This document shows, one piece after another, positions 1 to 64,000 of a stretch of DNA of 64,000 nt. A program made the position numbers and the translations under genes. Where the stretch lies: the NCBI RefSeq assembly GCF_016903815.1, contig NZ_CP069974.1; one strand, given 5' to 3'. Origin of the DNA: Escherichia coli. Lineage in GTDB: Bacteria > Pseudomonadota > Gammaproteobacteria > Enterobacterales > Enterobacteriaceae. How positions within the stretch are numbered: position 1 is the stretch's first letter; the number at the start of each line of letters is the position of its first letter. The notes beneath the pieces are model-generated. The model searched no databases. It was not told the DNA's origin and was given only the letters and a program-made list of their open reading frames with translations.

Positions 1-517
1 CCCGGTACAGCCGGTGGCTGACTGCCAGCATCAGCAGCCCGGCAATGCCGTAACTGGTGCCGGACAAAGGCCCCCACAGGGCCATCAGAAGAATGGCCGC
101 TGCTGTACGCCACCCACTGCGCGTTTCACACCACGTCAGCACCTGTGCCGCCACTGCAAAGGCAAACAGGATATTCCCCTCATACCAGGGAAAGCCGGCC
201 AGATAATATGCGAACTGGGCAATAATTCCCCATCCCCACAGCCGGTTAATGGCCGGTTGCCGGATATGCGCATGACGGGACAGATTCAGCCCCCACACCA
301 GGGCAAACAGCGGAAAGGCTCCTCGCCCGGCCAGAAACATCCATTCCTGCTTCAGCTGGAATATCAGATTGATGTGGTCCAGTACCATCAGCACCAGTGC
401 CACCGTTTTGATGATATCCCGCTGTCCGGGTGACCAGACCAGAAATGACTGCAACCAGGTATCGGTCCGTGCAGCCAGTGAATCGTTACGTGTCGTGTTC
501 GTGTTATCCGTTGTCAT
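1..517 (-). CDS. traX: TraX (F-pilin acetylase), N-terminal part; gene continues beyond window start
   Basis: Minus-strand translation from ATG at 517 reads MTTDNTNTRNDSLAARTDTWLQSF..., matching recalled F TraX; lies just downstream of traI stop as in F. The ORF-track 14..433 (+) ORF is the antisense frame. Confidence 0.75.
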   Translation of the reverse strand, partial: MTTDNTNTTRNDSLAARTDTWLQSFLVWSPGQRDIIKTVALVLMVLDHINLIFQLKQEWMFLAGRGAFPLFALVWGLNLSRHAHIRQPAINRLWGWGIIAQFAYYLAGFPWYEGNILFAFAVAAQVLTWCETRSGWRTAAAILLMALWGPLSGTSYGIAGLLMLAVSHRLYR

Positions 518-536
518 CAGTGTTTGTCTTCCTGTA

Positions 537-2990
537 TCAGTCTCCGCCCAGGGTTTTCTCTTTCTGCAGGTCACGAACCATATCCCGCTCCATCTGCTGC
601 AGACGCTCCTGCAGCAGATTTTCCCGGGCAACCTCCCGGACCGCTTCCCGTTCCCGTTGTGATTCACGCAGCACACTCTCCGGCAGTGCGGTTTCCCGTT
701 CAGAACTGGCAGTCCGGTCACGTTCCTGCCCGGCAATATCCCTGACAGCCAGCTCTGTTTTGCCGTCCGGCAGGTCAGGTTTGTTCTCTGCCATTTTACG
801 GACAATTTCATCTGCGCGACGTTCCGTTTCACGGCGGATGGCCTCTTCAGCCTGCCGCTGTGCCAGCACCTCTGCCGTGACCGGTTCGCCATTTCCGGCC
901 CCCGGCTGGACGCTGCTGTCCGGGATATCCCCCCACACGCGACCACCGGTGATGGCACCGGGATTCCACGGACGACCTTCACCGGCAATTCTTACCACCA
1001 CACCGCTGTCGGGATTATCACGGGCAATCCGGACACCATCCTGCATATTATCAGCCAGCAGGCTCTCTCCGTTACGGCTGCCCTGCAGGGCCACGAACTG
1101 CGCATCCCCGCGGCCTTTCACCCGTCCTTCACCGCTGAATCCCCGCAGCCCGTTTCCGTCATCCGTGGTCAGTGGGTTCAGCCAGATACCGGCGGACCTG
1201 CCGTTACGGTCAAACGCCGGCAGTGCCACATACGGCTGCGGATATTTACGTCCCGGTGCAATAAACCGTGCAGGGCTGTCTCCCCCGGCCAGCCCCGCCT
1301 GACGGAGAACGGCACGGCCTGCCGCCACGTCCCGCAGTTCCCGTGCCGTACTGAACAGCCGCTGCGCATTCATGACCTCCCGGTCCGGTTTCGGCTCAAA
1401 CACATCGTGGGCTGTTCCTTTCTGTACGGCATTGTTAATGGCATCCGTCCAGCCCTGACGGTTATCGGTGTACACCTGCACATGCTGCTTCATACGCGAC
1501 AGGGCCACGTAGGCTGACTCAAAGCCTGCCATCAGTTTCCGGTTACCTTCCGTGCCTTCAAGCGCAATGGCAAAGGTTTCACTTGTCCCCTGCGCACCGT
1601 GGGCGGTGATGGCATAGGCCAGGTCAATATGTTGCTCTGCCCGCTCCTGACCGGGGCGAATCACCCGGGTCTGCTGTCCGTCCGACAGCGTGACACTGTC
1701 ACCGGAAACCGCTGTCACCGTCCAGACGCTGTTGGCCACATAACCGCGCTCCCGGTCACTCTTCGTGAAGCGCATCCGGTCACCGGTTCCCACCCGGATT
1801 TTGTCTGGTGTGTACAGTGTGACACCTTCAGCCACCGCCTCCCGGGGCGAAATCAGCCGCGTGTTACCTTCCGCATCCTCCAGGGTTATCAGCCCGTCAT
1901 CCTTGCTGATACCGGCAATCCGGTGATACACACTATCCACCAGGGCAAGGGCATCCGGGTTATTCTCCCAGGTGGAGAGACGACGCAGTTCTCCGTCACG
2001 TATATTCGCTGTGTTCAGGACAGGCACCATGACCTGCTCTTTGCCCAGCTCACCGGCCTTTTCCCGTGCATCATGAATCATGCTGTTCAGTACGCGCCGG
2101 TCCTCATTCAGGTGCGTGACAATCAGCGTCTGCTCCCGTGCTTCCGGTGTCCTGCCGGTATAGTCGCGGACAATGGCCTCATACAGTGTCATGGGGATAT
2201 CCGGGAAAGCCTCGCCTTTCAGCATCGCCTTCTGCTGCGCTTCTGCCAGTTTCGCTTCCTGGCTGTGACTGAACTCCGTCACGGAGTGCTCCGGTGCCCA
2301 TGCGCCCTCCTGACGGGGAACCTGAGACGGTTTCACACTCTCAAGCCCGGACAGTGCCCTTTCCACATCCCGGTTAATCAGGCTGTATACCGCCTCCCGC
2401 AGTTCCGGCGTCTGACGCACAATCTCCTTCATGATGACCACATCGGCAGCACTGCGCGTCTGCTGCAGACGGAAAGGCTGACCGGGCGCGATGGCCTGCA
2501 GCTGGTCCGTGTCACCACTGGCCACGGCACGACCGCCACCGGCCGCAATCAGGGCGTATGCCCGTGCCATATCGGTATTGCCCACCATTGAGCTCTCATC
2601 GAGCAGGAACAGCGTGTTGCTGAAATCCGGCGTTTCTCCGCTGCGCTGCTGCAGCTGCGTGTCATGCAGAAAGGACGCCAGCGTCTGTGCATCCACGCCG
2701 GCGCTGCGCATCTCACCGACCGCACGGTGCGTGGGCCCCAGCCCCACAACTCGGGGACGCTCACTCGCCGGCAGCATGTTCACGGCTGACATCACCGCCC
2801 GGAACTGTGTGGTCTTACCCACACCGGCATAACCCTGTACCACCGTGAAACGGTCGGACGTTTCCAGTATCATACGGGTGGCGGCACGCTGTCCCGACGT
2901 TAACGTCTCCATGAGTTCGCCGGGTACTCTCTCCATCAACGGCGTGACCGCCTCCTTACCTTCGAGAATATGGCGAAGAATACTTTTTTC
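537..2990 (-). pseudogene. traI: traI 3' fragment (relaxase/helicase C-terminal part), severed by IS26
   Basis: ORF-track 1014-aa ORF matches F TraI C-terminal ~800 aa (from ...EKSILRHILEGKEAVTPLMERVPG... onward); its first ~200 codons run into IS26 and are not TraI. Confidence 0.9.
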
Positions 2991-3810
2991 GGCACTGTTG
3001 CAAATAGTCGGTGGTGATAAACTTATCATCCCCTTTTGCTGATGGAGCTGCACATGAACCCATTCAAAGGCCGGCATTTTCAGCGTGACATCATTCTGTG
3101 GGCCGTACGCTGGTACTGCAAATACGGCATCAGTTACCGTGAGCTGCAGGAGATGCTGGCTGAACGCGGAGTGAATGTCGATCACTCCACGATTTACCGC
3201 TGGGTTCAGCGTTATGCGCCTGAAATGGAAAAACGGCTGCGCTGGTACTGGCGTAACCCTTCCGATCTTTGCCCGTGGCACATGGATGAAACCTACGTGA
3301 AGGTCAATGGCCGCTGGGCGTATCTGTACCGGGCCGTCGACAGCCGGGGCCGCACTGTCGATTTTTATCTCTCCTCCCGTCGTAACAGCAAAGCTGCATA
3401 CCGGTTTCTGGGTAAAATCCTCAACAACGTGAAGAAGTGGCAGATCCCACGATTCATCAACACGGATAAAGCGCCCGCCTATGGTCGCGCGCTTGCTCTG
3501 CTCAAACGCGAAGGCCGGTGCCCGTCTGACGTTGAACACCGACAGATTAAGTACCGGAACAACGTGATTGAATGCGATCATGGCAAACTGAAACGGATAA
3601 TCAACGCCACGCTGGGATTTAAATCCATGAAGACGGCTTACGCCACCATCAAAGGTATTGAGGTGATGCGTGCACTACGCAAAGGCCAGGCCTCAGCATT
3701 TTATTATGGTGATCCCCTGGGCGAAATGCGCCTGGTAAGCAGAGTTTTTGAAATGTAAGGCCTTTGAATAAGACAAAAGGCTGCCTCATCGCTAACTTTG
3801 CAACAGTGCC
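2991..3810 (+). mobile_element. IS26 copy 1 (820 bp, 14-bp terminal inverted repeats GGCACTGTTGCAAA)
   Basis: IR at 2991-3004 and inverted copy at 3797-3810; encloses the 240-aa Tnp26 ORF. Confidence 0.95.
3036..3758 (+). CDS. tnpA: IS26 transposase Tnp26
   Basis: 240-aa ORF MLMELHMNPFKGRHFQRDIILWAV...; identical second copy at 9409..10131. Confidence 0.95.
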   Translation: MLMELHMNPFKGRHFQRDIILWAVRWYCKYGISYRELQEMLAERGVNVDHSTIYRWVQRYAPEMEKRLRWYWRNPSDLCPWHMDETYVKVNGRWAYLYRAVDSRGRTVDFYLSSRRNSKAAYRFLGKILNNVKKWQIPRFINTDKAPAYGRALALLKREGRCPSDVEHRQIKYRNNVIECDHGKLKRIINATLGFKSMKTAYATIKGIEVMRALRKGQASAFYYGDPLGEMRLVSRVFEM

Positions 3811-4765
3811 TTAACAAGTTGTTTGGGTGTTCGAATTTCAACAGGTAAGTTAGTTGCTAGAACCCATGGCTCCTTTGCCGACGCTGAGTAGATTTTAGGT
3901 GACGGGTGGTGACAATGAGTCCGTGTCGAGCGCTGATTTTTTCGGCCTTTAGAGCGAGATTTATACAATAGAATTTGGCATGAGATTGGATTGCTTTTAG
4001 TCAGCCTCTTATAGCCTAAAGTCTTTGAGTGACTAGATGACATATCATGTAAGTTGCTGATAGGTTTCCAGTTTTCCGCTCCTAGGTCTGCATATTGTAC
4101 TTTTCCTCTTACTCGACTTAACCAGTACCAACCCAGCTTCTCAACGGATTTATACCATGGCACTTTAAAGCCAGCATCACTGACAATGAGCGGTGTGGTG
4201 TTACTCGGTAGAATGCTCGCAAGGTCGGCTAGAAATTGGTCATGAGCTTTCTTTGAACATTGCTCTGAAAGCGGGAACGCTTTCTCATAAAGAGTAACAG
4301 AACGACCGTGTAGTGCGACTGAAGCTCGCAATACCATAAGTCGTTTTTGCTCACGAATATCAGACCAGTCAACAAGTACAATGGGCATCGTATTGCCCGA
4401 ACAGATAAAGCTAGCATGCCAACGGTATACAGCGAGTCGCTCTTTGTGGAGGTGACGATTACCTAACAATCGGTCGATTCGTTTGATGTTATGTTTTGTT
4501 CTCGCTTTGGTTGGCAGGTTACGGCCAAGTTCGGTAAGAGTGAGAGTTTTACAGTCAAGTAATGCGTGGCAAGCCAACGTTAAGCTGTTGAGTCGTTTTA
4601 AGTGTAATTCGGGGCAGAATTGGTAAAGAGAGTCGTGTAAAATATCGAGTTCGCACATCTTGTTGTCTGATTATTGATTTTTCGCGAAACCATTTGATCA
4701 TATGACAAGATGTGTATCCACCTTAACTTAATGATTTTTACCAAAATCATTAGGGGATTCATCAG
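3811..4765 (-). mobile_element. Truncated IS10 (outside end plus 5' 955 bp), cut by IS26
   Basis: IS10 outside end CTGATGAATCCCCTAATGATTTTGGTAAAAATCATTAAG on minus strand ending at 4765; Tnp N-terminus MCELDILHDSLYQFCPELHLKRLNSLTLACH... (ORF 3792..4658). Confidence 0.8.
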
Positions 4766-5837
4766 AGCATGATATCAAAACGCTCTGAGCTGCTCGTTCG
4801 GCTATGGCGTAGGCCTAGTCCGTAGGCAGGACTTTTCAAGTCTCGGAAGGTTTCTTCAATCTGCATTCGCTTCGAATAGATATTAACAAGTTGTTTGGGT
4901 GTTCGAATTTCAACAGGTAAGTTAGTTGCTAGAACCCATGGCTCCTTTGCCGACGCTGAGTAGATTTTAGGTGACGGGTGGTGACAATGAGTCCGTGTCG
5001 AGCGCTGATTTTTTCGGCCTTTAGAGCGAGATTTATACAATAGAATTTGGCATGAGATTGGATTGCTTTTAGTCAGCCTCTTATAGCCTAAAGTCTTTGA
5101 GTGACTAGATGACATATCATGTAAGTTGCTGATAGGTTTCCAGTTTTCCGCTCCTAGGTCTGCATATTGTACTTTTCCTCTTACTCGACTTAACCAGTAC
5201 CAACCCAGCTTCTCAACGGATTTATACCATGGCACTTTAAAGCCAGCATCACTGACAATGAGCGGTGTGGTGTTACTCGGTAGAATGCTCGCAAGGTCGG
5301 CTAGAAATTGGTCATGAGCTTTCTTTGAACATTGCTCTGAAAGCGGGAACGCTTTCTCATAAAGAGTAACAGAACGACCGTGTAGTGCGACTGAAGCTCG
5401 CAATACCATAAGCCGTTTTTGCTCACGGATATCAGACCAGTCAACAAGTACAATGGGCATCGTATTGCCCGAACAGATAAAGCTAGCATGCCAACGGTAT
5501 ACAGCGAGTCGCTCTTTGTGGAGGTGACGATTACCTAACAATCGGTCGATTCGTTTGATGTTATGTTTTGTTCTCGCTTTGGTTGGCAGGTTACGGCCAA
5601 GTTCGGTAAGAGTGAGAGTTTTACAGTCAAGTAATGCGTGGCAAGCCAACGTTAAGCTGTTGAGTCGTTTTAAGTGTAATTCGGGGCAGAATTGGTAAAG
5701 AGAGTCGTGTAAAATATCGAGTTCGCACATCTTGTTGTCTGATTATTGATTTTTCGCGAAACCATTTGATCATATGACAAGATGTGTATCCACCTTAACT
5801 TAATGATTTTTACCAAAATCATTAGGGGATTCATCAG
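4766..5837 (-). mobile_element. Second truncated IS10 copy (5' 1072 bp) in direct tandem with the first
   Basis: Same IS10 end at 5837; Tnp N-terminal 322 aa (ORF 4762..5730); near-identical to 3811..4765 with 1072-bp period. Confidence 0.8.
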
Positions 5838-5872
5838 CGTATAGTGTTTTGCAGTTTAGAGGAGATATCGCG

Positions 5873-6733
5873 ATGCATACGCGGAAGGCAATAACGGAGG
5901 CGCTTCAAAAACTCGGAGTCCAAACCGGTGACCTCTTGATGGTGCATGCCTCACTTAAAGCGATTGGTCCGGTCGAAGGAGGAGCGGAGACGGTCGTTGC
6001 CGCGTTACGCTCCGCGGTTGGGCCGACTGGCACTGTGATGGGATACGCGTCGTGGGACCGATCACCCTACGAGGAGACTCTGAATGGCGCTCGGCTGGAT
6101 GACGAAGCCCGCCGTACCTGGCTGCCGTTCGATCCCGCAACAGCCGGGACTTACCGTGGGTTCGGCCTGCTGAATCAATTTCTGGTTCAAGCCCCCGGCG
6201 CGCGGCGCAGCGCGCACCCCGATGCATCGATGGTCGCGGTTGGTCCGCTGGCTGAAACGCTGACGGAGCCTCACGAACTCGGTCACGCCTTGGGGGAAGG
6301 ATCGCCCGTCGAGCGGTTCGTTCGCCTTGGCGGGAAGGCCCTGCTGTTGGGTGCGCCGCTAAACTCCGTTACCGCATTGCACTACGCCGAGGCGGTTGCC
6401 GATATCCCCAACAAACGGTGGGTGACGTATGAGATGCCGATGCTTGGAAGAGACGGTGAAGTCGCCTGGAAAACGGCATCGGATTACGATTCAAACGGCA
6501 TTCTCGATTGCTTTGCTATCGAAGGAAAGCCGGATGCGGTTGAAACTATAGCAAATGCTTACGTGAAGCTCGGTCGCCATCGAGAAGGTGTCGTGGGCTT
6601 TGCTCAGTGCTACCTGTTCGACGCGCAGGACATCGTGACGTTCGGCGTCACCTATCTTGAGAAGCATTTCGGAACCACTCCGATCGTGCCTCCGCACGAG
6701 GCCGTCGAGCGCTCTTGCGAGCCTTCAGGTTAG
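5873..6733 (+). CDS. aac(3)-II: Aminoglycoside 3-N-acetyltransferase AAC(3)-II (gentamicin/tobramycin resistance)
   Basis: 286-aa product MHTRKAITEALQKLGVQTGDLLMVHASLKAIGPVEGG... matches recalled AAC(3)-IIa/IId family; RBS GAGGAG 9 nt upstream. ORF-track start 5849 is an upstream extension. Allele (IIa/IId/IIe) not resolvable by eye. Confidence 0.9.
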   Translation: MHTRKAITEALQKLGVQTGDLLMVHASLKAIGPVEGGAETVVAALRSAVGPTGTVMGYASWDRSPYEETLNGARLDDEARRTWLPFDPATAGTYRGFGLLNQFLVQAPGARRSAHPDASMVAVGPLAETLTEPHELGHALGEGSPVERFVRLGGKALLLGAPLNSVTALHYAEAVADIPNKRWVTYEMPMLGRDGEVAWKTASDYDSNGILDCFAIEGKPDAVETIANAYVKLGRHREGVVGFAQCYLFDAQDIVTFGVTYLEKHFGTTPIVPPHEAVERSCEPSG

Positions 6734-6745
6734 AGGCCGTCGACA

Positions 6746-7288
6746 ATGATAATCTGGATCAACGGACCTTTCGGCGCCGGAAAGACGACGCTCGCTAAGC
6801 GGCTGCGCGATCGGCGTTCCAAATCGCTGATCTTTGACCCCGAGGAAATCGGGTTCGTGGTGAAAGAAACGGTCCCCATGCCAGCGAGCGGAGACTATCA
6901 GGATCTCCCCTTGTGGAGGGGACTTACGATCGCGGCGGTCAGGGAGATTCGAAGGAATTACTCGCAGGACATCATCATCCCAATGACGCTCGTGCACCCG
7001 GACTATCTGACTGAGATACTCGACGGGGTAAGGCGGATCGACGATCAGCTGCTGCACATCTTTCTGACGCTCAACGAGGACCTATTGCGTCACCGGATCG
7101 CGAACCAGACCATGCATCCTGACCCGAATCGAAATGCGGAGATTCGAGAGTGGCGATTAGCGAATGTCGCCCGATGCTTGGCCGCAAGGGAACGGCTTCC
7201 ATGCACAACCCGTGTTCTCGATAGTGGTGCACACACCAGCGATGAACTCGCAGCGATGGTGCTCGACGGAATCGATGGGCGCACCTGA
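6746..7288 (+). CDS. tmrB: Tunicamycin resistance protein TmrB-like ATP-binding protein
   Basis: 180-aa ORF with P-loop GPFGAGKTT; the gene classically linked downstream of aac(3)-II. Confidence 0.85.
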   Translation: MIIWINGPFGAGKTTLAKRLRDRRSKSLIFDPEEIGFVVKETVPMPASGDYQDLPLWRGLTIAAVREIRRNYSQDIIIPMTLVHPDYLTEILDGVRRIDDQLLHIFLTLNEDLLRHRIANQTMHPDPNRNAEIREWRLANVARCLAARERLPCTTRVLDSGAHTSDELAAMVLDGIDGRT

Positions 7289-7381
7289 TCGCCTTCGACG
7301 CCTGCGCAAAGCGTAGCGCGAGGGTGGCGGGCTCACGACCAAACGCCCAGAGGTCGATCATCGCAGGGATGTTTGGCTTTG

Positions 7382-7680
7382 TGGTGCGGACGACGGGACT
7401 CGAACCCGTACTCTCACAGAGAAGCAGATTTTCGTACCACCTCGACTTTCGCCGCCGTCTGATGACGTTCGTGGTCTGGACTGTCCCTTCGCCATTGCCC
7501 GAAGGCTTTAGGCGCCGCCCGTCCAGTCTCTACACCTTCCCCCGAAGGGGCTTGGCTCGGGATTGGCTTAGGGTATTGCCCGTTAGCGTTCCCCGACTTT
7601 GAGCGGTTCTACTCCGCGGATTTCCCCGCGGGCACTCCAATTTTAAAGTCTGCTGCGTCTACCGATTTCGCCACGTCCGC
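7382..7680 (-). tRNA. tRNA-Leu(UAA) gene interrupted in the anticodon loop by a ~213-nt group I intron
   Basis: Minus strand: 5' exon GCGGACGTGGCGAAATCGGTAGACGCAGCAGACTT (acceptor, class II D arm, anticodon stem, C32-U34); 3' exon AAAATCTGCTTCTCTGTGAGAGTACGGGTTCGAGTCCCGTCGTCCGCACCA (rest of loop, long variable arm, T arm GGTTCGAGTCC, acceptor exactly complementary to GCGGACG, encoded CCA). Exons roughly 7680..7646 and 7432..7382. Confidence 0.7.
7433..7645 (-). ncRNA. Group I intron (tRNA anticodon-loop type, resembling the small cyanobacterial/Azoarcus tRNA introns)
   Basis: Follows exon U34, ends in G; contains core-like segments CCGAGCCAAGC...GAAGGTGTAGAGACTGGACGG...CCTAAAGC resembling the recalled Azoarcus tRNA-Ile intron; no ORF. 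Boundaries +/- 2 nt. Confidence 0.6.
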
Positions 7681-8262
7681 CTTTTTTCGCCGTTCCTAGC
7701 GCTCGTGCGATGCACCTATGTTGCACCTAGCGCCGAATCGTTCTTCGTCATCCTGAAAAACCACGTCTCCTAAAGCCTTGCATAGCTTATCTTTTCTCCA
7801 CCACGAACTTTTTTGTGGGATGGTAGAAAAAAAGACTTTTTAAGTCCGCTGGCTTGCCAGGCCTTGTTAGCTTGTACGGTCATGGTTATCGGGTAAAGAA
7901 TATTGACGGCATCGCTGGTGTCGGTGGCTGAAAAGCCGGCTCCCATCAGGGCAATAGCCATTTCAGATGCAGGCGTACAGGGCAATGGTCAACAGCTACA
8001 GCCTGTCTGACGATTCCGGCGTCATGGCTGCGGCGGCTATCACGCATTTTTTGTTCGGTCAGGCGGTGTTTTCGTACCTCAATGGTTGGAGCGTGTTGAT
8101 CGGACCTGGTACAGGTTTGGACAGCACGGGCTGCAAATACGCAAGGGATTTAATGGGCCTGGTGGCGTTCACGGCTTTTATCGTGACGTTTCTGTTCAGG
8201 GGCTACTCATAATCTCGTGGCTCGGCGGTTCCCGGCACACCATGACAGTAAGGAAGGACCCT

Positions 8263-9390
8263 GTGTCTCAACTCTCCCAGCTTCGAAGCCCCGCCGCCGT
8301 GCAGGCTGCCATCGATGAGTTCGTGCAACTGGGCCGCACGAAATTCCTGGCGCGCCACGGCTACGGCAAGTCCCGCGACTTCCTGGTACGTGATCCGAAG
8401 ACCGGCACCGATTGCGATTCCAAGGCCATCGCCGGTGTGGCCTTCGGCAAGCAATTTCCCGAGCAGGGCCCGCTCACTGCTGACAGCTTCTCCGGTGGCG
8501 AGGCGACCGTCGTTCCGGCGCTGACGCGGCTCGGGTTTCGCATCATTCGCATCGGCGAAGACTGGTCCGAAGAAGAGGTCCTGGCCACGGTCGAAGACTA
8601 TTTCGACATGCTGCGTGCCGAGGCGGCTGGGGAGCCGTACAACAAGTCCGAGCACAACCAGGCACTGCGCCAACTGCTGAACGGTCGCAGCAAGTCTTCA
8701 GTCGAGCTCAAGCACCAGAACATTAGCGCCGTACTCGATGCCCTGGGCCTGCCCTATATCAACGGCTACAAGCCACGCGGCAACAGCCAACTGCTGCTGC
8801 GTAAATCCGTACACGCCTACGTTCTGGAACATCAGCAGACGGTCGGCGCTCTTGTCGATGCCCTGGAGGAGGTAAAACTTCCGGGTGACAAAACCTACCG
8901 AGCGGCTTTGGTAGAACCACCCGCCCGTGAAGTGCTTGTGCGTACCCCGGCATCTCTACGGCAACGCCTACCGCGAAAGTTCGATTATGCCGCTCGCGAT
9001 GAAGCCAACCGCAAGCTGGGCCGGGCAGGGGAGCAGTGGGTGATTGGCTACGAACAGCAACGCCTGACCGAGCTCGGCCACCCAGAGCTTTTTCAGCGGC
9101 TGGATTGGGTGTCCGACACCCAGGGAGACGGTGCGGGGTTCGACATCCTGTCGTTCGAAGAGGACGCCCATGAGCGCTTCATCGAGGTGAAAACCACCAA
9201 TGGCGGGGTAGGCTCGTCTTTCTTGGTCAGCCACAACGAACTCGAATTCTCCAAGGAGGCGGGCGATCAATTCCATCTGTATCGCGTGTTCCAGTTTCGG
9301 GACGGTCCGCGCCTGTTCACGCTACCCGGCGACCTCAGCCAACATGTGCATCTCAAGCCGACGGGCACTGTTGCAAATAGTCGGTGGTGA
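8263..9390 (+). CDS. DUF3883-type protein with PD-(D/E)xK-like C-terminal nuclease fold; 3' end fused into IS26
   Basis: ORF in frame of track ORF 8086..9390; likely start GTG 8263 (RBS AGGAAGG at 8251) or ATG 8242. C-terminal GFDILSFEEDAHERFIEVKTT...LYRVFQF recalled as DUF3883; last ~9 codons derive from the IS26 inverted repeat. Confidence 0.6.
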   Translation: MSQLSQLRSPAAVQAAIDEFVQLGRTKFLARHGYGKSRDFLVRDPKTGTDCDSKAIAGVAFGKQFPEQGPLTADSFSGGEATVVPALTRLGFRIIRIGEDWSEEEVLATVEDYFDMLRAEAAGEPYNKSEHNQALRQLLNGRSKSSVELKHQNISAVLDALGLPYINGYKPRGNSQLLLRKSVHAYVLEHQQTVGALVDALEEVKLPGDKTYRAALVEPPAREVLVRTPASLRQRLPRKFDYAARDEANRKLGRAGEQWVIGYEQQRLTELGHPELFQRLDWVSDTQGDGAGFDILSFEEDAHERFIEVKTTNGGVGSSFLVSHNELEFSKEAGDQFHLYRVFQFRDGPRLFTLPGDLSQHVHLKPTGTVANSRW

Positions 9391-10183
9391 TAAACTTATC
9401 ATCCCCTTTTGCTGATGGAGCTGCACATGAACCCATTCAAAGGCCGGCATTTTCAGCGTGACATCATTCTGTGGGCCGTACGCTGGTACTGCAAATACGG
9501 CATCAGTTACCGTGAGCTGCAGGAGATGCTGGCTGAACGCGGAGTGAATGTCGATCACTCCACGATTTACCGCTGGGTTCAGCGTTATGCGCCTGAAATG
9601 GAAAAACGGCTGCGCTGGTACTGGCGTAACCCTTCCGATCTTTGCCCGTGGCACATGGATGAAACCTACGTGAAGGTCAATGGCCGCTGGGCGTATCTGT
9701 ACCGGGCCGTCGACAGCCGGGGCCGCACTGTCGATTTTTATCTCTCCTCCCGTCGTAACAGCAAAGCTGCATACCGGTTTCTGGGTAAAATCCTCAACAA
9801 CGTGAAGAAGTGGCAGATCCCACGATTCATCAACACGGATAAAGCGCCCGCCTATGGTCGCGCGCTTGCTCTGCTCAAACGCGAAGGCCGGTGCCCGTCT
9901 GACGTTGAACACCGACAGATTAAGTACCGGAACAACGTGATTGAATGCGATCATGGCAAACTGAAACGGATAATCAACGCCACGCTGGGATTTAAATCCA
10001 TGAAGACGGCTTACGCCACCATCAAAGGTATTGAGGTGATGCGTGCACTACGCAAAGGCCAGGCCTCAGCATTTTATTATGGTGATCCCCTGGGCGAAAT
10101 GCGCCTGGTAAGCAGAGTTTTTGAAATGTAAGGCCTTTGAATAAGACAAAAGGCTGCCTCATCGCTAACTTTGCAACAGTGCC
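9364..10183 (+). mobile_element. IS26 copy 2, direct orientation relative to copy 1
   Basis: IRs at 9364-9377 and 10170-10183; tnpA ORF 9409..10131 identical to copy 1. Confidence 0.95.
9409..10131 (+). CDS. tnpA: IS26 transposase Tnp26 (copy 2)
   Basis: Identical 240-aa ORF. Confidence 0.95.
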   Translation: MLMELHMNPFKGRHFQRDIILWAVRWYCKYGISYRELQEMLAERGVNVDHSTIYRWVQRYAPEMEKRLRWYWRNPSDLCPWHMDETYVKVNGRWAYLYRAVDSRGRTVDFYLSSRRNSKAAYRFLGKILNNVKKWQIPRFINTDKAPAYGRALALLKREGRCPSDVEHRQIKYRNNVIECDHGKLKRIINATLGFKSMKTAYATIKGIEVMRALRKGQASAFYYGDPLGEMRLVSRVFEM

Positions 10184-12918
10184 CTTTTTTCTGCCTCATA
10201 CGACGCACGGGAAACCAGCAGACCTGTGCCATAGCCTTTTGCCACATCCACATACAGTAAGTCACCGCGTTTTATCTGCGCATTGATTTCCCCTCCCAGT
10301 TCAGTAAAACCGGTTCCTTCTGCAGCAAACGACTTCGCCTCTGTCAGCAGGTCCACCATGCTGAAGGCCAGGTTTTTACTTTCCAGCACAGGAAGGGCCA
10401 GATGAATGGCCTGCTGTGCCGGCGTGTGAAGCCCGGCTTTCTGCAGACTGATAGCGGTTTCCAGCAATGTCTCACCGGCACGCGCCTTTATCTGATCAGA
10501 AACCACCGTAAAGGAGGGATGGCGGGCAAGTTTTTCCGCAGTACGGGGTTCATCCAGCGAGGAATACAGCCGGACATCACGACCACTGCGGGCCAGACCG
10601 TTCAGGGTCGCGTTGTCCATCGCCATCTGTGTGACGGAGGCAAAAACCGTCGCACTGTCGCTGACGGAATGCCCGGGCGTTTCCACCCAGCCGTTCTCCA
10701 GCTTCAGTGCCGTGAATGGTGAATCAGCCACAGGCAGGGTGGCCGGTTCAGCCCGCCCCGGCACAACAACCGTCATCGCATCTTCACTGACGGATGCCAC
10801 CTGCAGGCGGTCACCGCCGGAGACGCGGAGTCCGGGAATTTTCCCTGTCACCCTCAGTCGCTCGCCGTCTGCCACCGGCATTTTTTCCGGCCGGAACAGC
10901 GACCAGCTGCTGTCCAGGGAGGAAATACGCACCACCTGCGTTTCGCCCTGCGCATCCCGCAGGTTCAGGCTGTGACTCTGCGCTGTCACCCGGTCTATCA
11001 CATAGCGGTCATGACTGCGTGTCTCCGGGTTCCACTGCTCCATCACCATCCCCGGTCGGTACATATCCCGCAGATAACGGCTCCGGCTGTCCAGCCAGAC
11101 CGGTGACAGTGCAGTCATGGTCACCTCAGGGTGTCCGAGCACGCCCTGCGTTTTCAGCTCACTGCGAATGGCCTCTGTCAGTATGGCCTGTTCCCGTACC
11201 CCGCTGACCTGTGCCACGCTCTCTTCTCCGGCTTTCACGCTGGCCGCAAAATCTCCGGCCAGCCGGGCATAGCGGACATTACGGTCCGGTTCACTGATGA
11301 TGGTGGCCGGTCGCTGTTCTCCCCCCTGCCAGCGATATGTGTTCACCCCGGCATCCTTCATGGCCATCAGTGCACTGCCTGTACCGGTTCGCTGCCCGCT
11401 GTCGGTTATCAGGACCTGTACGTTATGACGTGCGGCACCATCCAGCAGGGTTAACGTCTCTTTCAGGGAGAGTTTTTCGCCCTGGTCGACGATAACGGTA
11501 CTGCCCGGCGGGAAGGCCATGCCTTCCAGCAACTGACGACGTCCGGTTATCAGTTCACCGGACAGCCGTTCATCCTGCTTCAGGTTCATCTGCGAGCGAC
11601 GGTCAGCAGCGATAATCTGCACCTCCCGCCCCTGCTCCCGGGCCATCATGACCAGTTCAGCCACCCGCTCACGCTGCCCGGCTGCACCGCCCTGCCCGGA
11701 CACAATGGCCAGCGACGGGCGATCCTGTGCCAGAACACTGACGGCATCGCTGTAACCGGCCGTCCGGGGGACACTTTTCTCCGGATGTACGGTCACCCGG
11801 TTCTGTTTCATGATGTCACGACTGAGTGCCCGGACTGACAGCTCATCGAGCACATGAATCCCGGACGTGAACAGCCCCTTCTCACGATCGAGGGGGATAA
11901 GCTGCTCACGGCTGATGGCCTCATCGATACCGGCGCGTGCCCGTTCAATCACACCATTTTCCGGCGGCAGTATGCCGACCGTCCTGGCCAGCACGTCCGT
12001 ATACGTGAACTGCACTTTTCGTTCACTTAATCCGGCAATGGCCTGTGTCACCGCCTGCTGCACATCCGGCCCGTCCTGTGAAGCAGGCCCGGGCGCCTGC
12101 GTGCGGATCTCCGCACGCTGATCCGCCGCGTCACGATATGCCCGGATGTCGAACCCGGTTTCCTTCAGCGTCTGCATCCATTCAGCCATTCTGACTTCAG
12201 GATCGACGTGCTGTTTGGATTTACGCGTATCCAGTGCCGCCACATCCCGGGATTTCAGCGAGGCGTCTTCACCGACGGCCTCCCGGATAGCCTGTGAGCG
12301 TCCGGAGAAGGCTTCCACCGGTACGCCCGGCATCTCCCACATACCGTGCTTACCGACCACTTCGGTTTCATAACCCAGCGCCTCAACGCGCTGACGTAAC
12401 TCACTCTGATATATTTTCCCGAACGCAATCCGGTTCGCGAGCACGTTCTCGGAAAATCCGGTTTTCCCCACTTTGTCACTGCTCAGTGTCTTCCATTCGC
12501 CGTTATGCTGCGTGACATTAGCCACCACCACATGCGTGTGTAACTGTGGGTCCTGATCGCGACTGGTGTCATGGTTAAACAGTGCCATCACCAGATTACC
12601 GGTCAGCACCGTTTCTGACTGTCCGTCCGTCATCACCCGTGTGGAAGCCAGCGCCTCCACCTGACGGACAGCAAAATCCACAGCCTGGTTATGTGCATCA
12701 ATAAGACGTTTATCCCCCCCGAGCATGGCCATCATGGAGACACTTTTGGGGGCGGAGAAGGTCAGGTCGTAGCCGGGACGATGCTTATTACTGCCATCCT
12801 GCATGCGGCTTAAATCCGCCCCGTCCGGCAGCCTGCCCTCCAGAAGACGGGTAAAAACATCCTTATCGACGCTGCCCTGCAGCCCAAGCTGTTCAGCCCC
12901 CTGAACGGAAAAAAGCAC
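10184..12918 (-). pseudogene. traI: traI 5' fragment (relaxase domain), lacking the first ~37 codons and severed by IS26
   Basis: 917-aa ORF matches F TraI from ...[27 protein letters not shown]... to ...SYEAEK; recalled N-terminus MMSIAQVRSAGSAGNYYTDKDNYY (catalytic tyrosines) is absent. Confidence 0.9.
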
Positions 12919-13072
12919 GGGTGTTCATGACGTCAAACAGCGTGGCCGCCGCTTTCTCACCGTAGATATCTTCCAGCTGGGCATAGGACTGGATACCAAA
13001 CACATAACAGCCACCGAACTTACGGGCTTCCGGCAGGATCTCCACCAGGTCCGGCAGTTTGTGTAACGTGGG
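12919..13072 (-). pseudogene. traD: traD internal remnant (coupling protein fragment)
   Basis: Minus-strand translation ...[52 protein letters not shown], a recalled F TraD segment, wedged between traU and traI remnants. Confidence 0.6.
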
Positions 13073-13238
13073 TACCCTGGCTGACTTTGATACTGCCCAG
13101 CGAGAGCGGGAAAATACAGCTCCAGCAGATATCCGTGATCGGGTTTACAAAACGCCCCTCACAGGCAGAATCCGCAGACGCCGCAGGGACATGACCGGCG
13201 AGAAGGAATAACATCAGCAGCCACAGTCTTCGCTTCAT
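13073..13238 (-). pseudogene. traU: traU 5' remnant (first ~55 codons)
   Basis: [55 protein letters not shown] then frame leaves TraU. Confidence 0.7.
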
Positions 13239-13561
13239 TTTCTGCCCTCCTCTGCCGGAATAAATTCCACCTTCAGGAAGCGATCGCCGGGAACGGCGCT
13301 CACCCGTGCCGGGACCTGATCAATGCCGAGGCGCTGGCAGAGCACACCGTTCTGGTCAAAGTAAATACGGCTGTCCAGCGCTTTCTGCATCTCCGGGATA
13401 CTGCCCTGCACGAGGATAATTTTGCTCTCCAGTGTGGGCGGCGTCTGGCGTTTCATCCAGGCCACCTGCGCCGGATCATCGCCATTGATGAAATACAGCG
13501 TCTGGTTAAAAGGAACATACTGCAGCGGATTCATCACTTCACCCTGACGGGCAAACACCCG
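13235..13561 (-). pseudogene. traW: traW 3' remnant (C-terminal ~108 codons)
   Basis: ...FARQGEVMNPLQYVPFNQTLYFINGDDPAQVAWMKRQTPPTLESKIILVQGSIPEMQKALDSRIYFDQNGVLCQRLGIDQVPARVSAVPGDRFLKVEFIPAEEGRK; N-terminal part and trbI missing. Confidence 0.7.
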
Positions 13562-13568
13562 CCCTTCG

Positions 13569-15896
13569 TTATCCCGGATACAGCTGGTTGTATTTTGCGA
13601 ACTCCTTCGCACTCTGTTTGAGGATAATTTTGTAGGAGGAGTTACCCCATGCCGCACGGGCCGCACTGGAGGCCTTGTCAGAGTCAAAGTCGACGATGTT
13701 CTGTGTGATGGTGATATAAGCACCGGTATGACGACGGGCGGTACGGTAACCTTTCTCAATAAACTCACCGACCTTGTAATTTTTGAAGTCCAGCAGACGC
13801 CAGCCTTCATCAATGACGTTCAGTTTCTTGAGGTTACGCGGCGTGCGGTACATCCTGTTCTCGATGTAGATAATCAGGGAGAACATCACCGCAACCAGCA
13901 GTGACGGACGGTCTTCCAGTCCGCCCAGCTCCAGCACCACCATTTTTGCGTCATCCCGCAGGGACGGCTCATCAGAGTTAAAATACTGACCGTAAGTGCC
14001 GTTGGCAGTGTACTGGTCAAGCAGCACAATCATTTCGTCCAGACGGCTGCGGATAGTCGGTGACCCGGCATACTGCTCGCTGTCACTGGCGTTTTTCAGG
14101 AAATCCACCACGTCATCAATACGTGCCCTGTTCTCTTTGGCCAGCCAGGAGGCCCTGACCGCCTGCAGCAGCAGACCTTCATGCACTTCATCCAGGTTAC
14201 CGTTGGGGCTGGCCATCACTGACAACTGGTCACGGACACGCTCCGCTGACTGGTCGATATCGGTGATATTCGCAAACGGGTTAAAACGCAGGGTTTCACC
14301 GTCCAGATATACGCCACCCATGTTCTCACACAGGGACTTGTAGCCATCCCCCATGTCGAACACCACGGCAAAGCCCCCGGAGTCCAGCACGCTGCGGATA
14401 AGGGGCTGTATCAGTCCGGTTTTACCGGCCCCGGAGGTGCCACAGACCGCCATGTTGTAGTTGGTGTTATTCATCCCCCGGAAGAAAATATCGATAAACG
14501 CCAGCTGGTTACGGTAGGTGGGTGCCAGCAGACCTGCCGGTGTCAGGGGGTTATCCGCCACTAACGGCATCAGGTTGGCAACATTAAAGCTCTCTGCGCG
14601 CTGAACCACACCGGCCTCTTTCAGCTGTTTAAACAGCCCTTTCCCGGCCATAAAGGGCAGGCAGGTCAGGAAATTGCGCATGTGGTTAAAGCGCGGTGAA
14701 ATCAGCTCAAAACCGTTTTTACGGAAGCTGTTCAGGATGTCCTGCTCCACTTCCAGTGCCGTTTCATTATTGTCCTTGCAGAAGGCTGTGATGTTGAGGA
14801 AGTAGGACACGACAGAAGACTGACCGGAGCCCAGCCGCTGACGCAGTTCCCCCCACTCCTTCGCCTCTTTCTCCACGGACGGAAACCATTTGGCATAGGA
14901 GGTCTTCGACTTTTTCTCCAGGTCCATGTACTTCAGGTTGGCTTCGCTGTGGGTTTTCACCTGGTCTTCCACCACCAGAGTCAGCGTCAGGATGAACGGA
15001 CAGGAGATGGACAGTTCCGGGTTCAGCAGGTTGCTGTAGTTGTCGGCCATATTCCACAGGAAGGCGATTTCCGGGTTACGGGCCAGATGGAAATTCAGGA
15101 TGCGGGCCGTGCTGTTCCTGCCGTTCTCACGCAGGCCCAGCGTCAGGTAATCAGCCCGGACTTTCAGGTCAAAACTGTCCTCCACACACTGATAATTCAG
15201 ATCAGAATACGGGTCCAGCTGACGTCTTTTCGGGTACAGGGAGTCCGGGTTATGATTAATCATCTCCCCGACAATATCGATAAAGGCCTGTGCATCCACC
15301 GTCTGTGTGGCGATACTGGCCCCCTGTAACGACGCCCGGATGATTTTCACCAGGTTTTCCATTTCCAGAATGTCAGCCCGGCTTTTTTTCTTCGAGGGAG
15401 AACAGTACGAGAAGAATACCCGGTAATGGCGCAGGGTCAGGGGCAGATTCATCCCCTCCGGCAGCGGAAACTGTGTCGCTGCCGCGTTCATATAATAGGC
15501 ACGGGTAATGGCGTTAAACCGTTCAGCCTGTTCACCGGACCAGGAGAACTCACGCAGCCCGTATTCAATTCTGTCACCAACAAGCTGGCTGGACTTCAGA
15601 TGGATGCAGAACGGCACTCCGCGTGGCAGTTTGGTGCGCAGCATGTGGTCGAGCGCCTCCACAATGGACTCATTCGCCCCATTGATGGGAATGGCTTCCA
15701 GCATAAAGCCCATCGTGGTGTCATTCATGAACAGACCGGACTCCTGGTTGTAATCACGGTACGGCAGCAGACGGCTGAACTGCGGGAAGCTCATTTCGCC
15801 CAGAACTTCATTGGCCTTTGCGGATTCGTCAGGCAGTTTCAGTGCTGTGACGAGGGAGTTAACCGCCTGAGTGACGGCCTCAAGTGGGTTATTCAC
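13569..15896 (-). CDS. traC: TraC (VirB4-like type IV secretion ATPase), C-terminally shortened (775 aa vs ~875 in F)
   Basis: Starts MNNPLEAVTQAVNSLVTALKLPDE...; ends ...KEFAKYNQLYPG at a deletion junction with traW. Confidence 0.85.
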   Translation of the reverse strand: MNNPLEAVTQAVNSLVTALKLPDESAKANEVLGEMSFPQFSRLLPYRDYNQESGLFMNDTTMGFMLEAIPINGANESIVEALDHMLRTKLPRGVPFCIHLKSSQLVGDRIEYGLREFSWSGEQAERFNAITRAYYMNAAATQFPLPEGMNLPLTLRHYRVFFSYCSPSKKKSRADILEMENLVKIIRASLQGASIATQTVDAQAFIDIVGEMINHNPDSLYPKRRQLDPYSDLNYQCVEDSFDLKVRADYLTLGLRENGRNSTARILNFHLARNPEIAFLWNMADNYSNLLNPELSISCPFILTLTLVVEDQVKTHSEANLKYMDLEKKSKTSYAKWFPSVEKEAKEWGELRQRLGSGQSSVVSYFLNITAFCKDNNETALEVEQDILNSFRKNGFELISPRFNHMRNFLTCLPFMAGKGLFKQLKEAGVVQRAESFNVANLMPLVADNPLTPAGLLAPTYRNQLAFIDIFFRGMNNTNYNMAVCGTSGAGKTGLIQPLIRSVLDSGGFAVVFDMGDGYKSLCENMGGVYLDGETLRFNPFANITDIDQSAERVRDQLSVMASPNGNLDEVHEGLLLQAVRASWLAKENRARIDDVVDFLKNASDSEQYAGSPTIRSRLDEMIVLLDQYTANGTYGQYFNSDEPSLRDDAKMVVLELGGLEDRPSLLVAVMFSLIIYIENRMYRTPRNLKKLNVIDEGWRLLDFKNYKVGEFIEKGYRTARRHTGAYITITQNIVDFDSDKASSAARAAWGNSSYKIILKQSAKEFAKYNQLYPG

Positions 15897-16055
15897 ATGA
15901 ATTCCTTAGTTGAAAAATAAAGCGAGAAATGCGGTAGCCATGAAGGGAATACCTGTAATTAACGCGCCATTTCCCGGCGCATATACAAAGATTTCGGTTT
16001 TCTGAATATCAACTCATGTTCATCCGGAATTAAATCAATATGTTCTGCGACTGAC

Positions 16056-16277
16056 TTATGCATAATGTTTTCTCTGCTTTTCCTGATACGCCTGACATTC
16101 AACGCACAACGTCACACCGGGAAATATTTTCCGCCGGGCTTCCGGAATAGGATTTCCGCATGCTTCACAGAGATAAACAGGAATACCATGAACATTTATT
16201 TTCTGGCGTATCCGGTTTATTCCTGTCATGGTCAGTTGTTCTGTCACTGAATATGCTTCATCGGCTTCATCACTCAC
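16056..16277 (-). CDS. traR: TraR (DksA-like zinc finger protein)
   Basis: 73 aa with CEACGNPIPEARRK...CVECQ zinc finger; position between traV and traC as in F. Confidence 0.85.
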   Translation of the reverse strand: MSDEADEAYSVTEQLTMTGINRIRQKINVHGIPVYLCEACGNPIPEARRKIFPGVTLCVECQAYQEKQRKHYA

Positions 16278-16411
16278 GGAATATTCCTCCCGACATGTTC
16301 TGACACGCTACCGCCCATCCCTTTTCACGCACAGGGCACTCGTTTTACAGGCAGATTTTGAATACAGAAAGCCCGCCGGCATTGCCGGCTGATATACAAC
16401 TTCAGGGCCAG

Positions 16412-16927
16412 TTAATTAATACGTGGTTTTCCCCACGCAGACGGTTTAATAACAAAAAACACACTGGATGGCTGATGATAAACATCCTGATTATCAATAT
16501 AAGGCGCTATCCATAATGCAGCCGTCTGCTCACCCGTTCTTAGCGGGCGGGGAGGTGTTACCGGCGCAACTGAACTGACCGGAACAATCGTTTTCACTTC
16601 CCGGGCAGCCGTAAACAACGGACGTGGTGCCAGCAGTTTCTGCTCCGGAAGTGCCGTCACCGCAGGTCTGCTGCCGGACGGAGGGGTCGCGGTGACGGTC
16701 TGCACCGGCATTGTCCGGAAGTTCCCTTCAGCCAGGCGCGGCAGTGATGCCGCAACCGGCTTTGCTTCTGAGGACTGCTCCAGTTCTTTGGCCTTCTCAT
16801 TGGCCTGCTCCATCGTCATACAGGTATCGGATGTGGTGGCGTTACACTCAAATTCCGTACTGGTTCCGGCACAGCCGGAAAGTAATAACGTTCCCAGCAG
16901 AGGAATAAATAAAGAAATCTGTTTCAT
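16412..16927 (-). CDS. traV: TraV lipoprotein (pilus assembly)
   Basis: 171 aa, lipoprotein signal ...LLLSGCAG. Confidence 0.85.
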   Translation of the reverse strand: MKQISLFIPLLGTLLLSGCAGTSTEFECNATTSDTCMTMEQANEKAKELEQSSEAKPVAASLPRLAEGNFRTMPVQTVTATPPSGSRPAVTALPEQKLLAPRPLFTAAREVKTIVPVSSVAPVTPPRPLRTGEQTAALWIAPYIDNQDVYHQPSSVFFVIKPSAWGKPRIN

Positions 16928-17238
16928 TACCCTTCTCCTTTTTTATTACTCTCCACAACAGCAGAAATTAACTCTACTGTCAGATTTGTTTTTCCTGCAC
17001 AGGGTTGTCCGGAGACTACTGTATTTCCCGGAGAAGAAAATAAGCTCATCGACATACCCTTCTTCATCACACCGACAGCTGCCATATTAAAATTGTGCGG
17101 CAATGATTCAGAACCGAATTCCTTCAGTGCAGGAAGTACGATTCTTGTGGTGCAGTTACTGAGAACAGCATTCATAAAATCATCTGATACGCTTTTATCC
17201 GGTACAGAGCGTGCAGTAATAATATTACGCATGTTCAT
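16927..17238 (-). CDS. TrbG/TrbD-region small protein
   Basis: ORF between traP and traV, synteny with F trbD-trbG; exact assignment not verified. Confidence 0.4.
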   Translation of the reverse strand: MNMRNIITARSVPDKSVSDDFMNAVLSNCTTRIVLPALKEFGSESLPHNFNMAAVGVMKKGMSMSLFSSPGNTVVSGQPCAGKTNLTVELISAVVESNKKGEG

Positions 17239-17812
17239 TTTTATCTCCGTTGTTTCTGTTTGCCCTGTCATCAGGGAAATAAACATGGCATTTCCTGATT
17301 TTTTCCGACAGAGAAGTATCTTCCGTATAAACTTCCTTCAGATGTTCATCTGCGGTTCCCACCCGGACACATTTCATTTTTCCGGGTCGCACCGGATATT
17401 TCCCGGTGATCGCTGCCAGCGAGACATACATCAGTGCCAGTGTTGCCCAGAATGCGGTGACCAGTTGCATCAGTGACCGGTCAGTCTCCCTGACATAATC
17501 TGCAGCATCAGCCGCGCGGTAATGGCAGATATCCTGTATTTCTGATCTGCCTGAAGAATCAGAGGAAGAAAACCAGCATTCACTGACCGGGAACTGTCCG
17601 GCAGGTGCTGTTTGTCTTACGAAGTTAATCTCCTTAACCAGTAATTTCCCCGGCGTGGTGTTGTCCTTCCATAAAACAAACAGAGCCATCAGGGCCATTG
17701 TGGCCAGCGGCCAGATAACCACAAACCTGACGACCCACAGCAGCCAGCGAACGACAAACGCCACACGGAATGTCAGTGCATCACCCGCCATTTCCGCCCT
17801 CCTTGCCGGCAT
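17225..17812 (-). CDS. traP: TraP
   Basis: 195-aa membrane protein in the expected F position. Confidence 0.7.
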   Translation of the reverse strand: MPARRAEMAGDALTFRVAFVVRWLLWVVRFVVIWPLATMALMALFVLWKDNTTPGKLLVKEINFVRQTAPAGQFPVSECWFSSSDSSGRSEIQDICHYRAADAADYVRETDRSLMQLVTAFWATLALMYVSLAAITGKYPVRPGKMKCVRVGTADEHLKEVYTEDTSLSEKIRKCHVYFPDDRANRNNGDKNEHA

Positions 17813-19232
17813 CCCCGCCCTGCGGGTTCTTGTCTCCGGACATAAACTGCTGCGGATTCAGATTGCCCAGCTGCTTCAGCATCTGGTCGGTGTTAAAACC
17901 GTTCAGGTGGCTTTCTGCCGAGGGAGGATTCGGCACAGGGCTTTCCGGGTTACCCTCTTCCGCTGTACTCTGTGACTGCTCCAGCGCCATTTCCTCCACG
18001 GTTTTCAGCTGGAAGCCGTCCTGGAACACCACTGTCACTTCGTTGCCCGCACCAATCGGTATCACCGGGTGATACTGTTCGGCACGTTTGATGTAGTAGT
18101 CACTGAGCGTCTGTGCGGCTTTCGATGCGCCGCCACCGATACCCATTTTAAGGACATCGCCGGCCCCGTAAGCGGCTGTGGCACCCAGCCCGACAGCCGG
18201 CTGGGAGGCGCGCTCCATTCCCTGACCGATACCGTCAACAAATCCCGCGCCCCATGCCCAGCCGAGGATTTTGCCGTTACGCATCACCACTTCGCCCTTG
18301 ATACCGTTTTTACCCCGGAAGCTGACATGCCCCTTAATCGGCATATCAATGGTTTTGCCATTCTTCAGGCAGCTGATATTACGGGTGCGAACAATAGCAC
18401 GTTCACTGGAGACATCCCCCCAGGCTTCCAGCCCCACAAAACATCCCGTTGCGTCATACGTCTTGCTGTTCGGCATTTCCACCAGACCGGTGATACGCAG
18501 CTGCATCGGCACCGTGGATTCATTACCGGTGACTGAGGCATTGGCATCCGCCCCTTCAATCAGCATGGCTTTCGCAAAACTTCCTGACGGAATGTACGGC
18601 AGCGATGGTCCCTGTTTTCCCTCATTACGGGTAAACACCTTACGCTGTATCCGGTTAGGCACCGGCACAGACTGGTACATCACCTGTGGTGGTGGCGTGA
18701 CACCATTCCCGGGATAAAACGCCGTCGGCGGTGGAACAGCAACGCTGCCCTGCGGCGGGAAGGATACGGGGGTGTTTCCCGGCTGTGGTTCGCCTTCCGG
18801 CCCGGGCGGTGAGGCTGGCGTCTGCGGTACAGGCTCACCGGTCGCCGTGACGGGATTAGCACCCAGGGCTTTTACCTGCTCTGCCAGGGCGGCATTGTCC
18901 TGTCCCAGTTTTTCAATACGACGCTGGTCATCACCGCGCTGTTTGTTCAGGACATCCAGTTCACGACGGATTTCCTCATACTGCTTCTGCATCTGCGCTG
19001 CCGTCACCTGCATCTCTGTGGTGGCATGCTGACGCACCTTGTCATCAAAGGTCGTATCCACCACACCGGTCATATCCGGCACAGGCTCCTGTTCAGCCAC
19101 GGTTTCCCCGTTACCGGACATGTCCACATCAGACAGATACAGTGCCCCACCAATCGCGGAGGCTGTACCGACAACCACAATCCCCAGCCACAGGTACTGC
19201 TTGCGTTTCACAATGGTGTTGATACTGGCCAT
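17781..19232 (-). CDS. traB: TraB (VirB10-like)
   Basis: 483 aa, N-terminal TM, proline-rich linker; synteny. Confidence 0.85.
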   Translation of the reverse strand: MASINTIVKRKQYLWLGIVVVGTASAIGGALYLSDVDMSGNGETVAEQEPVPDMTGVVDTTFDDKVRQHATTEMQVTAAQMQKQYEEIRRELDVLNKQRGDDQRRIEKLGQDNAALAEQVKALGANPVTATGEPVPQTPASPPGPEGEPQPGNTPVSFPPQGSVAVPPPTAFYPGNGVTPPPQVMYQSVPVPNRIQRKVFTRNEGKQGPSLPYIPSGSFAKAMLIEGADANASVTGNESTVPMQLRITGLVEMPNSKTYDATGCFVGLEAWGDVSSERAIVRTRNISCLKNGKTIDMPIKGHVSFRGKNGIKGEVVMRNGKILGWAWGAGFVDGIGQGMERASQPAVGLGATAAYGAGDVLKMGIGGGASKAAQTLSDYYIKRAEQYHPVIPIGAGNEVTVVFQDGFQLKTVEEMALEQSQSTAEEGNPESPVPNPPSAESHLNGFNTDQMLKQLGNLNPQQFMSGDKNPQGGDAGKEGGNGG

Positions 19233-19960
19233 CAGTTGCCCTCCCCGTCACGGATGACATACACATCCATGCACGCACCTGCCAGTAACTGGCTGGCAGG
19301 CTGGCTGAACATCACGGCACGGGTTCCCGGCTGCCAGAAGTCACTTTCCCGGATATTCAGGGCAGACAGCGTTTTATTTTCCACGGCAAAGCGGACCATC
19401 TTCAGGTGATTCCCCGTCCATACGGCATCTGCCACTGAAGACAGCCCCGCCGGGGCCTGCAGGGTTTCCTTTGTCACAGGAACCTGATACCAGCCTGCAG
19501 GTAATTTTCCGCCACGGACAGCCTGGCTGATGGTCACAAGCAGGGATTCGTAAGGCGTGGACGTTTCCCACGCACCGGCTTCTTCTCCGGTTCCGCGCAG
19601 GTCACTGACCAGCTGAATGGTACGCCCCGCGCCTTCACGGGGAACGGCCTGAATGGAAAGATTCAGACCACGTTCTGTTTCCAGAATGAACGTAAAGGGC
19701 TTTTTGTTGACGGTGGCAACCACCACACCGCCGGAGGCGGTCTGCTCATTATTGGTCAGGGCACCATCCAGACTGTTCACGGCGATAATCCGGTCACCGG
19801 GAACGGTAAACAGATTCGGGCTGGTATTGCTGATGGCAATACTGGCCTGACCACCGTTCACCATTGGCACCACGGTGGGGGACAGCGTACCGTTTGCGGC
19901 CATCACGCTGCAGGAAAAAAACAGGCTGCCGAATATTATTGCCGTATTATTTTTTCTCAT
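19232..19960 (-). CDS. traK: TraK (secretin-like)
   Basis: 242 aa with signal peptide; synteny. Confidence 0.85.
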
Positions 19961-20513
19961 CGTCTGTTTCCCCGAAATTATCCAGCCAGGTCACCCCGTT
20001 TTCCCGCTTCAGAATAAGGATGTAATGTTTGATATCAGTGAAAGGTTTTGAATCACCAATCCAGGTTTTAAGCACACCACGAATTTCCACACGGCCATAC
20101 TGAGGCCAGACACGAACACTGGTCTGGAAAAAGGCTGAGTTCACGTTATCGTTTTTAATACGCTTCGCTTCTTCAGCCAGAATAACTTTCATCTGGTTCT
20201 GTGCGCCCGGGCGGATATATTTCAGAAGCGCCTGATGTGAGGCATCGACGGTTTCTGATGAAACATTCAGACGGAGGGCAATAAATGACAGCGCCATCTG
20301 CTGTAAATAAGAGGCGTCGGCACTGTTCTGTGACACGGCAAAGGGGGCATTAAATGCCATTGGCGTCACGGCAGTGCGTTGCTCATTCTGAAGACGGTAG
20401 TTATTCACCCCCTGAATGACGTTAACAGAGAGGCTGAGAACAATAAGCACTGACATAAATATAAAGGCGATGGCCATTACACGACTGGTACTTAAACGGG
20501 CACCGTGTTCCAT
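19947..20513 (-). CDS. traE: TraE
   Basis: 188 aa, N-terminal TM; synteny. Confidence 0.85.
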
Positions 20514-20534
20514 ATAACAATCCTGGTATCAGTT

Positions 20535-20846
20535 CTATTTAACCCACTGCCGGAAACACGAATCGGGAACATTATGAAAAATACCGCGCAGCAGGGCTGT
20601 TGGCATATACCAGTAAATCAGGTCTCGTAACCAGGAACTGCCCCGCCCTTTTTTCAGTTTTTTAATCCCGAAATAAACCAGAACCGCTGCACCAATACCG
20701 AACAGATATTTTGATGTTGTGATACCCCAGCCAATACAGATTGCGGCGGGGATCAGTTCATCCAGTGGCAGGCCAAACCAGCGGCTCTGGTTGGTCAGTG
20801 TTTCCGGGAAACGATATTTCTTAAGTTTATTCTCGTCTCCCGACAT
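20535..20846 (-). CDS. traL: TraL
   Basis: Small membrane protein; synteny. Confidence 0.8.
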
Positions 20847-20850
20847 CGTT

Positions 20851-21213
20851 TTATTTCAGGCCAACGACGGCCATACCCACAGCAATAAATACAGAGATGA
20901 TGGCAAAACCGGCCAGGAACTTGACGTTTTTGGTCATCATGTACATGACCGCACCGACCAGAACTTCAGCCAGAACAACCCATTTAACAACACTGGAGTC
21001 CTTACCGAAGGTCGCCTTAACCGTGGTGTTACCGCTTGCCATCAGGTCCTGGCCCTGTGCTGCCATTGCCAGTTGCGGGAAGAACATCATCAGAACAGCA
21101 GCAGGGATCACAGCGCGAGCCAGGCGAAGCATATTCAGACGAGTGAATTTAGAAAAAAACGATTTCTTTTTGACGGGCGCAGAAGCACCCTGAACACTTA
21201 AAAAGGCGTCCAT
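20851..21213 (-). CDS. traA: TraA propilin (F-pilin precursor)
   Basis: 120 aa ...[86 protein letters not shown], classic F-type pilin. Confidence 0.9.
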
Positions 21214-21246
21214 ATGATTCCTCTGTTTAATATTGATAGATAAAAA

Positions 21247-21474
21247 CTAAAGTTCTTTAAATGTTGACTCGTTCTCTTCGATCACCTCCCTGAATATTTC
21301 TTCATTATAGAAATCAGGAAACCGTTTCAGATGATCTCTGAGACGGATCTGAACCTCTATAGTTTTACTTCTACCGCTACGATCTTTGGCCCGAATAAGT
21401 CGGTTATTTGTATCTTCATCGAGATACACTGAGACTGTTCTGCTTATCCCGCCTCTCGCGTTACGCCTCCTCAC
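21247..21474 (-). CDS. traY: TraY (75-aa R100-type ribbon-helix-helix oriT protein)
   Basis: Size and position. Confidence 0.8.
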   Translation of the reverse strand: MRRRNARGGISRTVSVYLDEDTNNRLIRAKDRSGRSKTIEVQIRLRDHLKRFPDFYNEEIFREVIEENESTFKEL

Positions 21475-21561
21475 TCAATTCACCTCTGTTTCCTGACCAA
21501 TAAAATCATGATTGCACAGAAATGGCCTGTCGAAAATGGGCCCAAAACGAGCCCTGCTTTA

Positions 21562-22239
21562 TTACATTTTTTTAACACCCATATATTCACTCAAAACATT
21601 TAATATTTCGTACATTACACCTGTCTTAATACATTTATTCCTGAACAAATCGAAGGAACCCAATCTTTTATTGATATCCGCATTAATCTTTTTAATCCTT
21701 TTTTTAGAAGCCACTTCTGTGATTTTTAATTCTTTAGCTATATTTATATGTTTATACCCTAATGCATAGAAACAAAAAACAACCAATGATTTTGCTGTCA
21801 TATTCGATATAACAGACTGTACATAGCTATCACGATGATAATAATTTTCTTTTTCCACACGAAAGAATGGATAGTCAGGAAATATATTAATTTGCCATAG
21901 AACAACAGATTCTTCATTATAAAATGAAACATTTTCCATCCTTATTTGATAGATTTCTCCATGAAAATTAAAACGACGACAAAATGCGGAACCATGCCCA
22001 AGAGACTGGCATTCAAGCTCAAGTGATGAAAGAAAAATTTCAACCTGCAGACGTACATAACTTTCACCAGAGAAGGGTTTATCTTCTTTGGAAAAGAGTT
22101 CAATAAAGGCCCCATTGGCATAAAGGATTTTCCTTTTTTTGTTACGGACACAAACAGGAACAGGAGAATTCCTGTAGATATTTTGAACGTTAAGAATGTA
22201 TTTATTTACAGATTGACTGTTAAGTGGCCTTTCTCTCAT
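21562..22239 (-). CDS. traJ: TraJ (tra operon activator)
   Basis: 225 aa, AT-rich gene between traM and traY. Confidence 0.8.
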
Positions 22240-22320
22240 CGGCGATTTTTAATATCAAGTTTTAACGTGGCATTAACCACATAATTAATATAACCTTTAT
22301 GCGGTTAATTGTCATCAAAT
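22235..22320 (+). ncRNA. finP: Probable finP antisense RNA region (complementary to traJ leader)
   Basis: Position only (traM-traJ intergenic, opposite strand); not checked by structure. Confidence 0.3.
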
Positions 22321-22372
22321 TGAACCAGATCAAAATCCTGTTATTTGAAGCAAATCAACTTTTAATTCTTTT

Positions 22373-22756
22373 TTAACCCTCATCATTTTCTGGAAAGAAC
22401 CTCTCCATCTCAGATGACACCTTCTCCCTGATATCTTCGACCATATTCGCATATTCAAACTTTGGATTTCCGGAGACATGAGGACTGAGAGACTCAATAC
22501 CCAAAATTTTCGCTACTGATGATTGTGTTTTTACAACGCATTCAAGAAGCAATTTATTAAACTCAGTCTGATTAAATGCAGACTCTTTACGCTCCATCTG
22601 AGTCTCATATACACGAAGCCCTAATTCGAGAAGCATAGTGGATATGCTTGAGAAACTTACATCTGTACTTTTAGCTCCTTCTGCACGTCTTCTTTCCACA
22701 ATTTTATTTATTTTATAGACAATTTCGTCACTGACATAAGCCTGCACTTTCGCCAT
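22373..22756 (-). CDS. traM: TraM (oriT-binding relaxosome protein)
   Basis: 127 aa MAKVQAYVSDEIVYKINKIVERRR... Confidence 0.85.
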   Translation of the reverse strand: MAKVQAYVSDEIVYKINKIVERRRAEGAKSTDVSFSSISTMLLELGLRVYETQMERKESAFNQTEFNKLLLECVVKTQSSVAKILGIESLSPHVSGNPKFEYANMVEDIREKVSSEMERFFPENDEG

Positions 22757-22759
22757 ATG

Positions 22760-23100
22760 TATACCTCTTTATTTTCTTATCGCATCAAATTTATTTCACA
22801 TATAAAAAAAAGACAATTCATCGATGAATCGAATCGTGACGCAAGTTACGAAAATTACGATTCATGCAGCAAATCACATCACGAATTGAATCTAGAGTCA
22901 ATTCGCTTTAACTCGTTGTTTTATTATTACTGATTCATCTATGAGTTGTGTTAAATTCATTGGTGAATCATATGCGATTCACCAATGAATCCTTTTTATA
23001 ATGTAAAATAAATTAAAATACATTATTTAAAACATAAGTTAATGATTCAAGTAGCAAATCAGCAAAAACTTGTTTTTGCGTAGTGTGTGGTGCTTTTGGT
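22760..23100. promoter_or_regulatory. oriT: oriT (F/R100-type) with TraM/TraY/IHF site region and nic site near 23088/23089
   Basis: TTTGCGTAGTGTGT/GGTGCTTTTGGTGGTGAGAACCACCAACCTGTTGAGCC matches recalled F-type nick region; upstream CGATTCAC-type repeats (TraM sites). Confidence 0.8.
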
Positions 23101-23179
23101 GGTGAGAACCACCAACCTGTTGAGCCTTTTTGTGGAGTGGGTTAAATTATTTACGGATAAAGTCACCAGAGGTGGAAAA

Positions 23180-23689
23180 ATGAAAAAATGGATGTTAGCC
23201 ATCTGCCTGATGTTTATAAATGAGATCTGCCAAGCCACTGATTGCTTTGATCTTGCAGGCCGGGATTACAAAATAGATCCTGATTTACTGAGAGCAATAT
23301 CATGGCAAGAATCCCGTTACCGGGTTAATGCCATCGGTATTAATCCGGTAACGGGATATGGCAGCGGACTGATGCAGGTAGATTCCCAGCATTTTAACGA
23401 ACTGGCCCGCTACGGAATTAAGCCAGAACATCTGACAACAGATCCCTGCATGAACATTTATACCGGTGCTTATTATCTGGCAATAGCATTTAAAAAATGG
23501 GGCGTCACCTGGGAGGCCGTTGGTGCATACAATGCCGGATTCAGGAAAACCGAACGCCAGAACCAGAGACGTCTTGCCTACGCATCAGATGTTTACCGGA
23601 TTTATACCGGGATAAAAAGCAGTAAAGGTATCCGGCTTCCGGCCACGAAGAAATCACTTCCGGAAATTAACAGCGTGCAGAACAATTAA
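23180..23689 (+). CDS. orf169 / gene X, lytic transglycosylase-like leading-region protein
   Basis: [10 protein letters not shown]... signal peptide, Slt-like motifs; first leading-region gene beside oriT. Confidence 0.8.
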
Positions 23690-23985
23690 TCTTACAGACA
23701 TTGTCAGATACCGGTTATGCCGCAAAAGCGGCATGGAAGGCCACACACAAAAATATCATATGAGTGACAATACTGACTGGCCGAAGCCCCGCGAAGCGGG
23801 AACCCATCTTATATATACCCGGTAACTGCGCAGCCTCCTGCCAGACCATTTTTCGCAGGCACAATATTTACAGACAACCGGAAAGCCGGTTGATGAAATT
23901 GAGGTATATCAGACGACACAGCAATGCCGAAAAATGATAATATAAGTAAAGCCCCGAAAATTTTTTCGGGGCTTTACTTATATTA

Positions 23986-24807
23986 TCATGACTTCCACTT
24001 TCTGAACTGTTCGGCAATCACCCATAACGCCTTGTTGATTCTTATATCACCATCAATACCTGTAATGGCTCTTGTCCTGGTATTTTTCCCGGAGGCACTT
24101 CGCCCCGATAATCCACCTTTTATCATATTCTCCTGAACCCGCTGCCAGGTTGTCCAGAGATCGTTCTGTTTGTCTTCCCGACGACGGGGAGTAATTATCT
24201 GTTCAGGTGTCACTGGCGTTTTATTTTCATCTTCATACCTGACCATCAGTGCAGCTCTGCCAAATAAATGTTGCTCGTCACTGTTAAGATGAATTTCTTT
24301 CATCGCCTCCATATTATCAGTGACCTTATCAAAGACACCGAGCACTTCATACGCTCCCTCGATAACCTGCCCGACAATATCACCTTTATGTGGAACGCGG
24401 ATTTCGCCAAAATTATTTCCGCACACCAGGCCATTTGTGCAGACAAAACGAAAAATTCCGGGGATCATCTGATAACTGGATGAACCATCATGTGAATTAA
24501 GCAGGATAATTTCAGGAACTTCCTGTCCGTTAATATGCCCTTCCCTGCGAAGACGTAACATATGTTTACTGTATTCGCGACGTCCCAAATCACGAACCCG
24601 ACTCTGACAGGCAAAGAATGGCTGGAAACCTTCATCACGTAACTTATTGATGATATTGATTGTTGGAATATACGTATAACGTTCACTCCGGGACTCATGT
24701 TTATCACCGGAAAATACCGAAGGCACGAACTGCATTAATTCATCATCCGTTAAAGGACGTTCACGGCGGATGGAATTATACCGACCAAAACGGGAAGCTA
24801 ATCGCAT
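23986..24807 (-). CDS. Conserved IncF leading-region protein (DUF932-like, tentative)
   Basis: ORF 23986..24888; likely start MRLASRFGRYNSIRRERPLT... Confidence 0.6.
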   Translation of the reverse strand: MRLASRFGRYNSIRRERPLTDDELMQFVPSVFSGDKHESRSERYTYIPTINIINKLRDEGFQPFFACQSRVRDLGRREYSKHMLRLRREGHINGQEVPEIILLNSHDGSSSYQMIPGIFRFVCTNGLVCGNNFGEIRVPHKGDIVGQVIEGAYEVLGVFDKVTDNMEAMKEIHLNSDEQHLFGRAALMVRYEDENKTPVTPEQIITPRRREDKQNDLWTTWQRVQENMIKGGLSGRSASGKNTRTRAITGIDGDIRINKALWVIAEQFRKWKS

Positions 24808-24925
24808 AACAGCTACTCCTTTATGAAAGAATAAATTTAATAAAAAATTTTTCCGCTTAATATCATCCCCCCCGATCTCCATTAACAAGATTGCAACAAT
24901 CAGGAGGGGTATTCATCACATCCGG

Positions 24926-25213
24926 TCAGCAGATCGCCCGGATATCGAGGCCGGCACGCTTAATCTGACGCAGGAACTGTTTGAAGTGATCGGCTTCCGC
25001 AATGTTGATATGGCGGAACTGCTTATCCACACCCTGACTGAGCGCGTAGCTATAACTGAAGGCCATCTTTTCCGGGTGGCTTTTGCGATATTTTTTCAGC
25101 TCAGTCAGGCTGCTGAATTCCAGGACGTCCCACTCTTCCCCGGTGTTTTTTTTCTTCCCGGCAACAAGAAGCGTGTACGACGCGGTGTTAACGTGGATAT
25201 TTCGGGTACTCAT
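24926..25213 (-). CDS. Small conserved leading-region protein (YubO/DUF905-like, tentative)
   Basis: 95-aa ORF; RBS present; same upstream motif as ssb. Confidence 0.55.
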   Translation of the reverse strand: MSTRNIHVNTASYTLLVAGKKKNTGEEWDVLEFSSLTELKKYRKSHPEKMAFSYSYALSQGVDKQFRHINIAEADHFKQFLRQIKRAGLDIRAIC

Positions 25214-25254
25214 CCTGCTTTCTCCTCTCTCTGGTTTTCAGCCCCCATCATCTG

Positions 25255-28206
25255 TTGAGTTTCGGGAGCCGCGGTTTTGACGTTTTGCGGGGACCTGCCT
25301 TTTGTTCCCTCCGGTATTCACCATCACCTTTTTGAGAACCTTCGCCGCAAGGGGCATCACTGCCACGGACGGAAACGACTGTCCGGGGGCAGACCGCAAA
25401 AGTTTTTGCCTGCTTCTGGGCAAAAAGTTTTGCGGGATGTGCATTTCACCCCTGGACTGGCGGAGACGGTTGTGGCTGTCTTTGCCCCCGGCGACAGGGG
25501 CTTAAACAGGTGAATGGCACCGGACAGAACAACGGGCAGGGACCCGCCGCAACGACGTGAAGCGCGGTTTGCGAAACGGCGTTGCCCCTTACATCCCGGC
25601 GGTCTTTTGCCGGGATGCCAGGAGCGCAGGCCACGGCGCGACAGAGGCGGCGCGACCGGAACGGTCGCTGCAAGCCAGGGGTTTTCACGCATCGGACCGT
25701 AGCGACAGCCCGAAACCGCGCCAGCGGGTTCGGCGGAGACTGGCAGGTGCGCCAGCAGCTGCCTGTCGGAGTCGGGCCTGACGACCGGATGCCGCCAGGC
25801 AGCCGGGAGCCGAAGGTGCGCGTGCGACAGGAAGTCGCTTAACGTATTGTTTTACATTGATAAAACCAGCTATCCCATTAGCTGTAGCCTACCGGGACAG
25901 GCGTTGCCGGCAACGGCGGGGTCTGAAGCTCCCGGGACAACGAGAGCCGGGCGTCAGCCCGGGTAATGCCCCGTGAGGGGCTTTACCTTGCTGCAAGCAT
26001 CATGCGGCAGGAGAGCAAGGCTGGTCAGAAGGGTTAACACATGTGAACTGTTGATAAACACCGTTATCGGCAACAGGCCAAAGATGCTGACAGGCCTGAA
26101 CCAAAAGGTACGGGGTCCGGTTGCTACCTCGCGCACAGGGAGCACATGGGCGCAGAGACCCCCGGTGAAGAGACAGAACCCGCCCTGACCCTCTGTATGT
26201 TAAGCGGAACCTGGTAAACCCGTATCGCTGCCTCACAGGCAGGTGAACCGCAAGGAACACTGTTAGCGGTGCGGGCATAGGAGGACGGAAAAAGCGAATG
26301 CCCGGCTGTAATAACCGGGATACGGGGCAGGTTCCCCGACGCGAAAGCGGGCAGACTTCCGTCTGGTCTTTAATTGCATGAAAAGCTGTAAAGCAGTCAA
26401 AAGGATATCAGCGAGATGAATACACACATCAGTGTGTCCACGATACCCCACCCGACAGGCTGGCACACCATAAACTGGAAAGCATGCCATGCCCGGGTGC
26501 GAAAGCTACAGTTACGGATTGCAAAGGCAACCCGACAGCAACAATGGCGGCAGGTCAGAGAACTACAGCGCATCCTCACCCGCTCATTCTCCGGCAAAGC
26601 CGTGGCTGTCAGGCGTGTAACTGAAAATACCGGTAAAAGGACACCCGGTATTGACGGAAAAATATGGCACACACCGAAGGAGAAATGGGAAGGAATATGC
26701 AGCCTGAATCTGTGTGGTTACAGGCCACAGCCACTACGGCGAATACATATCCCAAAATCAAACGGCAAAACGCGACCGCTGGGCATACCCACAATGAGGG
26801 ACCGGGCCATGCAGGCACTGTGGCTGCTGGCTCTGGAACCCGTATCCGAGACCACTGCTGACCATAACAGCTATGGTTTCAGACCAATGCGCAGCACGCA
26901 TGACGCCATTGAGTCCATTTTTCTGCGGATGAGCCAGAAAGTATCGCCCAAATGGATACTGGAGGGCGATATTAAAGGGTGCTTCGATAACATCAGCCAT
27001 GACTGGCTGCTTTCCCATATTCCGATGGACAGGAGACTGCTTAAAAAATGGTTGAAAGCAGGTTACATGGAAAGAGGCGTGTTTAACCATACGAACAGCG
27101 GGACACCGCAGGGAGGCATCATATCCCCTGTTCTCGCCAACATGGCTCTGGACGGACTGGAGAAGGAACTGATGCAAACGTTCAGGAAAAGTGGTTATCA
27201 CAGTGCAAAGCACCAGGTGAATTATGTGAGATATGCTGATGATTTCATCTGTTCAGGCAGCTCCCGTGAATTGCTGGAAAATGAGGTCAGACCACTGATT
27301 GCAGCTTTCATGCGCGAACGAGGGCTGGAACTGTCGGAAGAAAAAACAGCGATCACACATATAGATAAAGGCTTCGACTTTTTAGGGCAGAACGTCAGGA
27401 AGTACAACGGTAAAATGCTGATTAAACCGTCGAAGAAAAACCTGAAGAACTTCCTCTGTAAAGTCAGAGAAATAATTAAACGCAATCCGACGCTCCCGGC
27501 ATGGAAACTGATAGGCCAGCTAAACCCGGTGATCCGGGGATGGGCTACCTATCACCGACACGTCGTGGCGAAAGAAACATTTAATTATGTCGACACCCAA
27601 ATCTGGCGAGCTATATGGCGATGGTGTGTAAGACGGCATCCCCGGAAAGGATTGCGGTGGATCGCCGGACGATACTTCTCCTTTGAAGGCAGGCGCTGGA
27701 TCTTTAAAGCCATAACCCCGGAAGGGAAAATTCTGACACTCTTCCGGGCAATGGAAACACCGATAAAGCGCCATATAAAAATCAAAGGCGAAGCAACACC
27801 ATACACCCCCGGAATGGAAATCTACTTTGAACGTCGTCTGGATCTAATCTGGAAAGGCAAATCAAAGAAGATGAAGACAGTAGTTCAACTCTGGAAGAGG
27901 CAGGGGAAACACTGTCCGCAGTGCGGACAACTCATAACCAACCAGACCGGATGGAATATACATCACCGGATCAGGAAAGTTATGGGCGGCAGTGACGAAC
28001 TGACCAATCTCGAGTTGTTACATCCGAACTGCCACCGACAGTTACACAGCAGGGAAGCCGGTGCTCACCGAAAGCACTTATAAAGGCTTGAGCGGAGTGC
28101 GGGGAAACTCGCACGCTCCGTTCTTAGGGGGCGGCGGCGCAGCAATGTGCCGCTGCTACCCGACCCGGCAGACAGGACAACACTGCAGTAGTCAGAATCA
28201 GAGCAG
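25255..28206 (+). mobile_element. Group II intron, copy A (RT/maturase with HNH endonuclease)
   Basis: Intron-encoded protein ORF plus domain V hairpin GAGCGGAGTGCGGGGAAACTCGCACGCTCCGTTC at 28093-28126; ends approximate (5' start lacks canonical GUGYG, 3' end between 28164 and 28206). Confidence 0.75.
26416..28083 (+). CDS. Group II intron-encoded reverse transcriptase/maturase/HNH endonuclease (555 aa)
   Basis: RT motifs incl. YVRYADDF, maturase X region, C-terminal CPQCG...HH HNH. Confidence 0.9.
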   Translation: MNTHISVSTIPHPTGWHTINWKACHARVRKLQLRIAKATRQQQWRQVRELQRILTRSFSGKAVAVRRVTENTGKRTPGIDGKIWHTPKEKWEGICSLNLCGYRPQPLRRIHIPKSNGKTRPLGIPTMRDRAMQALWLLALEPVSETTADHNSYGFRPMRSTHDAIESIFLRMSQKVSPKWILEGDIKGCFDNISHDWLLSHIPMDRRLLKKWLKAGYMERGVFNHTNSGTPQGGIISPVLANMALDGLEKELMQTFRKSGYHSAKHQVNYVRYADDFICSGSSRELLENEVRPLIAAFMRERGLELSEEKTAITHIDKGFDFLGQNVRKYNGKMLIKPSKKNLKNFLCKVREIIKRNPTLPAWKLIGQLNPVIRGWATYHRHVVAKETFNYVDTQIWRAIWRWCVRRHPRKGLRWIAGRYFSFEGRRWIFKAITPEGKILTLFRAMETPIKRHIKIKGEATPYTPGMEIYFERRLDLIWKGKSKKMKTVVQLWKRQGKHCPQCGQLITNQTGWNIHHRIRKVMGGSDELTNLELLHPNCHRQLHSREAGAHRKHL

Positions 28207-28477
28207 GAAGAAAAAGAGAATAATCACAGGGAAGGTGATGTGATTTCTGACAGGCCATAACCAGAGAAGGCGGGGGAAAAGAACGGGCGCCGCAGGCGCG
28301 CGTTCATCCCCGTTCCTGAAGGGAAACGACCTTCCTGAAGTCAGGTTGTTCATGCCCGTACAACATCAGCAAGGAGAAAGGGGCTACCGGCGAACCAGCA
28401 GCCCCTTTATAAAGGCGCTTCAGTAGTCAGACCAGCATCAGTCCTGAAAAGGCGGGCCTGCGCCCGCCTCCAGGTTG

Positions 28478-28636
28478 CTACTTACCGGATTCGTAAGCCA
28501 TGAAAGCCGCCACCTCTCTGTGTCCGTCTCTGTAACGAATCTCGCACAGCGATTTTCGTGTCAGATAAGTGAATATCAACAGTGTGAGACACACGATCAA
28601 CACACACCAGACAAGGGAACTTCGTGGTAGTTTCAT
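28478..28636 (-). CDS. hok: Hok-family membrane toxin (hok/sok or flm type I toxin-antitoxin)
   Basis: 52 aa [52 protein letters not shown]. Confidence 0.9.
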
Positions 28637-28742
28637 GGCCTTCTTCTCCTTGCGCAAAGCGCGGTAAGAGGCTATCCTGATGTGGACTAGACATAGGGAT
28701 GCCTCGTGGTGGTTAATGTACTGACCCCAAAAAGTTGGACAG

Positions 28743-29594
28743 TTAAACACGAGGCATATAGGTCTGATTCCGATATTCAATTGGAGTCAGACCTTTTAAT
28801 TTCAGGCTAATTCTTCTGCTGTTGTAGTATTCAATATATTCCGTAACAGCATCCTTCAGTTCGCTTATATTACTGAACTCATCAAGATAAAAACACTCCG
28901 ACTTTAAGGTTCCAAAGAAACACTCCACCACAGCATTATCCAGACAATTGCCTTTTCTGGACATGCTTTGTTTAATACCATGTTCTTTAAGGATATTTTG
29001 ATATCTTCTCATACGATACTGCCATCCCTGGTCAGAGTGCAGAACAGGATGCTCGTGAGGATTAAGCTTTTTGAATGCCTGATCGAGCATATTCTCAACC
29101 ATGTTCATCACTGGTCTTTCCGAAAGGCTGTAAGAAATAACTTCGTTGTTGAAGAGATCTATTACTGGAGACAAATACAGCTTGCGCCCATTGACTGCAA
29201 ATTCAGTAACATCGGTAACCCACTTCTCGTTTGGCCGCGTAGCCTTGAAATCTCTTTGGAGAACATTAGGGGCGGTTTGCCCTACCTCTCCTCTGTAAGA
29301 GCGGTATCGCTTGACCTTAATCGCTGCTTTAAGTGAGAGGGTTCCCATCAGGCGCTGAACAGCTTTATGGTTAATCTGTTTCCCTTCTCGATGAAGAGAC
29401 AGCGTTACCCTACGGTATCCGTATCGGCCTCTATTCTCGTGATAAATCTCACTAATACGCTTTTTAACGTCCGCATACTTGTCAGGCTTGCTGAGAGCCT
29501 TTAGATGATAATAAAACGTACTGCGCGGTATCTCCGCAGCCCTGAGAAGCTCATCAAGAGGATAAAACTGCCTTAGCTCGTTGAGTACTTTCAC
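28743..29594 (-). CDS. insK: IS150 OrfB (DDE catalytic domain)
   Basis: 283-aa ORF. Confidence 0.8.
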
Positions 29595-30112
29595 TTTTTC
29601 GTGGGATGAGCTAAGGCTTTCAGCTTTTTTAGATACATAAGCCGCGTTTCAAGAAATCGAACTTGCCTTTCAAGATCCTCAATGCGTCGGTCTTTTGACA
29701 GCTCCAATGCTGATGCCGCTTTTTCTGGATCAACTGATATTGCAATGTTTCTTTTGGTGCCAATCTTGAGCGCGCGTAAACCAGCTTCTCCGCGCTCTTC
29801 ATAGACCTTCAGCCACCTGGCTACAGAACCACTACCAGCAAGCATAAAGTGAGCAGCAGCCTGATTAAGGGACATGTGCTGCTCGATCACAGCTTTCACG
29901 ACCTTAATACGCAACTCTGGATCAGCACTAACGCCTTTAGGTTTGGGAATTAAACCTTTTTCTCCATGTTTTTCATAGAGGGCAACCCATGTCCTGACCT
30001 GGGTTCGGGGGACACCAAAACGTGCCGAGATGATCCTGTAACCATCATCAGTTGTGAAGTAGTGATTCACGACTTCAAGGCGCTTTTCAAAAGGGTATTT
30101 TGGCTTTGACAT
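29591..30112 (-). CDS. insJ: IS150 OrfA (HTH)
   Basis: 173-aa ORF. Confidence 0.8.
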   Translation of the reverse strand: MSKPKYPFEKRLEVVNHYFTTDDGYRIISARFGVPRTQVRTWVALYEKHGEKGLIPKPKGVSADPELRIKVVKAVIEQHMSLNQAAAHFMLAGSGSVARWLKVYEERGEAGLRALKIGTKRNIAISVDPEKAASALELSKDRRIEDLERQVRFLETRLMYLKKLKALAHPTKK

Positions 30113-30271
30113 ATTAGGGGCTATTCCATTTCATCGTCCAACAAAATGGGTGCAGTACAAGCGCCGGGCACATCATAGCCCATATACCTGCACGCTGACC
30201 ACACTCACTTTCCCTGAAAATAATCCGCTCATTCAGACCGTTCACGGGAAATCCGTGTGATTGTTGCCGCA

Positions 30272-30991
30272 TCACGCTGCCTCCCGGAGTTTGTTCGGCA
30301 CCATCCACCGCTCCATCTCACGAACAGCATGACCGACCACCCTTGCCGCCATACCAGCCTCTGCGATGACCTGCCAGAATGGCATATCCTGCCACTGCCA
30401 GCGTTCCATTCCGGCCAGTGACGGAAAACGCTCGCCCCACTGCCAGAACAGGGTTTCCAGGTCATGCTCTGCCACCCGGTCACTCCAGCGTGCATGCCAG
30501 CTTCCGACTGTTTCCGGCGAATGGAATGCCAGTTCGATTTCAGCCTGAGCGACCAGCGCCTGGTACGCACGGGCTTTCTGCTCTGCCTCCCTCGCCTGCT
30601 GGCGGCTGTACTTCTGCATGACCAGCGCGGATTTATGGCGACTGCGTTCCCTGACACGAAACCGCACCGACGGGAACAAGCGCTCTGCTGCATCACCGGG
30701 AAGGGGAAGGAGGCAGACCTCGCCCTGTGTTTCAATCAGCACATCGATGGCATACAGCCACTGAAGACGGTTGCCGTGCAGTTCTTCTGCGGTCAGGGAC
30801 GGCATGAAAAATCGCAGGTCAGACAGCGATATCCTGCGGCTTCCGTTCAGACAGCGGAAAAACGCCCCCGCATACGGATATTCAGCCAGCGTGTTACCCT
30901 GATGGCGGCGTTTTTCGGTCTCCGCCACCGCCCGCCATGCGGCCTGTTGCTCTGTGCTGAGAGGAACCAGTGCCTGTGAACGTGCGCTCAT
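30272..30991 (-). CDS. psiA: PsiA (plasmid SOS inhibition)
   Basis: 239-aa ORF, synteny with psiB. Confidence 0.85.
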
Positions 30992-31425
30992 GCCTGACCT
31001 CCTTCCGCCATCAGGATATGGATGATGTCACTGACGCTGTACCCCTGCGCGTCCAGTGACGCCGCCAGTGCCAGTGAATGGCTGACGGCTTCCGGTGCAA
31101 ACCGCCGCTGTACCTGAACCACCGCAAACGGCTCACCACCGGCATTCACCAGAACCAGCACCCAGACCTGAGAGACATCGCCCGGTGAACATAACGCCAG
31201 GTGGAAACGTTCGTGGGCTGGCGTGAAACGAACCTGGACGGGGAAAAAGCCCCCGAACTCACTGCCATACTCGCCATTCATCATCCAGTTGTCCGGCGCA
31301 TCCAGTTCCCGCATCACGGCGTGTGTCAGCTCACGACGTTCATCACTTCCGGCTGCCCGGATATCTTCATATTCCTGTGCGCTCATGGTCTGTAATACAT
31401 TCAGGGTCAGTTCAGTTTTCATCAC
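30988..31425 (-). CDS. psiB: PsiB (RecA/SOS inhibitor)
   Basis: 145 aa [41 protein letters not shown]... Confidence 0.9.
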
Positions 31426-31476
31426 GGTATCTCCCTTGCTGCCGCCCCGTCTCCGGCGGGGCGGTGTGGTTGTTTA

Positions 31477-33435
31477 TCAGGCGGCATCAGCCAGGTTATC
31501 GGTGCGTTCAGTGGTATCCGTCTGTGGATGTGGTGCACACATCCAGCCAGGCACCCAGCAGTTGTCTTTCATATGGTGCTCTGCATGTTCAGCCGCATCA
31601 CCTTTCTTCATCTTCTCTGCATCCCGTGCAGCACCGGACAGTCCTGCCTCATTCAGGGCTGCGATAATCTGCGGCTTTTTCAGGTGTCCGAAGAAGTTTG
31701 CTTTTGTCGGCTGCCACCAGTCGCGCATGTGGAATCCGATAGCGGTTTCCAGCGAGTCAAGCGGACTGCGTGACGTGTGACCACACTCACGGGTCTGGAC
31801 ACCGTTAAGGCTGCATGCGGTGCAGAAACTGAGCAGGGACAACAGCACCTCCTGACTGAGTGACAGGAATGTCGTCATGTCTCGTGACCATCCCTCCGGT
31901 AACAGGGCAGCAAGACGGGCTTTTTCTGCCATCAGCGCCATGAATGCGACACCTTCCTTCCCTGACGGCGCATCGCTGGTCAGCGAATAATGTTTACATT
32001 CCAGGCTGATTTGTGCCGGTTTACTGTACGCTCCGCTGCCAAACACATTCAGGCAGAGCGTCCATGCCAGCAGTGCCAGAGATTTGTCCGGTTGCTGCAT
32101 AAGCGCCGCCTGGACTGCCAGCGTGCGTTCGGAAGACATTTTCGTCAGCAGTGGCAGACTGATTCCCCCCACTGACGCTTTCTCCTGCACCTGTTCCGTG
32201 CGGTCAGCGTCGTCAGCCACGTCATCCTCACTGCGCAACTGCACACCTCGCTGGACACACACGTTGCCATAACGCCAGGACACCACCACTCCACCTCCGG
32301 CACGCATCTCCGGCGTCCACGCTCTGACCTTCGCCATGCAGCGCATCAGCTTCATTTCTGCTTCCAGCAGGTCAGATTCCTCACACTGGTTTTCCAGCGC
32401 GTCGTAACGCGTCATCAGTTCGTTCAGACGTTCTTCTTCCGCCTCCGTCAGCACCGCTTCCGGCTCCGGCAGACAGCGGTATGTTCCGGCATCCTCACGG
32501 CACTCACCTACAGGCTCCATGCGTCCGGCACACCATCCCCAGCCTTCGGCTTCCCGAAGGAACTCTGCGACAGCCTGGAGTTTTTCCAGCAGGGCGGCAT
32601 CGAGCGCCACGCAGTCCACATAGCCACCCTCGTCGTCGCTGAACAAATCGGTGCGCAGTTCGTCTGGCGAGAAGGCATCAGCCCCCACGAAGCGGAATTT
32701 ACTGTTCCCAGCCACCGCCACTTCACTTTCGGTAATCAGGTTGCGGATAACCCGCACATCCGGTTTACCGCCCCATCCTGACTGGCAGGCGGCTTCAAAC
32801 ACCTGCACCTGACGCGCGGTGTCGTTCTCCAGCGCCAGCGCCTGACAGTGTTCGGTGGTGATGCGGTCTTCTGCCAGCGCATCAAGGATGACGGGTGCAA
32901 GGTCTGCCAGTTTCAGCATTCGCTGGACGTGGCGGGGTGAATAGCCCAGCAGGTCGCCAGTCTGCGCAGGTGTTTTGCCTTCCTGCGCCATTGCGCGGAA
33001 TCCGGCAATCTGTTCGGCAGGGTGCATATCCCGACGATGACCGTTTTCAGTCATTGATGCGGCAGTCGCCAGTTCCTGCAGAATAACCTTCACGCGTACA
33101 GGCCAGTCAGCCGGAAGGATGTTGCGCTCTGCCAGCATGTTGAGTGCAGCCAGTCGGCGACCACCTGCGGCGACACCGTAACGGTCACCAGGCAGGGTAT
33201 GCACGACCAGATTCTGCAACAGGCCAACGCCCTTAATGGACTCAGCCAGTTCGCTGACGGACTCCACAGAATACGGCACCGTGCGCACATTCAGCGGTGA
33301 TTTAATCAGTGAGGCCAGCGGCACGCTCACTTCCTCCGTCTGCGCCAGCAGGGCAGACAGGACTGTTTCCTGCGTTTTTGCAGGTTTACGGCTGGATTTA
33401 CGCTCCGTTTTTGCCTTAGACTCTGTAACTGACAT
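31477..33435 (-). CDS. ParB-like nuclease-domain protein of the leading region
   Basis: ORF 31477..33495; probable start MSVTESKAKTE...; ParB/Srx N-terminal domain. Confidence 0.75.
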   Translation of the reverse strand: MSVTESKAKTERKSSRKPAKTQETVLSALLAQTEEVSVPLASLIKSPLNVRTVPYSVESVSELAESIKGVGLLQNLVVHTLPGDRYGVAAGGRRLAALNMLAERNILPADWPVRVKVILQELATAASMTENGHRRDMHPAEQIAGFRAMAQEGKTPAQTGDLLGYSPRHVQRMLKLADLAPVILDALAEDRITTEHCQALALENDTARQVQVFEAACQSGWGGKPDVRVIRNLITESEVAVAGNSKFRFVGADAFSPDELRTDLFSDDEGGYVDCVALDAALLEKLQAVAEFLREAEGWGWCAGRMEPVGECREDAGTYRCLPEPEAVLTEAEEERLNELMTRYDALENQCEESDLLEAEMKLMRCMAKVRAWTPEMRAGGGVVVSWRYGNVCVQRGVQLRSEDDVADDADRTEQVQEKASVGGISLPLLTKMSSERTLAVQAALMQQPDKSLALLAWTLCLNVFGSGAYSKPAQISLECKHYSLTSDAPSGKEGVAFMALMAEKARLAALLPEGWSRDMTTFLSLSQEVLLSLLSFCTACSLNGVQTRECGHTSRSPLDSLETAIGFHMRDWWQPTKANFFGHLKKPQIIAALNEAGLSGAARDAEKMKKGDAAEHAEHHMKDNCWVPGWMCAPHPQTDTTERTDNLADAA

Positions 33436-33500
33436 AGTTAGTACCTCCCAAAACGGTAATAATGATTGTCTGCCGGACGTGTCCCCGTCCGGCACCTCTC

Positions 33501-36997
<3,497 letters not shown>

Positions 36998-37039
36998 GAT
37001 GTGCCTCCTTCTGTTGATGTTTTCAGCCCCCATCATCTT

Positions 37040-39991
37040 TTGAGTTTCGGGAGCCGCGGTTTTGACGTTTTGCGGGGACCTGCCTTTTGTTCCCTCCGGT
37101 ATTCACCATCACCTTTTTGAGAACCTTCGCCGCATGGGGCATCACTGCCACGGACGGAAACGACTGTCCGGGGGCAGACCGCAAAAGTTTTTGCCTGCTT
37201 CTGGGCAAAAAGTTTTGCGGGATGTGCATTTCACCCCTGGACTGGCGGAGACGGTTGTGGCTGTCTTTGCCCCCGGCGACAGGGGCTTAAACAGGTGAAT
37301 GGCACCGGACAGAACAACGGGCAGGGACCCGCCGCAACGACGTGAAGCGCGGTTTGCGAAACGGCGTTGCCCCTTACATCCCGGCGGTCTTTTGCCGGGA
37401 TGCCAGGAGCGCAGGCCACGGCGCGACAGAGGCGGCGCGACCGGAACGGTCGCTGCAAGCCAGGGGTTTTCACGCATCGGACCGTAGCGACAGCCCGAAA
37501 CCGCGCCAGCGGGTTCGGCGGAGACTGGCAGGTGCGCCAGCAGCTGCCTGTCGGAGTCGGGCCTGACGACCGGATGCCGCCAGGCAGCCGGGAGCCGAAG
37601 GTGCGCGTGCGACAGGAAGTCGCTTAACGTATTGTTTTACATTGATAAAACCAGCTATCCCATTAGCTGTAGCCTACCGGGACAGGCGTTGCCGGCAACG
37701 GCGGGGTCTGAAGCTCCCGGGACAACGAGAGCCGGGCGTCAGCCCGGGTAATGCCCCGTGAGGGGCTTTACCTTGCTGCAAGCATCATGCGGCAGGAGAG
37801 CAAGGCTGGTCAGAAGGGTTAACACATGTGAACTGTTGATAAACACCGTTATCGGCAACAGGCCAAAGATGCTGACAGGCCTGAACCAAAAGGTACGGGG
37901 TCCGGTTGCTACCTCGCGCACAGGGAGCACATGGGCGCAGAGACCCCCGGTGAAGAGACAGAACCCGCCCTGACCCTCTGTATGTTAAGCGGAACCTGGT
38001 AAACCCGTATCGCTGCCTCACAGGCAGGTGAACCGCAAGGAACACTGTTAGCGGTGCGGGCATAGGAGGACGGAAAAAGCGAATGCCCGGCTGTAATAAC
38101 CGGGATACGGGGCAGGTTCCCCGACGCGAAAGCGGGCAGACTTCCGTCTGGTCTTTAATTGCATGAAAAGCTGTAAAGCAGTCAAAAGGATATCAGCGAG
38201 ATGAATACACACATCAGTGTGTCCACGATACCCCACCCGACAGGCTGGCACACCATAAACTGGAAAGCATGCCATGCCCGGGTGCGAAAGCTACAGTTAC
38301 GGATTGCAAAGGCAACCCGACAGCAACAATGGCGGCAGGTCAGAGAACTACAGCGCATCCTCACCCGCTCATTCTCCGGCAAAGCCGTGGCTGTCAGGCG
38401 TGTAACTGAAAATACCGGTAAAAGGACACCCGGTATTGACGGAAAAATATGGCACACACCGAAGGAGAAATGGGAAGGAATATGCAGCCTGAATCTGTGT
38501 GGTTACAGGCCACAGCCACTACGGCGAATACATATCCCAAAATCAAACGGCAAAACGCGACCGCTGGGCATACCCACAATGAGGGACCGGGCCATGCAGG
38601 CACTGTGGCTGCTGGCTCTGGAACCCGTATCCGAGACCACTGCTGACCATAACAGCTATGGTTTCAGACCAATGCGCAGCACGCATGACGCCATTGAGTC
38701 CATTTTTCTGCGGATGAGCCAGAAAGTATCGCCCAAATGGATACTGGAGGGCGATATTAAAGGGTGCTTCGATAACATCAGCCATGACTGGCTGCTTTCC
38801 CATATTCCGATGGACAGGAGACTGCTTAAAAAATGGTTGAAAGCAGGTTACATGGAAAGAGGCGTGTTTAACCATACGAACAGCGGGACACCGCAGGGAG
38901 GCATCATATCCCCTGTTCTCGCCAACATGGCTCTGGACGGACTGGAGAAGGAACTGATGCAAACGTTCAGGAAAAGTGGTTATCACAGTGCAAAGCACCA
39001 GGTGAATTATGTGAGATATGCTGATGATTTCATCTGTTCAGGCAGCTCCCGTGAATTGCTGGAAAATGAGGTCAGACCACTGATTGCAGCTTTCATGCGC
39101 GAACGAGGGCTGGAACTGTCGGAAGAAAAAACAGCGATCACACATATAGATAAAGGCTTCGACTTTTTAGGGCAGAACGTCAGGAAGTACAACGGTAAAA
39201 TGCTGATTAAACCGTCGAAGAAAAACCTGAAGAACTTCCTCTGTAAAGTCAGAGAAATAATTAAACGCAATCCGACGCTCCCGGCATGGAAACTGATAGG
39301 CCAGCTAAACCCGGTGATCCGGGGATGGGCTACCTATCACCGACACGTCGTGGCGAAAGAAACATTTAATTATGTCGACACCCAAATCTGGCGAGCTATA
39401 TGGCGATGGTGTGTAAGACGGCATCCCCGGAAAGGATTGCGGTGGATCGCCGGACGATACTTCTCCTTTGAAGGCAGGCGCTGGATCTTTAAAGCCATAA
39501 CCCCGGAAGGGAAAATTCTGACACTCTTCCGGGCAATGGAAACACCGATAAAGCGCCATATAAAAATCAAAGGCGAAGCAACACCATACACCCCCGGAAT
39601 GGAAATCTACTTTGAACGTCGTCTGGATCTAATCTGGAAAGGCAAATCAAAGAAGATGAAGACAGTAGTTCAACTCTGGAAGAGGCAGGGGAAACACTGT
39701 CCGCAGTGCGGACAACTCATAACCAACCAGACCGGATGGAATATACATCACCGGATCAGGAAAGTTATGGGCGGCAGTGACGAACTGACCAATCTCGAGT
39801 TGTTACATCCGAACTGCCACCGACAGTTACACAGCAGGGAAGCCGGTGCTCACCGAAAGCACTTATAAAGGCTTGAGCGGAGTGCGGGGAAACTCGCACG
39901 CTCCGTTCTTAGGGGGCGGCGGCGCAGCAATGTGCCGCTGCTACCCGACCCGGCAGACAGGACAACACTGCAGTAGTCAGAATCAGAGCAG
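37040..39991 (+). mobile_element. Group II intron, copy B (identical protein to copy A)
   Basis: Same offsets as copy A (+11785); immediately upstream of and divergent from ssb. Confidence 0.75.
38201..39868 (+). CDS. Group II intron RT/maturase/HNH (copy B)
   Basis: 555 aa, identical to copy A. Confidence 0.9.
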   Translation: MNTHISVSTIPHPTGWHTINWKACHARVRKLQLRIAKATRQQQWRQVRELQRILTRSFSGKAVAVRRVTENTGKRTPGIDGKIWHTPKEKWEGICSLNLCGYRPQPLRRIHIPKSNGKTRPLGIPTMRDRAMQALWLLALEPVSETTADHNSYGFRPMRSTHDAIESIFLRMSQKVSPKWILEGDIKGCFDNISHDWLLSHIPMDRRLLKKWLKAGYMERGVFNHTNSGTPQGGIISPVLANMALDGLEKELMQTFRKSGYHSAKHQVNYVRYADDFICSGSSRELLENEVRPLIAAFMRERGLELSEEKTAITHIDKGFDFLGQNVRKYNGKMLIKPSKKNLKNFLCKVREIIKRNPTLPAWKLIGQLNPVIRGWATYHRHVVAKETFNYVDTQIWRAIWRWCVRRHPRKGLRWIAGRYFSFEGRRWIFKAITPEGKILTLFRAMETPIKRHIKIKGEATPYTPGMEIYFERRLDLIWKGKSKKMKTVVQLWKRQGKHCPQCGQLITNQTGWNIHHRIRKVMGGSDELTNLELLHPNCHRQLHSREAGAHRKHL

Positions 39992-40006
39992 CAGGAAAAA
40001 GAAGAA

Positions 40007-40045
40007 CAGTAGCAGTAGCAGTAGCAGTAGCAGTAGCAGTAGCAG
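40007..40045. repeat. Hexanucleotide microsatellite (CAGTAG)6 plus partial unit
   Basis: Perfect tandem units at 40007-40042; absent from the equivalent flank of intron copies A and C. Confidence 0.9.
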
Positions 40046-40220
40046 GAACAACAACATCAGTAACAGACAAATGACAGGCATGAAGAAACAGAAGCCCCCA
40101 TCAGAACGTCCGCGTAATGAAAGGGGCGGCGCGTGAGCGCGGCCCCTTTCAGCGCCACCGGCGCGCGTTTTTTCCCGGCGCGGGCAGACAGGCATTTATC
40201 CTCCCGCCGGCCCTGTGTCA

Positions 40221-40784
40221 TCAGGCACGCAGACGAATAATCATCGTCGGGACATCGGTATAAGCAAACGTGCCGCGCGGCAGCTCCTCGCGGACGTCAG
40301 AAAACGGTAACAGCTTCTCCTGCTGGCGTGGTCCGTTGAGACAGACGGCGACCAGCACGCCACCCGGACGCAACAGGGAAAAGGCCCGCAGGATATGCCG
40401 GATATCCTGCCCGTGGCTGAACGGCGGATTCATGATAACCCGGCTGTAATACTGCACCGGCAGCCATTCCATGAAGTCGCCACACTGAACCCTGACACCG
40501 TTAAAATTTTCCCGCAGATACCGGACCAGCCCGCTGTTGATTTCCACCGCATCACACATGGCCCCCGGCGCGGTATCCCGAATCGCCCGCAGTATGGCCC
40601 CGGTGCCGGCAGAGGGTTCCAGAATGTGATCACGGTTGCTGATCTCCGCCAGCATCACCAGGCGATCACAGACCGGGGCAGGAGTCACAAAAAGCTGAGA
40701 TTCAGCCCGGATTTCAGCAACCGGCGCGGCGTTATCCAGCCTTGCGCGCATCAGCCGGATACGTTCTCTTAACTGACTGTGCAT
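40221..40784 (-). CDS. SAM-dependent methyltransferase (amino-methyltransferase motifs EPSAGTG and NPPF); probable orphan DNA methyltransferase
   Basis: 187-aa ORF with motif I and motif IV. Confidence 0.7.
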   Translation of the reverse strand: MHSQLRERIRLMRARLDNAAPVAEIRAESQLFVTPAPVCDRLVMLAEISNRDHILEPSAGTGAILRAIRDTAPGAMCDAVEINSGLVRYLRENFNGVRVQCGDFMEWLPVQYYSRVIMNPPFSHGQDIRHILRAFSLLRPGGVLVAVCLNGPRQQEKLLPFSDVREELPRGTFAYTDVPTMIIRLRA

Positions 40785-40831
40785 ATCATTATCTCCGTCA
40801 TCCCCCGGGGATTTTCCCGGGGGGATATACC

Positions 40832-42193
40832 TTATTTCTGTGGGATTTCCGTGATTTTCATGTCGGAGATATACACATTCACCAGGCGGAAATTATTGTC
40901 CATTGTGCGGCGGTACCGGTATGCCCCGTGGTCTTCTGCTTCTGCCACACTGCGCACGGCCTTACAGTCCCGGGGCAGGGCGGCCCACTGTGCCTTTGTC
41001 ATTTCCCGGAAACCTTCCCCCGGATAGTTGACTACCGGCGGACGCTTCGCGGCCTGACTGGCGACGGCAGCCTCTTCTGCCGATGGTGCTTTGTAGTCCG
41101 TGATGCGATCGGGCGTCACTTTCATCGTGCCGCTGTACCCGAGAAAACTGTAATTTGGCGTTGTGACTGAACTCACCGCCCCGTTGCTTTTGTTCACACG
41201 GATGATGGTCAGCCACTCGCCCCGGCTGAAAACCTGTCCGCCCGGCTCAAAATCCTGTGTCCGGGTAACCACGCCGCCGCTTTCGTCCAGCATGGCACGC
41301 TCATAGATCAGGCGGTTCTGATAGTGGTTAACCCAGCGTTGTTGATGCTGAATCTGCCGTTCATGACAGCGGATCGCAATTTCGCGGGCCTGCTCCGTGG
41401 TGATGATGTCATCATCCAGGGCCGACCATAACGATCGACTTCCTTCATACTGGCTTTTTTCTGCCGGGCGCGGATACGTATCCAGCGGGAAACAGGCGCT
41501 GATATGGTCATGACTGCTGATGAGTTTTGCCATATTCAGATCCAGCGATTCAGCCCGCCACATCGTCAGATATTTCTGCGACTGCGCGATGGTCTTTTCA
41601 GCCTTGCGCAAATCAGCTTCGATTTTTTTGATACGACGCCAGCGAACGTCCGGACGTTCTTTATACTTCGCGTGAAGCAGTGCCGACCGCGCCCGCTCTT
41701 CCCAGTATTCCGCACGTTCAAAGAGCATCACGGCTCGTTTCATGCCGTTTTCAATACGCTGCGCATCACGACGGGCGCGGCGTTCGCTGTGATGCCCCAC
41801 AAGAATGGGCTGACCGGGCGGGATCATCGCGGCCAGTCTTTCCACTTCATCAAGTGCCTGTGCGGATTCACTGGCCCGCTTTCCGCTGTATCCGGTAAAC
41901 CGCTCCGCCCGTGCTTCCTGACGTTCAGCGAGCGTGCTGTCTTCATCCTCAATCTCTCCGGCAAGTGAGAGGAGCACGTCTTCCCGGCCCGGTGTCCAGG
42001 CTGGCGCGACAAACAGCGCCTGTTTTGGTGCCCAGCGGAAACCGGCATCATGCACTTTTTTATACGTCTCCGGGTCAAGACGTGACACGGCATACAGGCG
42101 CAGTTTGTTGTCATCCGGTGAGTAGGTCGCGCGGTACATCTGCACAGGGCTGGCGGCTTCCGGGGCGGTCATGGTGATTGCTGCTAATGTCAT
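40832..42193 (-). CDS. Conserved leading-region protein of unknown function (453 aa)
   Basis: Long ORF with good coding character; family not verified. Confidence 0.6.
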   Translation of the reverse strand: MTLAAITMTAPEAASPVQMYRATYSPDDNKLRLYAVSRLDPETYKKVHDAGFRWAPKQALFVAPAWTPGREDVLLSLAGEIEDEDSTLAERQEARAERFTGYSGKRASESAQALDEVERLAAMIPPGQPILVGHHSERRARRDAQRIENGMKRAVMLFERAEYWEERARSALLHAKYKERPDVRWRRIKKIEADLRKAEKTIAQSQKYLTMWRAESLDLNMAKLISSHDHISACFPLDTYPRPAEKSQYEGSRSLWSALDDDIITTEQAREIAIRCHERQIQHQQRWVNHYQNRLIYERAMLDESGGVVTRTQDFEPGGQVFSRGEWLTIIRVNKSNGAVSSVTTPNYSFLGYSGTMKVTPDRITDYKAPSAEEAAVASQAAKRPPVVNYPGEGFREMTKAQWAALPRDCKAVRSVAEAEDHGAYRYRRTMDNNFRLVNVYISDMKITEIPQK

Positions 42194-42244
42194 AAAATGT
42201 TCTCCTTCCGTCTGTTGCCGCCCCTCGCGGGGCGGCTCACCTCA

Positions 42245-42475
42245 TCAGTTAAAAGCGCGTTTCAGTTCGAGTGTGCGGAGCACCTGCCCGAAGGCCGTGT
42301 TTTTCATGGCGGGGATGTGTACACCACGCCCCCGGTGAAAACTCCGGGCAATGTGTCGCCCGAAGGCTTTCAGCACGGGGTCAATTTCCGGCGCGGGGAT
42401 GTCTTCGCGTCTGAAACGGGGATGACGGCGGGGCTTTACAGCCGCTGCGGAAGGTGAAACAATACTTACTGTCAT
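42245..42475 (-). CDS. Small hypothetical protein
   Basis: 76-aa ORF upstream of the 453-aa gene. Confidence 0.3.
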   Translation of the reverse strand: MTVSIVSPSAAAVKPRRHPRFRREDIPAPEIDPVLKAFGRHIARSFHRGRGVHIPAMKNTAFGQVLRTLELKRAFN

Positions 42476-42713
42476 AATTTAGCCTCTTATGACGTTAATT
42501 AATGAAACCGTAAAGACTGTTCGTGCAGTCTCTGCGGTGTGGATTAAGCAGGTCCCTGACCTGCTTTTTTCATATCTGCGTCTGACGTTCTCCGGTGTTT
42601 TCCTCCTTCTGTTCCTGCGTTCTCATTACCTGCCAGCCGGATGACTGACAGAACACATAAATGCGTATTGCCGGAGCCTGAAATAAATCCTGATTTTTAA
42701 AGAACATCACCCG

Positions 42714-45662
42714 TTGAGTTTCGGGAGCCGCGGTTTTGACGTTTCGCGGGAACCTGCTGCTGTATACCCTGTGGTATGAACTTCACCCGTTTGAGAACCT
42801 TCGCCGCAAGGGGCATCACTGCCACGGCCTGACGCACCTGTCCTGGGCAGAACGCAAAATTTTTTACCGGGTTTTGGGTAAAAAATTTTGTGGGCTGTTC
42901 ATTTACCCTGGACAGTCAGTGCGGCAGGTTGTGGCTGTATCAGCCCCAGGCGACAGGGACTCATACGGGTGTGTGGCACCGGCAGGCAATGAGCAGGGAC
43001 CCGCCGCAACGACGGAGAGCGCGTGCGCGAAACGGCGTTGCCCCTTACATCCCGGCGGCCTTTTGCCGGGATGCCGGGAGCGCAGGCCACGGCGCGACAA
43101 GGGTGGCGCGACCGGAACGGTCGCTGCAAGCCCGGGGTTTTCACGCATCGGACCGTAGCGACAGCCCGAAACCGCGCCAGCGGGTTCGGCGGAGACTGGC
43201 GGGTGCGCCAGCAGCTGCCTGTCGGAGTCGGGCCTGACGACCGGATGCCGCCAGGCAGCCGGGAGCCGAAGGTGCGCGTGCGACAGGAAGTCGCTTAACG
43301 TATTGTTTTACATTGATAAAACCAGCTATCCCATTAGCTGTAGCCTACCGGGACAGGCGTTGCCGGCAACGGCGGGGTCTGAAGCTCCCGGGACAACGAG
43401 AGCCGGGCGTCAGCCCGGGTAATGCCCCGTGAGGGGCTTTACCTTGCTGCAAGCATCATGCGGCAGGAGAGCAAGGCTGGTCAGAAGGGTTAACACATGT
43501 GAACTGTTGATAAACACCGTTATCGGCAACAGGCCAAAGATGCTGACAGGCCTGAACCAAAAGGTACGGGGTCCGGTTGCTACCTCGCGCACAGGGAGCA
43601 CATGGGCGCAGAGACCCCCGGTGAAGAGACAGAACCCGCCCTGACCCTCTGTATGTTAAGCGGAACCTGGTAAACCCGTATCGCTGCCTCACAGGCAGGT
43701 GAACCGCAAGGAACACTGTTAGCGGTGCGGGCATAGGAGGACGGAAAAAGCGAATGCCCGGCTGTAATAACCGGGATACGGGGCAGGTTCCCCGACGCGA
43801 AAGCGGGCAGACTTCCGTCTGGTCTTTAATTGCATGAAAAGCTGTAAAGCAGTCAAAAGGATATCAGCGAGATGAATACACACATCAGTGTGTCCACGAT
43901 ACCCCACCCGACAGGCTGGCACACCATAAACTGGAAAGCATGCCATGCCCGGGTGCGAAAGCTACAGTTACGGATTGCAAAGGCAACCCGACAGCAACAA
44001 TGGCGGCAGGTCAGAGAACTACAGCGCATCCTCACCCGCTCATTCTCCGGCAAAGCCGTGGCTGTCAGGCGTGTAACTGAAAATACCGGTAAAAGGACAC
44101 CCGGTATTGACGGAAAAATATGGCACACACCGAAGGAGAAATGGGAAGGAATATGCAGCCTGAATCTGTGTGGTTACAGGCCACAGCCACTACGGCGAAT
44201 ACATATCCCAAAATCAAACGGCAAAACGCGACCGCTGGGCATACCCACAATGAGGGACCGGGCCATGCAGGCACTGTGGCTGCTGGCTCTGGAACCCGTA
44301 TCCGAGACCACTGCTGACCATAACAGCTATGGTTTCAGACCAATGCGCAGCACGCATGACGCCATTGAGTCCATTTTTCTGCGGATGAGCCAGAAAGTAT
44401 CGCCCAAATGGATACTGGAGGGCGATATTAAAGGGTGCTTCGATAACATCAGCCATGACTGGCTGCTTTCCCATATTCCGATGGACAGGAGACTGCTTAA
44501 AAAATGGTTGAAAGCAGGTTACATGGAAAGAGGCGTGTTTAACCATACGAACAGCGGGACACCGCAGGAAGGCATCATATCCCCTGTTCTCGCCAACATG
44601 GCTCTGGACGGACTGGAGAAGGAACTGATGCAAACGTTCAGGAAAAGTGGTTATCACAGTGCAAAGCACCAGGTGAATTATGTGAGATATGCTGATGATT
44701 TCATCTGTTCAGGCAGCTCCCGTGAATTGCTGGAAAATGAGGTCAGACCACTGATTGCAGCTTTCATGCGCGAACGAGGGCTGGAACTGTCGGAAGAAAA
44801 AACAGCGATCACACATATAGATAAAGGCTTCGACTTTTTAGGGCAGAACGTCAGGAAGTACAACGGTAAAATGCTGATTAAACCGTCGAAGAAAAACCTG
44901 AAGAACTTCCTCTGTAAAGTCAGAGAAATAATTAAACGCAATCCGACGCTCCCGGCATGGAAACTGATAGGCCAGCTAAACCCGGTGATCCGGGGATGGG
45001 CTACCTATCACCGACACGTCGTGGCGAAAGAAACATTTAATTATGTCGACACCCAAATCTGGCGAGCTATATGGCGATGGTGTGTAAGACGGCATCCCCG
45101 GAAAGGATTGCGGTGGATCGCCGGACGATACTTCTCCTTTGAAGGCAGGCGCTGGATCTTTAAAGCCATAACCCCGGAAGGGAAAATTCTGACACTCTTC
45201 CGGGCAATGGAAACACCGATAAAGCGCCATATAAAAATCAAAGGCGAAGCAACACCATACACCCCCGGAATGGAAATCTACTTTGAACGTCGTCTGGATC
45301 TAATCTGGAAAGGCAAATCAAAGAAGATGAAGACAGTAGTTCAACTCTGGAAGAGGCAGGGGAAACACTGTCCGCAGTGCGGACAACTCATAACCAACCA
45401 GACCGGATGGAATATACATCACCGGATCAGGAAAGTTATGGGCGGCAGTGACGAACTGACCAATCTCGAGTTGTTACATCCGAACTGCCACCGACAGTTA
45501 CACAGCAGGGAAGCCGGTGCTCACCGAAAGCACTTATAAAGGCTTGAGCGGAGTGCGGGGAAACTCGCACGCTCCGTTCTTAGGGGGCGGCGGCGCAGCA
45601 ATGTGCCGCTGCTACCCGACCCGGCAGACAGAACAACACTGCAGTAGTCAGAATCAGAGCAG
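42714..45662 (+). mobile_element. Group II intron, copy C (diverged 5' ~330 nt, 1 aa difference in protein)
   Basis: Same architecture; protein differs Q->E in GTPQ(G/E)GIISP. Confidence 0.75.
43872..45539 (+). CDS. Group II intron RT/maturase/HNH (copy C)
   Basis: 555 aa. Confidence 0.9.
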   Translation: MNTHISVSTIPHPTGWHTINWKACHARVRKLQLRIAKATRQQQWRQVRELQRILTRSFSGKAVAVRRVTENTGKRTPGIDGKIWHTPKEKWEGICSLNLCGYRPQPLRRIHIPKSNGKTRPLGIPTMRDRAMQALWLLALEPVSETTADHNSYGFRPMRSTHDAIESIFLRMSQKVSPKWILEGDIKGCFDNISHDWLLSHIPMDRRLLKKWLKAGYMERGVFNHTNSGTPQEGIISPVLANMALDGLEKELMQTFRKSGYHSAKHQVNYVRYADDFICSGSSRELLENEVRPLIAAFMRERGLELSEEKTAITHIDKGFDFLGQNVRKYNGKMLIKPSKKNLKNFLCKVREIIKRNPTLPAWKLIGQLNPVIRGWATYHRHVVAKETFNYVDTQIWRAIWRWCVRRHPRKGLRWIAGRYFSFEGRRWIFKAITPEGKILTLFRAMETPIKRHIKIKGEATPYTPGMEIYFERRLDLIWKGKSKKMKTVVQLWKRQGKHCPQCGQLITNQTGWNIHHRIRKVMGGSDELTNLELLHPNCHRQLHSREAGAHRKHL

Positions 45663-46040
45663 CAGATAAAGGAACAACAACATCAGGAACAGTTCCATAA
45701 CATAAGAAAGAAACACTCCTGAGTCAGACACATCACAGACGGGAAGGGTAACGGGCGACGCGCCAGCGTGGCCCGCTTCCCTTCCGGCAGGCGTCAGCCT
45801 GCCAGGGGTTTTCGCGCGGACTGACAGGCGGCCTCCACCGCCTGCCCCTGTATCACCTGTTTCTGCTACCCTGTAAGATGTAGTGACCGCCCAGGAAAAC
45901 CGCCTGCTGATTCGCCACAAAATCGCAGATTTCATCAACAATCTGCGCGGTGGTGAGCGGTTTCTGCCCCATTTCACGACGCCGCGCATTAATCACGGCC
46001 CTGTAATTACGCAGAATTTCGCGGGTTTCTGTGCTGATAT

Positions 46041-46463
46041 TCATGACATCGTCTCCCCGTCCAGCGCCTGTAACACAACGTCCATTGCTTCGCGTTCCTC
46101 CCTGACGAATGCGTCACCGTCGCCCCCGTTCTCACTCCCGACGGCATACAGGCGCTTCATTTCACTGCCTGCCAGCGCCATCACTTTTTCCAGCATCACC
46201 GCCGGGACTGTCACCTGACGGCTGGCGCGCTTTTCTTCCATCAGTTCACGAACAACGCCGTGAACAACGCTGACATCCGCACCATATTCAAAGGCATCGT
46301 CCAGCCGCTGCATGACGGTTTCCAGCTCATCGTCTGTCAGACTCCAGTCCTGGGCTATGTGACGCACATCCCCACGGGTCAGCACTACGGCAAAAACGCA
46401 TTCACTGTCCGGCACGTCTGTATCCAGCACTTCGCGGATAATTTCTTTAACAGTACAGTACAT
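46041..46463 (-). CDS. Small acidic leading-region protein (paralog of 48179..48613)
   Basis: 140-aa ORF; shares ...RQVTVPA... block with the 144-aa ORF. Confidence 0.55.
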   Translation of the reverse strand: MYCTVKEIIREVLDTDVPDSECVFAVVLTRGDVRHIAQDWSLTDDELETVMQRLDDAFEYGADVSVVHGVVRELMEEKRASRQVTVPAVMLEKVMALAGSEMKRLYAVGSENGGDGDAFVREEREAMDVVLQALDGETMS

Positions 46464-46509
46464 GTTCTCGTCTCCTTTACAGGGGCGGCATTGCCGCCCC
46501 GTCCGTTAA

Positions 46510-46935
46510 TCAGTCCAGAGCCGCGTAAATCGCGTTGCATTCGGGGTGAAATTCGATGTGACGCCACAACTGCGCATCGCGCATCCGGTAAAGCTGGGTC
46601 AGTCCTGCATCCCCGCTGTCGTGGTACAGCCACAACTGGCGGTTAATCACAAGGGAGGTCAGGATGATGCCTGCGGCATCAGCACTCACGGTACGGTCAA
46701 ACCAGTTTGCACCGTTCACCATGTGGAAACGGTCGCCATCCGGCATCATGTAACCGCCACCGTCCGGCAGGCGGATGAAGTGCCAGAAGCCTCCCTGATA
46801 TTCCGGCATCATTTTTTGCGCCAGCGCGTACACATACGCCTCGGCATACAGAAAATCGTTGCCAAACAGATACGGCAGAAAGGAGAGACGGTCGCACTCT
46901 TCAACATTCAGAGTGACAGGTTTCGCATATTGCAT
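46510..46935 (-). CDS. klcA: ArdB/KlcA-family antirestriction protein
   Basis: 141-aa ORF, family recognised by recall. Confidence 0.7.
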
Positions 46936-47351
46936 GATGTTTTCCTCCGTTGTTCACATATTCCGCGACACCGGGCGGTGCCGTGCCTCCATAAAAGCCG
47001 GGCGAACAGGCGGGGATGCAGGGGCGCAAGGGAAGCCGCAGCCTGACGCACACGGCTGACGGGAGTTGCAGGGTGAGACCGCGAAATCTGAGCGGGTGAA
47101 CGACCGGAAAATCACGGCAGACGGGAAGGAGGGACCGGGTGACCGCAGCGGCGAAGCGTACCCTTGCATCAACGCCAGCCCGGCTAAGATGGAGGCACGG
47201 CACAGCCCGCACACGACGCTGAGGCCACATAACTGAAAAACCACAAGGCCATGCCCTGCATGGCCGGGTAAAGCGGAGCCGGCGGCGACTTCCTTTGTGC
47301 TCTGTCCGGGGACCGGCAGGAAAAAGGCGGGGATTTACCCCGCCAGTGTCA

Positions 47352-48179
47352 TCATTTCCGGATTTTTGCCAGGGCATCCGCCATGCTGCGGATTTCGGTC
47401 CGGGCTTCCCGGACCACCTCCCGCAGAACACCACGGTCAAACCAGCGGCGGGGCGGTTCATCCGGTATACGCAGCACATCGCAGGCCAGCCCACTGGACA
47501 GGATATGCTCAATACACTCACTGACCAGATACATTTCCACCGACGAAAAACGTGCTCCCCGGTTCACGATGGCATCGAGCACCACGGGCAGGTTTTCGTC
47601 ATCTTCATCGAGCCAGCAGGGGTGATCGCTTTCCTTCACGACCAGGCGAAAGCGGCGCGTCTGGCGGGTCAGCAACGTCTGACCGGTGGTGGTCAGCGCC
47701 GCACGGATACGCCGCGCATCTTCTGCCACCTGGTAACAGATGCTTCGTACCGCATCGTGCACCGCATCAAGAACAGCCCTGATTTCGTCTTCGGTCAGCC
47801 ATTCTCCGGCATACGGGAAAGACACCTGCGTTCCGTCTGCCGGAAGTACCGGCAGCGACTGCCACTGACTGCCGGACAGTACCAGTTCCGCCCCGGTTCC
47901 GGTCAGTCTCTGAATGGCGGAGGCCAGGAGCGGCGGCAGTACGCCGCCGTGACGGTTGATAAGTAACGTCGCCAGCCGGGGCGCATCCAGCCGCACGTAA
48001 ATGCTGATCCAGCCCGGATAGTTCGGATTTCGCTGGTCAACATCCGTCTCTTCCGGCCAGCCCTGCGCCAGCAGCAGGTTACGGGCGTGACGACAAATCA
48101 GTGCGTTCAGCGTGCTGTTTTCGTTCATGATTAAGCGTTCTCCCTGTATCGCCGCCCGCAGGGCAGGCGGCGATAACAT
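47352..48179 (-). CDS. Conserved leading-region protein of unknown function (275 aa)
   Basis: ORF with coding character; stop overlaps next gene start. Confidence 0.55.
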
Positions 48180-48613
48180 CAGTTGTTTTCGTGTGTGTTG
48201 TTTTTCAGCAGGGTGCGGGCCTGATTAACCACCGCCTGACGGCGGGTAACGCATTCCGGGACGGCGAGGCCGTTATCACGGGCGGCCCACTCACGTTTCC
48301 ACAGTGCCTGTTCAGCGGTCTGAATCAGGGACGCCAGCAGTTCAGCAGGGACGGTCACCTGGCGGTTTTCGCTCACGTTGCTGATAATCTCCATCACCGC
48401 GGCGGAAGAAATACCGGATTCAGTCCGCTGGTCTTCCGGGATGTCCTCCATGCGCGCCAGGACGGTCCTGATTTCATGATCGGTCAGAGAAATTTCCATA
48501 CCGTCAGCCAGTGCCTGAATCTCTTCCGGGGACCAGATAACCAGCATCAGCGGCGCGTCTCCCGGATACTTTGCTGCCAGCTCCCGGCATAGCGTTTCGC
48601 ATGTTCCGTACAT
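48179..48613 (-). CDS. Small acidic leading-region protein (paralog of 46041..46463)
   Basis: 144-aa ORF. Confidence 0.55.
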
Positions 48614-48848
48614 TCTCGTCTCCTTCTCAATCTTTGAAGCAGGAATCCAGTTCCAGAATTTCGGTATACGCCTCCATAAACAGGCGATTGGCGCGATACA
48701 GCGTCTGGCGTGTCAGGCGTTCAACAAGCACATCGGAATCAAAGCGACAGCGATGCTCCATATCGTTCAGCCTGGCCCGAAGGTCACACATGGTGTTGGC
48801 CACCTCCGCCACGTCGGCGCGAAGTTTTTCGTGTCCGGCATAGTTCAT

Positions 48849-49532
48849 TTACGCAGCCTCCGGCATAAACCAGTCATCATTCGCGGCCCCCTGCTGCATG
48901 GCCCGTTGCACGGCGGCAAGGCGTTGCTGCCCGGCACGGTGATACTGCTCAAGCAGCTCGATACCGATATACCGGCGTCCGGACTGGAGGGCGGCGACGC
49001 AGGTTGAGCCGCTGCCTGCAAACGGGTCCAGCACAATTGCGTTCGGGTGTGTGAAGCTCTCAATCAGCGGTTGCAGGCTGGTAACGGGCTTTTCCGTCGG
49101 GTGATGACGATTGCCAGAATATTTCCAGCCCAGCACGTCCGGCAGCGGGTTTTGTGGCAGACGTGGACGGCCTTTTGCCAGGATGTAGGCGCATTCGTGG
49201 CGATAGCCCACATATGCGGCCTTCGATGTGTAGTTTTTGGTGAAGACCAGGTGACCAACAACGCTGAATCCCGCATTTTTCCAGGCGGCCATAAAGCGAT
49301 CGACGCGGTTCCAGCCGTAGAAGCTCACCATCAGCGCGTCTTTTTTGAGTACGCGGTACATTTCATTACAGGCCGGTTGCAGCCATTCATCGGTTTTATC
49401 GCCGGCGATGGTGCGCCCGGAACGGTCACGAAAACCGACGAGATATGGCGGGTCAGTTAATATGAAATCAATGGCGTTATCAGGGATACGCGTCATAACA
49501 TCGATGCAGTTACCAAGGACAAAACGGGACAT
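48849..49532 (-). CDS. DNA methyltransferase (N6-adenine/N4-cytosine type, DPPY motif), orphan
   Basis: 227 aa with ILTDPPY and FAGSGST motifs. Confidence 0.8.
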   Translation of the reverse strand: MSRFVLGNCIDVMTRIPDNAIDFILTDPPYLVGFRDRSGRTIAGDKTDEWLQPACNEMYRVLKKDALMVSFYGWNRVDRFMAAWKNAGFSVVGHLVFTKNYTSKAAYVGYRHECAYILAKGRPRLPQNPLPDVLGWKYSGNRHHPTEKPVTSLQPLIESFTHPNAIVLDPFAGSGSTCVAALQSGRRYIGIELLEQYHRAGQQRLAAVQRAMQQGAANDDWFMPEAA

Positions 49533-49916
49533 AACAACGCTCCTTCTCTTACAGAGGGCACCGGGAGGGCCCCCCTGTGGTGCCCGTTCCCCGCTGCCTG
49601 TGGGCTGTTCACCGCGTCCGGTAACGGGTCAGGCCGACCGTGGAATATCGCAGCCGTCGTCTTTTTGACGGCGAGAATATGCCGCGAAAGCGGCTTGAAG
49701 GGCGTTCATCAGAAAAGGGCGACAGGCTGGCGTACACTGTCACCGGTGCCAGCCGGGAGCAGTAAAAGCGCCCGTCCCGTGCCCGCCGGACGCGGGACAC
49801 TGACCACAGGCAGCGTTCCTGCCGCGCCGCGTCAGCCGGCGCAGTAAAAAGAGGAGCACGGCGACATCCTTTGTCGGAAAAGAAACGGGCGGTTGCCCGC
49901 CCGTCTCCGTCATACT

Positions 49917-50888
49917 TCATCCCCCGTAATGCGCCACCTTGTCGACTATCCACTCCGGCGCGGTGACTTCCGGCAGCTCATCATCATCTGTCGGGGAAGA
50001 CCATTCCAGTTCCCCCCACAGCACATCAACAAGCTCTCCACGCTCATATCGCTGCCAGCCACAGAAATTGCAGCCCTGTTCGGCGTACCAGTGCTCCAGC
50101 GTGCAGCCGAAACGGCGGCTTAATTCTGCAACAACGTTGCTTTCCGGCTGACACCACGGCGTGTCGAAATCCACTTGAATGAAGTTTTCTCCCTGACGGC
50201 TGATATTCACCTCATACCCCACAGGCCACTTCACGCCATACTGTTCCGTATACCAGTGATACGCAGAAGGAACACCGTTCAGAACACCACCGTTAAAGCC
50301 ATTCACTTCAACATCCAGGCGGGTGGGCAGAACCGTCAGCAGGTCAAACGGCATGGTTTTTTCCGGCAGTACATTGTCACACAGACGGTTCCACCACACC
50401 GATACATCCTCGTTACTCCAGAAGCCACACCAGTCACCTCTTTTTGCGGTGAAATGCACGGTGATGGTTTCCCTGACCTCATCCGGTAATCCTTCCCAGC
50501 GACGCTGGCCAGTACCACTCTGCAGCCAGAGTTCATGCAGCATCAGGCAGTTTTGCTCATCCAGCAGTACACCGTTCTGCAGGTGTGTCAGCCAGCGGGT
50601 GAACGCGATATTCTCCGGCGATACAACACCACGTCCGGCATCCGTCAGTCCGGGGCACGGTTCAAACTGCACATCTTCAGTGGTCTGCAGAAGTCCGGCA
50701 CTTCCGGCCAGAAACAGCTGAATACCTTCATTTGTGGCGCGGCGATAAAGCGGTGTGACGGCACCGCTGGCCAGTCGTTTAATCTCAGCAATCTGTGCCG
50801 GTTCACCAGAAAAATGCATACGATTCGAGCACCAGTTTGGCATGGGAATTCTCCTCTCACATGCGGCCTCCATCAGGCCGTGCCGCAC
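49917..50888 (-). CDS. Conserved leading-region protein of unknown function (323 aa)
   Basis: Long ORF; alternative start MPNWCSNRMHF. Confidence 0.55.
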   Translation of the reverse strand: MRHGLMEAACERRIPMPNWCSNRMHFSGEPAQIAEIKRLASGAVTPLYRRATNEGIQLFLAGSAGLLQTTEDVQFEPCPGLTDAGRGVVSPENIAFTRWLTHLQNGVLLDEQNCLMLHELWLQSGTGQRRWEGLPDEVRETITVHFTAKRGDWCGFWSNEDVSVWWNRLCDNVLPEKTMPFDLLTVLPTRLDVEVNGFNGGVLNGVPSAYHWYTEQYGVKWPVGYEVNISRQGENFIQVDFDTPWCQPESNVVAELSRRFGCTLEHWYAEQGCNFCGWQRYERGELVDVLWGELEWSSPTDDDELPEVTAPEWIVDKVAHYGG

Positions 50889-51209
50889 CTGTAACCGGGC
50901 GACCGCATACGAATGCAGGTGCGGCCCCGAAGCCGCAGCGCGTGGAGGAGGAACGACGAAACGTGACCGGGTGAGGAGGCCGGCGACAGCGACACACTTG
51001 CATCGGATGCAGCCCGGTTAACGTGCCGGCACGGCCTGGGTAACCAGGTATTTTGTCCACATAACCGTGCGCAAAATGTTGTGGATAAGCAGGACACAGC
51101 AGCAATCCACAGCAGGCATACAACCGCACACCGAGGTTACTCCGTTCTACAGGTTACGACGACATGTCAATACTTGCCCTTGACAGGCATTGATGGAATC
51201 GTAGTCTCA

Positions 51210-51600
51210 CGCTGATAGTCTGATCGACAATACAAGTGGGACCGTGGTCCCAGACCGATAATCAGACCGACAACACGAGTGGGATCGTGGTCCCAGACTA
51301 ATAATCAGACCGACGATACGAGTGGGACCGTGGTCCCAGACTAATAATCAGACCGACGATACGAGTGGGACCGTGGTCCCAGACTAATAATCAGACCGAC
51401 GATACGAGTGGGACCATGGTCCCAGACTAATAATCAGACCGACGATACGAGTGGGACCATGGTCCCAGACTAATAATCAGACCGACGATACGAGTGGGAC
51501 CGTGGTCCCAGACTAATAATCAGACCGACGATACGAGTGGGACCGTGGTCCCAGTCTGATTATCAGACCGACGATACAAGTGGAACAGTGGGCCCAGAGA
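51210..51600. repeat. sopC: sopC centromere: 43-bp direct repeats each with TGGGACCGTGGTCCCA inverted motif (8 good units plus 1 degenerate)
   Basis: Period 43 bp from 51236; downstream of sopB. Confidence 0.9.
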
Positions 51601-51685
51601 GAATATTCAGGCCAGTTATGCTTTCTGGCCTGTAACAAAGGACATTAAGTAAAGACAGATAAACGTAGACTAAAACGTGGTCGCA

Positions 51686-52657
51686 TCAGGGTGCTGGCTT
51701 TTCAAGTTCCTTAAGAATGGCCTCAATTTTCTCTATACACTCAGTTGGAACACGAGACCTGTCCAGGTTAAGCACCATTTTATCGCCCTTATACAATACT
51801 GTCGCTCCAGGAGCAAACTGATGTCGTGAGCTTAAACTAGTTCTTGATGCAGATGACGTTTTAAGCACAGAAGTTAAAAGAGTGATAACTTCTTCAGCTT
51901 CAAATATCACCCCAGCTTTTTTCTGCTCATGAAGGTTAGATGCCTGCTGCTTAAGTAATTCCTCTTTATCTGTAAAGGCTTTTTGAAGTGCATCACCTGA
52001 CCGGGCAGATAGTTCACCGGGGTGAGAAAAAAGAGCAACAACTGATTTAGGCAATTTGGCTGTGTTGATACAGCGGGTAATAATCTTACGTGAAATATTT
52101 TCCGCATCAGCCAGCGCAGAAATATTTCCAGCAAATTCATTCTGCAATCGGCTTGCATAACGCTGACCACGTTCATAAGCACTTGTTGGGCGATAATCGT
52201 TACCCAATCTGGATAATGCAGCCATCTGCTCATCATCCAGCTCGCCAACCAGAACACGATAATCACTTTCGGTAAGTGCAGCAGCTTTACGACGGCGACT
52301 CCCATCGGCAATTTCTATGACACCAGATACTCTTCGACCGAACGCCGGTGTCTGTTGACCAGTCAGTAGAAAAGAAGGGATGAGATCATCCAGTGAGTCC
52401 TCAGTAAGCAGCTCCTGGTCACGTTCATTACCTGACCATACCCGAGAGGTCTTCTCAACACTATCACCCCGGAGCACTTCAAGAGTAAACTTCACATCCC
52501 GACCACATACAGGCAAAGTAATGGCATTACCGCGAGCCATTACTCCTACGCGCGCAATTAACGAATCCACCATCGGGGCAGCTGGTGTCGATAACGAAGT
52601 ATCTCCAACCGGTTGAGTATTGAGCGTATGTTTTGGAATAACAGGCGCACGCTTCAT
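51686..52657 (-). CDS. sopB: SopB (ParB partition protein)
   Basis: 323-aa ORF. Confidence 0.9.
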
Positions 52658-53832
52658 TATCTAATCTCCCAGCGTGGTTTAATCAGACGATCGAAAATTT
52701 CATTGCAGACAGGTTCCCAAATAGAAAGAGCATTTCTCCAGGCACCAGTTGAAGAGCGTTGATCAATGGCCTGTTCAAAAACAGTTCTCATCCGGATCTG
52801 ACCTTTACCAACTTCATCCGTTTCACGTACAACATTTTTTAGAACCATGCTTCCCCAGGCATCCCGAATTTGCTCCTCCATCCACGGGGACTGAGAGCCA
52901 TTACTATTGCTGTATTTGGTAAGCAAAATACGTACATCAGGCTCGAACCCTTTAAGATCAACGTTCTTGAGCAGATCACGAAGCATATCGAAAAACTGCA
53001 GTGCGGAGGTGTAGTCAAACAACTCAGCAGGCGTGGGAACAATCAGCACATCAGCAGCACATACGACATTAATCGTGCCGATACCCAGGTTAGGCGCGCT
53101 GTCAATAACTATGACATCATAGTCATGAGCAACAGTTTCAATGGCCAGTCGGAGCATCAGGTGTGGATCGGTGGGCAGTTTACCTTCATCAAATTTGCCC
53201 ATTAACTCAGTTTCAATACGGTGCAGAGCCAGACAGGAAGGAATAATGTCAAGCCCAGGCCAGCAAGTGGGCTTTATTGCATAAGTGACATCGTCCTTTT
53301 CCCCAAGATAGAAAGGCAGGAGAGTGTCTTCTGCATGAATATGAAGATCTGGTACCCATCCGTGATACATTGAGGCTGTTCCCTGGGGGTCGTTACCTTC
53401 CACGAGCAAAACACGTAGCCCCTTCAGAGCCAGATCCTGAGCAAGATGAACAGAAACTGAGGTTTTGTAAACGCCACCTTTATGGGCAGCAACCCCGATC
53501 ACCGGTGGAAATACGTCTTCAGCACGTCGCAATCGCGTACCAAACACATCACGCATATGATTAATTTGTTCAATTGTATAACCAACACGTTGCTCAACCC
53601 GTCCTCGAATTTCCATATCCGGGTGCGGTAGTCGCCCTGCTTTCTCGGCATCTCTGATAGCCTGAGAAGAAACCCCAACTAAATCCGCTGCTTCACCTAT
53701 TCTCCAGCGCCGGGTTATTTTCCTCGCTTCCGGGCTGTCATCATTAAACTGTGCAATGGCGATAGCCTTCGTCATTTCATGACCAGCGTTTATGCACTGG
53801 TTAAGTGTTTCCATGAGTTTCATTCTGAACAT
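52657..53832 (-). CDS. sopA: SopA (ParA partition ATPase)
   Basis: 391 aa with deviant Walker [14 protein letters not shown]. Confidence 0.9.
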
Positions 53833-54199
53833 CCTTTAATCATTGCTTTGCGTTTTTTTATTAAATCTTGCAATTTACTGCAAAGCAACAACAAAATCGC
53901 AAAGTCATCAAAAAACCGCAAAGTTGTTTAAAATAAGAGCAACACTACAAAAGGAGATAAGAAGAGCACATACCTCAGTCACTTATTATCACTAGCGCTC
54001 GCCGCAGCCGTGTAACCGAGCATAGCGAGCGAACTGGCGAGGAAGCAAAGAAGAACTGTTCTGTCAGATAGCTCTTACGCTCAGCGCAAGAAGAAATATC
54101 CACCGTGGGAAAAACTCCAGGTAGAGGTACACACGCGGATAGCCAATTCAGAGTAATAAACTGTGATAATCAACCCTCATCAATGATGACGAACTAACC

Positions 54200-54410
54200 C
54201 CCGATATCAGGTCACATGACGAAGGGAAAGAGAAGGAAATCAACTGTGACAAACTGCCCTCAAATTTGGCTTCCTTAAAAATTACAGTTCAAAAAGTATG
54301 AGAAAATCCATGCAGGCTGAAGGAAACAGCAAAACTGTGACAAATTACCCTCAGTAGGTCAGAACAAATGTGACGAACCACCCTCAAATCTGTGACAGAT
54401 AACCCTCAGA
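54200..54410. repeat. incC: incC iterons (TGTGACAAATTGCCCTCAG-type direct repeats)
   Basis: Repeats at ~54244, 54335, 54369, 54390. Confidence 0.8.
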
Positions 54411-55480
<1,070 letters not shown>

Positions 55481-55939
55481 GTTTTTTCAGGCATCGTGTG
55501 TAAGCAGAATATATAAGTGCTGTTCCCTGGTGCTTCCTCGCTCACTCGAGGGCTTCGCCCTGTCGCTCGACTGCGGCGAGCACTACTGGCTGTAAAAGGA
55601 CAGACCACATCATGGTGCTGTGTTCATTAGGTTGTTCTGTCCATTGCTGACATAATCCGCTCCACTTCAACGTAACACCGCACGAAGATTTCTATTGTTC
55701 CTGAAGGCATATTCAAATCGTTTTCGTTACCGCTTGCAGGCATCATGACAGAACACTACTTCCTATAAACGCTACACAGGCTCCTGAGATTAATAATGCG
55801 GATCTCTACGATAATGGGAGATTTTCCCGACTGTTTCGTTCGCTTCTCAGTGGATAACAGCCAGCTTCTCTGTTTAACAGACAAAAACAGCATATCCACT
55901 CAGTTCCACATTTCCATATAAAGGCCAAGGCATTTATTC

Positions 55940-56746
55940 TCAGGATAATTGTTTCAGCATCGCAACCGCATCAGACTCCGGCATCGCAAACTGCACCCGG
56001 TGCCGGGCAGCCACATCCAGCGCAAAAACCTTCGTGTAGACTTCCGTTGAACTGATGGACTTATGTCCCATCAGGCTTTGCAGAACTTTCAGCGGTATAC
56101 CGGCATACAGCATGTGCATCGCATAGGAATGGCGGAACGTATGTGGTGTGACCGGAACAGAGAACGTCACACCGTCAGCAGCAGCGGCGGCAACCGCCTC
56201 CCCAATCCAGGTCCTGACCGTTCTGTCCGTCACTTCCCAGATCCGCGCTTTCTCTGTCCTTCCTGTGCGACGGTTACGCCGCTCCATGGGTATTTTCAGT
56301 GTTGCCACCATCGTCTGCAGCTGGCTGACGTACCAGGAGTCAGAGAGCGGAACCAGCCGGTGAGTCTGCTGACCGGCGGGCATTCTCCCCGCCGTCCTGG
56401 CAGCTTTTTCGGTCCGTTGTTTCAGGGTCGCAAGCTGCACAAACGGATACGGAGGCGCAAGCGAAAAATCCCCCCGCGTCAGCGCCAGTGCTTCATTAAT
56501 GCGTGCTCCGGTGTTCCACAGTGTGGCCAGCAGCATCTTGCGGTGCAGATCCGGGACGTAATGGAGCAGGGCACTCACTTCCGGAGCCAGCAGATATTTT
56601 GGCAGTTCATCATGGACCATCGACATCTGGCGAAGTGCCAGAGCTGCCGGATAATCAATGGCAACAGGCAGCGATGCAGGCTGCCCGGCAGAATACACTG
56701 CCGGTACCATGACTGCAGACTGGCTGTGTATAACGGAGCCTGACAT
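55940..56746 (-). CDS. resD: ResD site-specific recombinase (tyrosine recombinase, multimer resolution)
   Basis: 268 aa with C-terminal HTFRHSYA...Y motif. Confidence 0.85.
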   Translation of the reverse strand: MSGSVIHSQSAVMVPAVYSAGQPASLPVAIDYPAALALRQMSMVHDELPKYLLAPEVSALLHYVPDLHRKMLLATLWNTGARINEALALTRGDFSLAPPYPFVQLATLKQRTEKAARTAGRMPAGQQTHRLVPLSDSWYVSQLQTMVATLKIPMERRNRRTGRTEKARIWEVTDRTVRTWIGEAVAAAAADGVTFSVPVTPHTFRHSYAMHMLYAGIPLKVLQSLMGHKSISSTEVYTKVFALDVAARHRVQFAMPESDAVAMLKQLS

Positions 56747-57272
<526 letters not shown>

Positions 57273-57905
57273 AGCACACCTCTTTTTGACATACTTCGGG
57301 TATACATATCAGTATATATTCTTATGCCGCAAAAATCAGCGCGCAAATACGCATACTGCTATCTGGCTTTTAGTAAGCCTTATGTATTTTACCTTTCGTT
57401 ATGTTAACCAATAAAAATTAAAATCTGACTTATAAAAACAAAGCGTAATTACCGCATTCCCGTTTCGTATGGATCCGACTTTATTTGAATAAACGACTTT
57501 CCGGAAGTGTACAACGCTGAGAAAATCATCATATCGCTGTTTTCCGCCCCTGCACGGCGCATCACAGGTCAGGGAAATAACACAACATATAGTGTCATCA
57601 GCAGCTGAATCCGGCACCACATGTTGTGCTTACAGGAAGTGGCGTTGTGTGGGGGGGAGAGGAAGATCCGTAACTGCCGGAAACCGGATCTCAGAAGAGA
57701 AAAAGAAGAGTTGTTGCAAGATAAGCACAAAAAATGGTGGTTTGTTGAGATATGGTAATTATTGCTCAGTGGGCAAAATTCAGAACAGAGTTAGCCTGAA
57801 ATTGCAAAAAACAGGCCAGAAAAACTTTTTTCAGCTCATTTTCATCAACCGGCCTTAAAGGCTGCTTCGGATTTCCTAAATACAGTTTTACATAAGGAAC
57901 ATCGT

Positions 57906-58103
57906 ATGACTGTATTTCTCATGGCCGTTTTCTATGGCCTCTTAAAAACTGGCTCTCTCATTGCCCTACTTGTTGATGCCTATAAAGGCTGGACCTTGTT
58001 CTGGAAGAACTATGATCGACTCCCCCATATCTACCGTTCGCAATGGCGATATCAGCGACGCTTCATTCTCAAAAGAATCTGGAAACGCATCAGAACCGGC
58101 TAA
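57906..58103 (+). CDS. Small membrane protein, hydrophobic N-terminus and basic C-terminus (65 aa)
   Basis: RBS AAGGAA 7 nt upstream of ATG; convergent with HTH gene. Confidence 0.35.
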   Translation: MTVFLMAVFYGLLKTGSLIALLVDAYKGWTLFWKNYDRLPHIYRSQWRYQRRFILKRIWKRIRTG

Positions 58104-58384
58104 GCCGGTTCTTCCAGCAGCATCCCCAACCCGGCCAGCCAGCACAGACAGCACCAGGTGGTGAACACCATTCTGGTCTCGCCGGATTTCCACTTACGGA
58201 TGGTGCGCTCGTCCACATCTAGCCGGTTGGCCAGCTGGATATCTGTGAGCGGGATCAGCGCCCGGACCACGCTGACTTCACTGGCTGAAGGTGCCATCCA
58301 GCTCTCGCCCGAGCACAGTGTTTCAGGGTTAAATTTCTCTAGTTCTATCAGCCCCTGAACCTGACGGGCATTTTCTGCCTTCAT
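58100..58384 (-). CDS. HTH (XRE-like) DNA-binding protein with hydrophobic C-terminus
   Basis: 94 aa with LTDIQLANRLDVDERTIRKWKSGE helix-turn-helix; 19 bp downstream of the 377-aa gene. Confidence 0.55.
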   Translation of the reverse strand: MKAENARQVQGLIELEKFNPETLCSGESWMAPSASEVSVVRALIPLTDIQLANRLDVDERTIRKWKSGETRMVFTTWCCLCWLAGLGMLLEEPA

Positions 58385-58403
58385 ATGCGGTTAACCTTTC
58401 TGA

Positions 58404-59537
58404 TCAGGATTGCGACACACTTTGTACACGATGGGCAAGACGGCGCGTTTCTTCCACGGCCCTGAGTTCATTTGCTTTTTCTATCATTTCTGCGGTTGGT
58501 TCAGAAAGTTTTTCAAAAAACTCCTTAAACCTCTTTGCAACTGACTGCAGAGAAACACTGTCAGTTCTCGCTGTTTTAAGATTGGTGTAGACGAGGCGGG
58601 AAAGGGGTTTGGTCAGTTCCTTCCGTTCCATGTATCGTTTGAAGATCCAGAGATAAATATCAACCAGTTCCAGCCCGGCACTCATCGTTCCCGACTGGAA
58701 GACAAGCGGTTTTGCTGGCATGTTCTTCATATCCATGACAGGCAAACCCGGCCCCAGTGCCCACGGCTGTTCGCGGATCTGGTAGTAAAACTCGTTCAAC
58801 TCCCGCTGGGTGGTGTTGAACTGTGACTGCTGGTCAACAATGATATCTGCTTTCCGGTTCGGTGCCCCCAGACGAGAGCAGATCCCGTGCAAAACGGACT
58901 GAAAACCAATCATATTGGGCATGATCTGCAACTTTTCCTTATTGGTTTTGCAGTTGTACCCCAGCTCATCAAAGTTGACCATCGCCCAAGATAGGGCATC
59001 GGTAATGAGTTCAACTGAACGGGCATCACCCAGAGAGTGAACGCGCTGAAGCAGCACTCCACAAACCTCACTGAATAATGAGCAAGAACGTTCATCATGA
59101 GCCTCAAGACGGGCACGCCACGCTTTTTCAGCCAGCTCATCATCAAACAGATTAGACAGATTCAGCAGCAGGGGATAGCGCAGAGGGGTCCAGTAGGCAC
59201 TCCAGGGCACAACCGGATTCAGTCCCTGATCAAACACCTGGTCGAAGAACGAAATAATGGCGTGATCGCGCTTAACCACCTGCCAGATATCAAACCGTAT
59301 CCGGTGATTTTTCTGCAGGACCAGCAGCGTATCCACAACTTCTGAAAGGCGGTGCACGCCCAGTTCCGCAGCGTGCAGGCGCTCCACGCCCAGAGTTTTG
59401 CGTAATGCGGCAAGATCCGCTTCAGCAACCTTATCTAGGTCAGCCTCTGAGGACAGTACTCCGTAGGAGAGGATTGGCTGGGTTTTGTCAAAAAGGTTTC
59501 GGCCAGTCTGGCCTGTTTCATCCACATAAAAGTGCAT
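58404..59537 (-). CDS. DUF3800-like protein (377 aa), function unknown
   Basis: N-terminal FYVDETGQTG (conserved D-E motif), size in family range; assignment by recall only. Confidence 0.55.
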   Translation of the reverse strand: MHFYVDETGQTGRNLFDKTQPILSYGVLSSEADLDKVAEADLAALRKTLGVERLHAAELGVHRLSEVVDTLLVLQKNHRIRFDIWQVVKRDHAIISFFDQVFDQGLNPVVPWSAYWTPLRYPLLLNLSNLFDDELAEKAWRARLEAHDERSCSLFSEVCGVLLQRVHSLGDARSVELITDALSWAMVNFDELGYNCKTNKEKLQIMPNMIGFQSVLHGICSRLGAPNRKADIIVDQQSQFNTTQRELNEFYYQIREQPWALGPGLPVMDMKNMPAKPLVFQSGTMSAGLELVDIYLWIFKRYMERKELTKPLSRLVYTNLKTARTDSVSLQSVAKRFKEFFEKLSEPTAEMIEKANELRAVEETRRLAHRVQSVSQS

Positions 59538-59799
59538 TCAGATATCCTTTTCAAGGCAGGAGGAAAAGAAACGGCATAATTCAAATCAATGTAAAACCTT
59601 CCTGTTGCCGGCTGCAAGTGATCCTCTTAAATGAGTTTTCGGATCTAAGGAAGAGAGAAGAGGGATTATTGTATGAATGGCACAAAAAGCGACGGATTGT
59701 TGCGGTGAATAGATTATTGCTTAGGAAGCAAAATTTATAGTAATTGATAACTCTAATGCAATTAAACAGCGACCCCATCAGGGGTCACCGTAATTTTGA

Positions 59800-62700
59800 T
59801 CAGCGATGTTCAAACCGCGCCACTGGAGTATCAGTGATTTCCATCTCTATTTCCCAGAGCGTTTTCATCACACCTTCAAGTGGATCGTCGCTGCTGCGGT
59901 AGAAGGTATTGAAAAGGGTTCCATCCGGATACCTGAACAGCCTGAGTTCACCAAAGGATTCAGCACTGACCATAAGCGAAAACTCCTGTTCGGAATTGAG
60001 GACAAGGTAAATAAGACAGTTATTGATCCTGAAGGGCAGAGAGCGGCTACCCCTGGCCGATACATCAACATGTATGCTAAACGCGTCATGCCTTTCCGGC
60101 TGATAGACCAGTTCCCTCAGTTCCTCGCTGAAGCGGGAACCATAGATCACCAGAATGTAGTTATTCTGATCAGCGGACCGTTGCGCGACTTCCATTAACA
60201 GCGTTTCGAGGTTATTGACCTCAATCGTTAATTTAGCCTGTGACTGCCACAGTACATAATGCAGTCTGCGGAGAATATTTCTGTTCACTTCTGATACCGA
60301 AGGGAAATCTCCGTAGTCAGTCTGATTAAGCTCTCTGGCAACATACTCTTTGGAAACACCAACAGGAATATATATCGCCAGCCAGTTGCGATCACATTCT
60401 GAATTTTGAGTAAACGTGAAGTATTTAAGCAGAACATCTTCAGACAATGCCCCAGGAAGTTCATTTGTAAGACGAGCATCAGTGTTTCTCAGTCGAGCCT
60501 GGTCTACTTCAGCAGCAACGATATCTGCCGTTTTACTACGACTGAATACATCTATGTATTTATCCAGAACATCATTAAAGAACACCACATTCGTTGCATA
60601 ATCCGCTTCTGAAATGATATAACCTTCATAGGGAACTGAAGGGTCTCGTTTCAGTCGTTTAAGAATAGAAATTATTCTGTCTTTACTGGAATAGGAAAAC
60701 ACCCCTCCAGCCAGGGCTTCATTAACACGCTGTGTAACCTGCTCCGCAGGCCTTGCGAGCTTTATAGCCAGCAAGGCAAACGCCCCGTAGAGACTCCCTA
60801 AATCTTCATATTCCCCTGTATACATACGCCCGGGAATGTAAGGCCTTTCATTATATGAGTTCATAACCTCAATGGTTTCTGATAACCCGCTGTACCAGCT
60901 TGTATTCGTATGCAGATTGCAGTGCTCAATTCTCAGTATCATGTCAATGATATCGACAGAACGTCTGAATGCAGGCGTCAGCGTGTCATGTGTATCTCTA
61001 TCTTCATATAATTCAGACATAATGAGATGATTCACAAGATCGGCTAAGTCTATATTTTTTTGCGATTCAAAATGAGCAATAAGATACCCTGCCATTAACA
61101 ACCGCAAATCGGATAAGGCATTTGCAAACATAATGGACAAAGCGGCATCTTTTTTATACTTGCTGCCCCTGAGTAACATATTCCACTGCGGTTCTGTCTC
61201 CTTCAGGGACAGATAATCCGGAGTCAGGAAGAAACTGTGCCAGCGGTACTCTTCCTCCCAGTAACGTGTAAACCGGCTCTGATTAAACCAGAGGCAGAGA
61301 ACGTCGTGAGCATATCGCACGGAAGAGGCATTATCGGCAACCACTGACGGAATAAGAAGCCTGGCGGTATTATGCAGATGATACATCAGGCGGCCAGTAG
61401 AATCTTCACTCCCGGGTTTGCCAGTGATCGTGGTCATACTCCAGCCTTCCCACAGTCCGATATACCCGCGGATAAGGGCCTGGTGAGTCAGCTCCTGGCT
61501 GGCCGAGAGGGGGCCCCCCAGTCCCGCTTTCCACTCGTTTAACACATGCCACACCCTGAAAAGCGAGAGTAAAAACTGTCTGAAATCGGTAAAACACGTG
61601 CTCTGTGTTTTTCTGTACACACGCAATGGAATGAGCATCGATTCACGGAAATATTCGCCTGAATATTCCGTTGATTTTACGGATTCACGAAAAAACTTTC
61701 TCAATTCATAATGGAATGAATCGCTGAAAGTATGGCTAAAACCTGATTCTTTTACTTCATCCAGATAATTTTTATCGACCTCGTAATTGTAACTTCTTTT
61801 GATAGAGGTATAGGTATCTGTTAATCGTTCAATCCCTGTTCTGAAGACGCTAATATTTTTATCGTTAAGCGCATCGTAAGCCTCACCAAAGAAATCAAAA
61901 GTAATATCATCCAGATCCCTTTTGTTCTCAGGGCGCCCTGTTACAATACAACGACGCAATAACCACCGCCACAATCCTGAAACAGGCTTGACATTTCTCG
62001 ATGACAATAAAGTCAGTTCACCAGAACGAACACCAAAGGAGGGCAGAATGATAATTTCCGCATCCTGCCCATCTACCGCCTCTAGCCTTCTCAGTAGGAA
62101 TAAAAAAGGCCTTATATAAATATCAGTAACAACATCACCTTTACTGATATTAGATTTAACATGAAGCATATCGTCTTTCTCAGAAATTGAGTAAGGCAGT
62201 ATTTTAATATTACCGAGGTAATTTTGACCTACATGACCCCCCGGGTAACGCAGCCACGCCTGAATATATGCTTTTTGAATGTAGTCATCCACTATCTGAG
62301 ATAAAAAAAACTTATTCATTAGTCGATCGCGTTTGCTCTCATCCAGGACATTCAGACTGGAGACGAAGAACCAGATAGACAGAATAATATTGAAAAGCAT
62401 CCACACAAAAGCTGTTACGGCAAAAGAAGTATTAAGATATCCGTCACCTATAGATAACGTCATACCGCCCAGCACGACAAATGCAGCCAGTGAAAGACCA
62501 CTCAGGCCCGCAAACATATATCCGGAATGAAGTTGATACGCGGACTGAATATGGATCCTTGCTGATTTCTTTTGAAATAAAACACTTATAAGCCCCACAA
62601 CCAGCGGAAATACAATACCGATTATAGTCAACTGGCTACCCAGTAAATTAGACATCCAATCTGAAAGCTTGGTAATGCCCTTAAAATGCTGCACAGCGAA

Positions 62701-62919
62701 AGGTAGCAATACAGGGCGAAAATATTCGACCACGCCAACAGCCCCGAAGGCTGCGGACCATAGAACCAGCATAGCCCGGACGTAATGGGTGGAGCAGGAA
62801 ACAAGTATTCTCTCCACCGGGTTCCAGCGAAGTTTTTTGTAATCCCGGTTCGACTTCAGGCTCCGTCGGAGTTCAGCTCTCACCTGCCATGAGACACTTT
62901 TCAGAAGTTTTCCAAACAT
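59800..62919 (-). CDS. Large multi-pass membrane protein (1039 aa) of unknown function, AT-rich gene
   Basis: Uninterrupted 3.1-kb ORF; ~4 hydrophobic helices in the first ~190 aa, ~850-aa soluble region without recognisable Walker, HNH or PD-(D/E)xK motifs by eye; AT-rich by eye relative to flanking backbone. Confidence 0.7.
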   Translation of the reverse strand: MFGKLLKSVSWQVRAELRRSLKSNRDYKKLRWNPVERILVSCSTHYVRAMLVLWSAAFGAVGVVEYFRPVLLPFAVQHFKGITKLSDWMSNLLGSQLTIIGIVFPLVVGLISVLFQKKSARIHIQSAYQLHSGYMFAGLSGLSLAAFVVLGGMTLSIGDGYLNTSFAVTAFVWMLFNIILSIWFFVSSLNVLDESKRDRLMNKFFLSQIVDDYIQKAYIQAWLRYPGGHVGQNYLGNIKILPYSISEKDDMLHVKSNISKGDVVTDIYIRPFLFLLRRLEAVDGQDAEIIILPSFGVRSGELTLLSSRNVKPVSGLWRWLLRRCIVTGRPENKRDLDDITFDFFGEAYDALNDKNISVFRTGIERLTDTYTSIKRSYNYEVDKNYLDEVKESGFSHTFSDSFHYELRKFFRESVKSTEYSGEYFRESMLIPLRVYRKTQSTCFTDFRQFLLSLFRVWHVLNEWKAGLGGPLSASQELTHQALIRGYIGLWEGWSMTTITGKPGSEDSTGRLMYHLHNTARLLIPSVVADNASSVRYAHDVLCLWFNQSRFTRYWEEEYRWHSFFLTPDYLSLKETEPQWNMLLRGSKYKKDAALSIMFANALSDLRLLMAGYLIAHFESQKNIDLADLVNHLIMSELYEDRDTHDTLTPAFRRSVDIIDMILRIEHCNLHTNTSWYSGLSETIEVMNSYNERPYIPGRMYTGEYEDLGSLYGAFALLAIKLARPAEQVTQRVNEALAGGVFSYSSKDRIISILKRLKRDPSVPYEGYIISEADYATNVVFFNDVLDKYIDVFSRSKTADIVAAEVDQARLRNTDARLTNELPGALSEDVLLKYFTFTQNSECDRNWLAIYIPVGVSKEYVARELNQTDYGDFPSVSEVNRNILRRLHYVLWQSQAKLTIEVNNLETLLMEVAQRSADQNNYILVIYGSRFSEELRELVYQPERHDAFSIHVDVSARGSRSLPFRINNCLIYLVLNSEQEFSLMVSAESFGELRLFRYPDGTLFNTFYRSSDDPLEGVMKTLWEIEMEITDTPVARFEHR

Positions 62920-63225
62920 AGATATCCTGCGTATTACATAAGAAATTTTATGAATAATAAGCGGTAGGAACCTTTTTTTCTCTGGAAAATGTCACCCGAT
63001 ACCCTTCATACAGGCTTTGTCATCCTAAAATCCGGTTTAACCTTTTTTCGGATCTCCGATAAAAAAGAAAGAAATAGAGATATGCATAAACATATGCCTG
63101 GCATCTACATATGCTACCGCTATACATATGCCACACATCTGCCTATACTAAACATATGCACACACCCGGTGCTTTGAATATTCCGGATATGTTTCACATA
63201 TCCATATGCTCGGGAGAGAAAGAAC

Positions 63226-63456
63226 ATGAGAACCGTATCGATATTTAAAAATGGCAACAACCGCGCCATCCGTCTGCCTCGTGATCTGGATTTTGAGGGG
63301 GTGAGCGAGCTCGAGATCGTCCGGGAAGGGGACAGCATCATCCTGCGCCCCGTCCGGCCAACCTGGGGATCATTCCTAGAGTACGAAAAAGCCGATCCAG
63401 ATTTTATGGCGGAGCGCGAGGATGTTGTCAGCGACGAAGGGCGATTTAACCTGTGA
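63226..63456 (+). CDS. vapB: VapB/VagC-type antitoxin (AbrB/SpoVT fold)
   Basis: 76 aa MRTVSIFKNGNNRAIRLPRDL...; overlaps vapC start. Confidence 0.85.
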   Translation: MRTVSIFKNGNNRAIRLPRDLDFEGVSELEIVREGDSIILRPVRPTWGSFLEYEKADPDFMAEREDVVSDEGRFNL

Positions 63457-63869
63457 ACAAGACTTATATGCTTGATACCTGTATCTGCTCGTTCATCATG
63501 CGTGAACAGCCAGAAGCCGTCCTGAAGCGTCTGGAGCAGGCGGTGCTACGCGGCCACCGTATAGTGGTCTCGGCCATCACCTACTCTGAAATGCGCTTCG
63601 GGGCTACCGGCCCAAAGGCCTCACCACGTCACGTCCAACTGGTCGATGAATTCTGCGCCCGCCTCGATGCCATCCTGCCCTGGGATCGCGCCGCAGTAGA
63701 CGCCACCACGAAGATTAAAGTGGCACTGCGGCTGGCCGGGACGCCGATCGGCCCGAACGACACGGCGATTGCCGGGCACGCCATCGCCGCCGGGGCGATA
63801 CTGGTAACGAATAATACAAGAGAATTTGAGCGAGTGCCTGACCTGGTGCTGGAAGACTGGGTGAAGTAA
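63453..63869 (+). CDS. vapC: VapC/VagD PIN-domain toxin
   Basis: 138 aa with PIN acidic residues (MLDTCI..., ...NDTAIAGHAIA...). Confidence 0.85.
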   Translation: MNKTYMLDTCICSFIMREQPEAVLKRLEQAVLRGHRIVVSAITYSEMRFGATGPKASPRHVQLVDEFCARLDAILPWDRAAVDATTKIKVALRLAGTPIGPNDTAIAGHAIAAGAILVTNNTREFERVPDLVLEDWVK

Positions 63870-64000
63870 GACACTCTTTTCAAAGTCAGGAGATAAGGGC
63901 ACCAAGAAACAGCCCGTATACGGGCTGTTTTAACAGATATCTACAGTAAGCGGTCCTAAACTGTAGGGTATCTTCGAAGATCAGACTATCAGGGAGCTAA

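Follow-up and report, generated by a model that had tools for sequence, protein, structure and literature searches.

An intact 8-bp target duplication around an IS26-v1-bounded aac(3)-IId module in traI of an Escherichia coli IncF plasmid

Introduction

What does an 8-bp repeat around two directly oriented copies of IS26 prove about the way in which a resistance segment came to lie in a plasmid transfer gene? The question is raised by an Escherichia coli IncF plasmid, analysed here over a window of 64,000 nucleotides, in which traI is interrupted by a gentamicin-resistance module. An earlier reading made from the letters of the DNA (the sequence-only reading) explained the structure by one insertion of the complete unit into an intact traI and not by an IS26-mediated deletion. 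In the present study we have examined the junctions, the state of the target gene, the cargo and the related public plasmids, and we find that the components of this claim fare differently.

Results

The unit occupies positions 2991-10183 (7,193 bp) and consists of a cargo of 5,553 bp between two IS26 copies (Table 1). As the sequence-only reading had described, these copies are directly oriented and bracket the resistance cargo; both are 820 bp long, with 0 mismatches between them. The left inverted repeat is the reverse complement of the right one in both copies, and the terminus GGCACTGTTGCAAA occurs in the window only at 2991, 3810 (minus strand), 9364 and 10183 (minus strand), against a chance expectation of 0.03 matches. 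The transposase Tnp26 is a single DDE protein of 234 aa, which scores 278.2 bits with the NCBIfam IS6 model NF033587 (cut-off 125) and is annotated on identical DNA as WP_001067858.1. Length and inverted repeats, an IS6 DDE transposase and an 8-bp duplication are all present, as in the IS26 family. Both copies differ from standard IS26 at 3 nt (positions 459, 613 and 614), giving G184N, in exact agreement with the description of IS26-v1, which is defined by three nucleotide changes relative to IS26, two of them causing G184N (PMC9412624).

Table 1. Features of the traI insertion and its surroundings, in window positions.
Feature	Coordinates	Strand	Remarks
traI 3' portion, codons ~942 to stop	537..2990	-	ends at left duplication copy
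Left target-duplication copy CTTTTTTC	2983..2990		traI codons E940-K941-S942 on minus strand
IS26-v1, left copy	2991..3810	+	820 bp, perfect 14-bp terminal inverted repeats; tnp26 3054-3758, G184N
ISVsa5/IS10-like fragment 1	3811..4765	-	955 bp, truncated by left IS26; IS4-family transposase match
ISVsa5/IS10-like fragment 2	4766..5837	-	1,072 bp; outer IS end 5825-5837, shortly before aac(3)-IId
aac(3)-IId, aminoglycoside (gentamicin) 3-N-acetyltransferase	5873..6733	+	NCBIfam AAC(3)-II, 541.5 bits (cut-off 480)
tmrB-like AAA ATPase, tunicamycin-resistance homologue	6746..7288	+	WP_000587837.1 'AAA family ATPase' on identical DNA
tRNA-Leu(UAA), passenger, split by 213-nt group I intron	7382..7680	-	exon 1 7680-7646, intron 7645-7433, exon 2 7432-7382
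DUF3883-domain ORF	8263..9363	+	WP_014837927.1 on identical DNA; 3' end truncated by right IS26
IS26-v1, right copy	9364..10183	+	identical to left copy
Right target-duplication copy CTTTTTTC	10184..10191		directly outside right IS26
traI 5'-proximal portion	10184..12908	-	without first 100 nt of gene
traD remnant	12903..13074	-	172 bp, between two deletions

The 8 bp immediately outside each end are identical, as had been claimed, and the repeat shared by the flanks is exactly 8 bp long, neither 7 nor 9. Counting both strands, the window contains this 8-mer 12 times where 3 are expected (~1e-4 per position), so that a chance agreement at both ends is very unlikely. In-silico excision of the unit together with one repeat copy leaves an open minus-strand frame reading LLVSRASYEAEKSILRHILEGKEAV, in line with the continuous TraI frame of the sequence-only reading. 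That reading had also proposed alignment to an uninterrupted traI, with a reference devoid of CTTTTTTC or flanks other than contiguous traI speaking against it. Neither was found: the flanks are contiguous traI, and each uninterrupted reference (CP015086, CP024863 and the diverged allele of p109) holds a single CTTTTTTC at the site. Window positions 1-2990 correspond to L001 1611-4600 of CP015086 and positions 10184-12908 to L001 4593-7317, with an overlap of 8 bp; against CP024863 (AR_0015) the identity of the flanks is 100% (2,990 nt) and 99.97% (3,455 nt), again with an 8-bp overlap, and this plasmid contains the reconstructed empty site letter for letter. The repeat is thus confirmed as a genuine target duplication in traI, around an IS26-bounded unit that has the structure of a pseudo-compound transposon. 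Elements of this type move when one IS forms a cointegrate and the IS copies then recombine, or as a translocatable unit; the occurrence of the unit in at least 3 other contexts (see below) and its duplication in traI bear on this indirectly. The junction k-mers AAGAATACTTTTTTCGGCACTGTTGCAAATAG and TTGCAACAGTGCCCTTTTTTCTGCCTCATACG mark this insertion.

Because the flanks are contiguous traI sequence, both outer junctions are untouched by IS26-mediated adjacent deletion, and the insertion was followed by no loss of flanking traI DNA; the earlier exclusion of a deletion holds at both ends. Two independent IS26 insertions, or an intramolecular transposition of the inversion type, were rejected, since the two IS26 share one orientation and the 8-mers outside them repeat, also in the same orientation, a single contiguous target. 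The match to IS26 of pTLYA-1, '158 bp away', was considered as a nearby hotspot and was likewise rejected: in that plasmid an IS26-v1 lies in traI, 1,238 bp of the gene are deleted and there is no duplication, whereas the window has an intact one.

The part of the claim that failed is the intact target. The traI start of CP015086 lies at L001 7417, hence the window gene is 100 nt short, and the missing stretch covers the catalytic tyrosines Y16/Y17/Y23/Y24 of the reference. The gene into which IS26 went is therefore contiguous across the site but not otherwise intact, lacking its start codon and the relaxase tyrosines, and the matching part in CP020496 is annotated 'missing N-terminus and C-terminus'. 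The 3' portion is 99.3% identical to the annotated traI of CP015086 and 100% identical to CP024863, and an ORF at 537..3581 extends from it into IS26. Most of traD-traC is deleted in the window plasmid. The traI scar and the traD'/traU'/traW'/traC' scars are common to the window plasmid and to its empty-site sister CP024863, whose backbone shows 100% identity with the window outside three group II introns. Thus the loss of the traI 5' end and the tra deletions most likely predate the insertion, and the host F-type plasmid is predicted to have been non-transferable already before it.

In the cargo, the segments 3811-4765 and 4883-5837 of the two ISVsa5/IS10-like fragments are 99.8% identical, and RefSeq labels DNA identical to the first 'ISVsa5 family transposase, incomplete'. 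The acetyltransferase belongs to the AAC(3)-II family both by its score above the cut-off and by allele identity, with an AMRFinder 100% call for aac(3)-IId on identical DNA in CP020496; the gene adjoining aac(3)-IId has been called tmrB (PMC7249450). The DUF3883 reading frame continues into the right IS26. The cargo also holds an unannotated tRNA-Leu gene split by an intron. A default ARAGORN run on the cargo gave no tRNA, and the gene surfaced only after the Rfam Intron_gpI signal in the region 7382-7680, which covers the full model with an E value of 6.6e-8 and, at 36.8 bits, lies under the gathering score of 50; once the exons are joined, ARAGORN reports a tRNA-Leu(taa) of 86 nt. No paper linking tmrB to a group I intron was found in the literature searched.

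The same 7,193-bp unit, with the same inner junctions and without the duplication, is present in pAMA1167-NDM-5 (CP024805, 7,190 of 7,193 nt identical), pE16EC0715-1 (CP088521) and p1OXA77 (CP087571). There it lies inside the IS26 arrays of IncF resistance regions and its right IS26 is standard, whereas in the window it is isolated in traI, carries the duplication and is bounded by two v1 copies. The module elsewhere usually has IS26-v1 on its left and standard IS26 on its right, and at least 80% of the cargo is carried by about 345 plasmids. In the closest empty-site relative, CP024863, the module is part of that plasmid's own resistance region, which is rich in IS26, and lies between blaTEM-1-IS26-v1 and IS26-Tn5403.

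Both outer junctions, together with the duplication and the decayed tra region, recur in CP020496, CP020519, pMB9880_1 (CP103763) and p98210 (CP173527), where the interior measures 4,909, 24,285 or 51,810 bp as against 7,193 bp in the window. Neither the exact configuration of the window nor a lone IS26 at the traI site was found in PLSDB (72,556 plasmids) or in the 5,426 complete genomes of E. coli searched, and no paper in the literature searched describes this traI insertion or names the unit. In CP020496 the right IS26 has removed 2,284 bp, and the resistance region is without mph(A), sul2-strAB and one blaTEM-1 copy, with its blaTEM-1/TnAs3 block inverted; in CP103763 the left IS26 has removed 52 bp. 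To the right of the cargo at the traI site, CP103763 and CP173474 carry IS26 of the standard type, in the arrangement that is usually inherited. A 17-kb mph(A)-sul2-strAB-blaTEM-1 segment is shared by CP103763 and CP173527; at the 5' junction in traI it ends in IS26-v1. Each junction IS26-v1 of these two plasmids retains one of its resistance-region neighbours, in one case blaTEM-1 and in the other the cargo. A phylogeny of backbone SNPs gave no signal for ordering the 4.9-, 7.2-, 24- and 52-kb forms (1 private SNP in 42,809 shared positions), the remaining backbone differences among the compared plasmids falling in repeated DNA. A structural tree from group II intron insertions was dropped: these are present in pMB9272_2 and absent in pMB9880_1, from strains 18 core SNPs apart, so that homing is fast, can recur independently and makes the introns an unreliable marker.

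The plasmids of E. coli FCI54 and FCI55 carry an IS26 at the identical traI position and in the same orientation, with G184N but with G at 459. Their traI differs from the window allele at 32 of 1,500 adjacent nt and matches exactly an allele that is uninterrupted elsewhere; the inner side of their IS26 adjoins unrelated DNA.

Discussion

The duplication, the empty site, the identical direct IS copies, the occurrence of the unit elsewhere and the earlier tra deletions are the direct basis of our proposal. The structure very probably goes back to one IS26 copy-in event in traI, in a target already decayed, with an interior that varies among relatives. Tnp26 of an IS26-v1 borne by a donor would attack the 8 bp GAAAAAAG at traI codons 940-942 in an IncF plasmid (FII/FIA/FIB), the target being an already dead traI within a decayed transfer region. 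Copy-in, that is replicative cointegration, would duplicate both IS26 and the 8 bp, placing donor DNA with the widespread aac(3)-IId-tmrB module between direct IS26-v1 copies flanked by CTTTTTTC. Both outer junctions have stayed in place since then; the interior has, in relatives, been reshaped by IS26-mediated or homologous recombination. Both the donor origin and the chemistry of copy-in are inferred, the latter from published work on IS26.

An intact duplication around an IS26 pair shows one copy-in and no loss of flank; it does not establish the present interior as the DNA that was inserted. The single insertion of the sequence-only reading thus stands as one copy-in event, and the arrival of 7,193 bp in one piece is not demonstrated, since relatives with the same junctions hold interiors of other lengths. 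A duplication around a direct IS26 pair is equally expected from a larger donor later trimmed, or from a lone IS26 joined by a translocatable unit (mechanisms in PMC7885326).

A larger donor may quite plausibly have come first, although we hold this reading with less than even confidence. An IS26 array of ~23.5 kb (IS26-v1-cargo-IS26-mph(A)...sul2-strAB...blaTEM-1), as in pMB9880_1, would have entered traI, or, in a variant, the IS26-v1 between blaTEM-1 and the cargo would have acted by intramolecular copy-in followed by re-fusion; recombination of the DUF3883-adjoining IS26 with the IS26-v1 at the traI 5' junction would then leave 7,193 bp. The neighbours of the junction IS26-v1 in CP103763 and CP173527 are the signature expected from replicative transposition of that IS, and an ancestor resembling CP103763 would give the resistance region of CP020496 in three steps of IS26 recombination. 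For the IS left by the deletion to be v1 throughout, the crossover must lie left of position 459, as in about half of cases. This course needs an extra deletion step, however, and the 52-bp loss is private to CP103763, which is therefore not itself the ancestor; nor is there a usable phylogeny to support it, with 1 private SNP in 42.8 kb and intron insertions unreliable as marker.

A strict one-step event is about as plausible, in which a circular translocatable unit of 6,373 bp (one IS26-v1 and the 5,553-bp cargo) was copied into traI. It needs the fewest steps and automatically yields two identical IS26-v1, in place of the usual v1-left/standard-right pair; it agrees with the lack of a lone-IS26 intermediate in the collections searched, and the forms of CP020496 (-2,284 bp) and CP103763 (-52 bp) can both be derived from that of the window. 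Nevertheless the standard IS26 right of the cargo in CP103763/CP173474 and the 17-kb segment common to CP103763/CP173527 must then be secondary and partly parallel, and the intact traI that formed part of this reading is contradicted.

That a lone IS26-v1 arrived first, whether by cointegration with subsequent resolution or by copy-in within one molecule followed by re-fusion, with the cargo following through the targeted conservative reaction, is unlikely. With an IS26 already present this reaction is reported to be ~1,000-fold more frequent than copy-in, and it creates no new duplication (PMC7885326), and the variable interiors of the relatives agree with it; on the other hand it requires an additional rare event, and no record of the lone element at the site came from the same plasmids and genomes. 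An origin without transposition (chance 8-mers, an assembly artefact, or separate IS26 insertions or deletions) can be practically dismissed: the T-rich 8-mer is somewhat over-represented in the window, but independent complete assemblies (CP015086, CP024863) show the empty site with its exact overlap, four other independently assembled plasmids have the same junctions, and two separate insertions would each have their own duplication.

The IS26 of FCI54/FCI55 lies in a diverged allele, hence identical junctions do not always mean identity by descent. It is conceivable, though doubtful, that CTTTTTTC at traI codons 940-942 is a recurrent IS26 target and that FCI54/FCI55 represent an independent insertion; a homologous crossover inside the final 51 bp would be the other explanation. 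If the target were recurrent, the choice of target by IS26 would be less random than assumed, with relaxase genes of F plasmids repeatedly inactivated there.

The junction pair marks a small international lineage of multiresistant IncF plasmids, predicted to be non-conjugative, from Boston, Houston and Alexandria, and is thus useful for tracking. Within it, the gentamicin-resistance module has probably been relocated, moved or copied (the window being 64 kb only), from the main resistance region to the backbone, where the traI insertion offers a second site for growth of IS26 arrays; relatives hold up to 52 kb there.

Comparison with known elements

The insertion is an ordinary, already-sequenced kind of event with a common gentamicin-resistance module. 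No Tn number for an IS26-aac(3)-IId-tmrB-IS26 unit was found in the literature searched. Like Tn4352, Tn6023 and Tn2680 (PMC7986276), the unit has two direct IS26 copies around a resistance segment and an 8-bp duplication; unlike them, it carries aac(3)-IId-tmrB and passenger DNA. TnMB1860 (PMC10591226), an IS26 translocatable unit, also pairs an aac(3)-II gene with tmrB, but differs in its aac(3)-IIe allele, its ISKpn11 neighbours and its chromosomal location. The element, its cargo and the mechanism are thus already known, and public records already contain the insertion site.

Results

An insertion with an 8-bp target duplication in traI

Across the 64-kb window the 14-bp terminal repeat of IS26 has four matches, at 2991(+), 3810(-), 9364(+) and 10183(-), against a chance expectation of 0.03. 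The two IS26 elements, of 820 bp each, lie in the same direction without a single base difference between them, and the span from one to the other (2991-10183) is 7,193 bp. Both ends of this unit are flanked by CTTTTTTC (2983-2990 and 10184-10191), the shared stretch being exactly 8 bp; counting both strands, the whole window has 12 occurrences of this 8-mer, about 1e-4 per position. The unit and repeats described in the sequence-only reading were thus all recovered where it had placed them. The duplicated bases belong to traI codons E940-K941-S942, with the Walker A motif of the helicase some 50 codons further downstream, and removal in silico of the unit and one copy of CTTTTTTC reopens the minus-strand frame (...SYEAEKSILRHILEG...).

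The alignment of the flanks to an uninterrupted traI, proposed in that reading, was run three times (CP015086, CP024863 and p109) and gave a single CTTTTTTC in each case. In the CP015086 locus (L001), where traI is full-length, window 1-2990 corresponds to 1611-4600 and window 10184-12908 to 4593-7317, the flanks overlapping by exactly the 8 bp. Identity to CP024863 (E. coli AR_0015) is 100% over 2,990 nt and 99.97% over 3,455 nt of flank, also with an 8-bp overlap, and the reconstructed empty site with its one CTTTTTTC is an exact substring of that plasmid; in p109, which carries a diverged traI allele, the 8-mer is likewise single. Since all three empty sites show one copy, the target duplication is genuine and both outer junctions have kept their traI DNA in full, in agreement with the earlier claim of an insertion without IS26-mediated deletion.

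The recipient gene was, however, not the intact traI of that reading. The gene starts at L001 7417, so that its first 100 nt, encoding Tyr16/17/23/24, the relaxase catalytic tyrosines of the F-plasmid literature, are absent from the window. A deletion of about 0.85 kb took the traI start together with the traD 3' end, with a 6-bp microhomology (GAACGG) at 12903-12908. The transfer region at 12903-15896 is badly decayed (see table). An identical set of tra scars is present in five complete public records, including CP024863, and precise excision is not known for IS26. Because CP024863 combines the scars with an uninterrupted site, the simplest order is tra deletions followed by IS26 insertion, and on this order the transfer system would already have been dead when the unit arrived.

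Features of the window
Feature	Position	Strand	Remarks
ISVsa5/IS10-like fragments (2)	3811-5837		955 + 1,072 bp; first truncated by left IS26
aac(3)-IId	in unit		541.5 bits (cut-off 480); AMRFinder 100% on identical DNA
tmrB-like ATPase	in unit		
Passenger DNA	in unit		~1 kb
Split tRNA-Leu(UAA) gene	7382-7680	minus	exon 1 7680-7646, intron 7645-7433, exon 2 7432-7382
DUF3883 ORF	in unit		truncated by right IS26
traD remnant	12903-13074		172 bp; joined to traI via the 6-bp microhomology
traU and traW fragments	~13047-13582		
traC, truncated	13575-15896		
Group II intron, 2.34 kb, ltrA WP_012372796 type (3)	25822-28163, 37607-39948, 43278-45619		

Cargo and IS26 variant

The two ISVsa5/IS10-like fragments differ by 2 SNPs (4341 and 4356) and are arranged head-to-tail with a period of 1,072 bp, the outer IS end (4753-4765) meeting internal position ~1072 of the next copy. 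Their number varies among relatives, since the window has two and the AR_0015 plasmid three. Downstream of tmrB lies a passenger tRNA-Leu(UAA) gene in which a 213-nt group I intron separates U34 from A35. The intron covers the full Rfam Intron_gpI model with E 6.6e-8, and its 36.8 bits fall short of the gathering score, which is 50. Splicing of the exons in silico gives an 86-nt tRNA-Leu(taa) with a CCA end. Annotation of the split gene was absent from the RefSeq records examined; presumably it is present in hundreds of plasmids with the aac(3)-IId-tmrB module, and it offers a pointer to the source organism of that module.

IS26-v1 (Tnp26 G184N) has been reported as a more active form. Both IS26 copies of the unit differ from standard IS26 at positions 459, 613 and 614, resulting in Tnp26 G184N, as has been described for IS26-v1 (PMC9412624). 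With the NCBIfam IS6 model (cut-off 125) the transposase reaches 278 bits.

Relatives sharing the traI junctions

Among 5,426 complete E. coli genomes, the left junction (2990/2991) occurs in eight and the right one (10183/10184) in four; four records carry both (CP020496, CP020519, CP103763 and CP173527), while CP103523 and CP173474 carry the left one alone. CTTTTTTC is kept at every junction present, the IS26 copies at the junctions being v1 and the internal ones mostly standard. The exact 7,193-bp form was not found at this traI site among 72,556 plasmids and these genomes. In CP020496 and CP020519 (Boston) 4,909 bp separate the junctions, the right IS26 having deleted window 7080-9363 and cut tmrB short; CP020496 is collinear with the entire window except for these 2,284 bp. 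pMB9880_1 (CP103763, Houston) has 24,285 bp between the junctions and has lost an additional 52 bp to the left IS26; its cargo is followed by a standard IS26, mph(A)-mrx-mphR, IS6100, sul2-strAB and a blaTEM-1/TnAs3 block, after which IS26-v1 forms the traI 5' junction. In p98210 (CP173527, Alexandria) the distance is 51,810 bp, backbone DNA included.

Compared with CP024863 and CP103763, the backbone of the window shows 100% identity except for three 2.34-kb group II introns, which sit in repeats within the leading region and are missing from both. Most mismatches to CP020496 are located in the same repeats. A further, different group II intron occupies ~34.4-36.3 kb.

An IS26 also occupies the position of window 2990/2991, in the same orientation, in a diverged traI allele on plasmids of E. 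coli FCI54 (L024, NZ_JBYGYS010000002, at 14081) and FCI55. It has G184N, yet G at position 459; over the adjacent 1,500 nt of traI the allele differs from the window at 32 positions and matches the uninterrupted p109 allele throughout. Its inner side is unrelated DNA, with no right junction. Either an independent insertion into these 8 bp or a crossover in the final 51 bp may account for it.

Discussion

The published copy-in reaction joins two molecules by direct IS26 copies with a duplication around the insertion, a lone IS26 arising only by later recombination, whereas the targeted conservative reaction between two IS26 is ~1,000-fold more frequent and leaves no duplication (PMC7885326; PMC7986276). 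As a direct pair with flanking duplication is the copy-in end product, one such event very probably gave rise to the present structure. The sequence-only reading is correct as observation and partly so as interpretation: its single insertion may stand as one copy-in event, but the duplication is silent on the size of the donor. In empty-site CP024863 the resistance region holds the module, with blaTEM-1-IS26-v1 on one side of it and IS26-Tn5403 on the other, which makes the lineage's own resistance region the probable donor.

Single-step entry of a translocatable unit of 6,373 bp fits and is the simplest route, v1 at both ends following automatically. Insertion of a larger IS26 array, trimmed afterwards, fits as well and finds support in the relatives: each junction IS in CP103763 and CP173527 retains one usual neighbour, the cargo of CP103763 and CP173474 has a standard IS26 on its right, and three IS26 recombination steps from such an ancestor would yield the CP020496 resistance region. 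An intramolecular copy-in by the IS26-v1 that lies between blaTEM-1 and the cargo would lead to an equivalent outcome. We leave the one-step and array routes unranked, since the backbone offers one private SNP in 42.8 kb and intron presence is an unsafe marker for ordering relatives. A lone IS26 later targeted by the unit would also fit the structure, but no intermediate was found in the 72,556 plasmids and 5,426 genomes.

IS26-v1, the pseudo-compound architecture, the cargo, the mechanism and this insertion site are already in public records. The insertion is an ordinary one; it serves to mark the lineage and to recall how much, and how little, a duplication proves.

At least 80% of the cargo is present in ~345 plasmids, and Klebsiella and Enterobacter plasmids hold a 7,247-bp variant of the unit. 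The 7,193-bp structure itself recurs in pAMA1167-NDM-5 (7,190/7,193 nt identical), pE16EC0715-1 and p1OXA77, where it lies within IS26 arrays without the duplication seen here. Among five further copies compared, four have v1 on the left and standard IS26 on the right; v1 at both ends is therefore unusual. In pTLYA-1 (L026, NZ_CP137163; duck E. coli) an IS26-v1 at L026 1761-2580, within traI, adjoins a 1,238-bp deletion (window 1584-2821) and has no target duplication (GTTTCACT vs CACCGGCA), in contrast to the present unit with its duplication and whole flanks.

Follow-up and report, generated by a model that had tools for sequence, protein, structure and literature searches.

The 64-kb window (the whole stretch of DNA that was analysed) carries near its left end a resistance module enclosed by two copies of IS26. 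The left copy (820 bp, positions 2991 to 3810, plus strand) has its terminal repeats at 2991 and 3810, and the right copy (9364 to 10183, plus strand) is identical to it and lies in direct orientation. The pair is flanked by an 8-bp target-site duplication, CTTTTTTC, with one copy at 2983 to 2990 and its repeat at 10184 to 10191. When the IS26 unit was removed in silico together with one copy of CTTTTTTC, a TraI open reading frame of at least 1728 amino acids was restored. With a direct IS26 pair around its cargo and a flanking 8-bp duplication, the unit is an IS26-bounded module (pseudo-compound transposon) inserted in traI.

Inside the module, the left IS26 is followed by two incomplete stretches of IS10, by the aminoglycoside 3-N-acetyltransferase gene aac(3)-IId, responsible for gentamicin/tobramycin resistance (5873 to 6733, plus strand), and by a tmrB-like AAA ATPase gene co-carried with it (6746 to 7288, plus strand; annotated as 'tunicamycin resistance protein' or AAA family ATPase). 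The remainder of the aac(3)-IId module (7289 to 9363, plus strand) holds small hypothetical genes and a DUF3883 gene, according to the annotation of the identical stretch of pAMA1167-NDM-5. The position of the resistance gene was likewise taken from the RefSeq annotation of an identical stretch, and its product matched Pfam Antibiotic_NAT and NCBIfam NF033080 AAC(3)-II (541.5 bits, cut-off 480). The allele is aac(3)-IId, identical DNA being annotated as AAC(3)-IId WP_000557454.1.

Between the outside end of IS10 (5837) and the ATG of aac(3)-IId (5873) lies a leader of 35 bp (5838 to 5872, plus strand, read directly), the very distance proposed by an earlier reading made from the sequence only. 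The leader starts with the 9-bp IS10 target duplication CGTATAGTG (5838 to 5846) and contains a -10-like TATAGT at 5840-5845 and a ribosome-binding site, GAGGAG, at 5859-5864. It has a ribosome-binding site and is too short for a complete promoter.

Two truncated IS10 copies and their putative outward promoters

The outside end of IS10, CTGATGAATCCCCTAATGATTTT, occurs exactly twice in the 64-kb window, both times on the minus strand, with ends at 4765 and 5837, and none was expected from shuffles of the window. The period of the repeat is 1072 bp. Copy 1 (3811 to 4765, minus strand, 955 bp) corresponds to IS10 nucleotides 1-955 and comprises the outside end, the pIN/pOUT region and transposase codons 1-282. 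Copy 2 (4766 to 5837, minus strand, 1072 bp) corresponds to nucleotides 1-1072 and comprises the same elements with transposase codons 1-321. The right end of the left IS26 truncates copy 1 at IS10 nucleotide 955, and at the diagnostic junction 4765/4766 (within 4762 to 4770) the outside end of copy 1 (IS10 nucleotide 1) is joined to nucleotide 1072 of copy 2. The sequence-only reading had described a direct tandem of two truncated IS10 left ends, of 955 and 1072 bp, the first cut by IS26 and the second abutting an internal IS10 position near 1072. Its coordinates and lengths hold, IS26 does adjoin nucleotide 955, and the second junction falls at nucleotide 1072 exactly.

As reference we used a 1329-bp IS10 element rebuilt from public records. 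Copy 2 is 100% identical to its nucleotides 1-1072, and copy 1 is 99.8% identical to nucleotides 1-955, with 2 SNPs (T at nucleotide 410 and A at nucleotide 425). The 23-bp outside end is exact in both copies, which identifies them as IS10. Aligned from their outside ends, the copies show only 2 mismatches, T at 4341 versus C at 5413 (IS10 nucleotide 425) and A at 4356 versus G at 5428 (IS10 nucleotide 410), both of them synonymous. Neither copy has the full 1329 bp, both ends and the 402-amino-acid DDE transposase of a complete IS10. The open reading frames stop after 321 IS10 codons in copy 2 and 282 in copy 1, and no IS10 inside end was found anywhere in the window, either by end search or by direct reading. 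A profile search assigned the copy 2 transposase to the IS4 family. The Pfam DDE_Tnp_1 match covers profile positions 3-192 of 200 in copy 2 and only 3-154 of 200 in copy 1, which misses the end of the DDE domain. In the RefSeq annotation of the identical stretch, the NCBI pipeline labels the fragments 'ISVsa5 family transposase, incomplete'. The two copies are fragments and not functional IS copies, and the lack of an inside end, together with the truncation of both transposases, makes them immobile.

Each copy has nevertheless kept an intact gene for the antisense RNA RNA-OUT (Rfam RF00240), at 4651 to 4720 in copy 1 and at 5723 to 5792 in copy 2, both on the plus strand, which is that of aac(3)-IId. 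The matches scored 98.8 bits against a gathering score of 41 and covered model positions 1-70 of 70. From the start of RNA-OUT in copy 2 to the ATG of aac(3)-IId the distance is 150 nt, and no terminator-like site was predicted on the plus strand between the two genes. The putative pOUT region of copy 2 (5680 to 5722, plus strand) was positioned from the Rfam RNA-OUT 5' end at 5723 and from published IS10 biology (PMC9330008). It points towards aac(3)-IId and includes a -10-like TAAAAT (5710-5715). A generic sigma-70 promoter scan of positions 4500 to 5950 returned no consensus site, and the putative pOUT region was not flagged either.

Transcripts from pOUT are reported to leave IS10 and to switch on neighbouring genes (PMC9330008 section 4.5; PMC4574204). 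As RNA-OUT of copy 2 is intact and shares its strand with aac(3)-IId, read-through from pOUT of copy 2 into the gene appears plausible, and copy 2 probably supplies the promoter. Alternatively, the TATAGT of the leader could be part of a hybrid promoter. Copy 1, the distal one, is in all likelihood carried along without effect. Should aac(3)-IId indeed be transcribed from pOUT here, the resistance genes driven by IS10 would gain a clinical example that is very common.

Occurrence and structural variants

The junction between IS10 nucleotides 1072 and 1 was counted with an 80-mer and a 50-mer spanning 4765/4766. It was found in approximately 264 PLSDB plasmids and in 277 of 5,426 complete E. 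coli genomes, and a 2.5-kb stretch including the tandem is 100% identical in dozens of independent complete plasmids. The structure, which had first been taken as unusual, is therefore common: the tandem is an ordinary, already-sequenced structure. No published description specific to a tandem IS10 remnant upstream of aac(3)-IId was found in the literature, which yielded gene lists only and in which the parentheses of the gene name are unsearchable.

The structure comes in several forms. In Klebsiella pneumoniae pXH210-AMV and in one E. coli chromosome the same 1072/1 junction is present and IS26 cuts at nucleotide 1009, instead of 955 as in the window. E. coli D2 plasmid A contains a three-unit array with two junctions 1072 bp apart, so that one-, two- and three-unit forms are all in circulation, and in some relatives the copies are identical over 1009 bp. 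A combined query for the IS26/955 and IS26/1009 boundaries was swamped by IS26 ends with chance extensions of 1-4 nt. As rough bounds from a ranked sample, the 955 cut is present in at most about 84 records and both cuts together in 255-339.

The alleles 410T/425A of copy 1 were also considered as a rare marker tying this copy to one donor. This was rejected, since they are common among IS10 copies, with approximately 1,046 PLSDB records, R100 included.

With about 5% of complete E. coli genomes carrying it, the 1072/1 junction is a clean single-origin marker. Read together with the point at which IS26 cuts (955 or 1009), it allows lineages of the aac(3)-IId-tmrB module, which measures roughly 5.5 kb and has approximately 750 carriers in PLSDB, to be followed from plasmid to plasmid and from species to species. 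The 1-kb direct repeat will be collapsed in short-read assemblies, and its copy number may consequently be misreported. The main value of the structure thus lies in annotation and epidemiology, and the current view of IS10 and IS26 is unchallenged.

Origin of the tandem

Relatives of the locus were compared with the window. A form resembling an ancestor, in the order tnpR, blaTEM-1, Tn2 IRR, CGTATAGTG, complete IS10, CGTATAGTG and aac(3)-IId, was found in one Edwardsiella tarda plasmid and in two E. coli plasmids from frogs. A 9-bp target duplication is thus seen in relatives, where CGTATAGTG flanks a complete IS10 (loci L006 and L010), and not in the window itself. In a context free of IS10, the Tn2 IRR abuts GTATAGTG. 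The single IS10 of the ancestor-like form has the alleles 410T/425A, as copy 1, whereas the gene-proximal copy 2 has C/G. In Raoultella plasmid pRo24724, the complete IS10 adjoining aac(3)-IId also has C/G. The same plasmid was the only one in which a true head-to-tail IS10 pair with a 9-bp spacer was seen.

Insertion of IS10 duplicates 9 bp of the target. Had one IS10 entered another, a reciprocal junction would be predicted, in which IS10 nucleotides 1088 to 1064 run into a complete IS10 at its inside end. We searched for it with a 50-mer. Each junction query was 50 nt long and had 25 nt on either side; as this is shorter than the 28-nt word of megablast, a match can be seeded by a genuine junction only. 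Nothing could be learned from a 1449-bp query that combined flank, complete IS10 and flank of the fully nested structure, because the joined pieces map inside any normal IS10 and every complete IS10 gave 100% coverage. The 50-mer had no match in PLSDB and a single one among the E. coli genomes, in E. coli GPEC60-33-648, at 100% over 50 nt. The window junction and this reciprocal junction overlap by exactly 9 bp, nucleotides 1064-1072. The match is located in IS10-left of a Tn10 and not beside aac(3)-IId, and so is either the outcome of a separate event at that site or a relative that recombination has rearranged. No record in which aac(3)-IId is preceded by the complete nested arrangement was found in PLSDB or among the complete E. 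coli genomes.

The exact IS10 terminus and the reciprocal junction with its 9-bp overlap therefore argue that one IS10 transposed into another, and the tandem predates IS26, because the same 1072/1 junction occurs with IS26 cuts at 955 and at 1009. We consider it likely, with a probability of roughly 0.8, that the tandem is a dead relic of an IS10 that transposed into an IS10 and was later trimmed by IS26, and that its gene-proximal copy places pOUT so as to transcribe aac(3)-IId. In such a scenario, a complete IS10 would have inserted directly in front of aac(3)-IId, on the border of the inverted repeat of Tn2 (blaTEM-1), making the 9-bp CGTATAGTG. A second IS10 would then have entered nucleotides 1064-1072 of the resident copy in the same orientation, so that the outside end of the incoming element (nucleotide 1) became joined to resident nucleotide 1072, copy 2 being the target copy. 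IS26 would subsequently have deleted everything on the left, namely what remained of the incoming element, the 3' portion of the resident copy and Tn2, at least two independent times (at nucleotide 955 in the window and 1009 elsewhere). The product, in the order IS26, IS10 (955 to 1), IS10 (1072 to 1), aac(3)-IId, tmrB ... IS26, would have spread as an IS26-bounded module, here into traI, and homologous recombination between the 1-kb direct repeats would shift the number of units among 1, 2 and 3.

Two observations fit this scenario less well. The known IS10 target consensus is NGCTNAGCN, and on direct reading the 9-bp site TATCATGCT fits it poorly, which counts against nesting. Furthermore, the SNP pattern is not the simplest one: it needs either gene conversion or an order of events involving transposition of a composite, because the single-IS10 form has 410T/425A and copy 2 has C/G. 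In the latter case the nesting would have taken place elsewhere, and a 2401-bp composite of IS10 nucleotides 1-1072 and a full IS10 (1-1329) would then have transposed to the boundary between Tn2 and aac(3)-IId, the single-IS10 forms being later recombinational collapses. Gene conversion is then not needed to account for the SNPs. The single IS10 left by a crossover within nucleotides 1-410 would have 410T/425A, which is the state seen in the Edwardsiella plasmid and the two plasmids of frog E. coli, and that left by a crossover past nucleotide 425 would have C/G, the state seen in Raoultella. Changes in unit number by recombination demonstrably occur, and the ends of the 2401-bp element would, from IS10 biology, form a legitimate pair of an outside and an inside end. 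However, no record has a complete copy 1 plus the 1072-bp unit between Tn2 and aac(3)-IId, and all 3 records with the Tn2-CGTATAGTG-inside-end junction hold a single IS10. The only nested donor found is IS10-left, whose nucleotides 1-1072 would carry 8 SNPs that are absent from copy 2. As it also takes more steps than nesting in situ, we regard this order of events as unlikely.

The tandem might also have been retained because it is useful, either by stacking pOUT promoters that raise aac(3)-IId transcription or by providing a double dose of RNA-OUT that suppresses other IS10/Tn10 elements (multicopy inhibition). Both units keep intact RNA-OUT genes oriented towards aac(3)-IId, and 277 of the 566 E. 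coli genomes with IS10-aac(3)-IId, about half, have kept the tandem. For other resistance genes, nested IS elements are known to contribute promoters that act additively (PMC9330008 section 4.3). Selection of this kind seems quite improbable, since the distal pOUT is 1.2 kb away from aac(3)-IId, one-, two- and three-unit forms all circulate, and hitch-hiking on a successful IS26 module explains the frequency equally well. Even more speculative is the proposal that nucleotides 1064-1072 are a preferred self-target of IS10, struck in two separate events, once in the IS10 linked to aac(3)-IId and once in IS10-left of a Tn10, and that a tandem of one to three pOUT/RNA-OUT copies would act as a recombination-tunable dial for aac(3)-IId expression or as an antisense 'immunity' damping IS10/Tn10 transposition in the hosts of these very common plasmids; we give it very little credence.

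Replication slippage or unequal recombination, duplicating a 1072-bp segment without transposase, was the origin put forward from the sequence alone. The strict 1072-bp period, the expansion to three units and the identity of the copies over 1009 bp in some relatives would agree with it. We nevertheless find it hardly credible: one boundary of the duplication is the exact terminal nucleotide of IS10, direct reading reveals no microhomology between the joined sequences, slippage gives no reason to expect the reciprocal junction, which exists and is offset by exactly 9 bp, and the third unit needs only a pre-existing repeat. Amplification, suggested along with slippage, does describe what happens to the 1072-bp unit once formed, as its number varies (three in E. 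coli D2 plasmid A), and fails as an account of how the unit arose. Finally, kilobase-scale repeats are a classic source of misassembly, but the suspicion that an assembler had wrongly duplicated a single truncated IS10 can be set aside, as the same junction has been assembled independently hundreds of times, in complete sequences from many laboratories, hosts and species, together with SNPs specific to one copy and with variants in structure (IS26 cut at 955 or 1009; two or three units), and assemblers collapse such repeats and do not create them.

Comparison with known systems

As a module, the unit resembles the IS26 pseudo-compound transposons and translocatable units that carry aac(3)-II-tmrB, with which it shares the identical direct IS26 pair, the 8-bp duplication and a neighbouring element trimmed by IS26 at different points in different lineages. 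Compared with these units it has nothing unusual, and the IS10 tandem is cargo at one of its inner edges.

The (IS)2 dimers of IS21, IS30 and IS911 consist of complete copies, in which one copy's right end meets its neighbour's left end across a spacer of a few bp, forming a hyper-reactive junction. The IS10 tandem resembles them in having two copies of one IS head-to-tail. It differs in that the outside end is joined to internal nucleotide 1072 and the array is inert. An active tandem dimer of the (IS)2 type was therefore rejected for this locus, where the junction connects an outside end to nucleotide 1072 and there is no inside end.

A further comparison was made with cases in which the outside end of IS10/Tn10 activates an adjacent gene (acrEF in Salmonella; cat in pSU vectors). 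The fragments of the window agree with these activators in being IS10 at 99.8-100%, with the outside end, the 5' region of the transposase gene and a full-length RNA-OUT. As in the pOUT cases (PMC9330008, PMC4574204), the outside end faces the gene, here aac(3)-IId at a distance of 35 bp. Unlike in these cases, IS10 is represented here by two truncated, immobile, head-to-tail pieces, and activation of aac(3)-IId by pOUT is judged from geometry.

The closest parallels for the nesting are the insertions of ISAba825, IS1008 or IS1006 inside ISAba3 upstream of blaOXA-58 (PMC9330008 section 4.3). In both situations one IS lies inside another just upstream of a resistance gene, and the truncated resident separates the newcomer from the gene. 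In the ISAba3 cases the two elements differ, whereas here the incoming and the resident element are the same IS in the same orientation, so that the result has the appearance of a partial tandem duplication and is unstable through recombination (one to three units). The incoming IS10 also lies on the far side of the resident copy, so that, in contrast to the ISAba3 cases, no new hybrid promoter is created at aac(3)-IId.

Structure of the IS10 tandem

A repeat scan of the window revealed a direct repeat with a period of 1072 bp, starting at positions 3811 and 4883. The IS10 outside end (nt 1 side, CTGATGAATCCCCTAATGATTTT) occurs exactly twice in the window, where none would be expected by chance, both times on the minus strand and ending at 4765 and 5837. 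Aligned from these ends, the minus-strand segments 3811-4765 (955 bp, copy 1) and 4766-5837 (1072 bp, copy 2) differ at just 2 positions. A 1329-bp reference IS10 with exact numbering was rebuilt from copy 2 and the 3' part of IS10 from a Tn10-bearing plasmid. Copy 2 was 100% identical to nt 1-1072 of this element, and copy 1 corresponds to nt 1-955 with two synonymous changes, nt 410 C>T and nt 425 G>A. At its outside end copy 1 directly abuts nt 1072 of copy 2, and at nt 955 it is cut by the right end of an IS26 (2991-3810). The outside end of copy 2 lies 35 bp from the aac(3)-IId start (5873). Direct reading and alignment thus bore out the sequence-only reading, which had described two truncated IS10 left ends, the first cut by IS26, with an outside end 35 bp from a gene named aac(3)-II; the gene is specifically aac(3)-IId. 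Since both fragments lack the inside end (nt 1329 side) and their transposase ORFs end after 321 and 282 IS10 codons, neither can transpose. The NCBI pipeline labels both as incomplete transposase genes of the 'ISVsa5 family'.

Origin and recurrence of the tandem

Insertion of a second IS10 into the first predicts a reciprocal junction, in which the incoming inside end is joined to target nt 1064 (9-bp duplication of nt 1064-1072). The corresponding 50-mer was found in none of the PLSDB plasmids; the E. coli GPEC60-33-648 chromosome has a 100% match, and there a complete IS10 comes after 266 bp of the IS10-left of a Tn10 (nt 1329 to 1064). With nt 1072 as the last position at the window junction and nt 1064 as the first at the GPEC60-33-648 junction, the two overlap by exactly 9 bp; the window junction lies at the precise terminal IS10 nucleotide, with no microhomology. 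On these grounds we conclude that the tandem is the product of IS10-into-IS10 transposition: a second IS10 would have inserted at nt 1064-1072 of the first, duplicating 9 bp, and IS26 trimmed the nested pair afterwards.

The single-IS10 'ancestor' carries 410T/425A, as does the distal copy 1, versus C/G in the proximal copy 2, both allele pairs being common among IS10 copies. This pattern may reflect either gene conversion or an alternative order of events, which it also fits, in which a 2401-bp composite transposed in as one unit and the single IS10 copies are later collapses. As the SNPs of the GPEC60-33-648 IS10-left target are missing from copy 2, either two insertions struck one site or recombination reshuffled the copies, so that nesting may have occurred once or twice. 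Replicative slippage, proposed in the sequence-only reading, was rejected, as reciprocal junctions overlapping by exactly 9 bp are a product of IS10 transposition and not of slippage.

In the GPEC60-33-648 chromosome (NZ_CM142764, locus positions 5760-7354) the outside end of the complete IS10 following the remnant of IS10-left (nt 1064-1329) abuts a disrupted fimbrial gene, and the locus resembles a derivative of Tn10 whose transposition used this end. Five IS10-left-type SNPs at nt 1249-1281 of the nested IS10 suggest that it underwent gene conversion with the 266-bp repeat next to it.

Dozens of complete plasmids from varied laboratories, hosts and countries, pAMA1167-NDM-5 among them, carry the 2.5-kb region 3600-6100 at 100% identity. 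The tandem junction was present in approximately 264 PLSDB plasmids and, as a 50-mer, in 277 of 5,426 complete E. coli genomes, and the junction of the outside end with the aac(3)-IId leader in 749 PLSDB plasmids and 566 of the 5,426 genomes; one third to one half of the IS10-aac(3)-IId carriers therefore bear the tandem. In K. pneumoniae pXH210-AMV the junction is kept, the two copies are identical and the IS26 cut in copy 1 falls at nt 1009 rather than 955; an E. coli chromosome shows the same junction and cut, judged from annotation and junction pattern only. E. coli D2 plasmid A (NZ_CP010138, locus positions 800-3990) carries three units, IS26-[1009]-[1072]-[1072]-aac(3)-IId, in which 1072 bp separate the two junctions. 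This recurrence, together with the variants, excludes for practical purposes the assembly artefact considered earlier, and the tandem is clearly older than the IS26 truncations. The three units of D2 plasmid A mark the 1-kb repeat as active in recombination, and its units would be miscounted in assemblies from short reads. The right-hand IS26 of that plasmid truncates tmrB.

Upstream contexts and probable promoter of aac(3)-IId

The Tn2/Tn3 right inverted repeat (...GCGTCAGACCCC) runs directly into the aac(3)-IId leader (GTATAGTGTTTTGCAG...) on a Salmonella IncI plasmid. IS10 insertion at this boundary predicts Tn2-IRR-CGTATAGTG-inside end, and the 50-mer matched one Edwardsiella tarda plasmid and two frog-farm E. 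coli plasmids. All three read tnpR-blaTEM-1-IRR-CGTATAGTG-[one complete IS10]-CGTATAGTG-aac(3)-IId, the classic outcome of an insertion that duplicates 9 bp. The form with both duplications intact was found only in one frog-farm setting, at Shantou, China (E. tarda GT88 and E. coli ET350 plasmids); its presence there in two genera indicates local spread of this ancestor-like form between them.

In Raoultella ornithinolytica pRo24724 (NZ_CP021328, locus positions 1654-4329) a complete IS10 adjoins aac(3)-IId, and two complete copies lie head-to-tail upstream of the gene with just 9 bp (AGCTTCGCC) between them. With 14 SNPs, the distal copy is an IS10-left-like variant, and since its flanking 9-bp repeats are inverted and not direct (GGCGAAGCT ... 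AGCTTCGCC), IS10-mediated inversion or recombination is suggested rather than simple insertion.

Three upstream contexts, namely the IS10 outside end, the Tn2 inverted repeat and the sequence preceding aac(3)-IIe, break within 1-2 bp, just before a -10-like TATAGT (window 5838-5846; positions 2995-3010 of comparison locus L005), homology of the aac(3)-IIe context beginning at window 5839. This breakpoint either marks the boundary of the segment as first captured or is a site where insertions were selected for supplying upstream promoter elements.

Both copies contain a full-length gene for the antisense RNA-OUT (4651-4720 and 5723-5792, Rfam, 98.8 bits each), on the plus strand like aac(3)-IId. 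The proximal one starts 150 nt upstream of the aac(3)-IId ATG, with no terminator-like site between them on that strand, and the 35-bp leader, with its RBS GAGGAG (5859-5864) and the TATAGT, is too short for a complete promoter. A fraction of the transcripts from the outward promoter pOUT reportedly crosses the IS10 end and activates neighbouring genes, at about 10% of lacUV5 (PMC9330008, section 4.5; PMC4574204). For these reasons pOUT of copy 2 is most likely the aac(3)-IId promoter in the window, by inference. Copy 1 is most simply neutral; a contribution of the second pOUT or the extra RNA-OUT is possible but unsupported.

The IS26 module and comparison with known systems

The tandem sits at the inner left edge of a module bounded by identical, directly oriented IS26 copies (2991-3810 and 9364-10183) and carrying aac(3)-IId, a tmrB-like ATPase gene, two small hypothetical genes and a DUF3883 gene. 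The 7,193-bp IS26-aac(3)-IId-IS26 unit is flanked by an 8-bp duplication, CTTTTTTC (window 2983-10191), and interrupts the conjugative relaxase gene traI; once it is removed, an ORF for TraI of 1728 aa or more is restored, and the plasmid therefore probably cannot transfer itself. Matching traI::IS26 junctions were found in four PLSDB plasmids (CP020496, CP020519, CP103763 and CP103523).

A literature search found no paper on this particular tandem relic, which nonetheless features, with annotation, in hundreds of public records. The tandem is real, and the suggestion of pOUT plausible. An (IS)2-type active dimer was rejected, because the tandem lacks the abutting inside and outside ends that define such a dimer. 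By all features tested, the pieces are IS10 fragments, RNA-OUT, AAC(3)-IId and an IS26 pseudo-compound transposon. These parts belong to well-known families, and it is commonplace for IS elements to be nested in front of resistance genes, for IS26 to trim its neighbours and for direct repeats to change in copy number through recombination.

Follow-up and report, generated by a model that had tools for sequence, protein, structure and literature searches.

A split tRNA-Leu(UAA) gene between tmrB and a DUF3883 gene

The locus described here lies in the window, which is the whole 64-kb stretch of DNA that was analysed, between tmrB (6746..7288, plus strand) and a DUF3883 gene (8242..9390, plus strand). 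A preliminary description of this DNA had claimed that the minus strand between the two genes encodes a complete class II tRNA that is split after U34 by an insert of about 213 nt. Both flanking genes were mapped, and the claim proved correct with exact coordinates. The tRNA gene is oriented divergently from the DUF3883 gene and convergently with tmrB, and it is organized as follows:

7680..7382, minus strand: whole split tRNA-Leu(UAA) gene, 299 nt
7680..7646, minus strand: exon 1, 35 nt, GCGGACGTGGCGAAATCGGTAGACGCAGCAGACTT, with near or full identity to exon 1 of alphaproteobacterial chromosomal genes
7645..7433, minus strand: insert, a group I intron of 213 nt, by RF00028, covariation and the leave-one-out profile
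7432..7382, minus strand: exon 2, 51 nt, ending CGTCCGCACCA, by the ARAGORN call on the joined exons

Exon 1 contains the 5′ strand of the acceptor stem (GCGGACG), the D arm, and the 5′ strand of the anticodon stem (GCAGA), followed by C32, U33 and U34; the last of these, at 7646, occupies position -1 relative to the 5′ splice site. Exon 2 begins with A35, A36, A37 and A38 and the 3′ strand of the anticodon stem (UCUGC), continues through the long variable arm and the T arm, and closes with the 3′ strand of the acceptor stem (CGUCCGC), the discriminator A and an encoded CCA. The insert reads TAAAATTGG (or UAAAAUUGGAG) at its 5′ end and GGTACG at its 3′ end, and its terminal G (omega-G), which had been noticed at the outset, was located at 7433. 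The unspliced boundaries are thus GCAGACTT/TAAAATTGG on the 5′ side and GGTACG/AAAATC on the 3′ side, while the spliced exon-exon junction is GCAGACUU/AAAAUCUGC, also written GCAGACTT/AAAATCTGC. The three core-like strings that had been picked out in the insert, CCGAGCCAAGC, GAAGGTGTAGAGACTGGACGG and CCTAAAGC, are all present, and no homing endonuclease ORF was found in the 213 nt.

With its default settings, ARAGORN reported no tRNA anywhere within the 64-kb window. When introns were allowed, the program returned a split tRNA with outer ends at exactly 7680..7382. The label given in this mode, "tRNA-Stop(tta)", was rejected because the splice is set there by the eukaryal/archaeal 37/38 rule and falls in the wrong place; the splice was corrected by the U(-1)/terminal-G rule for group I introns. 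The exons joined at U34/A35 were called by ARAGORN as tRNA-Leu(taa) of 86 nt with a 7-bp acceptor stem, a class II cloverleaf, a long variable arm, discriminator A73 and an encoded 3′ CCA. This agrees with the canonical tRNA-Leu UAA, acceptor stem (GCGGACG/CGTCCGC) and encoded CCA that had first been read from the letters.

Homologues of the split gene

Species-representative genomes (one per species) were scanned for the 21-nt P7/P3 word GAAGGTGTAGAGACTGGACGG, and at least 120 loci were found. Among the matches listed, the loci belong mostly to Alphaproteobacteria, Microbacterium and Eremiobacterota, and the core splits several kinds of tRNA, most often Arg-CCU as called by ARAGORN. Also among the matches listed, 40 tRNA-Leu(UAA) genes, the window copy included, share the CUU/…G/AAAA interruption. 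The intron ends in G in all 40, and every homologue uncut by a contig end splices in silico to tRNA-Leu(taa). The structure alignment used below comprises 27 of these 40 genes. The earlier view that restricts introns of this type to cyanobacteria, plastids and a few proteobacteria has to be abandoned, since more than 120 species-representative genomes have the 21-nt core; a published survey counted 5,292 intron-split bacterial tRNA genes (10.1101/2020.01.27.920355).

The best matches to the whole element, among the matches listed, are all chromosomal and alphaproteobacterial, with the following identities over 299 nt:

Phyllobacterium salinisoli, chromosomal: 95.4% (the best among the matches listed)
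Roseovarius MAG, chromosomal: 94.6%
Mesorhizobium sp. RMAD-H1, chromosomal: 93.7%
Novosphingobium MAG, chromosomal: 93.4%
Mesorhizobium sp. BR1-1-16, chromosomal: 90.7%
Camelimonas lactis, chromosomal: 90.1%

Identification of the insert as a group I intron

At Rfam gathering thresholds, nothing was listed at the intron site. In E-value mode, with a 551-nt region as the query, RF00028 matched 7655..7463 on the minus strand (model positions 1-253) with 36.8 bits and E = 7.9e-8. The RF00028 match that the preliminary description had proposed as a check is therefore significant and full-length, but its score is under the gathering score of 50 bits, which is an operational cut-off and no biological feature. 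Undoubted chromosomal homologues behave alike: three of them score 43, 38 and 31 bits, and three others miss E <= 1e-3. Because the chromosomal homologues score in this way, the shortfall can be traced to the model and not to the window copy. The Rfam seed lacks bacterial introns, and the Williams survey worked with cut-offs of 18-20 bits (10.1101/2020.01.27.920355). The misses by default ARAGORN and by Rfam at the gathering level thus represent a limitation of the tools and no evidence of absence.

A profile HMM built from 26 homologues, with the window copy left out, gave a single match in the 64 kb, at 7653..7427, with E = 9e-65. When the profile was built from 12 distant members only (64-83% identity), there was again a single match in the 64 kb, with E = 2.9e-54. 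No covariance model was built because the leave-one-out HMM result was already unambiguous. The window copy also retains all of the alignment columns that are invariant in the family. In terms of folding energy, the single sequence is unremarkable (z = -1.4), and this measure is not discriminating, though most of the helices were reproduced.

Secondary structure and covariation

An explicit P1-P9 model with a P3/P7 pseudoknot was laid over the intron. Its main elements are:

7635..7648, minus strand: P1, in which exon C-U-U (7648-7646) pairs with the internal guide G-A-G (7637-7635)
7610..7634, minus strand: P2, a hairpin with a GAAA tetraloop; compensatory changes in 9 of 10 pairs; also drawn by RNAalifold
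7606-7601 with 7520-7515, minus strand: P3, within which lie the P4-P5-P6 domain (7596-7535) and the P7 5′ strand
7530-7524 (5′ strand, G-A(bulge)-GACUG) with 7483-7478 (3′ strand, CAGUCC), minus strand: P7, the guanosine-binding helix
7436..7475, minus strand: P9, with P9a and P9b (GAAA loop) as hairpins within it; UACG and the 3′ splice site come next

All 63 pairs of the model are Watson-Crick or G·U in the window copy. That P1-P9 should be foldable with the exon U on the guide sequence, as had been asked of the insert, is thereby confirmed. The splice-site U.G wobble is formed by 7646 with 7637 and is present in 27 of 27 homologues, as is the C-G pair of P1. In the 27-sequence alignment, 95.8% of the cells pair, compared with 34-46% when the 3′ partners were slid by 1-3 columns, and compensatory changes on both sides were observed in 30 of the 63 pairs. 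In a shuffle control, none of 500 shuffles reached any of the observed pairing measures.

In terms of individual helices, P3, P4 and outer P6 are paired in 100% of cases, inner P6 in 98% and P5 in 83-91%, with compensatory changes in each of P3 to P6, all four of which were recovered by both RNAalifold and the single-sequence fold. P9, P9a and P9b are 95-100% paired and show compensatory changes in all three, and such changes are also present among the homologues in P8 (7514-7490). The latter helix is enclosed by P7, which forms a pseudoknot with P3. The six pairs of P7 all form in the window and are invariant in the homologues, an invariance that is uninformative because the search word included the P7 5′ strand. 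RNAalifold, when run unaided, drew P2, P3, P4, P5, P6, P8, P9, P9a and P9b, and 26 of its 55 pairs carry compensatory changes. It also paired the exon with the 3′ strand of P7; this pairing was rejected, because the P3/P7 pseudoknot cannot be drawn by the program, and the explicit structure was used. The window sequence shows GAAA loops in P2 and P9b as well as CCUAA(A)G…AUGG-like motifs in P8 and P5; these motifs may be the receptors of the tetraloop contacts L2-P8 and L9-P5, peripheral features of subgroup IC3, as in the Azoarcus structure.

If the insert were a decayed or chance look-alike, it would merely resemble a group I core and be unable to fold or splice, and the Rfam score under the gathering cut-off and the fold z-score of -1.4 could be read in that way. 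However, the chromosomal homologues score only 31-43 bits or go undetected with the same model, the 63 pairs are all intact with strong covariation behind them, the family-invariant positions are kept, and the profile match stands at E = 9e-65. We consider a look-alike to be extremely improbable. All of the tests that were run agree with the central reading of a complete tRNA-Leu(UAA) gene that a group I intron splits after U34. The intron belongs, as an intact member, to the classical Leu.3Ug class; the Williams survey placed this class in subgroup IC3 (10.1101/2020.01.27.920355). The element as a whole is best read as a tRNA-Leu(UAA) gene that is structurally intact and came from Alphaproteobacteria, split by a compact 213-nt group I intron and carried as a passenger of a resistance module. 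The probability that we assign to this reading is about 0.9, a value that covers the identity and structural intactness of the element and not its activity in the present hosts.

Composition of the resistance module

The module in the window is bounded by copies of ISVsa5 on the left and by IS26 on the right, and the following segments can be distinguished in it:

5839..7368, plus strand: segment A, with aac(3)-IId (5873-6733), tmrB (6746-7288) and 80 bp beyond
7382 to ~7850, minus strand: segment B, with the tRNA-Leu, its intron and its leader, as on alphaproteobacterial chromosomes
8242..9390, plus strand: segment C, the DUF3883 / NO VEIN-domain gene "orf1182", with a homologous stretch at ~8244-9364

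Segment A forms a unit of its own and stops 13 bp short of the 3′ end of the tRNA, and the A/B junction falls within 7369-7381, beside that end. It is 94.6% identical at the DNA level to a set of IS-aac(3)-tmrB units (L139-L143), which have relaxase, TraG and Tn3 genes as neighbours and encode a 97%-identical TmrB whose name comes from Brucella intermedia M86. Between 5839 and 7286, it is 86% identical to long environmental contigs (L122-L124) in which the neighbourhood, with ECF sigma, EF-hand and BA14K genes, is syntenic with Sinorhizobium meliloti. Sinorhizobium meliloti itself (L125-L126) matches in tmrB only, at 81%. No tRNA-Leu was found in these relatives of segment A (L139-L143 and L122-L126), and in the divergent mobile variants of tmrB (L129-L133), other IS elements cut in before the tRNA is reached.

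Segment C is clipped at its 3′ end by IS26 in the window. It shares 84-89% amino acid and 81-84% DNA identity with chromosomal genes of Stutzerimonas and Pseudomonas, where the DUF3883 homologues come after a helicase gene (DEAD/UvrD) of about 1,700 aa. In S. kunmingensis (L134), an IS1182-family element comes after the DUF3883 gene, an order also seen in the complete module, and the identity to the DUF3883 gene plus ISCfr1 of the complete module is 89.6% over 2.8 kb. The stretch from ~7851 to 8243 ("orf192", "orf228") had no match among the sequences retrieved. As judged by sequence comparison, the module has a mosaic composition: aac(3)-IId/tmrB is of rhizobial/Brucella type, the tRNA and its leader are alphaproteobacterial, and DUF3883 is of Pseudomonas/Stutzerimonas type.

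Distribution, annotation and literature

The 461-nt region was found in 1,316 PLSDB plasmids, with 1,309 of the copies at >= 99% identity. The hosts include Escherichia, Klebsiella, Salmonella, Acinetobacter, Enterobacter, Shigella, Citrobacter, Aeromonas and Pseudomonas. The region is carried by 645 of 5,426 complete E. coli genomes (~12%), at 82 chromosomal and 600 plasmid places. The plasmid copies look like a single clonal capture, and their near-identity is attributed to recent spread and not to selection. An ORF antisense to the intron was also tried as a proxy protein query and was set aside, as it returned only plasmid copies with indels (L144, L145). The best explanation is that the gene reached the plasmids of enterobacteria as a passenger, along with the aacC2(aac(3)-IId)-tmrB-...-ISCfr1 module.

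In PGAP annotation, the tRNA/intron site is either empty or covered by spurious "hypothetical proteins". Plasmid papers give the unit as aacC2-tmrB-orf192-orf228-orf1182-ISCfr1, without the tRNA (PMC7096625). A full-text literature search for tmrB together with "group I intron" or "tRNA-Leu", incomplete in its coverage, found no paper, and no experiment on this sequence was found in the literature. The 2017 genome set of the Williams survey probably held such plasmids, and the survey may have included the feature in its counts without drawing attention to it.

Leader and prospects for expression

The gene did not arrive alone. A 5′ leader was co-captured with it:

7681..7850, minus strand: tRNA 5′ leader, homologous to chromosomal tRNA-Leu(UAA) leaders

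Homologous leaders are found in Mesorhizobium sp. RMAD-H1, the Roseovarius MAG and the Novosphingobium MAG, in which the homology extends 60-170 bp upstream, to ~7740-7850. Since the homology continues upstream past the gene, the native leader came along with the tRNA. A hairpin with a T-run at 7847-7827 in the leader is a remnant of an upstream copy that resembles exon 1. A σ70 promoter scan of 7200-8000 gave none at >= 9/12 matches; the best relaxed match is 8/12 and is located far upstream of the tRNA gene. No terminator was found after the tRNA gene. Because neither a σ70-like promoter nor a terminator was seen around the gene, its expression in enterobacteria is doubtful, and we consider the chance that it is actually expressed and spliced in E. 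coli to be distinctly less than even.

By analogy with the intron class, the following route of splicing and processing can be proposed. If transcribed, the intron would fold into P1-P9, and exon CUU would pair with the intron GAG guide, with U34 forming the U.G wobble. A free guanosine held in P7 would attack after U34. The terminal G (7433) would then occupy the same pocket, and the 3′-OH of U34 would attack the 3′ splice site, which would join the exons. RNase P and 3′ trimming to the encoded CCA would then give a class II tRNA-Leu. We infer that the intron may be catalytic, that it may be transcribed in enterobacteria and the product charged by LeuRS, and that the gene is likely to be selectively neutral cargo.

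The state of the gene in its present hosts can be viewed in other ways that leave the identity of the element as it is. It may be a silent fossil, intact in sequence and yet not transcribed, or transcribed too weakly, in Enterobacteriaceae, where it would persist through the recent spread of the module. The results of the promoter scan are consistent with this possibility, and so are the hairpin and T-run at 7847-7827, which would block read-through from upstream, and the orientation of the gene, divergent from DUF3883 and convergent with tmrB. The plasmid copies are clonal, and purifying selection is therefore not visible among them. On the other hand, the co-captured native leader, of about 170 bp and conserved in the alphaproteobacterial homologues, may hide a promoter from simple scans, and pervasive or IS-derived transcription is common on plasmids. 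Taken together, we give silence a little less than an even chance. Another idea is that the gene is selected cargo, in which the extra tRNA-Leu(UAA) or the intron RNA helps the hosts, for example as a decoder of UUA/UUG. The sole point in its favor is that the gene is intact and very widespread, but linkage to aac(3)-IId accounts for the spread, the copies are clonal, truncated modules without the tRNA gene exist, no promoter is evident, and the hosts have a native tRNA-Leu(UAA) of their own. A benefit of this kind is very unlikely.

Origin of the tRNA gene and of the resistance pair

The preliminary description had taken the tRNA as a mark of the genome that donated the aac(3)-II/tmrB segment. 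One part of this claim stands, in that the tRNA and aac(3)/tmrB are both closest to Alphaproteobacteria of the Hyphomicrobiales type. The other part does not, as the tRNA and aac(3)/tmrB are adjacent in no non-plasmid sequence retrieved, the junction lies 13 bp or less from the tRNA 3′ end, and the DUF3883 flank is Pseudomonas/Stutzerimonas-like. By their nearest relatives, the tRNA and the resistance pair both point to Alphaproteobacteria, and probably to Hyphomicrobiales; the tRNA supports an alphaproteobacterial origin without naming the donor. That the two were neighbours in one donor genome is a hypothesis. None of AAC(3), TmrB and DUF3883 was encoded near the tRNA at 120 genome loci among the matches listed, and there were 0 matches for tmrB-tRNA adjacency outside plasmids in two metagenome scans that were designed to exclude plasmid copies.

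In terms of the route of arrival, the tRNA may have been a boundary or attachment site beside aac(3)-tmrB in an alphaproteobacterial donor, with ISCfr1 or IS26 later capturing the DNA on either side of the junction. This, too, is compatible with the identity of the element. Homology to the aac(3)-tmrB units ends 13 bp from the tRNA 3′ end, the Brucella-type unit has a 3′ tRNA fragment downstream of tmrB in the same orientation, and the relatives of TmrB and AAC(3) are alphaproteobacterial, like those of the tRNA. However, no integrase or direct repeat was identified, and both the 120 loci among the matches listed and the two metagenome scans speak against such a neighbourhood. A sharp end of homology at CCA is expected in any case, as the 3′ flanks vary by species; we rejected the stop at CCA as evidence for an island because these flanks differ among all species. 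We regard this route as a possible but rather unlikely one.

Significance

The element is a known and well understood kind of RNA in an unannotated and apparently unreported place. It exposes an annotation gap: over 1,300 plasmids that have been sequenced hold a complete tRNA gene with a predicted ribozyme that was overlooked. Genes for tRNAs serve well as phylogenetic markers. This one, taken with the AAC(3)/TmrB relatives (the Sinorhizobium-syntenic contigs and the Brucella units), suggests an alphaproteobacterial source for a clinical gentamicin-resistance gene, and the resistance module emerges as a mosaic that includes a Pseudomonas-type piece. If expressed, the gene would represent a natural experiment on a foreign self-splicing tRNA in enteric bacteria.

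A stronger proposal combines two claims, namely that in Enterobacteriaceae the native leader drives transcription of the gene and the transcript splices itself, and that the tRNA was a chromosomal landmark by aac(3)-II/tmrB in a Hyphomicrobiales donor. We consider this combination to be improbable. If it were true, an active non-phage group I ribozyme would be present in about one-eighth of sequenced E. coli, as well as in many Klebsiella, Salmonella and Acinetobacter, and these carriers would also hold a foreign tRNA-Leu that is missed by annotation pipelines. If the landmark part were true, the origin of the resistance gene would be directly traceable.

Comparison with known systems

Accessory tRNA genes of plasmids and phages are likewise tRNA genes on mobile elements. 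In contrast to these, the gene in the window is by-catch with a resistance gene and contains a predicted ribozyme, and there is no evidence here of a codon-usage benefit or of expression.

The introns of tRNA-Arg-CCU in Alphaproteobacteria and of tRNA-Ile/Met-CAU (Azoarcus type) have the exact 21-nt P7/P3 core GAAGGTGTAGAGACTGGACGG in common with the window intron, although their host tRNA and their position in the anticodon loop are different. Azoarcus and Agrobacterium introns self-splice.

The trnL(UAA) intron of cyanobacteria and plastids (Anabaena/Nostoc type) is inserted at the same site, U34/A35. The core strings …GAGCCAAGC… and …GAAGGUG.AGAGACU.GACGG… resemble the sequence of the Anabaena intron. 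By comparison, the window intron is shorter (213 nt) and G+C-rich, has short P5, P6 and P9 peripheries, and falls in a distinct alphaproteobacterial clade. The equivalence of the class with the cyanobacterial/plastid trnL(UAA) intron has been stated previously (10.1101/2020.01.27.920355; PMC4476775).

The closest known system is Leu.3Ug (Williams 2020, 10.1101/2020.01.27.920355), which has the same tRNA, the same splice position (CUU/...G/AAAA), the U.G pair and the terminal G. Its alphaproteobacterial members, in Phyllobacterium salinisoli and Mesorhizobium spp., share its P1-P9 architecture and are 90-95% identical to it along the full gene. Unlike these chromosomal members, the window copy is found on conjugative resistance plasmids and in foreign chromosomes (Enterobacterales, Acinetobacter, Aeromonas and Pseudomonas), away from its native 3′ flank.

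Chromosomal and mobile relatives of the aac(3)-tmrB pair

The aac(3)-tmrB pair was also present in the environmental contigs L122-L124 and L128, where its DNA is 86% identical to the plasmid pair and the encoded AAC(3) and TmrB proteins show 87% and 88% amino-acid identity, respectively. The neighbourhood in these contigs is chromosomal, with genes for an ECF sigma factor, EF-hand proteins and BA14K, and is syntenic with Sinorhizobium meliloti; at the syntenic neighbourhood, the S. meliloti assemblies L125-L126 carry tmrB only, without aac(3). These findings suggest that aac(3)-II has its natural reservoir in Rhizobiaceae-like bacteria.

The units L139-L143 contain another mobile form of the aac(3)-tmrB pair, with 94.6% DNA identity, a DDE_Tnp_1_4 insertion sequence upstream and a TmrB whose name derives from Brucella intermedia. 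The stretch at ~8875-8925 of L139, some 330-390 nt downstream of tmrB, reads in reverse complement as the 3' half of a tRNA; this half ends in CCA, is Gly-GCC-like as judged by eye, and has the same orientation as the window tRNA-Leu. No complete tRNA was called at this site in L139, and the 3' half may be an attachment-site remnant.

Surroundings of the tRNA-Leu gene

Several alphaproteobacteria (chromosomal loci L072, L079 and L048) have a degenerate 35-nt copy of exon 1 about 160-180 nt upstream of tRNA-Leu; it ends in GACTT and has a short hairpin plus T-run after it. The alignments scored 46, 44 and 34, whereas shuffled sequences reached at most 24. One part of this copy survives in the window, and two protein entries cover the tRNA gene or its leader:

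7847-7827 (-), hairpin and T-run, the sole part of the exon-1-like copy kept
7787-7960 (-), WP_180354954.1, PGAP "hypothetical protein" of 57 aa, overlapping the tRNA leader
7324-7602 (+), ORF antisense to the group I intron

Several databases list the product of the antisense ORF as a protein (P0270-P0275); one of these entries is a UniRef "uncharacterized protein" of Salmonella London. Both this product and WP_180354954.1 are spurious.

Other RNA elements in the window include a group II intron present in three identical copies, away from tRNA-Leu, and two RNA-OUT matches that belong to two ISVsa5 (IS10-like) copies directly left of aac(3)-IId:

25866-26015, 37651-37800 and 43322-43471 (+), group II intron D1-D4
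28088, 39873 and 45544 (+), group II intron domain V/VI, RF00029
34298-34418 (-), fourth domain V/VI match, RF00029, opposite strand
4651-4720 and 5723-5792 (+), RNA-OUT
2882-2958 and 42470-42569, plasmid antisense RNAs AS-traI and AS-pc01

Native setting of the DUF3883 gene

In the Stutzerimonas/Pseudomonas-type loci L134-L136, the DUF3883 gene, with ScoMcrA_N and NOV_C domains, lies directly 3' of a gene for a DEAD/UvrD-type helicase of ~1,700 aa. The plasmid module retains only the DUF3883 gene of this pair, which in its native gammaproteobacterial loci looks like a two-gene defence-like unit.

Follow-up and report, generated by a model that had tools for sequence, protein, structure and literature searches.

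How does a resistance plasmid of the IncF group come to lose its transfer genes, and is that loss a matter of random decay or does it follow preferred routes? The question is raised by a 64-kb stretch of Escherichia coli DNA (hereafter the window, all 64,000 nucleotides of it), where remnants of traC, traW, traU, traD and traI are joined directly to one another. We are confident that these remnants form a real, vertically inherited tra deletion scar on an R100-like IncF multidrug-resistance plasmid of an ST131-associated type, built from microhomology joints of which two lie at recurrently used ends. The first 26000 positions of the window (1-26000) were compared by blastn with the intact tra region of a relative, NZ_CP029580.1 108000-150000 (L003). 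The comparison gave collinear blocks, and against this relative the tra operon, on the minus strand, carries three IS-free deletions (Table 1).

Table 1. Features of the tra region in window coordinates, with their counterparts in the intact relative L003.
Feature	Position	Strand	Evidence or remark
TraI C-terminal fragment (distal traI, upstream of traX)	537..2990	-	L003 6612-9065, 99.97%
IS26-bounded pseudo-compound transposon in traI	2991..10183	.	IS26 ends and duplicated flank read directly
TraI internal fragment, ~codons 35-942, without catalytic-tyrosine N-terminus	10184..12908	-	L003 9058-11782
Junction 3, traD codon ~484/traI codon ~35	12903..12908		imperfect 6-bp microhomology; 884 bp deleted
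TraD internal island, 172 bp, aa 427-484 of 745	12903..13074	-	L003 12666-12837, 100%
Junction 2, traU codon 55/56 / traD codon ~427	13073..13074		TA microhomology; L003 12838-29148 deleted
traU codons 1-55 (signal peptide and ~30 residues)	13073..13238	-	blastn, translation
traW C-terminal 115 codons (of 210)	13235..13580	-	blastn, translation
Junction 1, traC codon 774/traW codon ~96	13574..13580		7-bp microhomology CCGGATA; 972 bp lost
traC codons 1-774 of 875, end ...KYNQLYPG*	13574..15896	-	blastn, translation
Intact traR, traV, trbD, traP, traB, traK, traE, traL, traA, traY, traJ, traM	16054..22754	-	99.98% vs L003 over 11.4 kb
oriT nic region, R100 type, GCGTAGTGTGT/GGTGC	23080..23093	+	exact pattern match

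The joined order of the remnants, proposed in an initial annotation made from the sequence, is confirmed by blastn against L003 and by the translations, which agree with the blastn map. The extent given there, 12900-13570, holds except at its end, as the traW/traC joint at 13574-13580 lies just outside it. The loss of about the last 100 codons of TraC, the retention of about the first 55 of TraU and a TraI that starts at ...GAEQLGLQ were all read correctly. What had been called the C-terminal third of TraW is in fact about 55% of its length, and the internal TraD piece is present but comprises 57 codons rather than some 50. To this description can be added that all the scar genes are on the minus strand and that TraI is interrupted a second time, at 2991-10183. 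Two islands have been retained in their original order and orientation, a 508-bp piece holding the 3' part of traW and the 5' part of traU, which forms a single L003 block (13073-13580), and the traD piece, into which the traU remnant reads out of frame. A further block, 13574-24947, runs from the kept part of traC onward to traM and oriT. The deletion at Junction 1 takes the 3' end of traC, trbI and the 5' end of traW, and that at Junction 2 removes ~14-16 kb.

How were the joints made? All three run from tra directly onto tra with overlaps of 2-7 bp (0-7 bp in related joints of other plasmids), and these short shared bases, in the absence of any mobile element or long homology, are the anatomy of microhomology-mediated illegitimate recombination. 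It is highly improbable that adjacent deletions mediated by IS26 or IS1 produced the scar, even though IS26 is abundant on the plasmid, with one copy 2.7 kb away inside traI, IS1 and ISKpn26 sit in the deleted interval of relatives, and IS26-truncated tra genes occur in published H30Rx plasmids. After an adjacent deletion the IS remains at the joint, but no IS end lies in or next to any of the three joints here, the nearest IS26 end being at 10183; the junction sequences already contradict such an origin. Nor does the fixed arm described below resemble IS or Tn terminal repeats. The IS26 unit in traI (IS26 ends GGCACTGTTGCAAA and TTTGCAACAGTGCC) is flanked by an 8-bp direct duplication, CTTTTTTC, at 2983-2990 and 10184-10191, and because this target duplication is intact the unit represents a simple insertion. 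Its cargo, as annotated in related plasmids, consists of two ISVsa5 fragments, aac(3)-IId, an AAA ATPase gene and a DUF3883/NO VEIN gene. This resistance transposon entered traI separately from the three deletions. The joints themselves would have formed by microhomology-assisted illegitimate joining, through replication template switching or alternative end-joining, and not through IS26.

The 1.7-kb scar sequence is identical in five independent complete assemblies, all complete RefSeq E. coli plasmids (5 of 5,426 complete E. coli genomes), and it is therefore not an assembly artefact; the longer interval 2500-13600 was matched in one piece by no record. Near-identical relatives are of replicon type FII/FIA/FIB. 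PGAP already marks the same five pseudogenes in the five plasmids, labelling the distal traI piece of an identical plasmid 'TraI domain-containing, missing N-terminus'; the scar and the predicted loss of self-transfer are ordinary, and the scar is already annotated. A more particular question is whether three successive deletions were involved or a single complex event, in which serial template switching of the MMBIR/FoSTeS kind gave all three joints and both islands at once. The latter is a substantial possibility, though we lean away from it. Both islands lie collinearly and in one orientation, short microhomologies mark the joints, and the same multi-island pattern recurs in other plasmids (L006, L008, L013, L014 and L015). 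No plasmid with joint 2 or 3 but without the others was found in PLSDB or the 5,426 E. coli genomes; these searches would not have singled out a plasmid having joint 1 only, and missing intermediates are weak evidence. Against a single event, contig L013, which is 2% diverged, has a Junction 1 identical to that of the window with another partner at the traU site, and L007 uses the traC site alone, so the joints can form independently.

The consequences for transfer follow from gene content. Absent from the window are trbI, trbC, traN, trbE, traF, trbA and traQ, likewise trbB, trbJ, trbF, traH, traG, traS and traT, while traD is gone except for its 57 codons, out of frame with their neighbours, and no longer amounts to a coupling protein; the gene content and order that the initial annotation had deduced by synteny with F, with trbI through traT and most of traD missing, thus proved right. 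The traI gene has lost its first 100 nt, and the missing ~34 residues (the reference N-terminus reads MLSFSVVKSAGSAGNYYTDKDNYYVLGSMGERWAGQ/GAEQ across the breakpoint) hold Y16, Y17, Y23 and Y24. With its catalytic tyrosines removed and its gene additionally split by the IS26 transposon, no intact TraI relaxase is left. The mating-pair-formation set is incomplete, with traA, L, E, K, B and V intact and traC, traW and traU truncated, and trbC, traN, traF, traH and traG are missing from both the window and the near-identical 120.7-kb plasmid NZ_CP020496.1. Altogether the relaxase catalytic N-terminus and TraD have been removed, and with them nine or more of the genes essential for mating-pair formation. 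The deleted DNA has no further copy in the window or in NZ_CP020496.1, and none of the missing tra genes is in the annotation of pMB9880_1; their presence at any of these places would have spoken against a loss of transfer.

The proximal end is in a different condition. oriT and traM to traR are intact, although traC, which had also been counted as retained, stops at codon 774; proteins identical to the proximal tra products are annotated in NZ_CP020496.1. The ~11 kb around oriT, its nic included, match at 99.98% identity a plasmid that is typed as conjugative, and oriT, traM, traY and traJ are the same as in conjugative relatives. The nick was placed with the established nic consensus of F/R100 oriT, and as this R100-type pattern lies on the plus strand, the plus strand is the transferred strand. 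On gene content, then, the plasmid is predicted to be unable to transfer itself, as had been proposed, and to be mobilisable at best, in trans, where an F plasmid of R100/R1 type shares the cell and provides TraI, TraD and the pilus genes that have been lost. The scar would explain why, when no helper F-type plasmid is at hand, this resistance plasmid is inherited only vertically, which is useful for epidemiology but expected of ST131-type IncF plasmids.

Why, then, do the deletions begin where they do? The traU end of Junction 2 (codon 55/56, coding strand ...AAAGTCAGCCAGGGTA, ending CAGGGTA) and the traC end of Junction 1 (codon 774, coding strand ...AACCAGCTGTA, ending CAGCTGTA) are both used again in other plasmids, to the exact nucleotide, in diverged backbones and with the deletion always running towards traI. 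For the traU nucleotide there are at least 13 downstream partners: 13 loci share an identical upstream arm, and each continues into a different partner. Twelve of these lie downstream in the reference tra region (traN, trbE, traQ, trbB, traG, traD, traI, traX and an IS1 that sits in that region itself), and the remaining one, at L018, had no match in any sequence compared. For the traC nucleotide the number of different partners is 10 or more, at least nine besides the window's own, and L007 and L013 use this site as well. At the protein level, where database sampling is biased towards short ORFs for the traU site and in-frame fusions for the traC site, 12 distinct truncated-TraU clusters diverge right past ...SIKVSQG, against ~6 rearrangement joints elsewhere in traU among the matches, and at least nine different TraC fusions diverge directly past ...KYNQLY. 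One cluster (P0002), with a 72-aa product identical to that of the window's traU remnant, is found on 52 contigs. In 5,426 E. coli genomes, a 200-bp segment centred on the traU site was broken in 32 of 2,762 records, compared with 2 of 2,814 for the next segment downstream. As a control, a search with the TraW N-terminus gave scattered truncation points with no dominant position. The traI breakpoint at Junction 3 has a near counterpart, within a few nt, in the diverged plasmid CP124987.1. We found no published description of recurrent traU or traC boundaries. A recurrent one-nucleotide end with variable partners is what a nick-site or arrest-site hot spot produces, and two of the three joints in the window appear not to have been placed at random.

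Could shared descent account for the recurrence, one ancestral scar having spread among F-like plasmids by homologous recombination and then been extended? F-like backbones are indeed mosaic, and the traW-traU island is 98-99% similar between lineages versus 91-97% for the flanking genes. However, 13 partners at one nucleotide need further deletions that each end exactly at the old joint, so that a site-specific process is required again. Moreover, carriers of the traU joint include backbones with either a C or a T allele 8 nt from it, and TraW shows no comparable clustering. We regard this explanation as quite improbable.

Common to the two sites is the form CAG N1-2 GTA, the breakpoint, then GGWCC, a motif defined post hoc. 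On the transferred (plus) strand the fixed arms start 5'-TACCCTGGCTGA and 5'-TACAGCTGGTTG, each preceded by GGWCC, and this combination of arm and GGWCC is found nowhere else in 42 kb. Microhomology at these boundaries is usually 2-4 nt (TA), and TA stands just before the retained DNA in seven of the eight traC partner sites located in the reference, the eighth (P0106) falling in a part of traN whose allele is different in the reference. Searches of the fixed ends for a nickase site, hairpin, Chi site, IS end, intron target or CRISPR spacer were all negative. One reading is that they are nick or tight-binding pseudo-sites of a DNA-processing enzyme, either the relaxase/HUH nickase of a co-resident mobilisable plasmid or TraI itself, with rolling-circle displacement or exonuclease protection then making the deletions one-sided, a pattern described at the origins of M13 and pC194. 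The fixed and variable ends, the strict direction and the unique GGWCC arms suit it, and the nick regions of ColE1 (TATACTGGCTTA) and RP4 (TATCCTG/CCCGGCTGAC) presumably resemble the fixed arms. Yet the usual MOBP alignment would place the nick within the retained arm, 7-8 nt in, the arms show no similarity to the F/R100 nic, and the enrichment of partners for terminal TA pairing is more readily explained by annealing than by transesterification, even if an enzyme cutting 5' of TA would mimic such pairing. On balance we think it unlikely.

The most likely reading of the fixed ends is that a site-specific nick, arrest or barrier at the two nucleotides may repeatedly create or shield a coding-strand 3' end there, a 3' end deduced from junction anatomy. 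Many unrelated F-like plasmids would have begun deletions independently at traC codon 774 or traU codon 55/56, always running downstream to varied end points, with the fixed 3' end re-joined through 0-4 nt of terminal pairing. We therefore propose, tentatively, that F-like plasmids may have two or more start points, exact to the nucleotide, from which distal tra is deleted in one direction, and that at these points a putative sequence-specific activity (a nick, an arrest of replication or of complementary-strand synthesis, or a bound protein) makes or protects a 3' end and microhomology joining yields non-transmissible, vertically inherited plasmids. If true, the loss of conjugation in clinical IncF plasmids would be partly directed and recurrent, and not random decay: F-like plasmids would lose it by preferred molecular routes, detectable through junction PCR or k-mers, and what drives them might be a specific enzyme or an intermediate of replication or transfer. 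The start points are open to direct test by recoding two short motifs, GGTAAGGTCC and CTGTATCCGGACC.

The nearest parallels for the fixed ends are the deletion hot spots that reportedly occur at the M13 gene II nick, the pC194 origin and terB, where likewise a defined nucleotide forms one end, the other end varies and there is little or no homology. They differ in that the sequence signatures tested for are absent at the traU and traC ends, where a nick would be putative; we know of no initiator, relaxase or terminator protein acting in traU or traC. Microhomology-mediated break-induced replication and alternative end-joining, both said to operate in E. coli, likewise give 0-7 nt of junction microhomology, complex multi-joint products and short tracts in their original order, but reuse of the same nucleotide in independent events is not expected of them. 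As a plasmid, the nearest company is the transfer-defective F2:A1:B- / F1:A2:B20-type IncF group of ST131, which shares the multireplicon IncF backbone, carries CTX-M-15-type resistance modules in close relatives, has tra regions incomplete in different ways in different plasmids, and is experimentally non-conjugative and kept by many addiction systems. The F2:A1:B- ST131 plasmids are all non-conjugative with diverse tra defects, namely IS26/IS15DI-associated disruptions and truncations, a translocation and missing operon starts (bioRxiv 10.1101/2021.08.17.456450), whereas the joints in the window are IS-free microhomology joints. pAPEC-1 and other ColV/ColBM-type plasmids also have a large internal tra deletion that joins distant tra genes while oriT is kept, and the tra-truncated pAPEC-1 was mobilised with helper plasmids only (PMC2626276). 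As described, however, pAPEC-1 has a single traB-traI deletion, while the window has three joints, two islands and an IS26 insertion.

The deletion scar at window 12903-13580 was resolved by mapping window 1-26000 onto L003 (NZ_CP029580.1 108000-150000), a closely related reference with an intact tra region that is typed as conjugative. The tra genes occupy the minus strand of the window, which shares five collinear blocks with L003 at 99.9-100% identity (see table), and this block map shows three deletions crowded into the interval. That between traC and traW is of 972 bp and has removed the 3' end of traC, trbI and the 5' half of traW. The traU/traD deletion corresponds to L003 12838-29148, which is 16.3 kb in L003 or about 14.3 kb once the IS1/ISKpn26 insertion of that reference is subtracted, and the traD/traI deletion, of 884 bp, covers the 3' part of traD together with the 5' end of traI. 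The blocks overlap by 7 bp (CCGGATA) at the traC/traW joint, by 2 bp (TA) at traU/traD and by an imperfect 6 bp at traD/traI, and no insertion sequence was found when the three junction sequences were read. The open reading frames match the mapping, with TraC terminating in ...KYNQLYPG before a stop, TraU losing its frame after 55 codons, the TraD island representing aa 427-484 and TraI picking up again at ...GAEQLGLQ. The initial annotation, which had described joined traC-traW-traU-traD-traI remnants and a TraI without its catalytic tyrosine region, is borne out by the mapping and the translations, although small numerical corrections are needed, for instance to a TraD piece put at about 50 codons. 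The TraI N-terminus of L003, MLSFSVVKSAGSAGNYYTDKDNYYVLGSMGERWAGQ, includes Y16, Y17, Y23 and Y24, all four of which are gone from the window.

Coordinates of the mapped blocks, recurrent breakpoints and associated features
Feature	Window	L003	Strand	Details	Basis
traX 5' part and distal traI end	1-2993	6076-9068			mapping
IS26-bounded pseudo-compound transposon	2991-10183			cargo: ISVsa5 fragments, aac(3)-IId, ATPase gene, DUF3883 gene	
traI without first 100 nt	10184-12908	9058-11782			mapping
traD internal 172 bp	12903-13074	12666-12837			mapping
traU codons 1-55 and final 115 traW codons	13073-13580	29149-29656			mapping
traU site	13073-13074	29149		codon 55/56; motif GGTAAGGTCC	
traC codons 1-774, then traR to traM, oriT and beyond	13574-24947	30628-42001			mapping
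traC site	13580-13581	30634		codon 774; motif CTGTATCCGGACC	
R100-type nick sequence	23080-23093		+	GCGTAGTGTGT/GGTGC	sequence match

There is also a second break in traI, absent from the initial annotation, where a 7.2-kb IS26-bounded unit is flanked on both sides by the 8-bp duplication CTTTTTTC, a target duplication that indicates straightforward transposition into traI. No complete plasmid in RefSeq matches the module of the window as a single uninterrupted stretch. What is apparently the same IS26 module lies in traI of NZ_CP169036.1, where traD and traG are still present, an arrangement which hints that the insertion is older than the deletions. Inside the unit, two truncated ISVsa5 (IS10-like) fragments of nearly identical sequence stand in tandem (window 3813-5834), each with a match to the RNA-OUT antisense RNA (4651-4720 and 5723-5792), and about 30 bp from the insertion point there is a match to the Rfam AS-traI antisense RNA (106 bits; window 2882-2958, +).

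The scar itself is an already annotated and ordinary state for an IncF resistance plasmid. An identical 1.7-kb scar is found in NZ_CP020496.1, NZ_CP020519.1, NZ_CP103763.1, NZ_CP173527.1 and NZ_CP024863.1, that is in 5 of 5,426 complete E. coli genomes, and as the five complete assemblies come from several different studies, an assembly artefact is ruled out; PGAP annotates the carriers with a truncated traC, TraW, TraU, a T4SS DNA-binding domain protein and traI. The value of the scar lies rather in the recurrent start points that two of its joints expose, which would be of real interest if confirmed.

Breakpoint reuse is seen in two diverged plasmids of an unrelated study, CP124987.1 and CP124991.1. 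In CP124987.1, traI is joined at nearly the same nucleotide as in the window to a different piece of traD, and that piece meets traU at exactly L003 29149. When TraU residues 1-55 were searched against a collection of 5.8 billion proteins, 12 distinct short TraU products were recovered, all diverging directly after ...SIKVSQG, one of them on 101 contigs and that of the window on 52; about six rearrangement joints were seen elsewhere in traU in the same search. The DNA of these loci reveals a single invariant upstream arm, ending ...AAAGTCAG[C/T]CAGGGTA, which is followed by 13 different partners across diverged F-like plasmids and contigs. Twelve of these can be placed in the reference tra region, all of them downstream, in traN, trbE, traQ, trbB, traG, traD (three sites), traI, traX (two sites) and the interior of an IS1, and the remaining one (locus L018) is foreign DNA matching none of the sequences compared. 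Microhomology at the site amounts to 0-4 nt (TA, GTA, GGTA or none), and extra upstream deletions at many of the loci give rise to a recurring island of 0.24-0.5 kb made up of the 3' end of traW and the 5' end of traU. Two NCBI draft contigs (L020 and L021) stop at ...GTCAGTCAGGG(T), 1-2 nt from the hot spot, and a cluster of 55-aa 'partial TraU' proteins matching these ends has 42 member sequences; such ends could reflect mixed populations of intact and deleted plasmids, or a repeat joined there.

The traC site behaves in the same manner. CP124991.1 has a traD-traC joint at exactly the traC nucleotide of the window, and a protein search with the 775-aa truncated TraC of the window returned nine or more distinct in-frame fusions that diverge exactly after ...AKYNQLY, with TraG and TraN each entered at three sites and with TraI and TraD as the other partners; one more product terminates at the same residue. 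The traC arm, ending ...CAGCTGTA, is thereby known with 10 or more downstream partners, drawn from TraG, TraN, TraI, TraD and traW. TA directly precedes the retained DNA at seven of the eight partner sites placed in the reference, the eighth being in traN where the reference allele differs. The traC/traW joint of the window (L003 30628/29656) is found again in L013 (2930-4166), a Logan contig (SRR27605915) with a backbone about 2% diverged, together with four other tra joints, while at its traU site L013 has another partner than the window; the shared joint represents either recurrent formation or transfer by recombination. Downstream arms, too, are reused to within a few nucleotides: the window shares a traI 5' breakpoint (window 12901-12908; L003 ~11775-11782) with CP124987.1, each having its own traD partner, and a second traI site, L003 8227, is common to CP124987.1 and L013.

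As controls, TraW residues 1-55 were put through the same search, where the truncation points were scattered and none dominated, and 200-bp intervals were compared among complete E. coli genomes. The interval with the traU site at its centre is interrupted in 32 of 2,762 records, its upstream neighbour in 24 of 2,761 and its downstream neighbour in 2 of 2,814. Both fixed arms, the retained promoter-proximal sides of the joints, terminate in CAG N1-2 GTA where the intact genes continue with GGWCC, and the + strand has the pattern GGWCC N1-3 TAC N1-2 CTGG at only two places in 42 kb, the traU and traC sites. Since this motif was defined post hoc it is only suggestive.

What kind of process leaves one end of a deletion fixed and the other free? 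In these junctions one end is nucleotide-exact, the other is variable and promoter-distal wherever it can be placed, 2-4 nt of terminal pairing is present in most joints though not all, and multi-joint products with short islands in their original order are frequent. This is the anatomy expected if a coding-strand 3' end were repeatedly made or protected at the traU and traC nucleotides and then re-annealed downstream, and it would fit template switching or alternative end-joining; IS activity, site-specific recombination at a fixed core and random decay do not fit. The R100-type nick lies on the + strand, which is therefore the transferred strand, and the coding-sense strand of the tra genes is the one made on it in the recipient. 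Judged from the direction of IncFII replication, the coding-sense strand would also be the leading strand of vegetative replication, making these two processes candidate settings for joint formation. It is moderately probable, on the sequence comparisons, that traC and traU contain nucleotide-exact, recurrent and one-directional deletion start points in F-like plasmids, of which no earlier description was found in the searchable literature.

A range of candidates for what fixes the end found no support. For IS-mediated deletion, there is no IS at any joint and the fixed arm resembles no IS or Tn end, and precise excision of a TA-targeting element is at odds with the three to four partners that have no TA. 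Hairpin-induced stalling is disfavoured as the DNA at the two sites folds no better than shuffles. Chi-directed resection has no Chi in the correct orientation in the sequence read, and Dcm/Vsr nicking does not account for an AGTCAGG allele that is without CCWGG and keeps the hot spot. An E. coli type I-E CRISPR spacer following the AAG that adjoins the traU site is in no array among 5,426 genomes. The window carries four group II intron copies, an unusually high load for one plasmid: one intron is present three times (25822-28163, 37607-39948 and 43278-45619, +) in paralogous leading-region repeats, at the same insertion position each time, and a different one (~34300-36960, -) splits the plasmid ssb after codon 13 (...ILVG/RLGK...). 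Their homing sites, GGTGCGC/CCGGCAG and, in ssb, CTCGTAGGA/CGCCTGG, show no relation to the hot spots, and the traU arm matches an intron at 12 of 13 positions, a match that falls within a stem, is not significant and is attributed to chance. Finally, the F/R100 nic has no similarity to the hot spots, and with the nick regions of ColE1 and RP4, which the arms may resemble, the nick position does not fit.

Functionally, the plasmid had been predicted to be unable to transfer itself and to be mobilisable at best. A search of the window and of a near-identical 120.7-kb plasmid for a second copy of the deleted segments, which had been named as the finding that would overturn this view, returned only IS1 matches, and none of the segments is in the annotation of pMB9880_1. 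The prediction, itself drawn from gene content, is supported by its agreement with published functional work on related plasmids: none of the F2:A1:B- plasmids of ST131 H30Rx was conjugative, and their tra defects were diverse (bioRxiv 10.1101/2021.08.17.456450), while pAPEC-1, whose tra region is truncated, was mobilised only when helper plasmids were present (PMC2626276).

Follow-up and report, generated by a model that had tools for sequence, protein, structure and literature searches.

Does a hok toxin gene still belong to a working addiction module when a complete IS150 ends just upstream of its start codon? The question is raised by a stretch of 64,000 nt of Escherichia coli DNA (RefSeq assembly GCF_016903815.1, contig NZ_CP069974.1), hereafter the window, for which a first, sequence-only reading had proposed that IS150 uncoupled the toxin from its promoter and from the sok/mok control region. 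We compared the locus with intact plasmid loci and with the published map of the R1 hok mRNA. Judged by its sequence, it is an R1-type hok/mok/sok post-segregational killing locus in the leading region of an IncF plasmid, adjoining psiA. The reading we favour, at a probability of about 75%, is that IS150 has disrupted this locus, which most likely no longer works as an addiction module.

The toxin side of the locus holds the following features:

28478-28636, minus strand: hok ORF, 52 aa, intact (Pfam PF01848 HOK_GEF, 76.5 bits)
28482-28694, minus strand: mok ORF, 70 aa, intact, overlapping hok (Pfam DUF5431, full length, 134.8 bits)
28637-28716, minus strand: retained hok leader, +94 to +173 of the mRNA, from alignment with the intact loci L001 and L002
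28702-28705, minus strand: mok Shine-Dalgarno (SD) sequence GAGG, +105 to +108, from alignment with the intact loci and the R1 numbering
28380-28477, minus strand: hok 3' UTR with downstream hairpins, unchanged, the same as in intact locus L001
28414-28420, minus strand: fbi-type element AAGCGCC, complement of the mRNA 5' end GGCGCUU (complementarity; PMC1635323 and PMC9841398)

In the R1 numbering (PMC9841398), the mok AUG at 28694 is position +116 of the hok mRNA. Position 28517 is the sole difference between the window and L001 over 28300-28700, and none of the IS150 alleles that we examined shows damage in hok, mok, the mok SD or any part of the 3' UTR. The 3' fold-back (fbi) element is also present, its 5' partner being now displaced. 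The Hok and Mok ORFs, mok SD, promoters and 3' UTR of R1 hok/sok (parB) and of the psiA-linked IncF loci are also those of the window; compared with R1, the window carries IS150 in place of +7 to +93, its promoter is parted from the genes and sok is cut after 33 nt. As a separate observation, the change at 28517 turns AGG into AGA in hok, which is synonymous (Arg), and Gly into Arg in the mok frame. It is shared by those records that match the window at 100% identity over 28300-30450, and is absent from L001 and L002 and from the examples examined of the alleles A, B, C, D and E described below.

The insertion element is made up as follows:

28717-30159, minus strand: complete IS150, 1443 bp, TGTACTG termini, with IRR at 28717 and IRL at 30159
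29591-30112, minus strand: insJ (orfA)
28743-29594, minus strand: insK (orfB)

This copy is identical to an IS150 of MG1655 (1443/1443, 0 differences), with imperfect terminal inverted repeats that start with TGTACTG and with overlapping insJ and insK, for which RefSeq annotates a programmed frameshift. Exactly 80 nt (28637-28716) lie between the hok ATG and the end of the element. The coordinates of the earlier reading, an intact hok ORF and an IS150 end at 28717, 80 bp upstream of it, are therefore correct; the end that it called left is in fact the right one (IRR), downstream of insK and nearest to hok, the transposase genes and hok being co-oriented.

The junctions were then compared with those of intact loci. 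In the sense of hok the flanks read ..GGCGCT / IS / TTAACC.., and no target-site duplication of the expected 3-4 bp is present, the bases next to the element being GCT and TTA. When the two flanks were joined into a query of 708 bp, intact loci in thousands of PLSDB plasmids covered it in 795 bp. Between the flanks, L001 and L002 both have 87 bp, TGAGGCTTTCTGCC...AATTTTCA, which are missing from the window, while the flanks themselves are 99.9% identical to intact plasmid loci and, besides 28517, the same as in L001 and L002. Taken from these alignments, the event is a replacement of 87 bp of leader by IS150 rather than a plain insertion; the earlier reading treated it as a simple insertion and overlooked both the lost leader and the missing duplication. 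The same 2151-bp arrangement recurs with 100% identity in many independent complete plasmids, which excludes an assembly artefact. More specifically, the exact junction occurs in 30 PLSDB records (plus 3 near-exact) and in 33 records from a set of 5426 complete RefSeq genomes of E. coli, where the allele is annotated just as a Hok-family toxin beside an IS150 transposase.

Where the borders of IS150 fall on the hok mRNA was determined from the R1 map, for which two further features are needed:

30172-30201, minus strand: hok promoter, intact, with -35 TGGTCA, 18 nt spacer and -10 TATGAT, from a promoter scan and matching the intact loci
30160-30165, minus strand: orphaned hok mRNA start GGCGCU, +1 to +6, abutting the IRL of IS150

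The R1 landmarks are the -10 box TATGAT at -12 to -7, which has been validated by mutation, G4/C5/T6, the anti-SD A70-C74, the mok SD with G105/A106, the mok AUG at 116-118 and the hok AUG at 174-176 (PMC9841398). All of them match the intact plasmid locus base for base. On this map +1 is 30165, +6 is 30160, the base that directly precedes IS150, and +94 is 28716, so that IS150 sits within the hok transcription unit, as had been proposed. An insertion upstream of the complete hok/sok unit, the outcome that was to overturn the earlier reading, is not what the alignment with intact loci gives. The toxin is indeed parted from its promoter, which lies beyond IS150, is cut off from +94 by the 1443 bp of the element and is no longer contiguous with the mok-hok transcript. 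This promoter now faces IRL, with the insJ ATG 53 nt downstream.

The absent segment, +7 to +93, held the partner of the tac element, the metastable hairpin and the ucb/anti-SD element around A70-U77, and the window accordingly lacks a complete 5' leader with tac and ucb/anti-SD elements. In R1, Hok is no longer produced when G4/C5/T6, A70 or C74 is substituted, and A106G, which perfects the stem between SD and anti-SD, blocks Hok translation (PMC9841398). The Rfam model RF01794 (hok-leader/sok; gathering score 59) scores 88.9 bits on the intact locus L001, 73.1 on allele A (L003) and 35.5 on the window, which matches it only in the retained half of the leader.

On the opposite strand, the antisense gene is reduced to the following:

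28650-28678, plus strand: TTGCGC (28650-28655), 17 nt spacer and TATCCT (28673-28678), read from the sequence, presumably the sok promoter
28684-28716, plus strand: truncated sok, starting near 28684, the first 33 of about 64 nt, fused to the IRR of IS150

In a locus of the R1 type, TTGCGC-17-TATCCT is presumably the sok promoter; with 8/12 consensus matches it stays under the threshold of the consensus scan. What is retained of sok is the 11-nt recognition tail and most of the 5' arm of the stem, while the loop, the 3' arm and the U-tail/terminator, the 3' 31 nt in all, fall within the missing 87 bp. The locus thus holds 33 nt in place of a complete antisense gene, Sok being an RNA of 64 nt in which a single-stranded 5' tail of 11 nt precedes a stem-loop (PMC1635323); RNA folding of the native sequence gives this same tail and stem-loop. 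The proposal that the toxin was uncoupled from its sok/mok region is only partly borne out: hok is still contiguous with the start codon and SD of mok, with the sok promoter and with the Sok target, and the damage to the control region consists of the lost leader (+7 to +93) and of the 3' 31 nt of sok.

The absence of a target duplication raised the question of how this allele arose. At least five IS150 alleles, every one of them co-oriented with hok, were found within the leader of about 100 bp by junction-specific searches of PLSDB that covered this orientation of the element; their duplications are given on the plus strand of the window:

Allele A (L003): duplication AGCG (4 bp, window plus strand), +3 to +6; complete leader; 65-68 PLSDB records
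Allele B (L004): no duplication; leader kept from about +38; one example seen
Allele C (L005, L007): duplication GAA, +90 to +92; one SNP in the IS; about 184 PLSDB records
Allele D (L006, L008): duplication TGG, +98 to +103; about 130-150 PLSDB records, an estimate from an evenly spaced sample by a query that Klebsiella IRR remnants match too
Allele E (L018): duplication TTA, +94 to +96; 11-16 PLSDB records
Window allele: no duplication; +7 to +93 lost; IRL junction of A and IRR junction of E

The IRL junction of the window is that of allele A, to whose IS the window copy is identical, and the IRR junction is that of allele E, in which four SNPs are found in the middle of the IS. Allele B has the IRL junction of A and is 35 bp shorter than A beside IRR, and allele C was also seen in 143 records among the 5426 RefSeq complete E. 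coli genomes. The true simple-insertion alleles (L003, L005, L006 and L018) differ in appearance from the window allele. In total, the alleles with IS150 in the leader amount to roughly 440 PLSDB records, about one tenth of the number (3911) in which the psiA-linked hok locus is uninterrupted; many of the 440 are IncF plasmids with multidrug resistance that were obtained from human isolates. No description of this plasmid series or of the duplication-less recombinant allele was found in the searchable literature.

Considering these junctions, the likeliest origin of the window allele would be a two-allele recombination, in which a second IS150 hit, or a co-resident allele, was followed by recombination between the two IS copies; alternatively, the resident IRR may have attacked the same hot spot, reusing the site of E. 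Either route would remove the 87 bp and leave no duplication, which would explain why none is seen here. We had also considered a random deletion of allele A adjacent to IRR, and gave it up after the allele E that had been predicted was sought and found. That IS150 entered a pre-existing DNA break in a single duplication-free event, by IS-mediated break repair, appears very unlikely to us. Such an event has a precedent in the LTEE, where IS150 moves are tied to large deletions and occur without target duplications (bioRxiv 10.1101/2024.06.02.596822), but both junctions of the window equal, to the base, those of separate simple-insertion alleles that bear duplications, a coincidence that is not expected from one break-repair event. 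Hardly credible is a plain insertion of IS150 that merely moved an intact hok/sok unit off its promoter: the complete element and the intact hok ORF would agree with it, but the target duplication is missing, 87 bp of the intact loci are gone and the alignment refutes it.

We also asked what RNAs the rearranged locus could yield. Two stretches of IS150 bear on this:

28748-28757, minus strand: AUGCCUCGUG, in the last insK codons (YMPRV-stop), perfect 10-nt complement of the mok SD region
28760-28794, plus strand: 15-bp hairpin followed by UUUUAAUUU, just inside IRR (terminator scan, inverted repeat)

The partner of AUGCCUCGUG is CACGAGGCAU at 28699-28708 (+102 to +111), and they pair with each other in the MFE fold of a read-through RNA as well as in its centroid fold. 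A complement of 10 nt or more was obtained in 12 of 5000 shuffles, in a test that was picked after the repeat had been noticed. This complementarity is absent from hokC, and considering that it is not conserved there, it is probably fortuitous, though it shapes the predicted folds. The hairpin at 28760-28794 is predicted to be terminator-like for transcripts coming from the sok promoter, and the chimeric RNA, Sok', is predicted to fold into a 5' tail, a 10-bp stem from the same complementarity, a 15-bp hairpin and a U-rich tract (z = -6.2). The promoter scan predicted no sigma-70-like promoter facing out of IRR. On the hok strand, no intrinsic terminator was predicted from the hok promoter to mok, the inside of IS150 included, and read-through from the hok promoter or from an IS150 promoter is therefore possible.

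The plasmid context of the locus was also considered, and the closest neighbours are:

30272-30991, minus strand: psiA, upstream neighbour in the leading region, from the annotation of homologous plasmids
30988-31425, minus strand: psiB, in the leading region beyond psiA

On the minus strand, the order is psiB, psiA, an intergenic stretch, IS150 and mok/hok. The maintenance functions ccdAB lie in the window at about 57 kb, and sopAB is annotated in a collinear plasmid. Tandem repeats of about 43 bp at 51194-51598, seen as staggered self-matches beside sopA/sopB, would fit the centromere of the F partition system, sopC. A group II intron of 2342 bp is present in three plus-strand copies (25822-28163, 37607-39948 and 43278-45619) that differ by 0-1 nt, with an RT ORF at 26416-28083 and Rfam matches to RF02012 and RF00029. 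All three copies are at one target, ..GAAGGTGCGC / CCCGGCAGAC.., each inside one of three leading-region repeats of about 590 bp, and pEcIMT16316, a plasmid that is otherwise collinear, has none of them. The end of the first copy is 314 bp away from hok on its downstream side, and the hok transcript is left untouched. A different group II intron RT/maturase (ltrA) lies downstream of ssb at about 34444-36345 on the minus strand, a position set by collinearity with 25787-27688 of L013.

How, then, would the broken locus behave? As the sequence shows, mok, hok and the 3' UTR are left without a promoter of their own; in the reading that we favour, the stable, end-paired, full-length hok mRNA could not be made, with the consequence that no reservoir of toxin mRNA would exist and no killing would follow plasmid loss. 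Any RNA reading through the 1.4-kb element into mok would have its SD locked by the perfect 10-bp pairing with IS150, and might still be targeted by the chimeric Sok-IS150 RNA. The loss of the locus would be tolerated since the plasmid presumably has other maintenance functions in ccdAB and sopAB. In the absence of Sok, R1 hok is lethal when expressed from its own promoter, and an allele with a truncated sok persists in the 30 PLSDB and 33 RefSeq records, which points to a hok gene that is silent or still repressed. In line with the first reading of this DNA, hok may be silenced or placed under IS-derived transcription.

The contrary view is that the module has been rewired and is alive, the hok promoter, the IS150 promoter or both reading through insJ-insK into mok-hok, while Sok', in which the Sok tail is joined to a stem derived from IS150 and to the IRR hairpin as terminator, represses Hok. 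Hok translation might then be coupled to that of the transposase, as the anti-SD at 28748-28757 overlaps the last insK codons (YMPRV-stop). We consider this unlikely. The missing hok-strand terminator within IS150 and the predicted fold of Sok' (tail, 10-bp stem, 15-bp hairpin and U-rich tract, at the z-score given above) would suit it, as would the intact hok and mok ORFs and 3' UTR of all alleles; undamaged hok, mok, SD and 3' UTR are expected from a recent inactivation and equally from continued use. The presence of the sok promoter, the recognition tail and the predicted surrogate stem and terminator is what would be expected if control were still needed, and the loss of ucb could in principle make a read-through RNA more translatable. 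Against a live module, the tac/ucb segment that the regulated switch requires is gone, and the perfect pairing of the SD resembles the A106G lock, which abolishes translation. The absence of the 10-nt complementarity from hokC speaks against a conserved design, the transcripts of IS3-family transposases are normally scarce, and the whole proposal is built from predictions.

A broken, most likely inactive locus also has counterparts at other hok loci. The hokA/sokA::IS150 and sokE::IS150 insertions are described in PMC11551753, which cites Pedersen and Gerdes (1999) for them: IS150 lies in sokA of MG1655 and in sokE of XL1-Blue and of more than 400 natural isolates. We confirmed the sokA insertion of MG1655 at the sequence level. 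As in the window, the same IS lies in the mok/sok leader at hokA/sokA and sokE and the toxin ORF is spared; these loci are chromosomal, whereas that of the window is plasmid-borne, and at hokA of K-12 IS150 is opposite to hok, unlike in the plasmid alleles. The K-12 hokA/sokA element (L012, MG1655 3720633-3722075) has no obvious target duplication, its flanks being ..GAGTA / IS / AACTT... Recurrent IS150 insertions beside hokC, hokE and mokB have been observed in experimental evolution (PMC5419217), and it is again the cis-regulatory leader that is hit. We compared hokC alone, the REL4536 coordinates for hokE and mokB not mapping onto the hok loci of REL606, and found that the hokC sites 16,972 and 16,989 of REL606 (E. 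coli B) lie within the sokC stem-loop, which is homologous to the stretch hit in the plasmid alleles D and C/E. The hok/sok genes have also been flagged as close to hotspots where mobile elements insert, both in E. coli and in K. pneumoniae (bioRxiv 10.1101/527788). In contrast to the plasmid allele studied here, PMC5419217 deals with chromosomal loci in plasmid-free strains and bioRxiv 10.1101/527788 with hotspot statistics only. Another element, IS186, lies downstream of K-12 hokC/gef and disrupts a regulatory element while sparing the ORF (PMC3562002); there the 3' fbi end is removed, whereas IS150 in the window removes the 5' leader and the linkage to the promoter. IS150 damage to chromosomal hok/sok loci is thus already published, and the window is an ordinary example of a documented phenomenon.

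Similar events were seen in Klebsiella. In the K. pneumoniae plasmid L010, ISKpn8, 94.7% identical to IS150, occupies the position homologous to that of allele D and is flanked by a TGG duplication, and the Klebsiella plasmids L009 and L011 have an IRR remnant of 26-45 bp at the allele-D junction. In the leaders of the hok homologues of L009 (2509-2555) and L011 there is no IS, and 26 bp are identical to the IRR tip of IS150/ISKpn8; next come a stretch that resembles IRR but has diverged, a hairpin resembling a bidirectional terminator, and a toxin-antitoxin pair of the GNAT/DUF1778 type. This arrangement, which is found in many Klebsiella plasmids, has the appearance of an IS insertion at the allele-D site that has since decayed. 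An attempt to explain the hotspot by the 10 nt that the mok SD region shares with the sequence close to IRR, the target acting as an IR-like surrogate end, was weakened by hokC, which is hit by IS150 in the homologous stretch but has CCCGAGGCCCCC there and no such motif, and also by the other orientation of IS150 at K-12 hokA.

A broader proposal would make the sok stem-loop a position-specific, orientation-biased landing site at which elements of the IS150 family insert, in E. coli and Klebsiella alike and on chromosomes as well as plasmids, and whose use yields a working fusion. As a joint claim this is quite improbable. If it were true, the hok promoter would drive the transposase genes, the anti-SD at the end of insK would couple Hok to transposase translation and the IRR hairpin would terminate an active, truncated Sok.

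In conclusion, returning to the locus as broken by IS150, the consequences reach beyond this plasmid. Surveys of addiction systems score hok/sok as present from the hok ORF (BLAST criteria in PMC10591226; inventories in PMC4398462 and PMC2887853), and the hok copies in the about 440 PLSDB plasmids with IS150 in the leader are probably non-functional. The allele series provides a natural data set on the frequent hits of IS150-family elements on hok leaders, whether these result from targeting or from selection.

What the first reader, a model, noticed from the sequence alone, without database searches (positions are those of the whole stretch)
40007..40045. (CAGTAG)6 hexanucleotide microsatellite just past intron copy B and the methyltransferase gene
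Six perfect CAGTAG units occur only after copy B; the equivalent flanks of copies A and C have related but non-repetitive sequence. The tract lies about 170 bp beyond the stop of the minus-strand methyltransferase and next to a GC-rich hairpin. Repeat-number change could alter termination or 3' UTR structure.
Basis: seen in the sequence. Interest (0 to 1): 0.3.

Follow-up and report, generated by a model that had tools for sequence, protein, structure and literature searches.

The report
Known plasmid typing microsatellite (VNTR-37)
The six-unit CAGTAG repeat is real, but it is the same variable-number repeat already used as marker VNTR-37/O157-37 to fingerprint E. coli O157:H7, sitting in a non-coding spacer of an F-type plasmid, so it is ordinary.

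Summary
The tract (CAGTAG)6CAG at 40007-40045 is real and far beyond chance. It lies in the leading region of an IncF plasmid, in an A-rich, T-poor non-coding spacer. That spacer separates a DUF3560/SAM-methyltransferase operon from the Frpo-type single-stranded-DNA promoter that precedes ssb. Unit number varies widely in relatives with near-identical flanks: 1, 2, 4, 5, 6, 7, 8, 10, 14 and 18.

The tract has nothing to do with the group II intron, because plasmids with an empty intron site carry it too. It is the orthologue of the PulseNet MLVA locus VNTR-37 (O157-37) on pO157. The published primers flank the CAGTAG tract with zero mismatches in four pO157 records, and EDL933 has 7 units, as published.

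I found no support for a regulatory or coding role. No reading frame with a conserved start crosses the tract, and there is no promoter-like site. The tract is predicted to be unpaired, and changing the unit number from 1 to 18 leaves the predicted Frpo hairpin and GC hairpin unchanged.

Best reading: a slippage-prone, probably neutral microsatellite. It is already known and of low interest.

The parts
40007..40045 (.). (CAGTAG)6CAG microsatellite, the orthologue of MLVA locus VNTR-37 / O157-37
   Evidence: TRF; sequence; chance control; primer mapping on pO157 loci; unit counts in relatives
39950..40110 (+). A-rich, T-poor spacer (A 42%, T 10% on the + strand, which is the T-strand) in which the tract sits. 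Predicted to be largely unstructured.
   Evidence: Composition; folds
40104..40130 (-). Site homologous to the VNTR-37 forward primer, with 2 mismatches in this plasmid
   Evidence: primers from PMC3321953
39953..39992 (+). Position of the VNTR-37 reverse primer. In this plasmid it is replaced by the diverged left-flank variant that carries the intron homing site (10 edits against the primer).
40117..40151 (.). GC-rich hairpin next to the tract. It has 14 predicted pairs, unchanged by repeat number, and no T-run on the gene (minus) strand.
40152..40174 (+). Terminator-like stem plus T-run on the plus strand only
40221..40784 (-). Class I SAM-dependent methyltransferase, the last clear gene upstream of the tract in the direction of transcription
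   Evidence: ORF; annotation in relatives
39983..40195 (-). 70-aa ORF with a poly-Leu stretch read through the tract. PGAP annotates it as 'hypothetical protein' in relatives. I judge it spurious.
37607..39949 (+). Group II intron copy B (2343 nt, 5' GTGCG). It is inserted 57 nt from the tract and is unrelated to it.
   Evidence: Rfam; empty-site homology; sequence
37046..37366 (+). Frpo-type (class 1) single-stranded-DNA promoter hairpin of the T-strand, upstream of the ssb operon. The tract lies about 300 nt 3' of its base once the intron is removed.
   Evidence: DNA fold; 97% and 89% identity to the two Frpo regions of plasmid F; literature PMC9849209

Best explanation
The tract is a slippage-prone hexanucleotide microsatellite in a non-coding intergenic spacer of the leading region of IncF-type plasmids. 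It is the same locus that is used as VNTR-37 (O157-37) in MLVA typing of E. coli O157:H7.

The spacer separates the end of the DUF3560/SAM-methyltransferase operon from the Frpo-type single-stranded-DNA promoter that drives the ssb operon. On the transferred strand the spacer is A-rich, T-poor and unstructured. It already contains scattered CAG/CAGTAG motifs.

Inference: from a single CAGTAG-CAG seed, as still seen in an E. albertii plasmid, slipped-strand mispairing during replication adds and removes whole 6-nt units. This gives alleles from 1 to at least 18 units.

The unit is a multiple of three. The tract is outside the promoter hairpin, outside any conserved ORF, and does not pair with its surroundings. 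Length changes are therefore most likely selectively neutral. The locus is a marker, not a switch.

Shown here: the tract, its polymorphism, its identity with VNTR-37, its independence from the intron, and its position relative to the Frpo element and the methyltransferase.

Inferred: neutrality, and slippage as the mechanism. Slippage is supported by published passage experiments.
For: - Perfect 39-nt tract, far beyond chance.
- Unit counts of 1, 2, 4, 5, 6, 7, 8, 10, 14 and 18 on near-identical flanks, with variation within each of three flank haplotypes.
- Four records of the clonal pO157 plasmid have 5, 6, 7 and 7 units.
- The VNTR-37 primers from PMC3321953 flank the tract with 0 mismatches in the pO157 loci.
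- A 184-nt amplicon with 7 units matches EDL933 and Sakai pO157 at 100%. This agrees with the published EDL933 allele 7 (PMC3777172).
- Published figures for the locus: 3-17 repeats and 11 alleles in 202 strains. Whole-unit gains and losses occur at about 8.5e-5 per generation in serial passage.
- Near-identical plasmid records share the same match length (H2/H3, H15/H16, H26-H28), so the rate is moderate rather than extreme.
- The tract is present at seven empty intron sites outside pO157 (L004, L008-L013).
- All three minus-strand frames are open in every locus because that strand is A-poor. Start codons of the poly-Leu frame differ between loci, and one locus has a stop.
- No Pfam or NCBIfam match for four candidate peptides.
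- No promoter-like site in 39900-40900.
- The tract has P(unpaired) of about 0.6-0.66, against 0.34 for the flanks. Flank structure is insensitive to unit number.
Against: - Neutrality was not measured. Nobody, to my knowledge, has compared isogenic plasmids that differ only in unit number.
- The tract is very probably transcribed, as part of a read-through or ssDNA-templated leading-region transcript. I found no canonical terminator between the methyltransferase and the tract, so an RNA-level effect cannot be excluded.
- The A-rich, T-poor composition recurs beside all three Frpo copies. This suggests the spacer itself may be under some constraint.
- My sample of explicit unit counts is 18 loci plus length proxies from BLAST tables, not a full census.
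Confidence: 0.85

Rival explanations
1. Tunable cis-regulatory spacer. Unit number would set the distance or the RNA/ssDNA context between the end of the methyltransferase operon and the Frpo promoter. That would modulate termination or read-through, Rho loading, mRNA stability, or SSB/RNA-polymerase loading on the incoming T-strand. The effect would be graded rather than on/off.
For: - The tract lies between two early-expressed operons, with no canonical minus-strand terminator between them.
- An A-rich, T-poor, unstructured spacer is a shared feature of all three Frpo flanks.
- Frpo elements are functionally important for early gene expression (PMC9849209; PMC12672017).
Against: - The tract is about 300 nt from the base of the promoter hairpin, not inside it.
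- Predicted RNA and ssDNA structures of the flanks do not change between 1 and 18 units.
- No promoter-like site overlaps the tract.
- An 18-fold range of lengths is tolerated on otherwise identical backbones. Plasmid F works without this module at all.
- By inspection of the motif, the CUGCUA repeat contains no YC dinucleotides of the kind that rut sites use.
Confidence: 0.08
2. Coding repeat. The tract would encode a variable homopolymeric or dipeptide stretch in a small protein. Candidates are poly-Leu in a minus-strand ORF, which in some plasmids starts at a UGAUG overlap with the methyltransferase stop; Ala-Thr in the second minus frame; or poly-Ser in the plus-strand ORF called L7083 on pO157.
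For: - PGAP and the original pO157 annotation call hypothetical proteins across the tract ('inside ORF L7083').
- In one flank haplotype the poly-Leu frame starts at an ATG that overlaps the methyltransferase stop. It has an Arg-rich N-terminus and a hydrophobic tail.
- A 6-nt unit never breaks a reading frame.
Against: - Different pipelines pick different ORFs on both strands.
- All three minus-strand frames are open simply because that strand is A-poor.
- The poly-Leu frame has three different start situations among 14 sequences (the window and 13 loci), and one of them has an in-frame stop.
- By my reading of the translations, the substitutions between flank haplotypes that I compared in that frame are all non-synonymous.
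- The left half of the Ala-Thr ORF is replaced wholesale in another haplotype.
- No family match in Pfam or NCBIfam.
- The putative N-termini coincide with GC-rich hairpins.
Confidence: 0.05
3. The tract is a by-product or component of the group II intron, either as part of the homing site or as exon sequence carried along with it.
For: The tract lies 57 nt past the 3' end of intron copy B.
Against: - Plasmids with an empty site B have the tract: L004 (100% identical flanks, 6 units), L008 to L013, and all the pO157 loci.
- Plasmids whose left flank lacks the intron target sequence still have the tract (L012, L013, pO157).
- Intron copies A and C have no such array.
Confidence: 0.01

Closest known systems
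MLVA locus VNTR-37 / O157-37 of E. coli O157:H7 (Keys et al. 2005; PulseNet protocol of Hyytia-Trees et al.), on plasmid pO157
   Same: Same 6-nt unit (CAGTAG on this strand). Same genomic position between the SAM-methyltransferase and the Frpo/ssb region of an F-type leading region. The right flank is about 92% identical (H171). The published primers bracket the tract exactly in pO157. It shows the same whole-unit length polymorphism.
   Different: The window is a different IncF plasmid. Its left flank is the variant that carries a group II intron homing site, and it is occupied by the intron. As a result the reverse primer site is diverged (10 edits) and the forward site has 2 mismatches. 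The standard PCR would probably give a null allele here.
Simple-sequence contingency loci (phase-variable genes of Haemophilus, Neisseria, Campylobacter)
   Same: A perfect short tandem repeat that changes length by slipped-strand mispairing.
   Different: The unit is a multiple of three, so it causes no frameshift. It is not in a conserved ORF and not between the -35 and -10 of a promoter. No on/off target gene is apparent.
Frpo / ssi class 1 single-stranded-DNA promoters of F and IncI1 plasmids
   Same: The tract is a neighbour of one. The adjacent repeated element is 97% and 89% identical to the two Frpo regions of F and folds into a hairpin of about 320 nt.
   Different: The tract is outside the hairpin and unpaired. 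It is absent from plasmid F and from the other two Frpo copies in this window.

Membership tests
VNTR-37 / O157-37 MLVA locus | Tandem array of a 6-bp unit | tested here: met
   TRF gives period 6, 6.5 copies, 100% match. The literature gives a 6-bp repeat length.
VNTR-37 / O157-37 MLVA locus | Array bracketed by the published primer pair | tested here: inconclusive
   There are 0 mismatches at both sites in the four pO157 loci, with the CAGTAG array in between. In the window the forward site has 2 mismatches and the reverse site is replaced by a diverged flank variant. Orthology of the window tract therefore rests on the shared right flank (about 92% identity), on synteny, and on intermediate plasmids L012/L013, which have 3 and 2 mismatches.
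VNTR-37 / O157-37 MLVA locus | Located on an F-type plasmid (pO157), overlapping the hypothetical ORF L7083 | tested here: met
   pO157 loci L015-L018 place the tract between the methyltransferase and ssb, under a plus-strand hypothetical ORF whose length tracks the unit number. The window has the same gene order.
VNTR-37 / O157-37 MLVA locus | Copy number polymorphic among isolates, with reference allele EDL933 = 7 | tested here: met
   I counted 1-18 units across loci. A 7-unit amplicon matches EDL933 pO157 at 100% over 184 nt, against the published allele 7.
Phase-variable contingency locus | Repeat changes shift a reading frame or alter -35/-10 spacing of a defined gene | tested here: not met
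   The unit is 6 nt. There is no conserved ORF, no promoter-like site and no family hits.
Frpo class 1 ssDNA promoter | Sequence forms part of the long imperfect hairpin that reconstitutes the promoter | tested here: not met
   The hairpin spans 37046-37366. The tract is unpaired and lies about 300 nt away in the intron-less arrangement. The hairpin's 119 pairs are unchanged for 1-18 units.
Intrinsic terminator or 3' UTR structural element of the methyltransferase operon | GC-rich stem followed by a U-run on the gene strand, with the repeat taking part in or adjoining the stem | tested here: not met
   No minus-strand terminator-like site lies between 40045 and 40221. The GC hairpin is unaffected by unit number.

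The most novel reading that the evidence does not exclude
The length of the CAGTAG tract might act as a heritable rheostat during plasmid establishment. One route would be setting the amount of unstructured, SSB-poor, A-rich single-stranded DNA next to the Frpo promoter on the incoming T-strand. Another would be changing read-through from the methyltransferase operon into the ssb operon. A third would be varying the hydrophobic tail of a micro-peptide translationally coupled to the methyltransferase. Under this reading, plasmid lineages would explore different early-expression levels in new hosts.
Probability: 0.05. Interest if true: 0.5.

Novelty: already known. Interest (0 to 1): 0.1.

Why it matters
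There is little to discover here, but three practical points follow.

1. The O157:H7 typing marker VNTR-37 is not specific to pO157. The same locus is present in about half of complete E. coli genomes (2,760 of 5,426). It is also in about 3,000 PLSDB plasmids from Escherichia, Klebsiella, Salmonella, Shigella and others. It could therefore serve as a quick marker for tracking IncF plasmid lineages.

2. Flank variants and the group II intron insertion next to the reverse primer site are a plausible source of null or oversized alleles.

3. Annotation pipelines routinely call contradictory 'hypothetical proteins' across this repeat on both strands. These should be treated as artefacts.

Tried and rejected
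- **Intron-associated origin:** rejected, because empty-site plasmids carry the tract.
- **Part of the Frpo hairpin:** rejected by the DNA fold.
- **Coding:** I examined all three minus-strand frames in the window and 13 loci and scanned four candidate peptides against NCBIfam and Pfam, with no hits. Rejected as unsupported.
- **Promoter spacer or terminator:** the scan found no promoter-like site and only a plus-strand terminator-like site.
- **Structure-switch idea:** refolding with 1-18 units showed no change in flank structure.
- **Rfam:** nothing at the tract at gathering thresholds.
- **Literature string search** for CAGTAGCAGTAGCAGTAG: no papers.
- **Searches 'O157-36 / O157-37 / plasmid' and 'VNTR-36 / pO157':** no papers. 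The link was found through 'Vhec7' and 'VNTR-37'.
- **Accessions AP001918.1 and NC_007414.1** are not in the collections. I used NC_002483.1 for F and a BLAST of the 7-unit amplicon for EDL933.
- **Exact allele frequencies from BLAST identity bands:** abandoned, because partial alignments that start inside the tract contaminate the >=99% band.
- **Identity of the plus-strand intron:** not resolved. EcI5 is native to pO157. The pO157 records listed matched only the flanks of my query, so this intron is not present in them.

Full report
**Observation.** The sequence at 40007-40045 reads (CAGTAG)6CAG. Tandem Repeats Finder lists it as period 6, 6.5 copies, 100% matches, score 78. It is the longest perfect short-period tract in the 64-kb window. 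The next longest for periods 2-7 is 14 nt, and 200 shuffles of the window never gave a period-6 run longer than 17 nt.
- The methyltransferase ORF (40221-40784, minus strand) ends 176 nt away.
- A GC-rich hairpin sits at 40117-40151.
- The equivalent flanks of intron copies A and C are related but carry no CAGTAG array.

**Context.** The window is an IncF-type plasmid. Rfam finds AS-traI, IS10 RNA-OUT and group II intron domains. BLAST finds the 381 nt around the tract in 4,316 PLSDB plasmids, mostly conjugative Escherichia, Klebsiella, Salmonella and Shigella plasmids. Annotated relatives show the leading-region gene order on the minus strand: antirestriction, DUF1380, a small ORF, DUF3560, SAM-methyltransferase, then the tract, a 68-aa ORF, ssb, DUF905 and ParB-like.

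Comparison with plasmid F (NC_002483.1) fixes the orientation. The window's plus strand corresponds to F's minus strand. That is the transferred T-strand and the template of the leading genes (this is an inference from the positions of oriT and traM).

**The surrounding repeated element.** Three identical copies of a 2,343-nt group II intron lie on the plus strand. Hits to empty sites show that the true 5' end of copy B is the GTGCG at 37607 and the 3' end is 39949. Each copy interrupts a repeated element of about 620 nt. Positions 37019-37469 of that element are 97% and 89% identical to two regions of F. The 89% copy abuts ssb, where Frpo2 is described. The 97% copy lies just upstream of the ORF at L014 19033-19320, which I take to be ygeA and therefore Frpo1 (PMC9849209). 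With DNA parameters the plus strand folds into a hairpin of about 320 nt at 37046-37366, as described for these single-stranded-DNA promoters. The tract lies outside this hairpin. In the intron-less arrangement it is about 300 nt 3' of the hairpin base, in a stretch that is 42% A and 10% T on the plus strand. The flanks at sites A and C are similarly T-poor.

**Independence from the intron.** L004 (NZ_OZ040717.1) is an exact empty site B with 100% identical flanks and also has 6 units. L008 to L013 and four pO157 records lack the intron and still have the tract. L012, L013 and pO157 even carry a different left flank without the intron homing sequence, and the tract is still there.

**Polymorphism.** Explicit unit counts in 18 loci:

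| Units | Locus or loci |
|---|---|
| 1 | L011 (E. albertii) |
| 2 | L010 (Salmonella) |
| 4 | L007 |
| 5 | L016 |
| 6 | window, L002, L004, L012, L015 |
| 7 | L001, L003, L017, L018 |
| 8 | L013 (Klebsiella) |
| 10 | L008, L009 |
| 14 | L006 |
| 18 | L005 |

- The number varies within each of three flank haplotypes, so changes have recurred.
- Full-length BLAST matches in two spread samples differ from the query length mostly in steps consistent with 6-nt units combined with a neighbouring CAT-triplet indel.
- Near-identical plasmid records share the same length (H2/H3, H15/H16, H26-H28).
- The locus is found in 2,760 of 5,426 complete E. coli genomes.

**Identification.** Four pO157 records differed by 6-nt steps on identical flanks, so I checked the O157:H7 MLVA literature. 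PMC3321953 lists VNTR-37 as a 6-bp repeat on plasmid pO157, 'inside ORF L7083', with 3-17 repeats, 11 alleles in 202 strains and a diversity index of 0.82. It also gives the primers. Both primers match the four pO157 loci with zero mismatches and bracket the CAGTAG array, giving amplicons of 172-184 nt for 5-7 units. A 184-nt amplicon with 7 units matches pO157 of EDL933 and Sakai at 100% over its whole length. This agrees with the published EDL933 allele O157-37 = 7 (PMC3777172). That paper measured whole-unit gains and losses at this locus at about 8.5e-5 per generation in serial passage. In the window plasmid the forward primer site has 2 mismatches and the reverse site is replaced by the diverged flank variant. 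The window tract is therefore an orthologous allele on another IncF plasmid, and the standard assay would probably miss it.

**Tests of function.**
- *Coding.* All three minus-strand frames are open across the tract in every locus, which is expected for an A-poor strand. The poly-Leu frame starts at an ATG overlapping the methyltransferase stop in one haplotype and at a different ATG in the window type. In four loci only an internal ATG is available, and one of those also has an in-frame stop. Annotators call different hypothetical ORFs on both strands: poly-Leu and Ala-Thr on the minus strand, and poly-Ser on the plus strand in pO157. Four candidate peptides have no Pfam or NCBIfam match.
- *Promoter or terminator.* There is no promoter-like site in 39900-40900 and no terminator-like site on the gene strand between the methyltransferase and the tract. 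The only nearby hit is on the plus strand at 40152-40164.
- *Structure.* The tract has a mean unpaired probability of about 0.6-0.66, against 0.34 for its flanks. Rebuilding the region with 1, 2, 6, 10 or 18 units keeps 294 of 294 flank pairs in the minus-strand RNA fold for n=2-18. It also keeps all 119 Frpo-hairpin pairs and all 14 GC-hairpin pairs in the T-strand DNA fold.

**Conclusion.** The feature is real and polymorphic, but it is an already described typing microsatellite. It most likely evolves by replication slippage without functional consequence. What I add is modest:
- its exact setting between the methyltransferase operon and the Frpo promoter of the ssb operon;
- its presence far beyond O157:H7;
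- a wider allele range of 1-18 units;
- the observation that flank variants and an adjacent group II intron can disturb the standard primers.

A regulatory or coding role is not excluded, but nothing found here supports one.

Noticed in passing
window 25822-28164, 37607-39949, 43278-45620 (+ strand): Three identical 2,343-nt group II introns (555-aa IEP with an HNH region). Each is inserted at the same position in the 3' extension of a Frpo-type ssDNA promoter element. All are in the sense of the transferred T-strand, so antisense to the leading genes and not spliceable from their mRNAs. In relatives, sites are occupied independently (L002 has B but not C). The orientation suggests homing into the single-stranded T-strand. 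Intron identity is not resolved; the pO157 records listed do not contain it.
   Followed up: partly
window 34298-36700 approx. (- strand; IEP ORF 34444-36345): A second, different group II intron (633-aa LtrA-like IEP; RF00029 hit at 34298-34418) lies between the 68-aa ORF and ssb, on the gene strand.
   Followed up: no
window 39950-40110, 28165-28260, 45621-45720: All three Frpo copies are followed on the T-strand by an A-rich, T-poor (10-15% T), CAG-rich, predicted unstructured spacer. The recurrence suggests a compositional constraint of unknown meaning.
   Followed up: partly
window 37470-37606 + 39950-39993; compare L002:7271-7390, L012, L013, L014 (F), L015 (pO157): The Frpo element has two alternative 3' extensions. 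One carries the intron homing site (window type). The other (GCGTCAGGGATGGAAGCCCGCC...) is found in F, pO157 and Klebsiella plasmids and lacks it. The VNTR sits next to either.
   Followed up: partly
window 40046-40062; L003:7426-7480: Further slippage-type polymorphisms occur next to the tract: CAACAACATCAG versus CAACAACATCATCAG at site B, and a (CAA)n length difference at site C of L003.
   Followed up: partly
window 51225-51598: A large tandem array: 43-nt unit, 8.7 copies, 94% matches, TRF score 636. It may be iteron-like or a partition site.
   Followed up: no
window 39983-40195 (-), 40057-40221 (-); L004:2671-2928; L015:1214-1663: Public annotations place mutually incompatible 'hypothetical proteins' over the repeat on both strands (poly-Leu, Ala-Thr, poly-Ser). 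Their lengths track the unit number. These are likely annotation artefacts.
   Followed up: yes
window 42470-42569 (+), 2882-2958 (+), 4651-4720 and 5723-5792 (+): Rfam hits to AS-pc01 (antisense to pHK01_035, just downstream of Frpo copy C), to AS-traI, and to two IS10 RNA-OUT copies.
   Followed up: no
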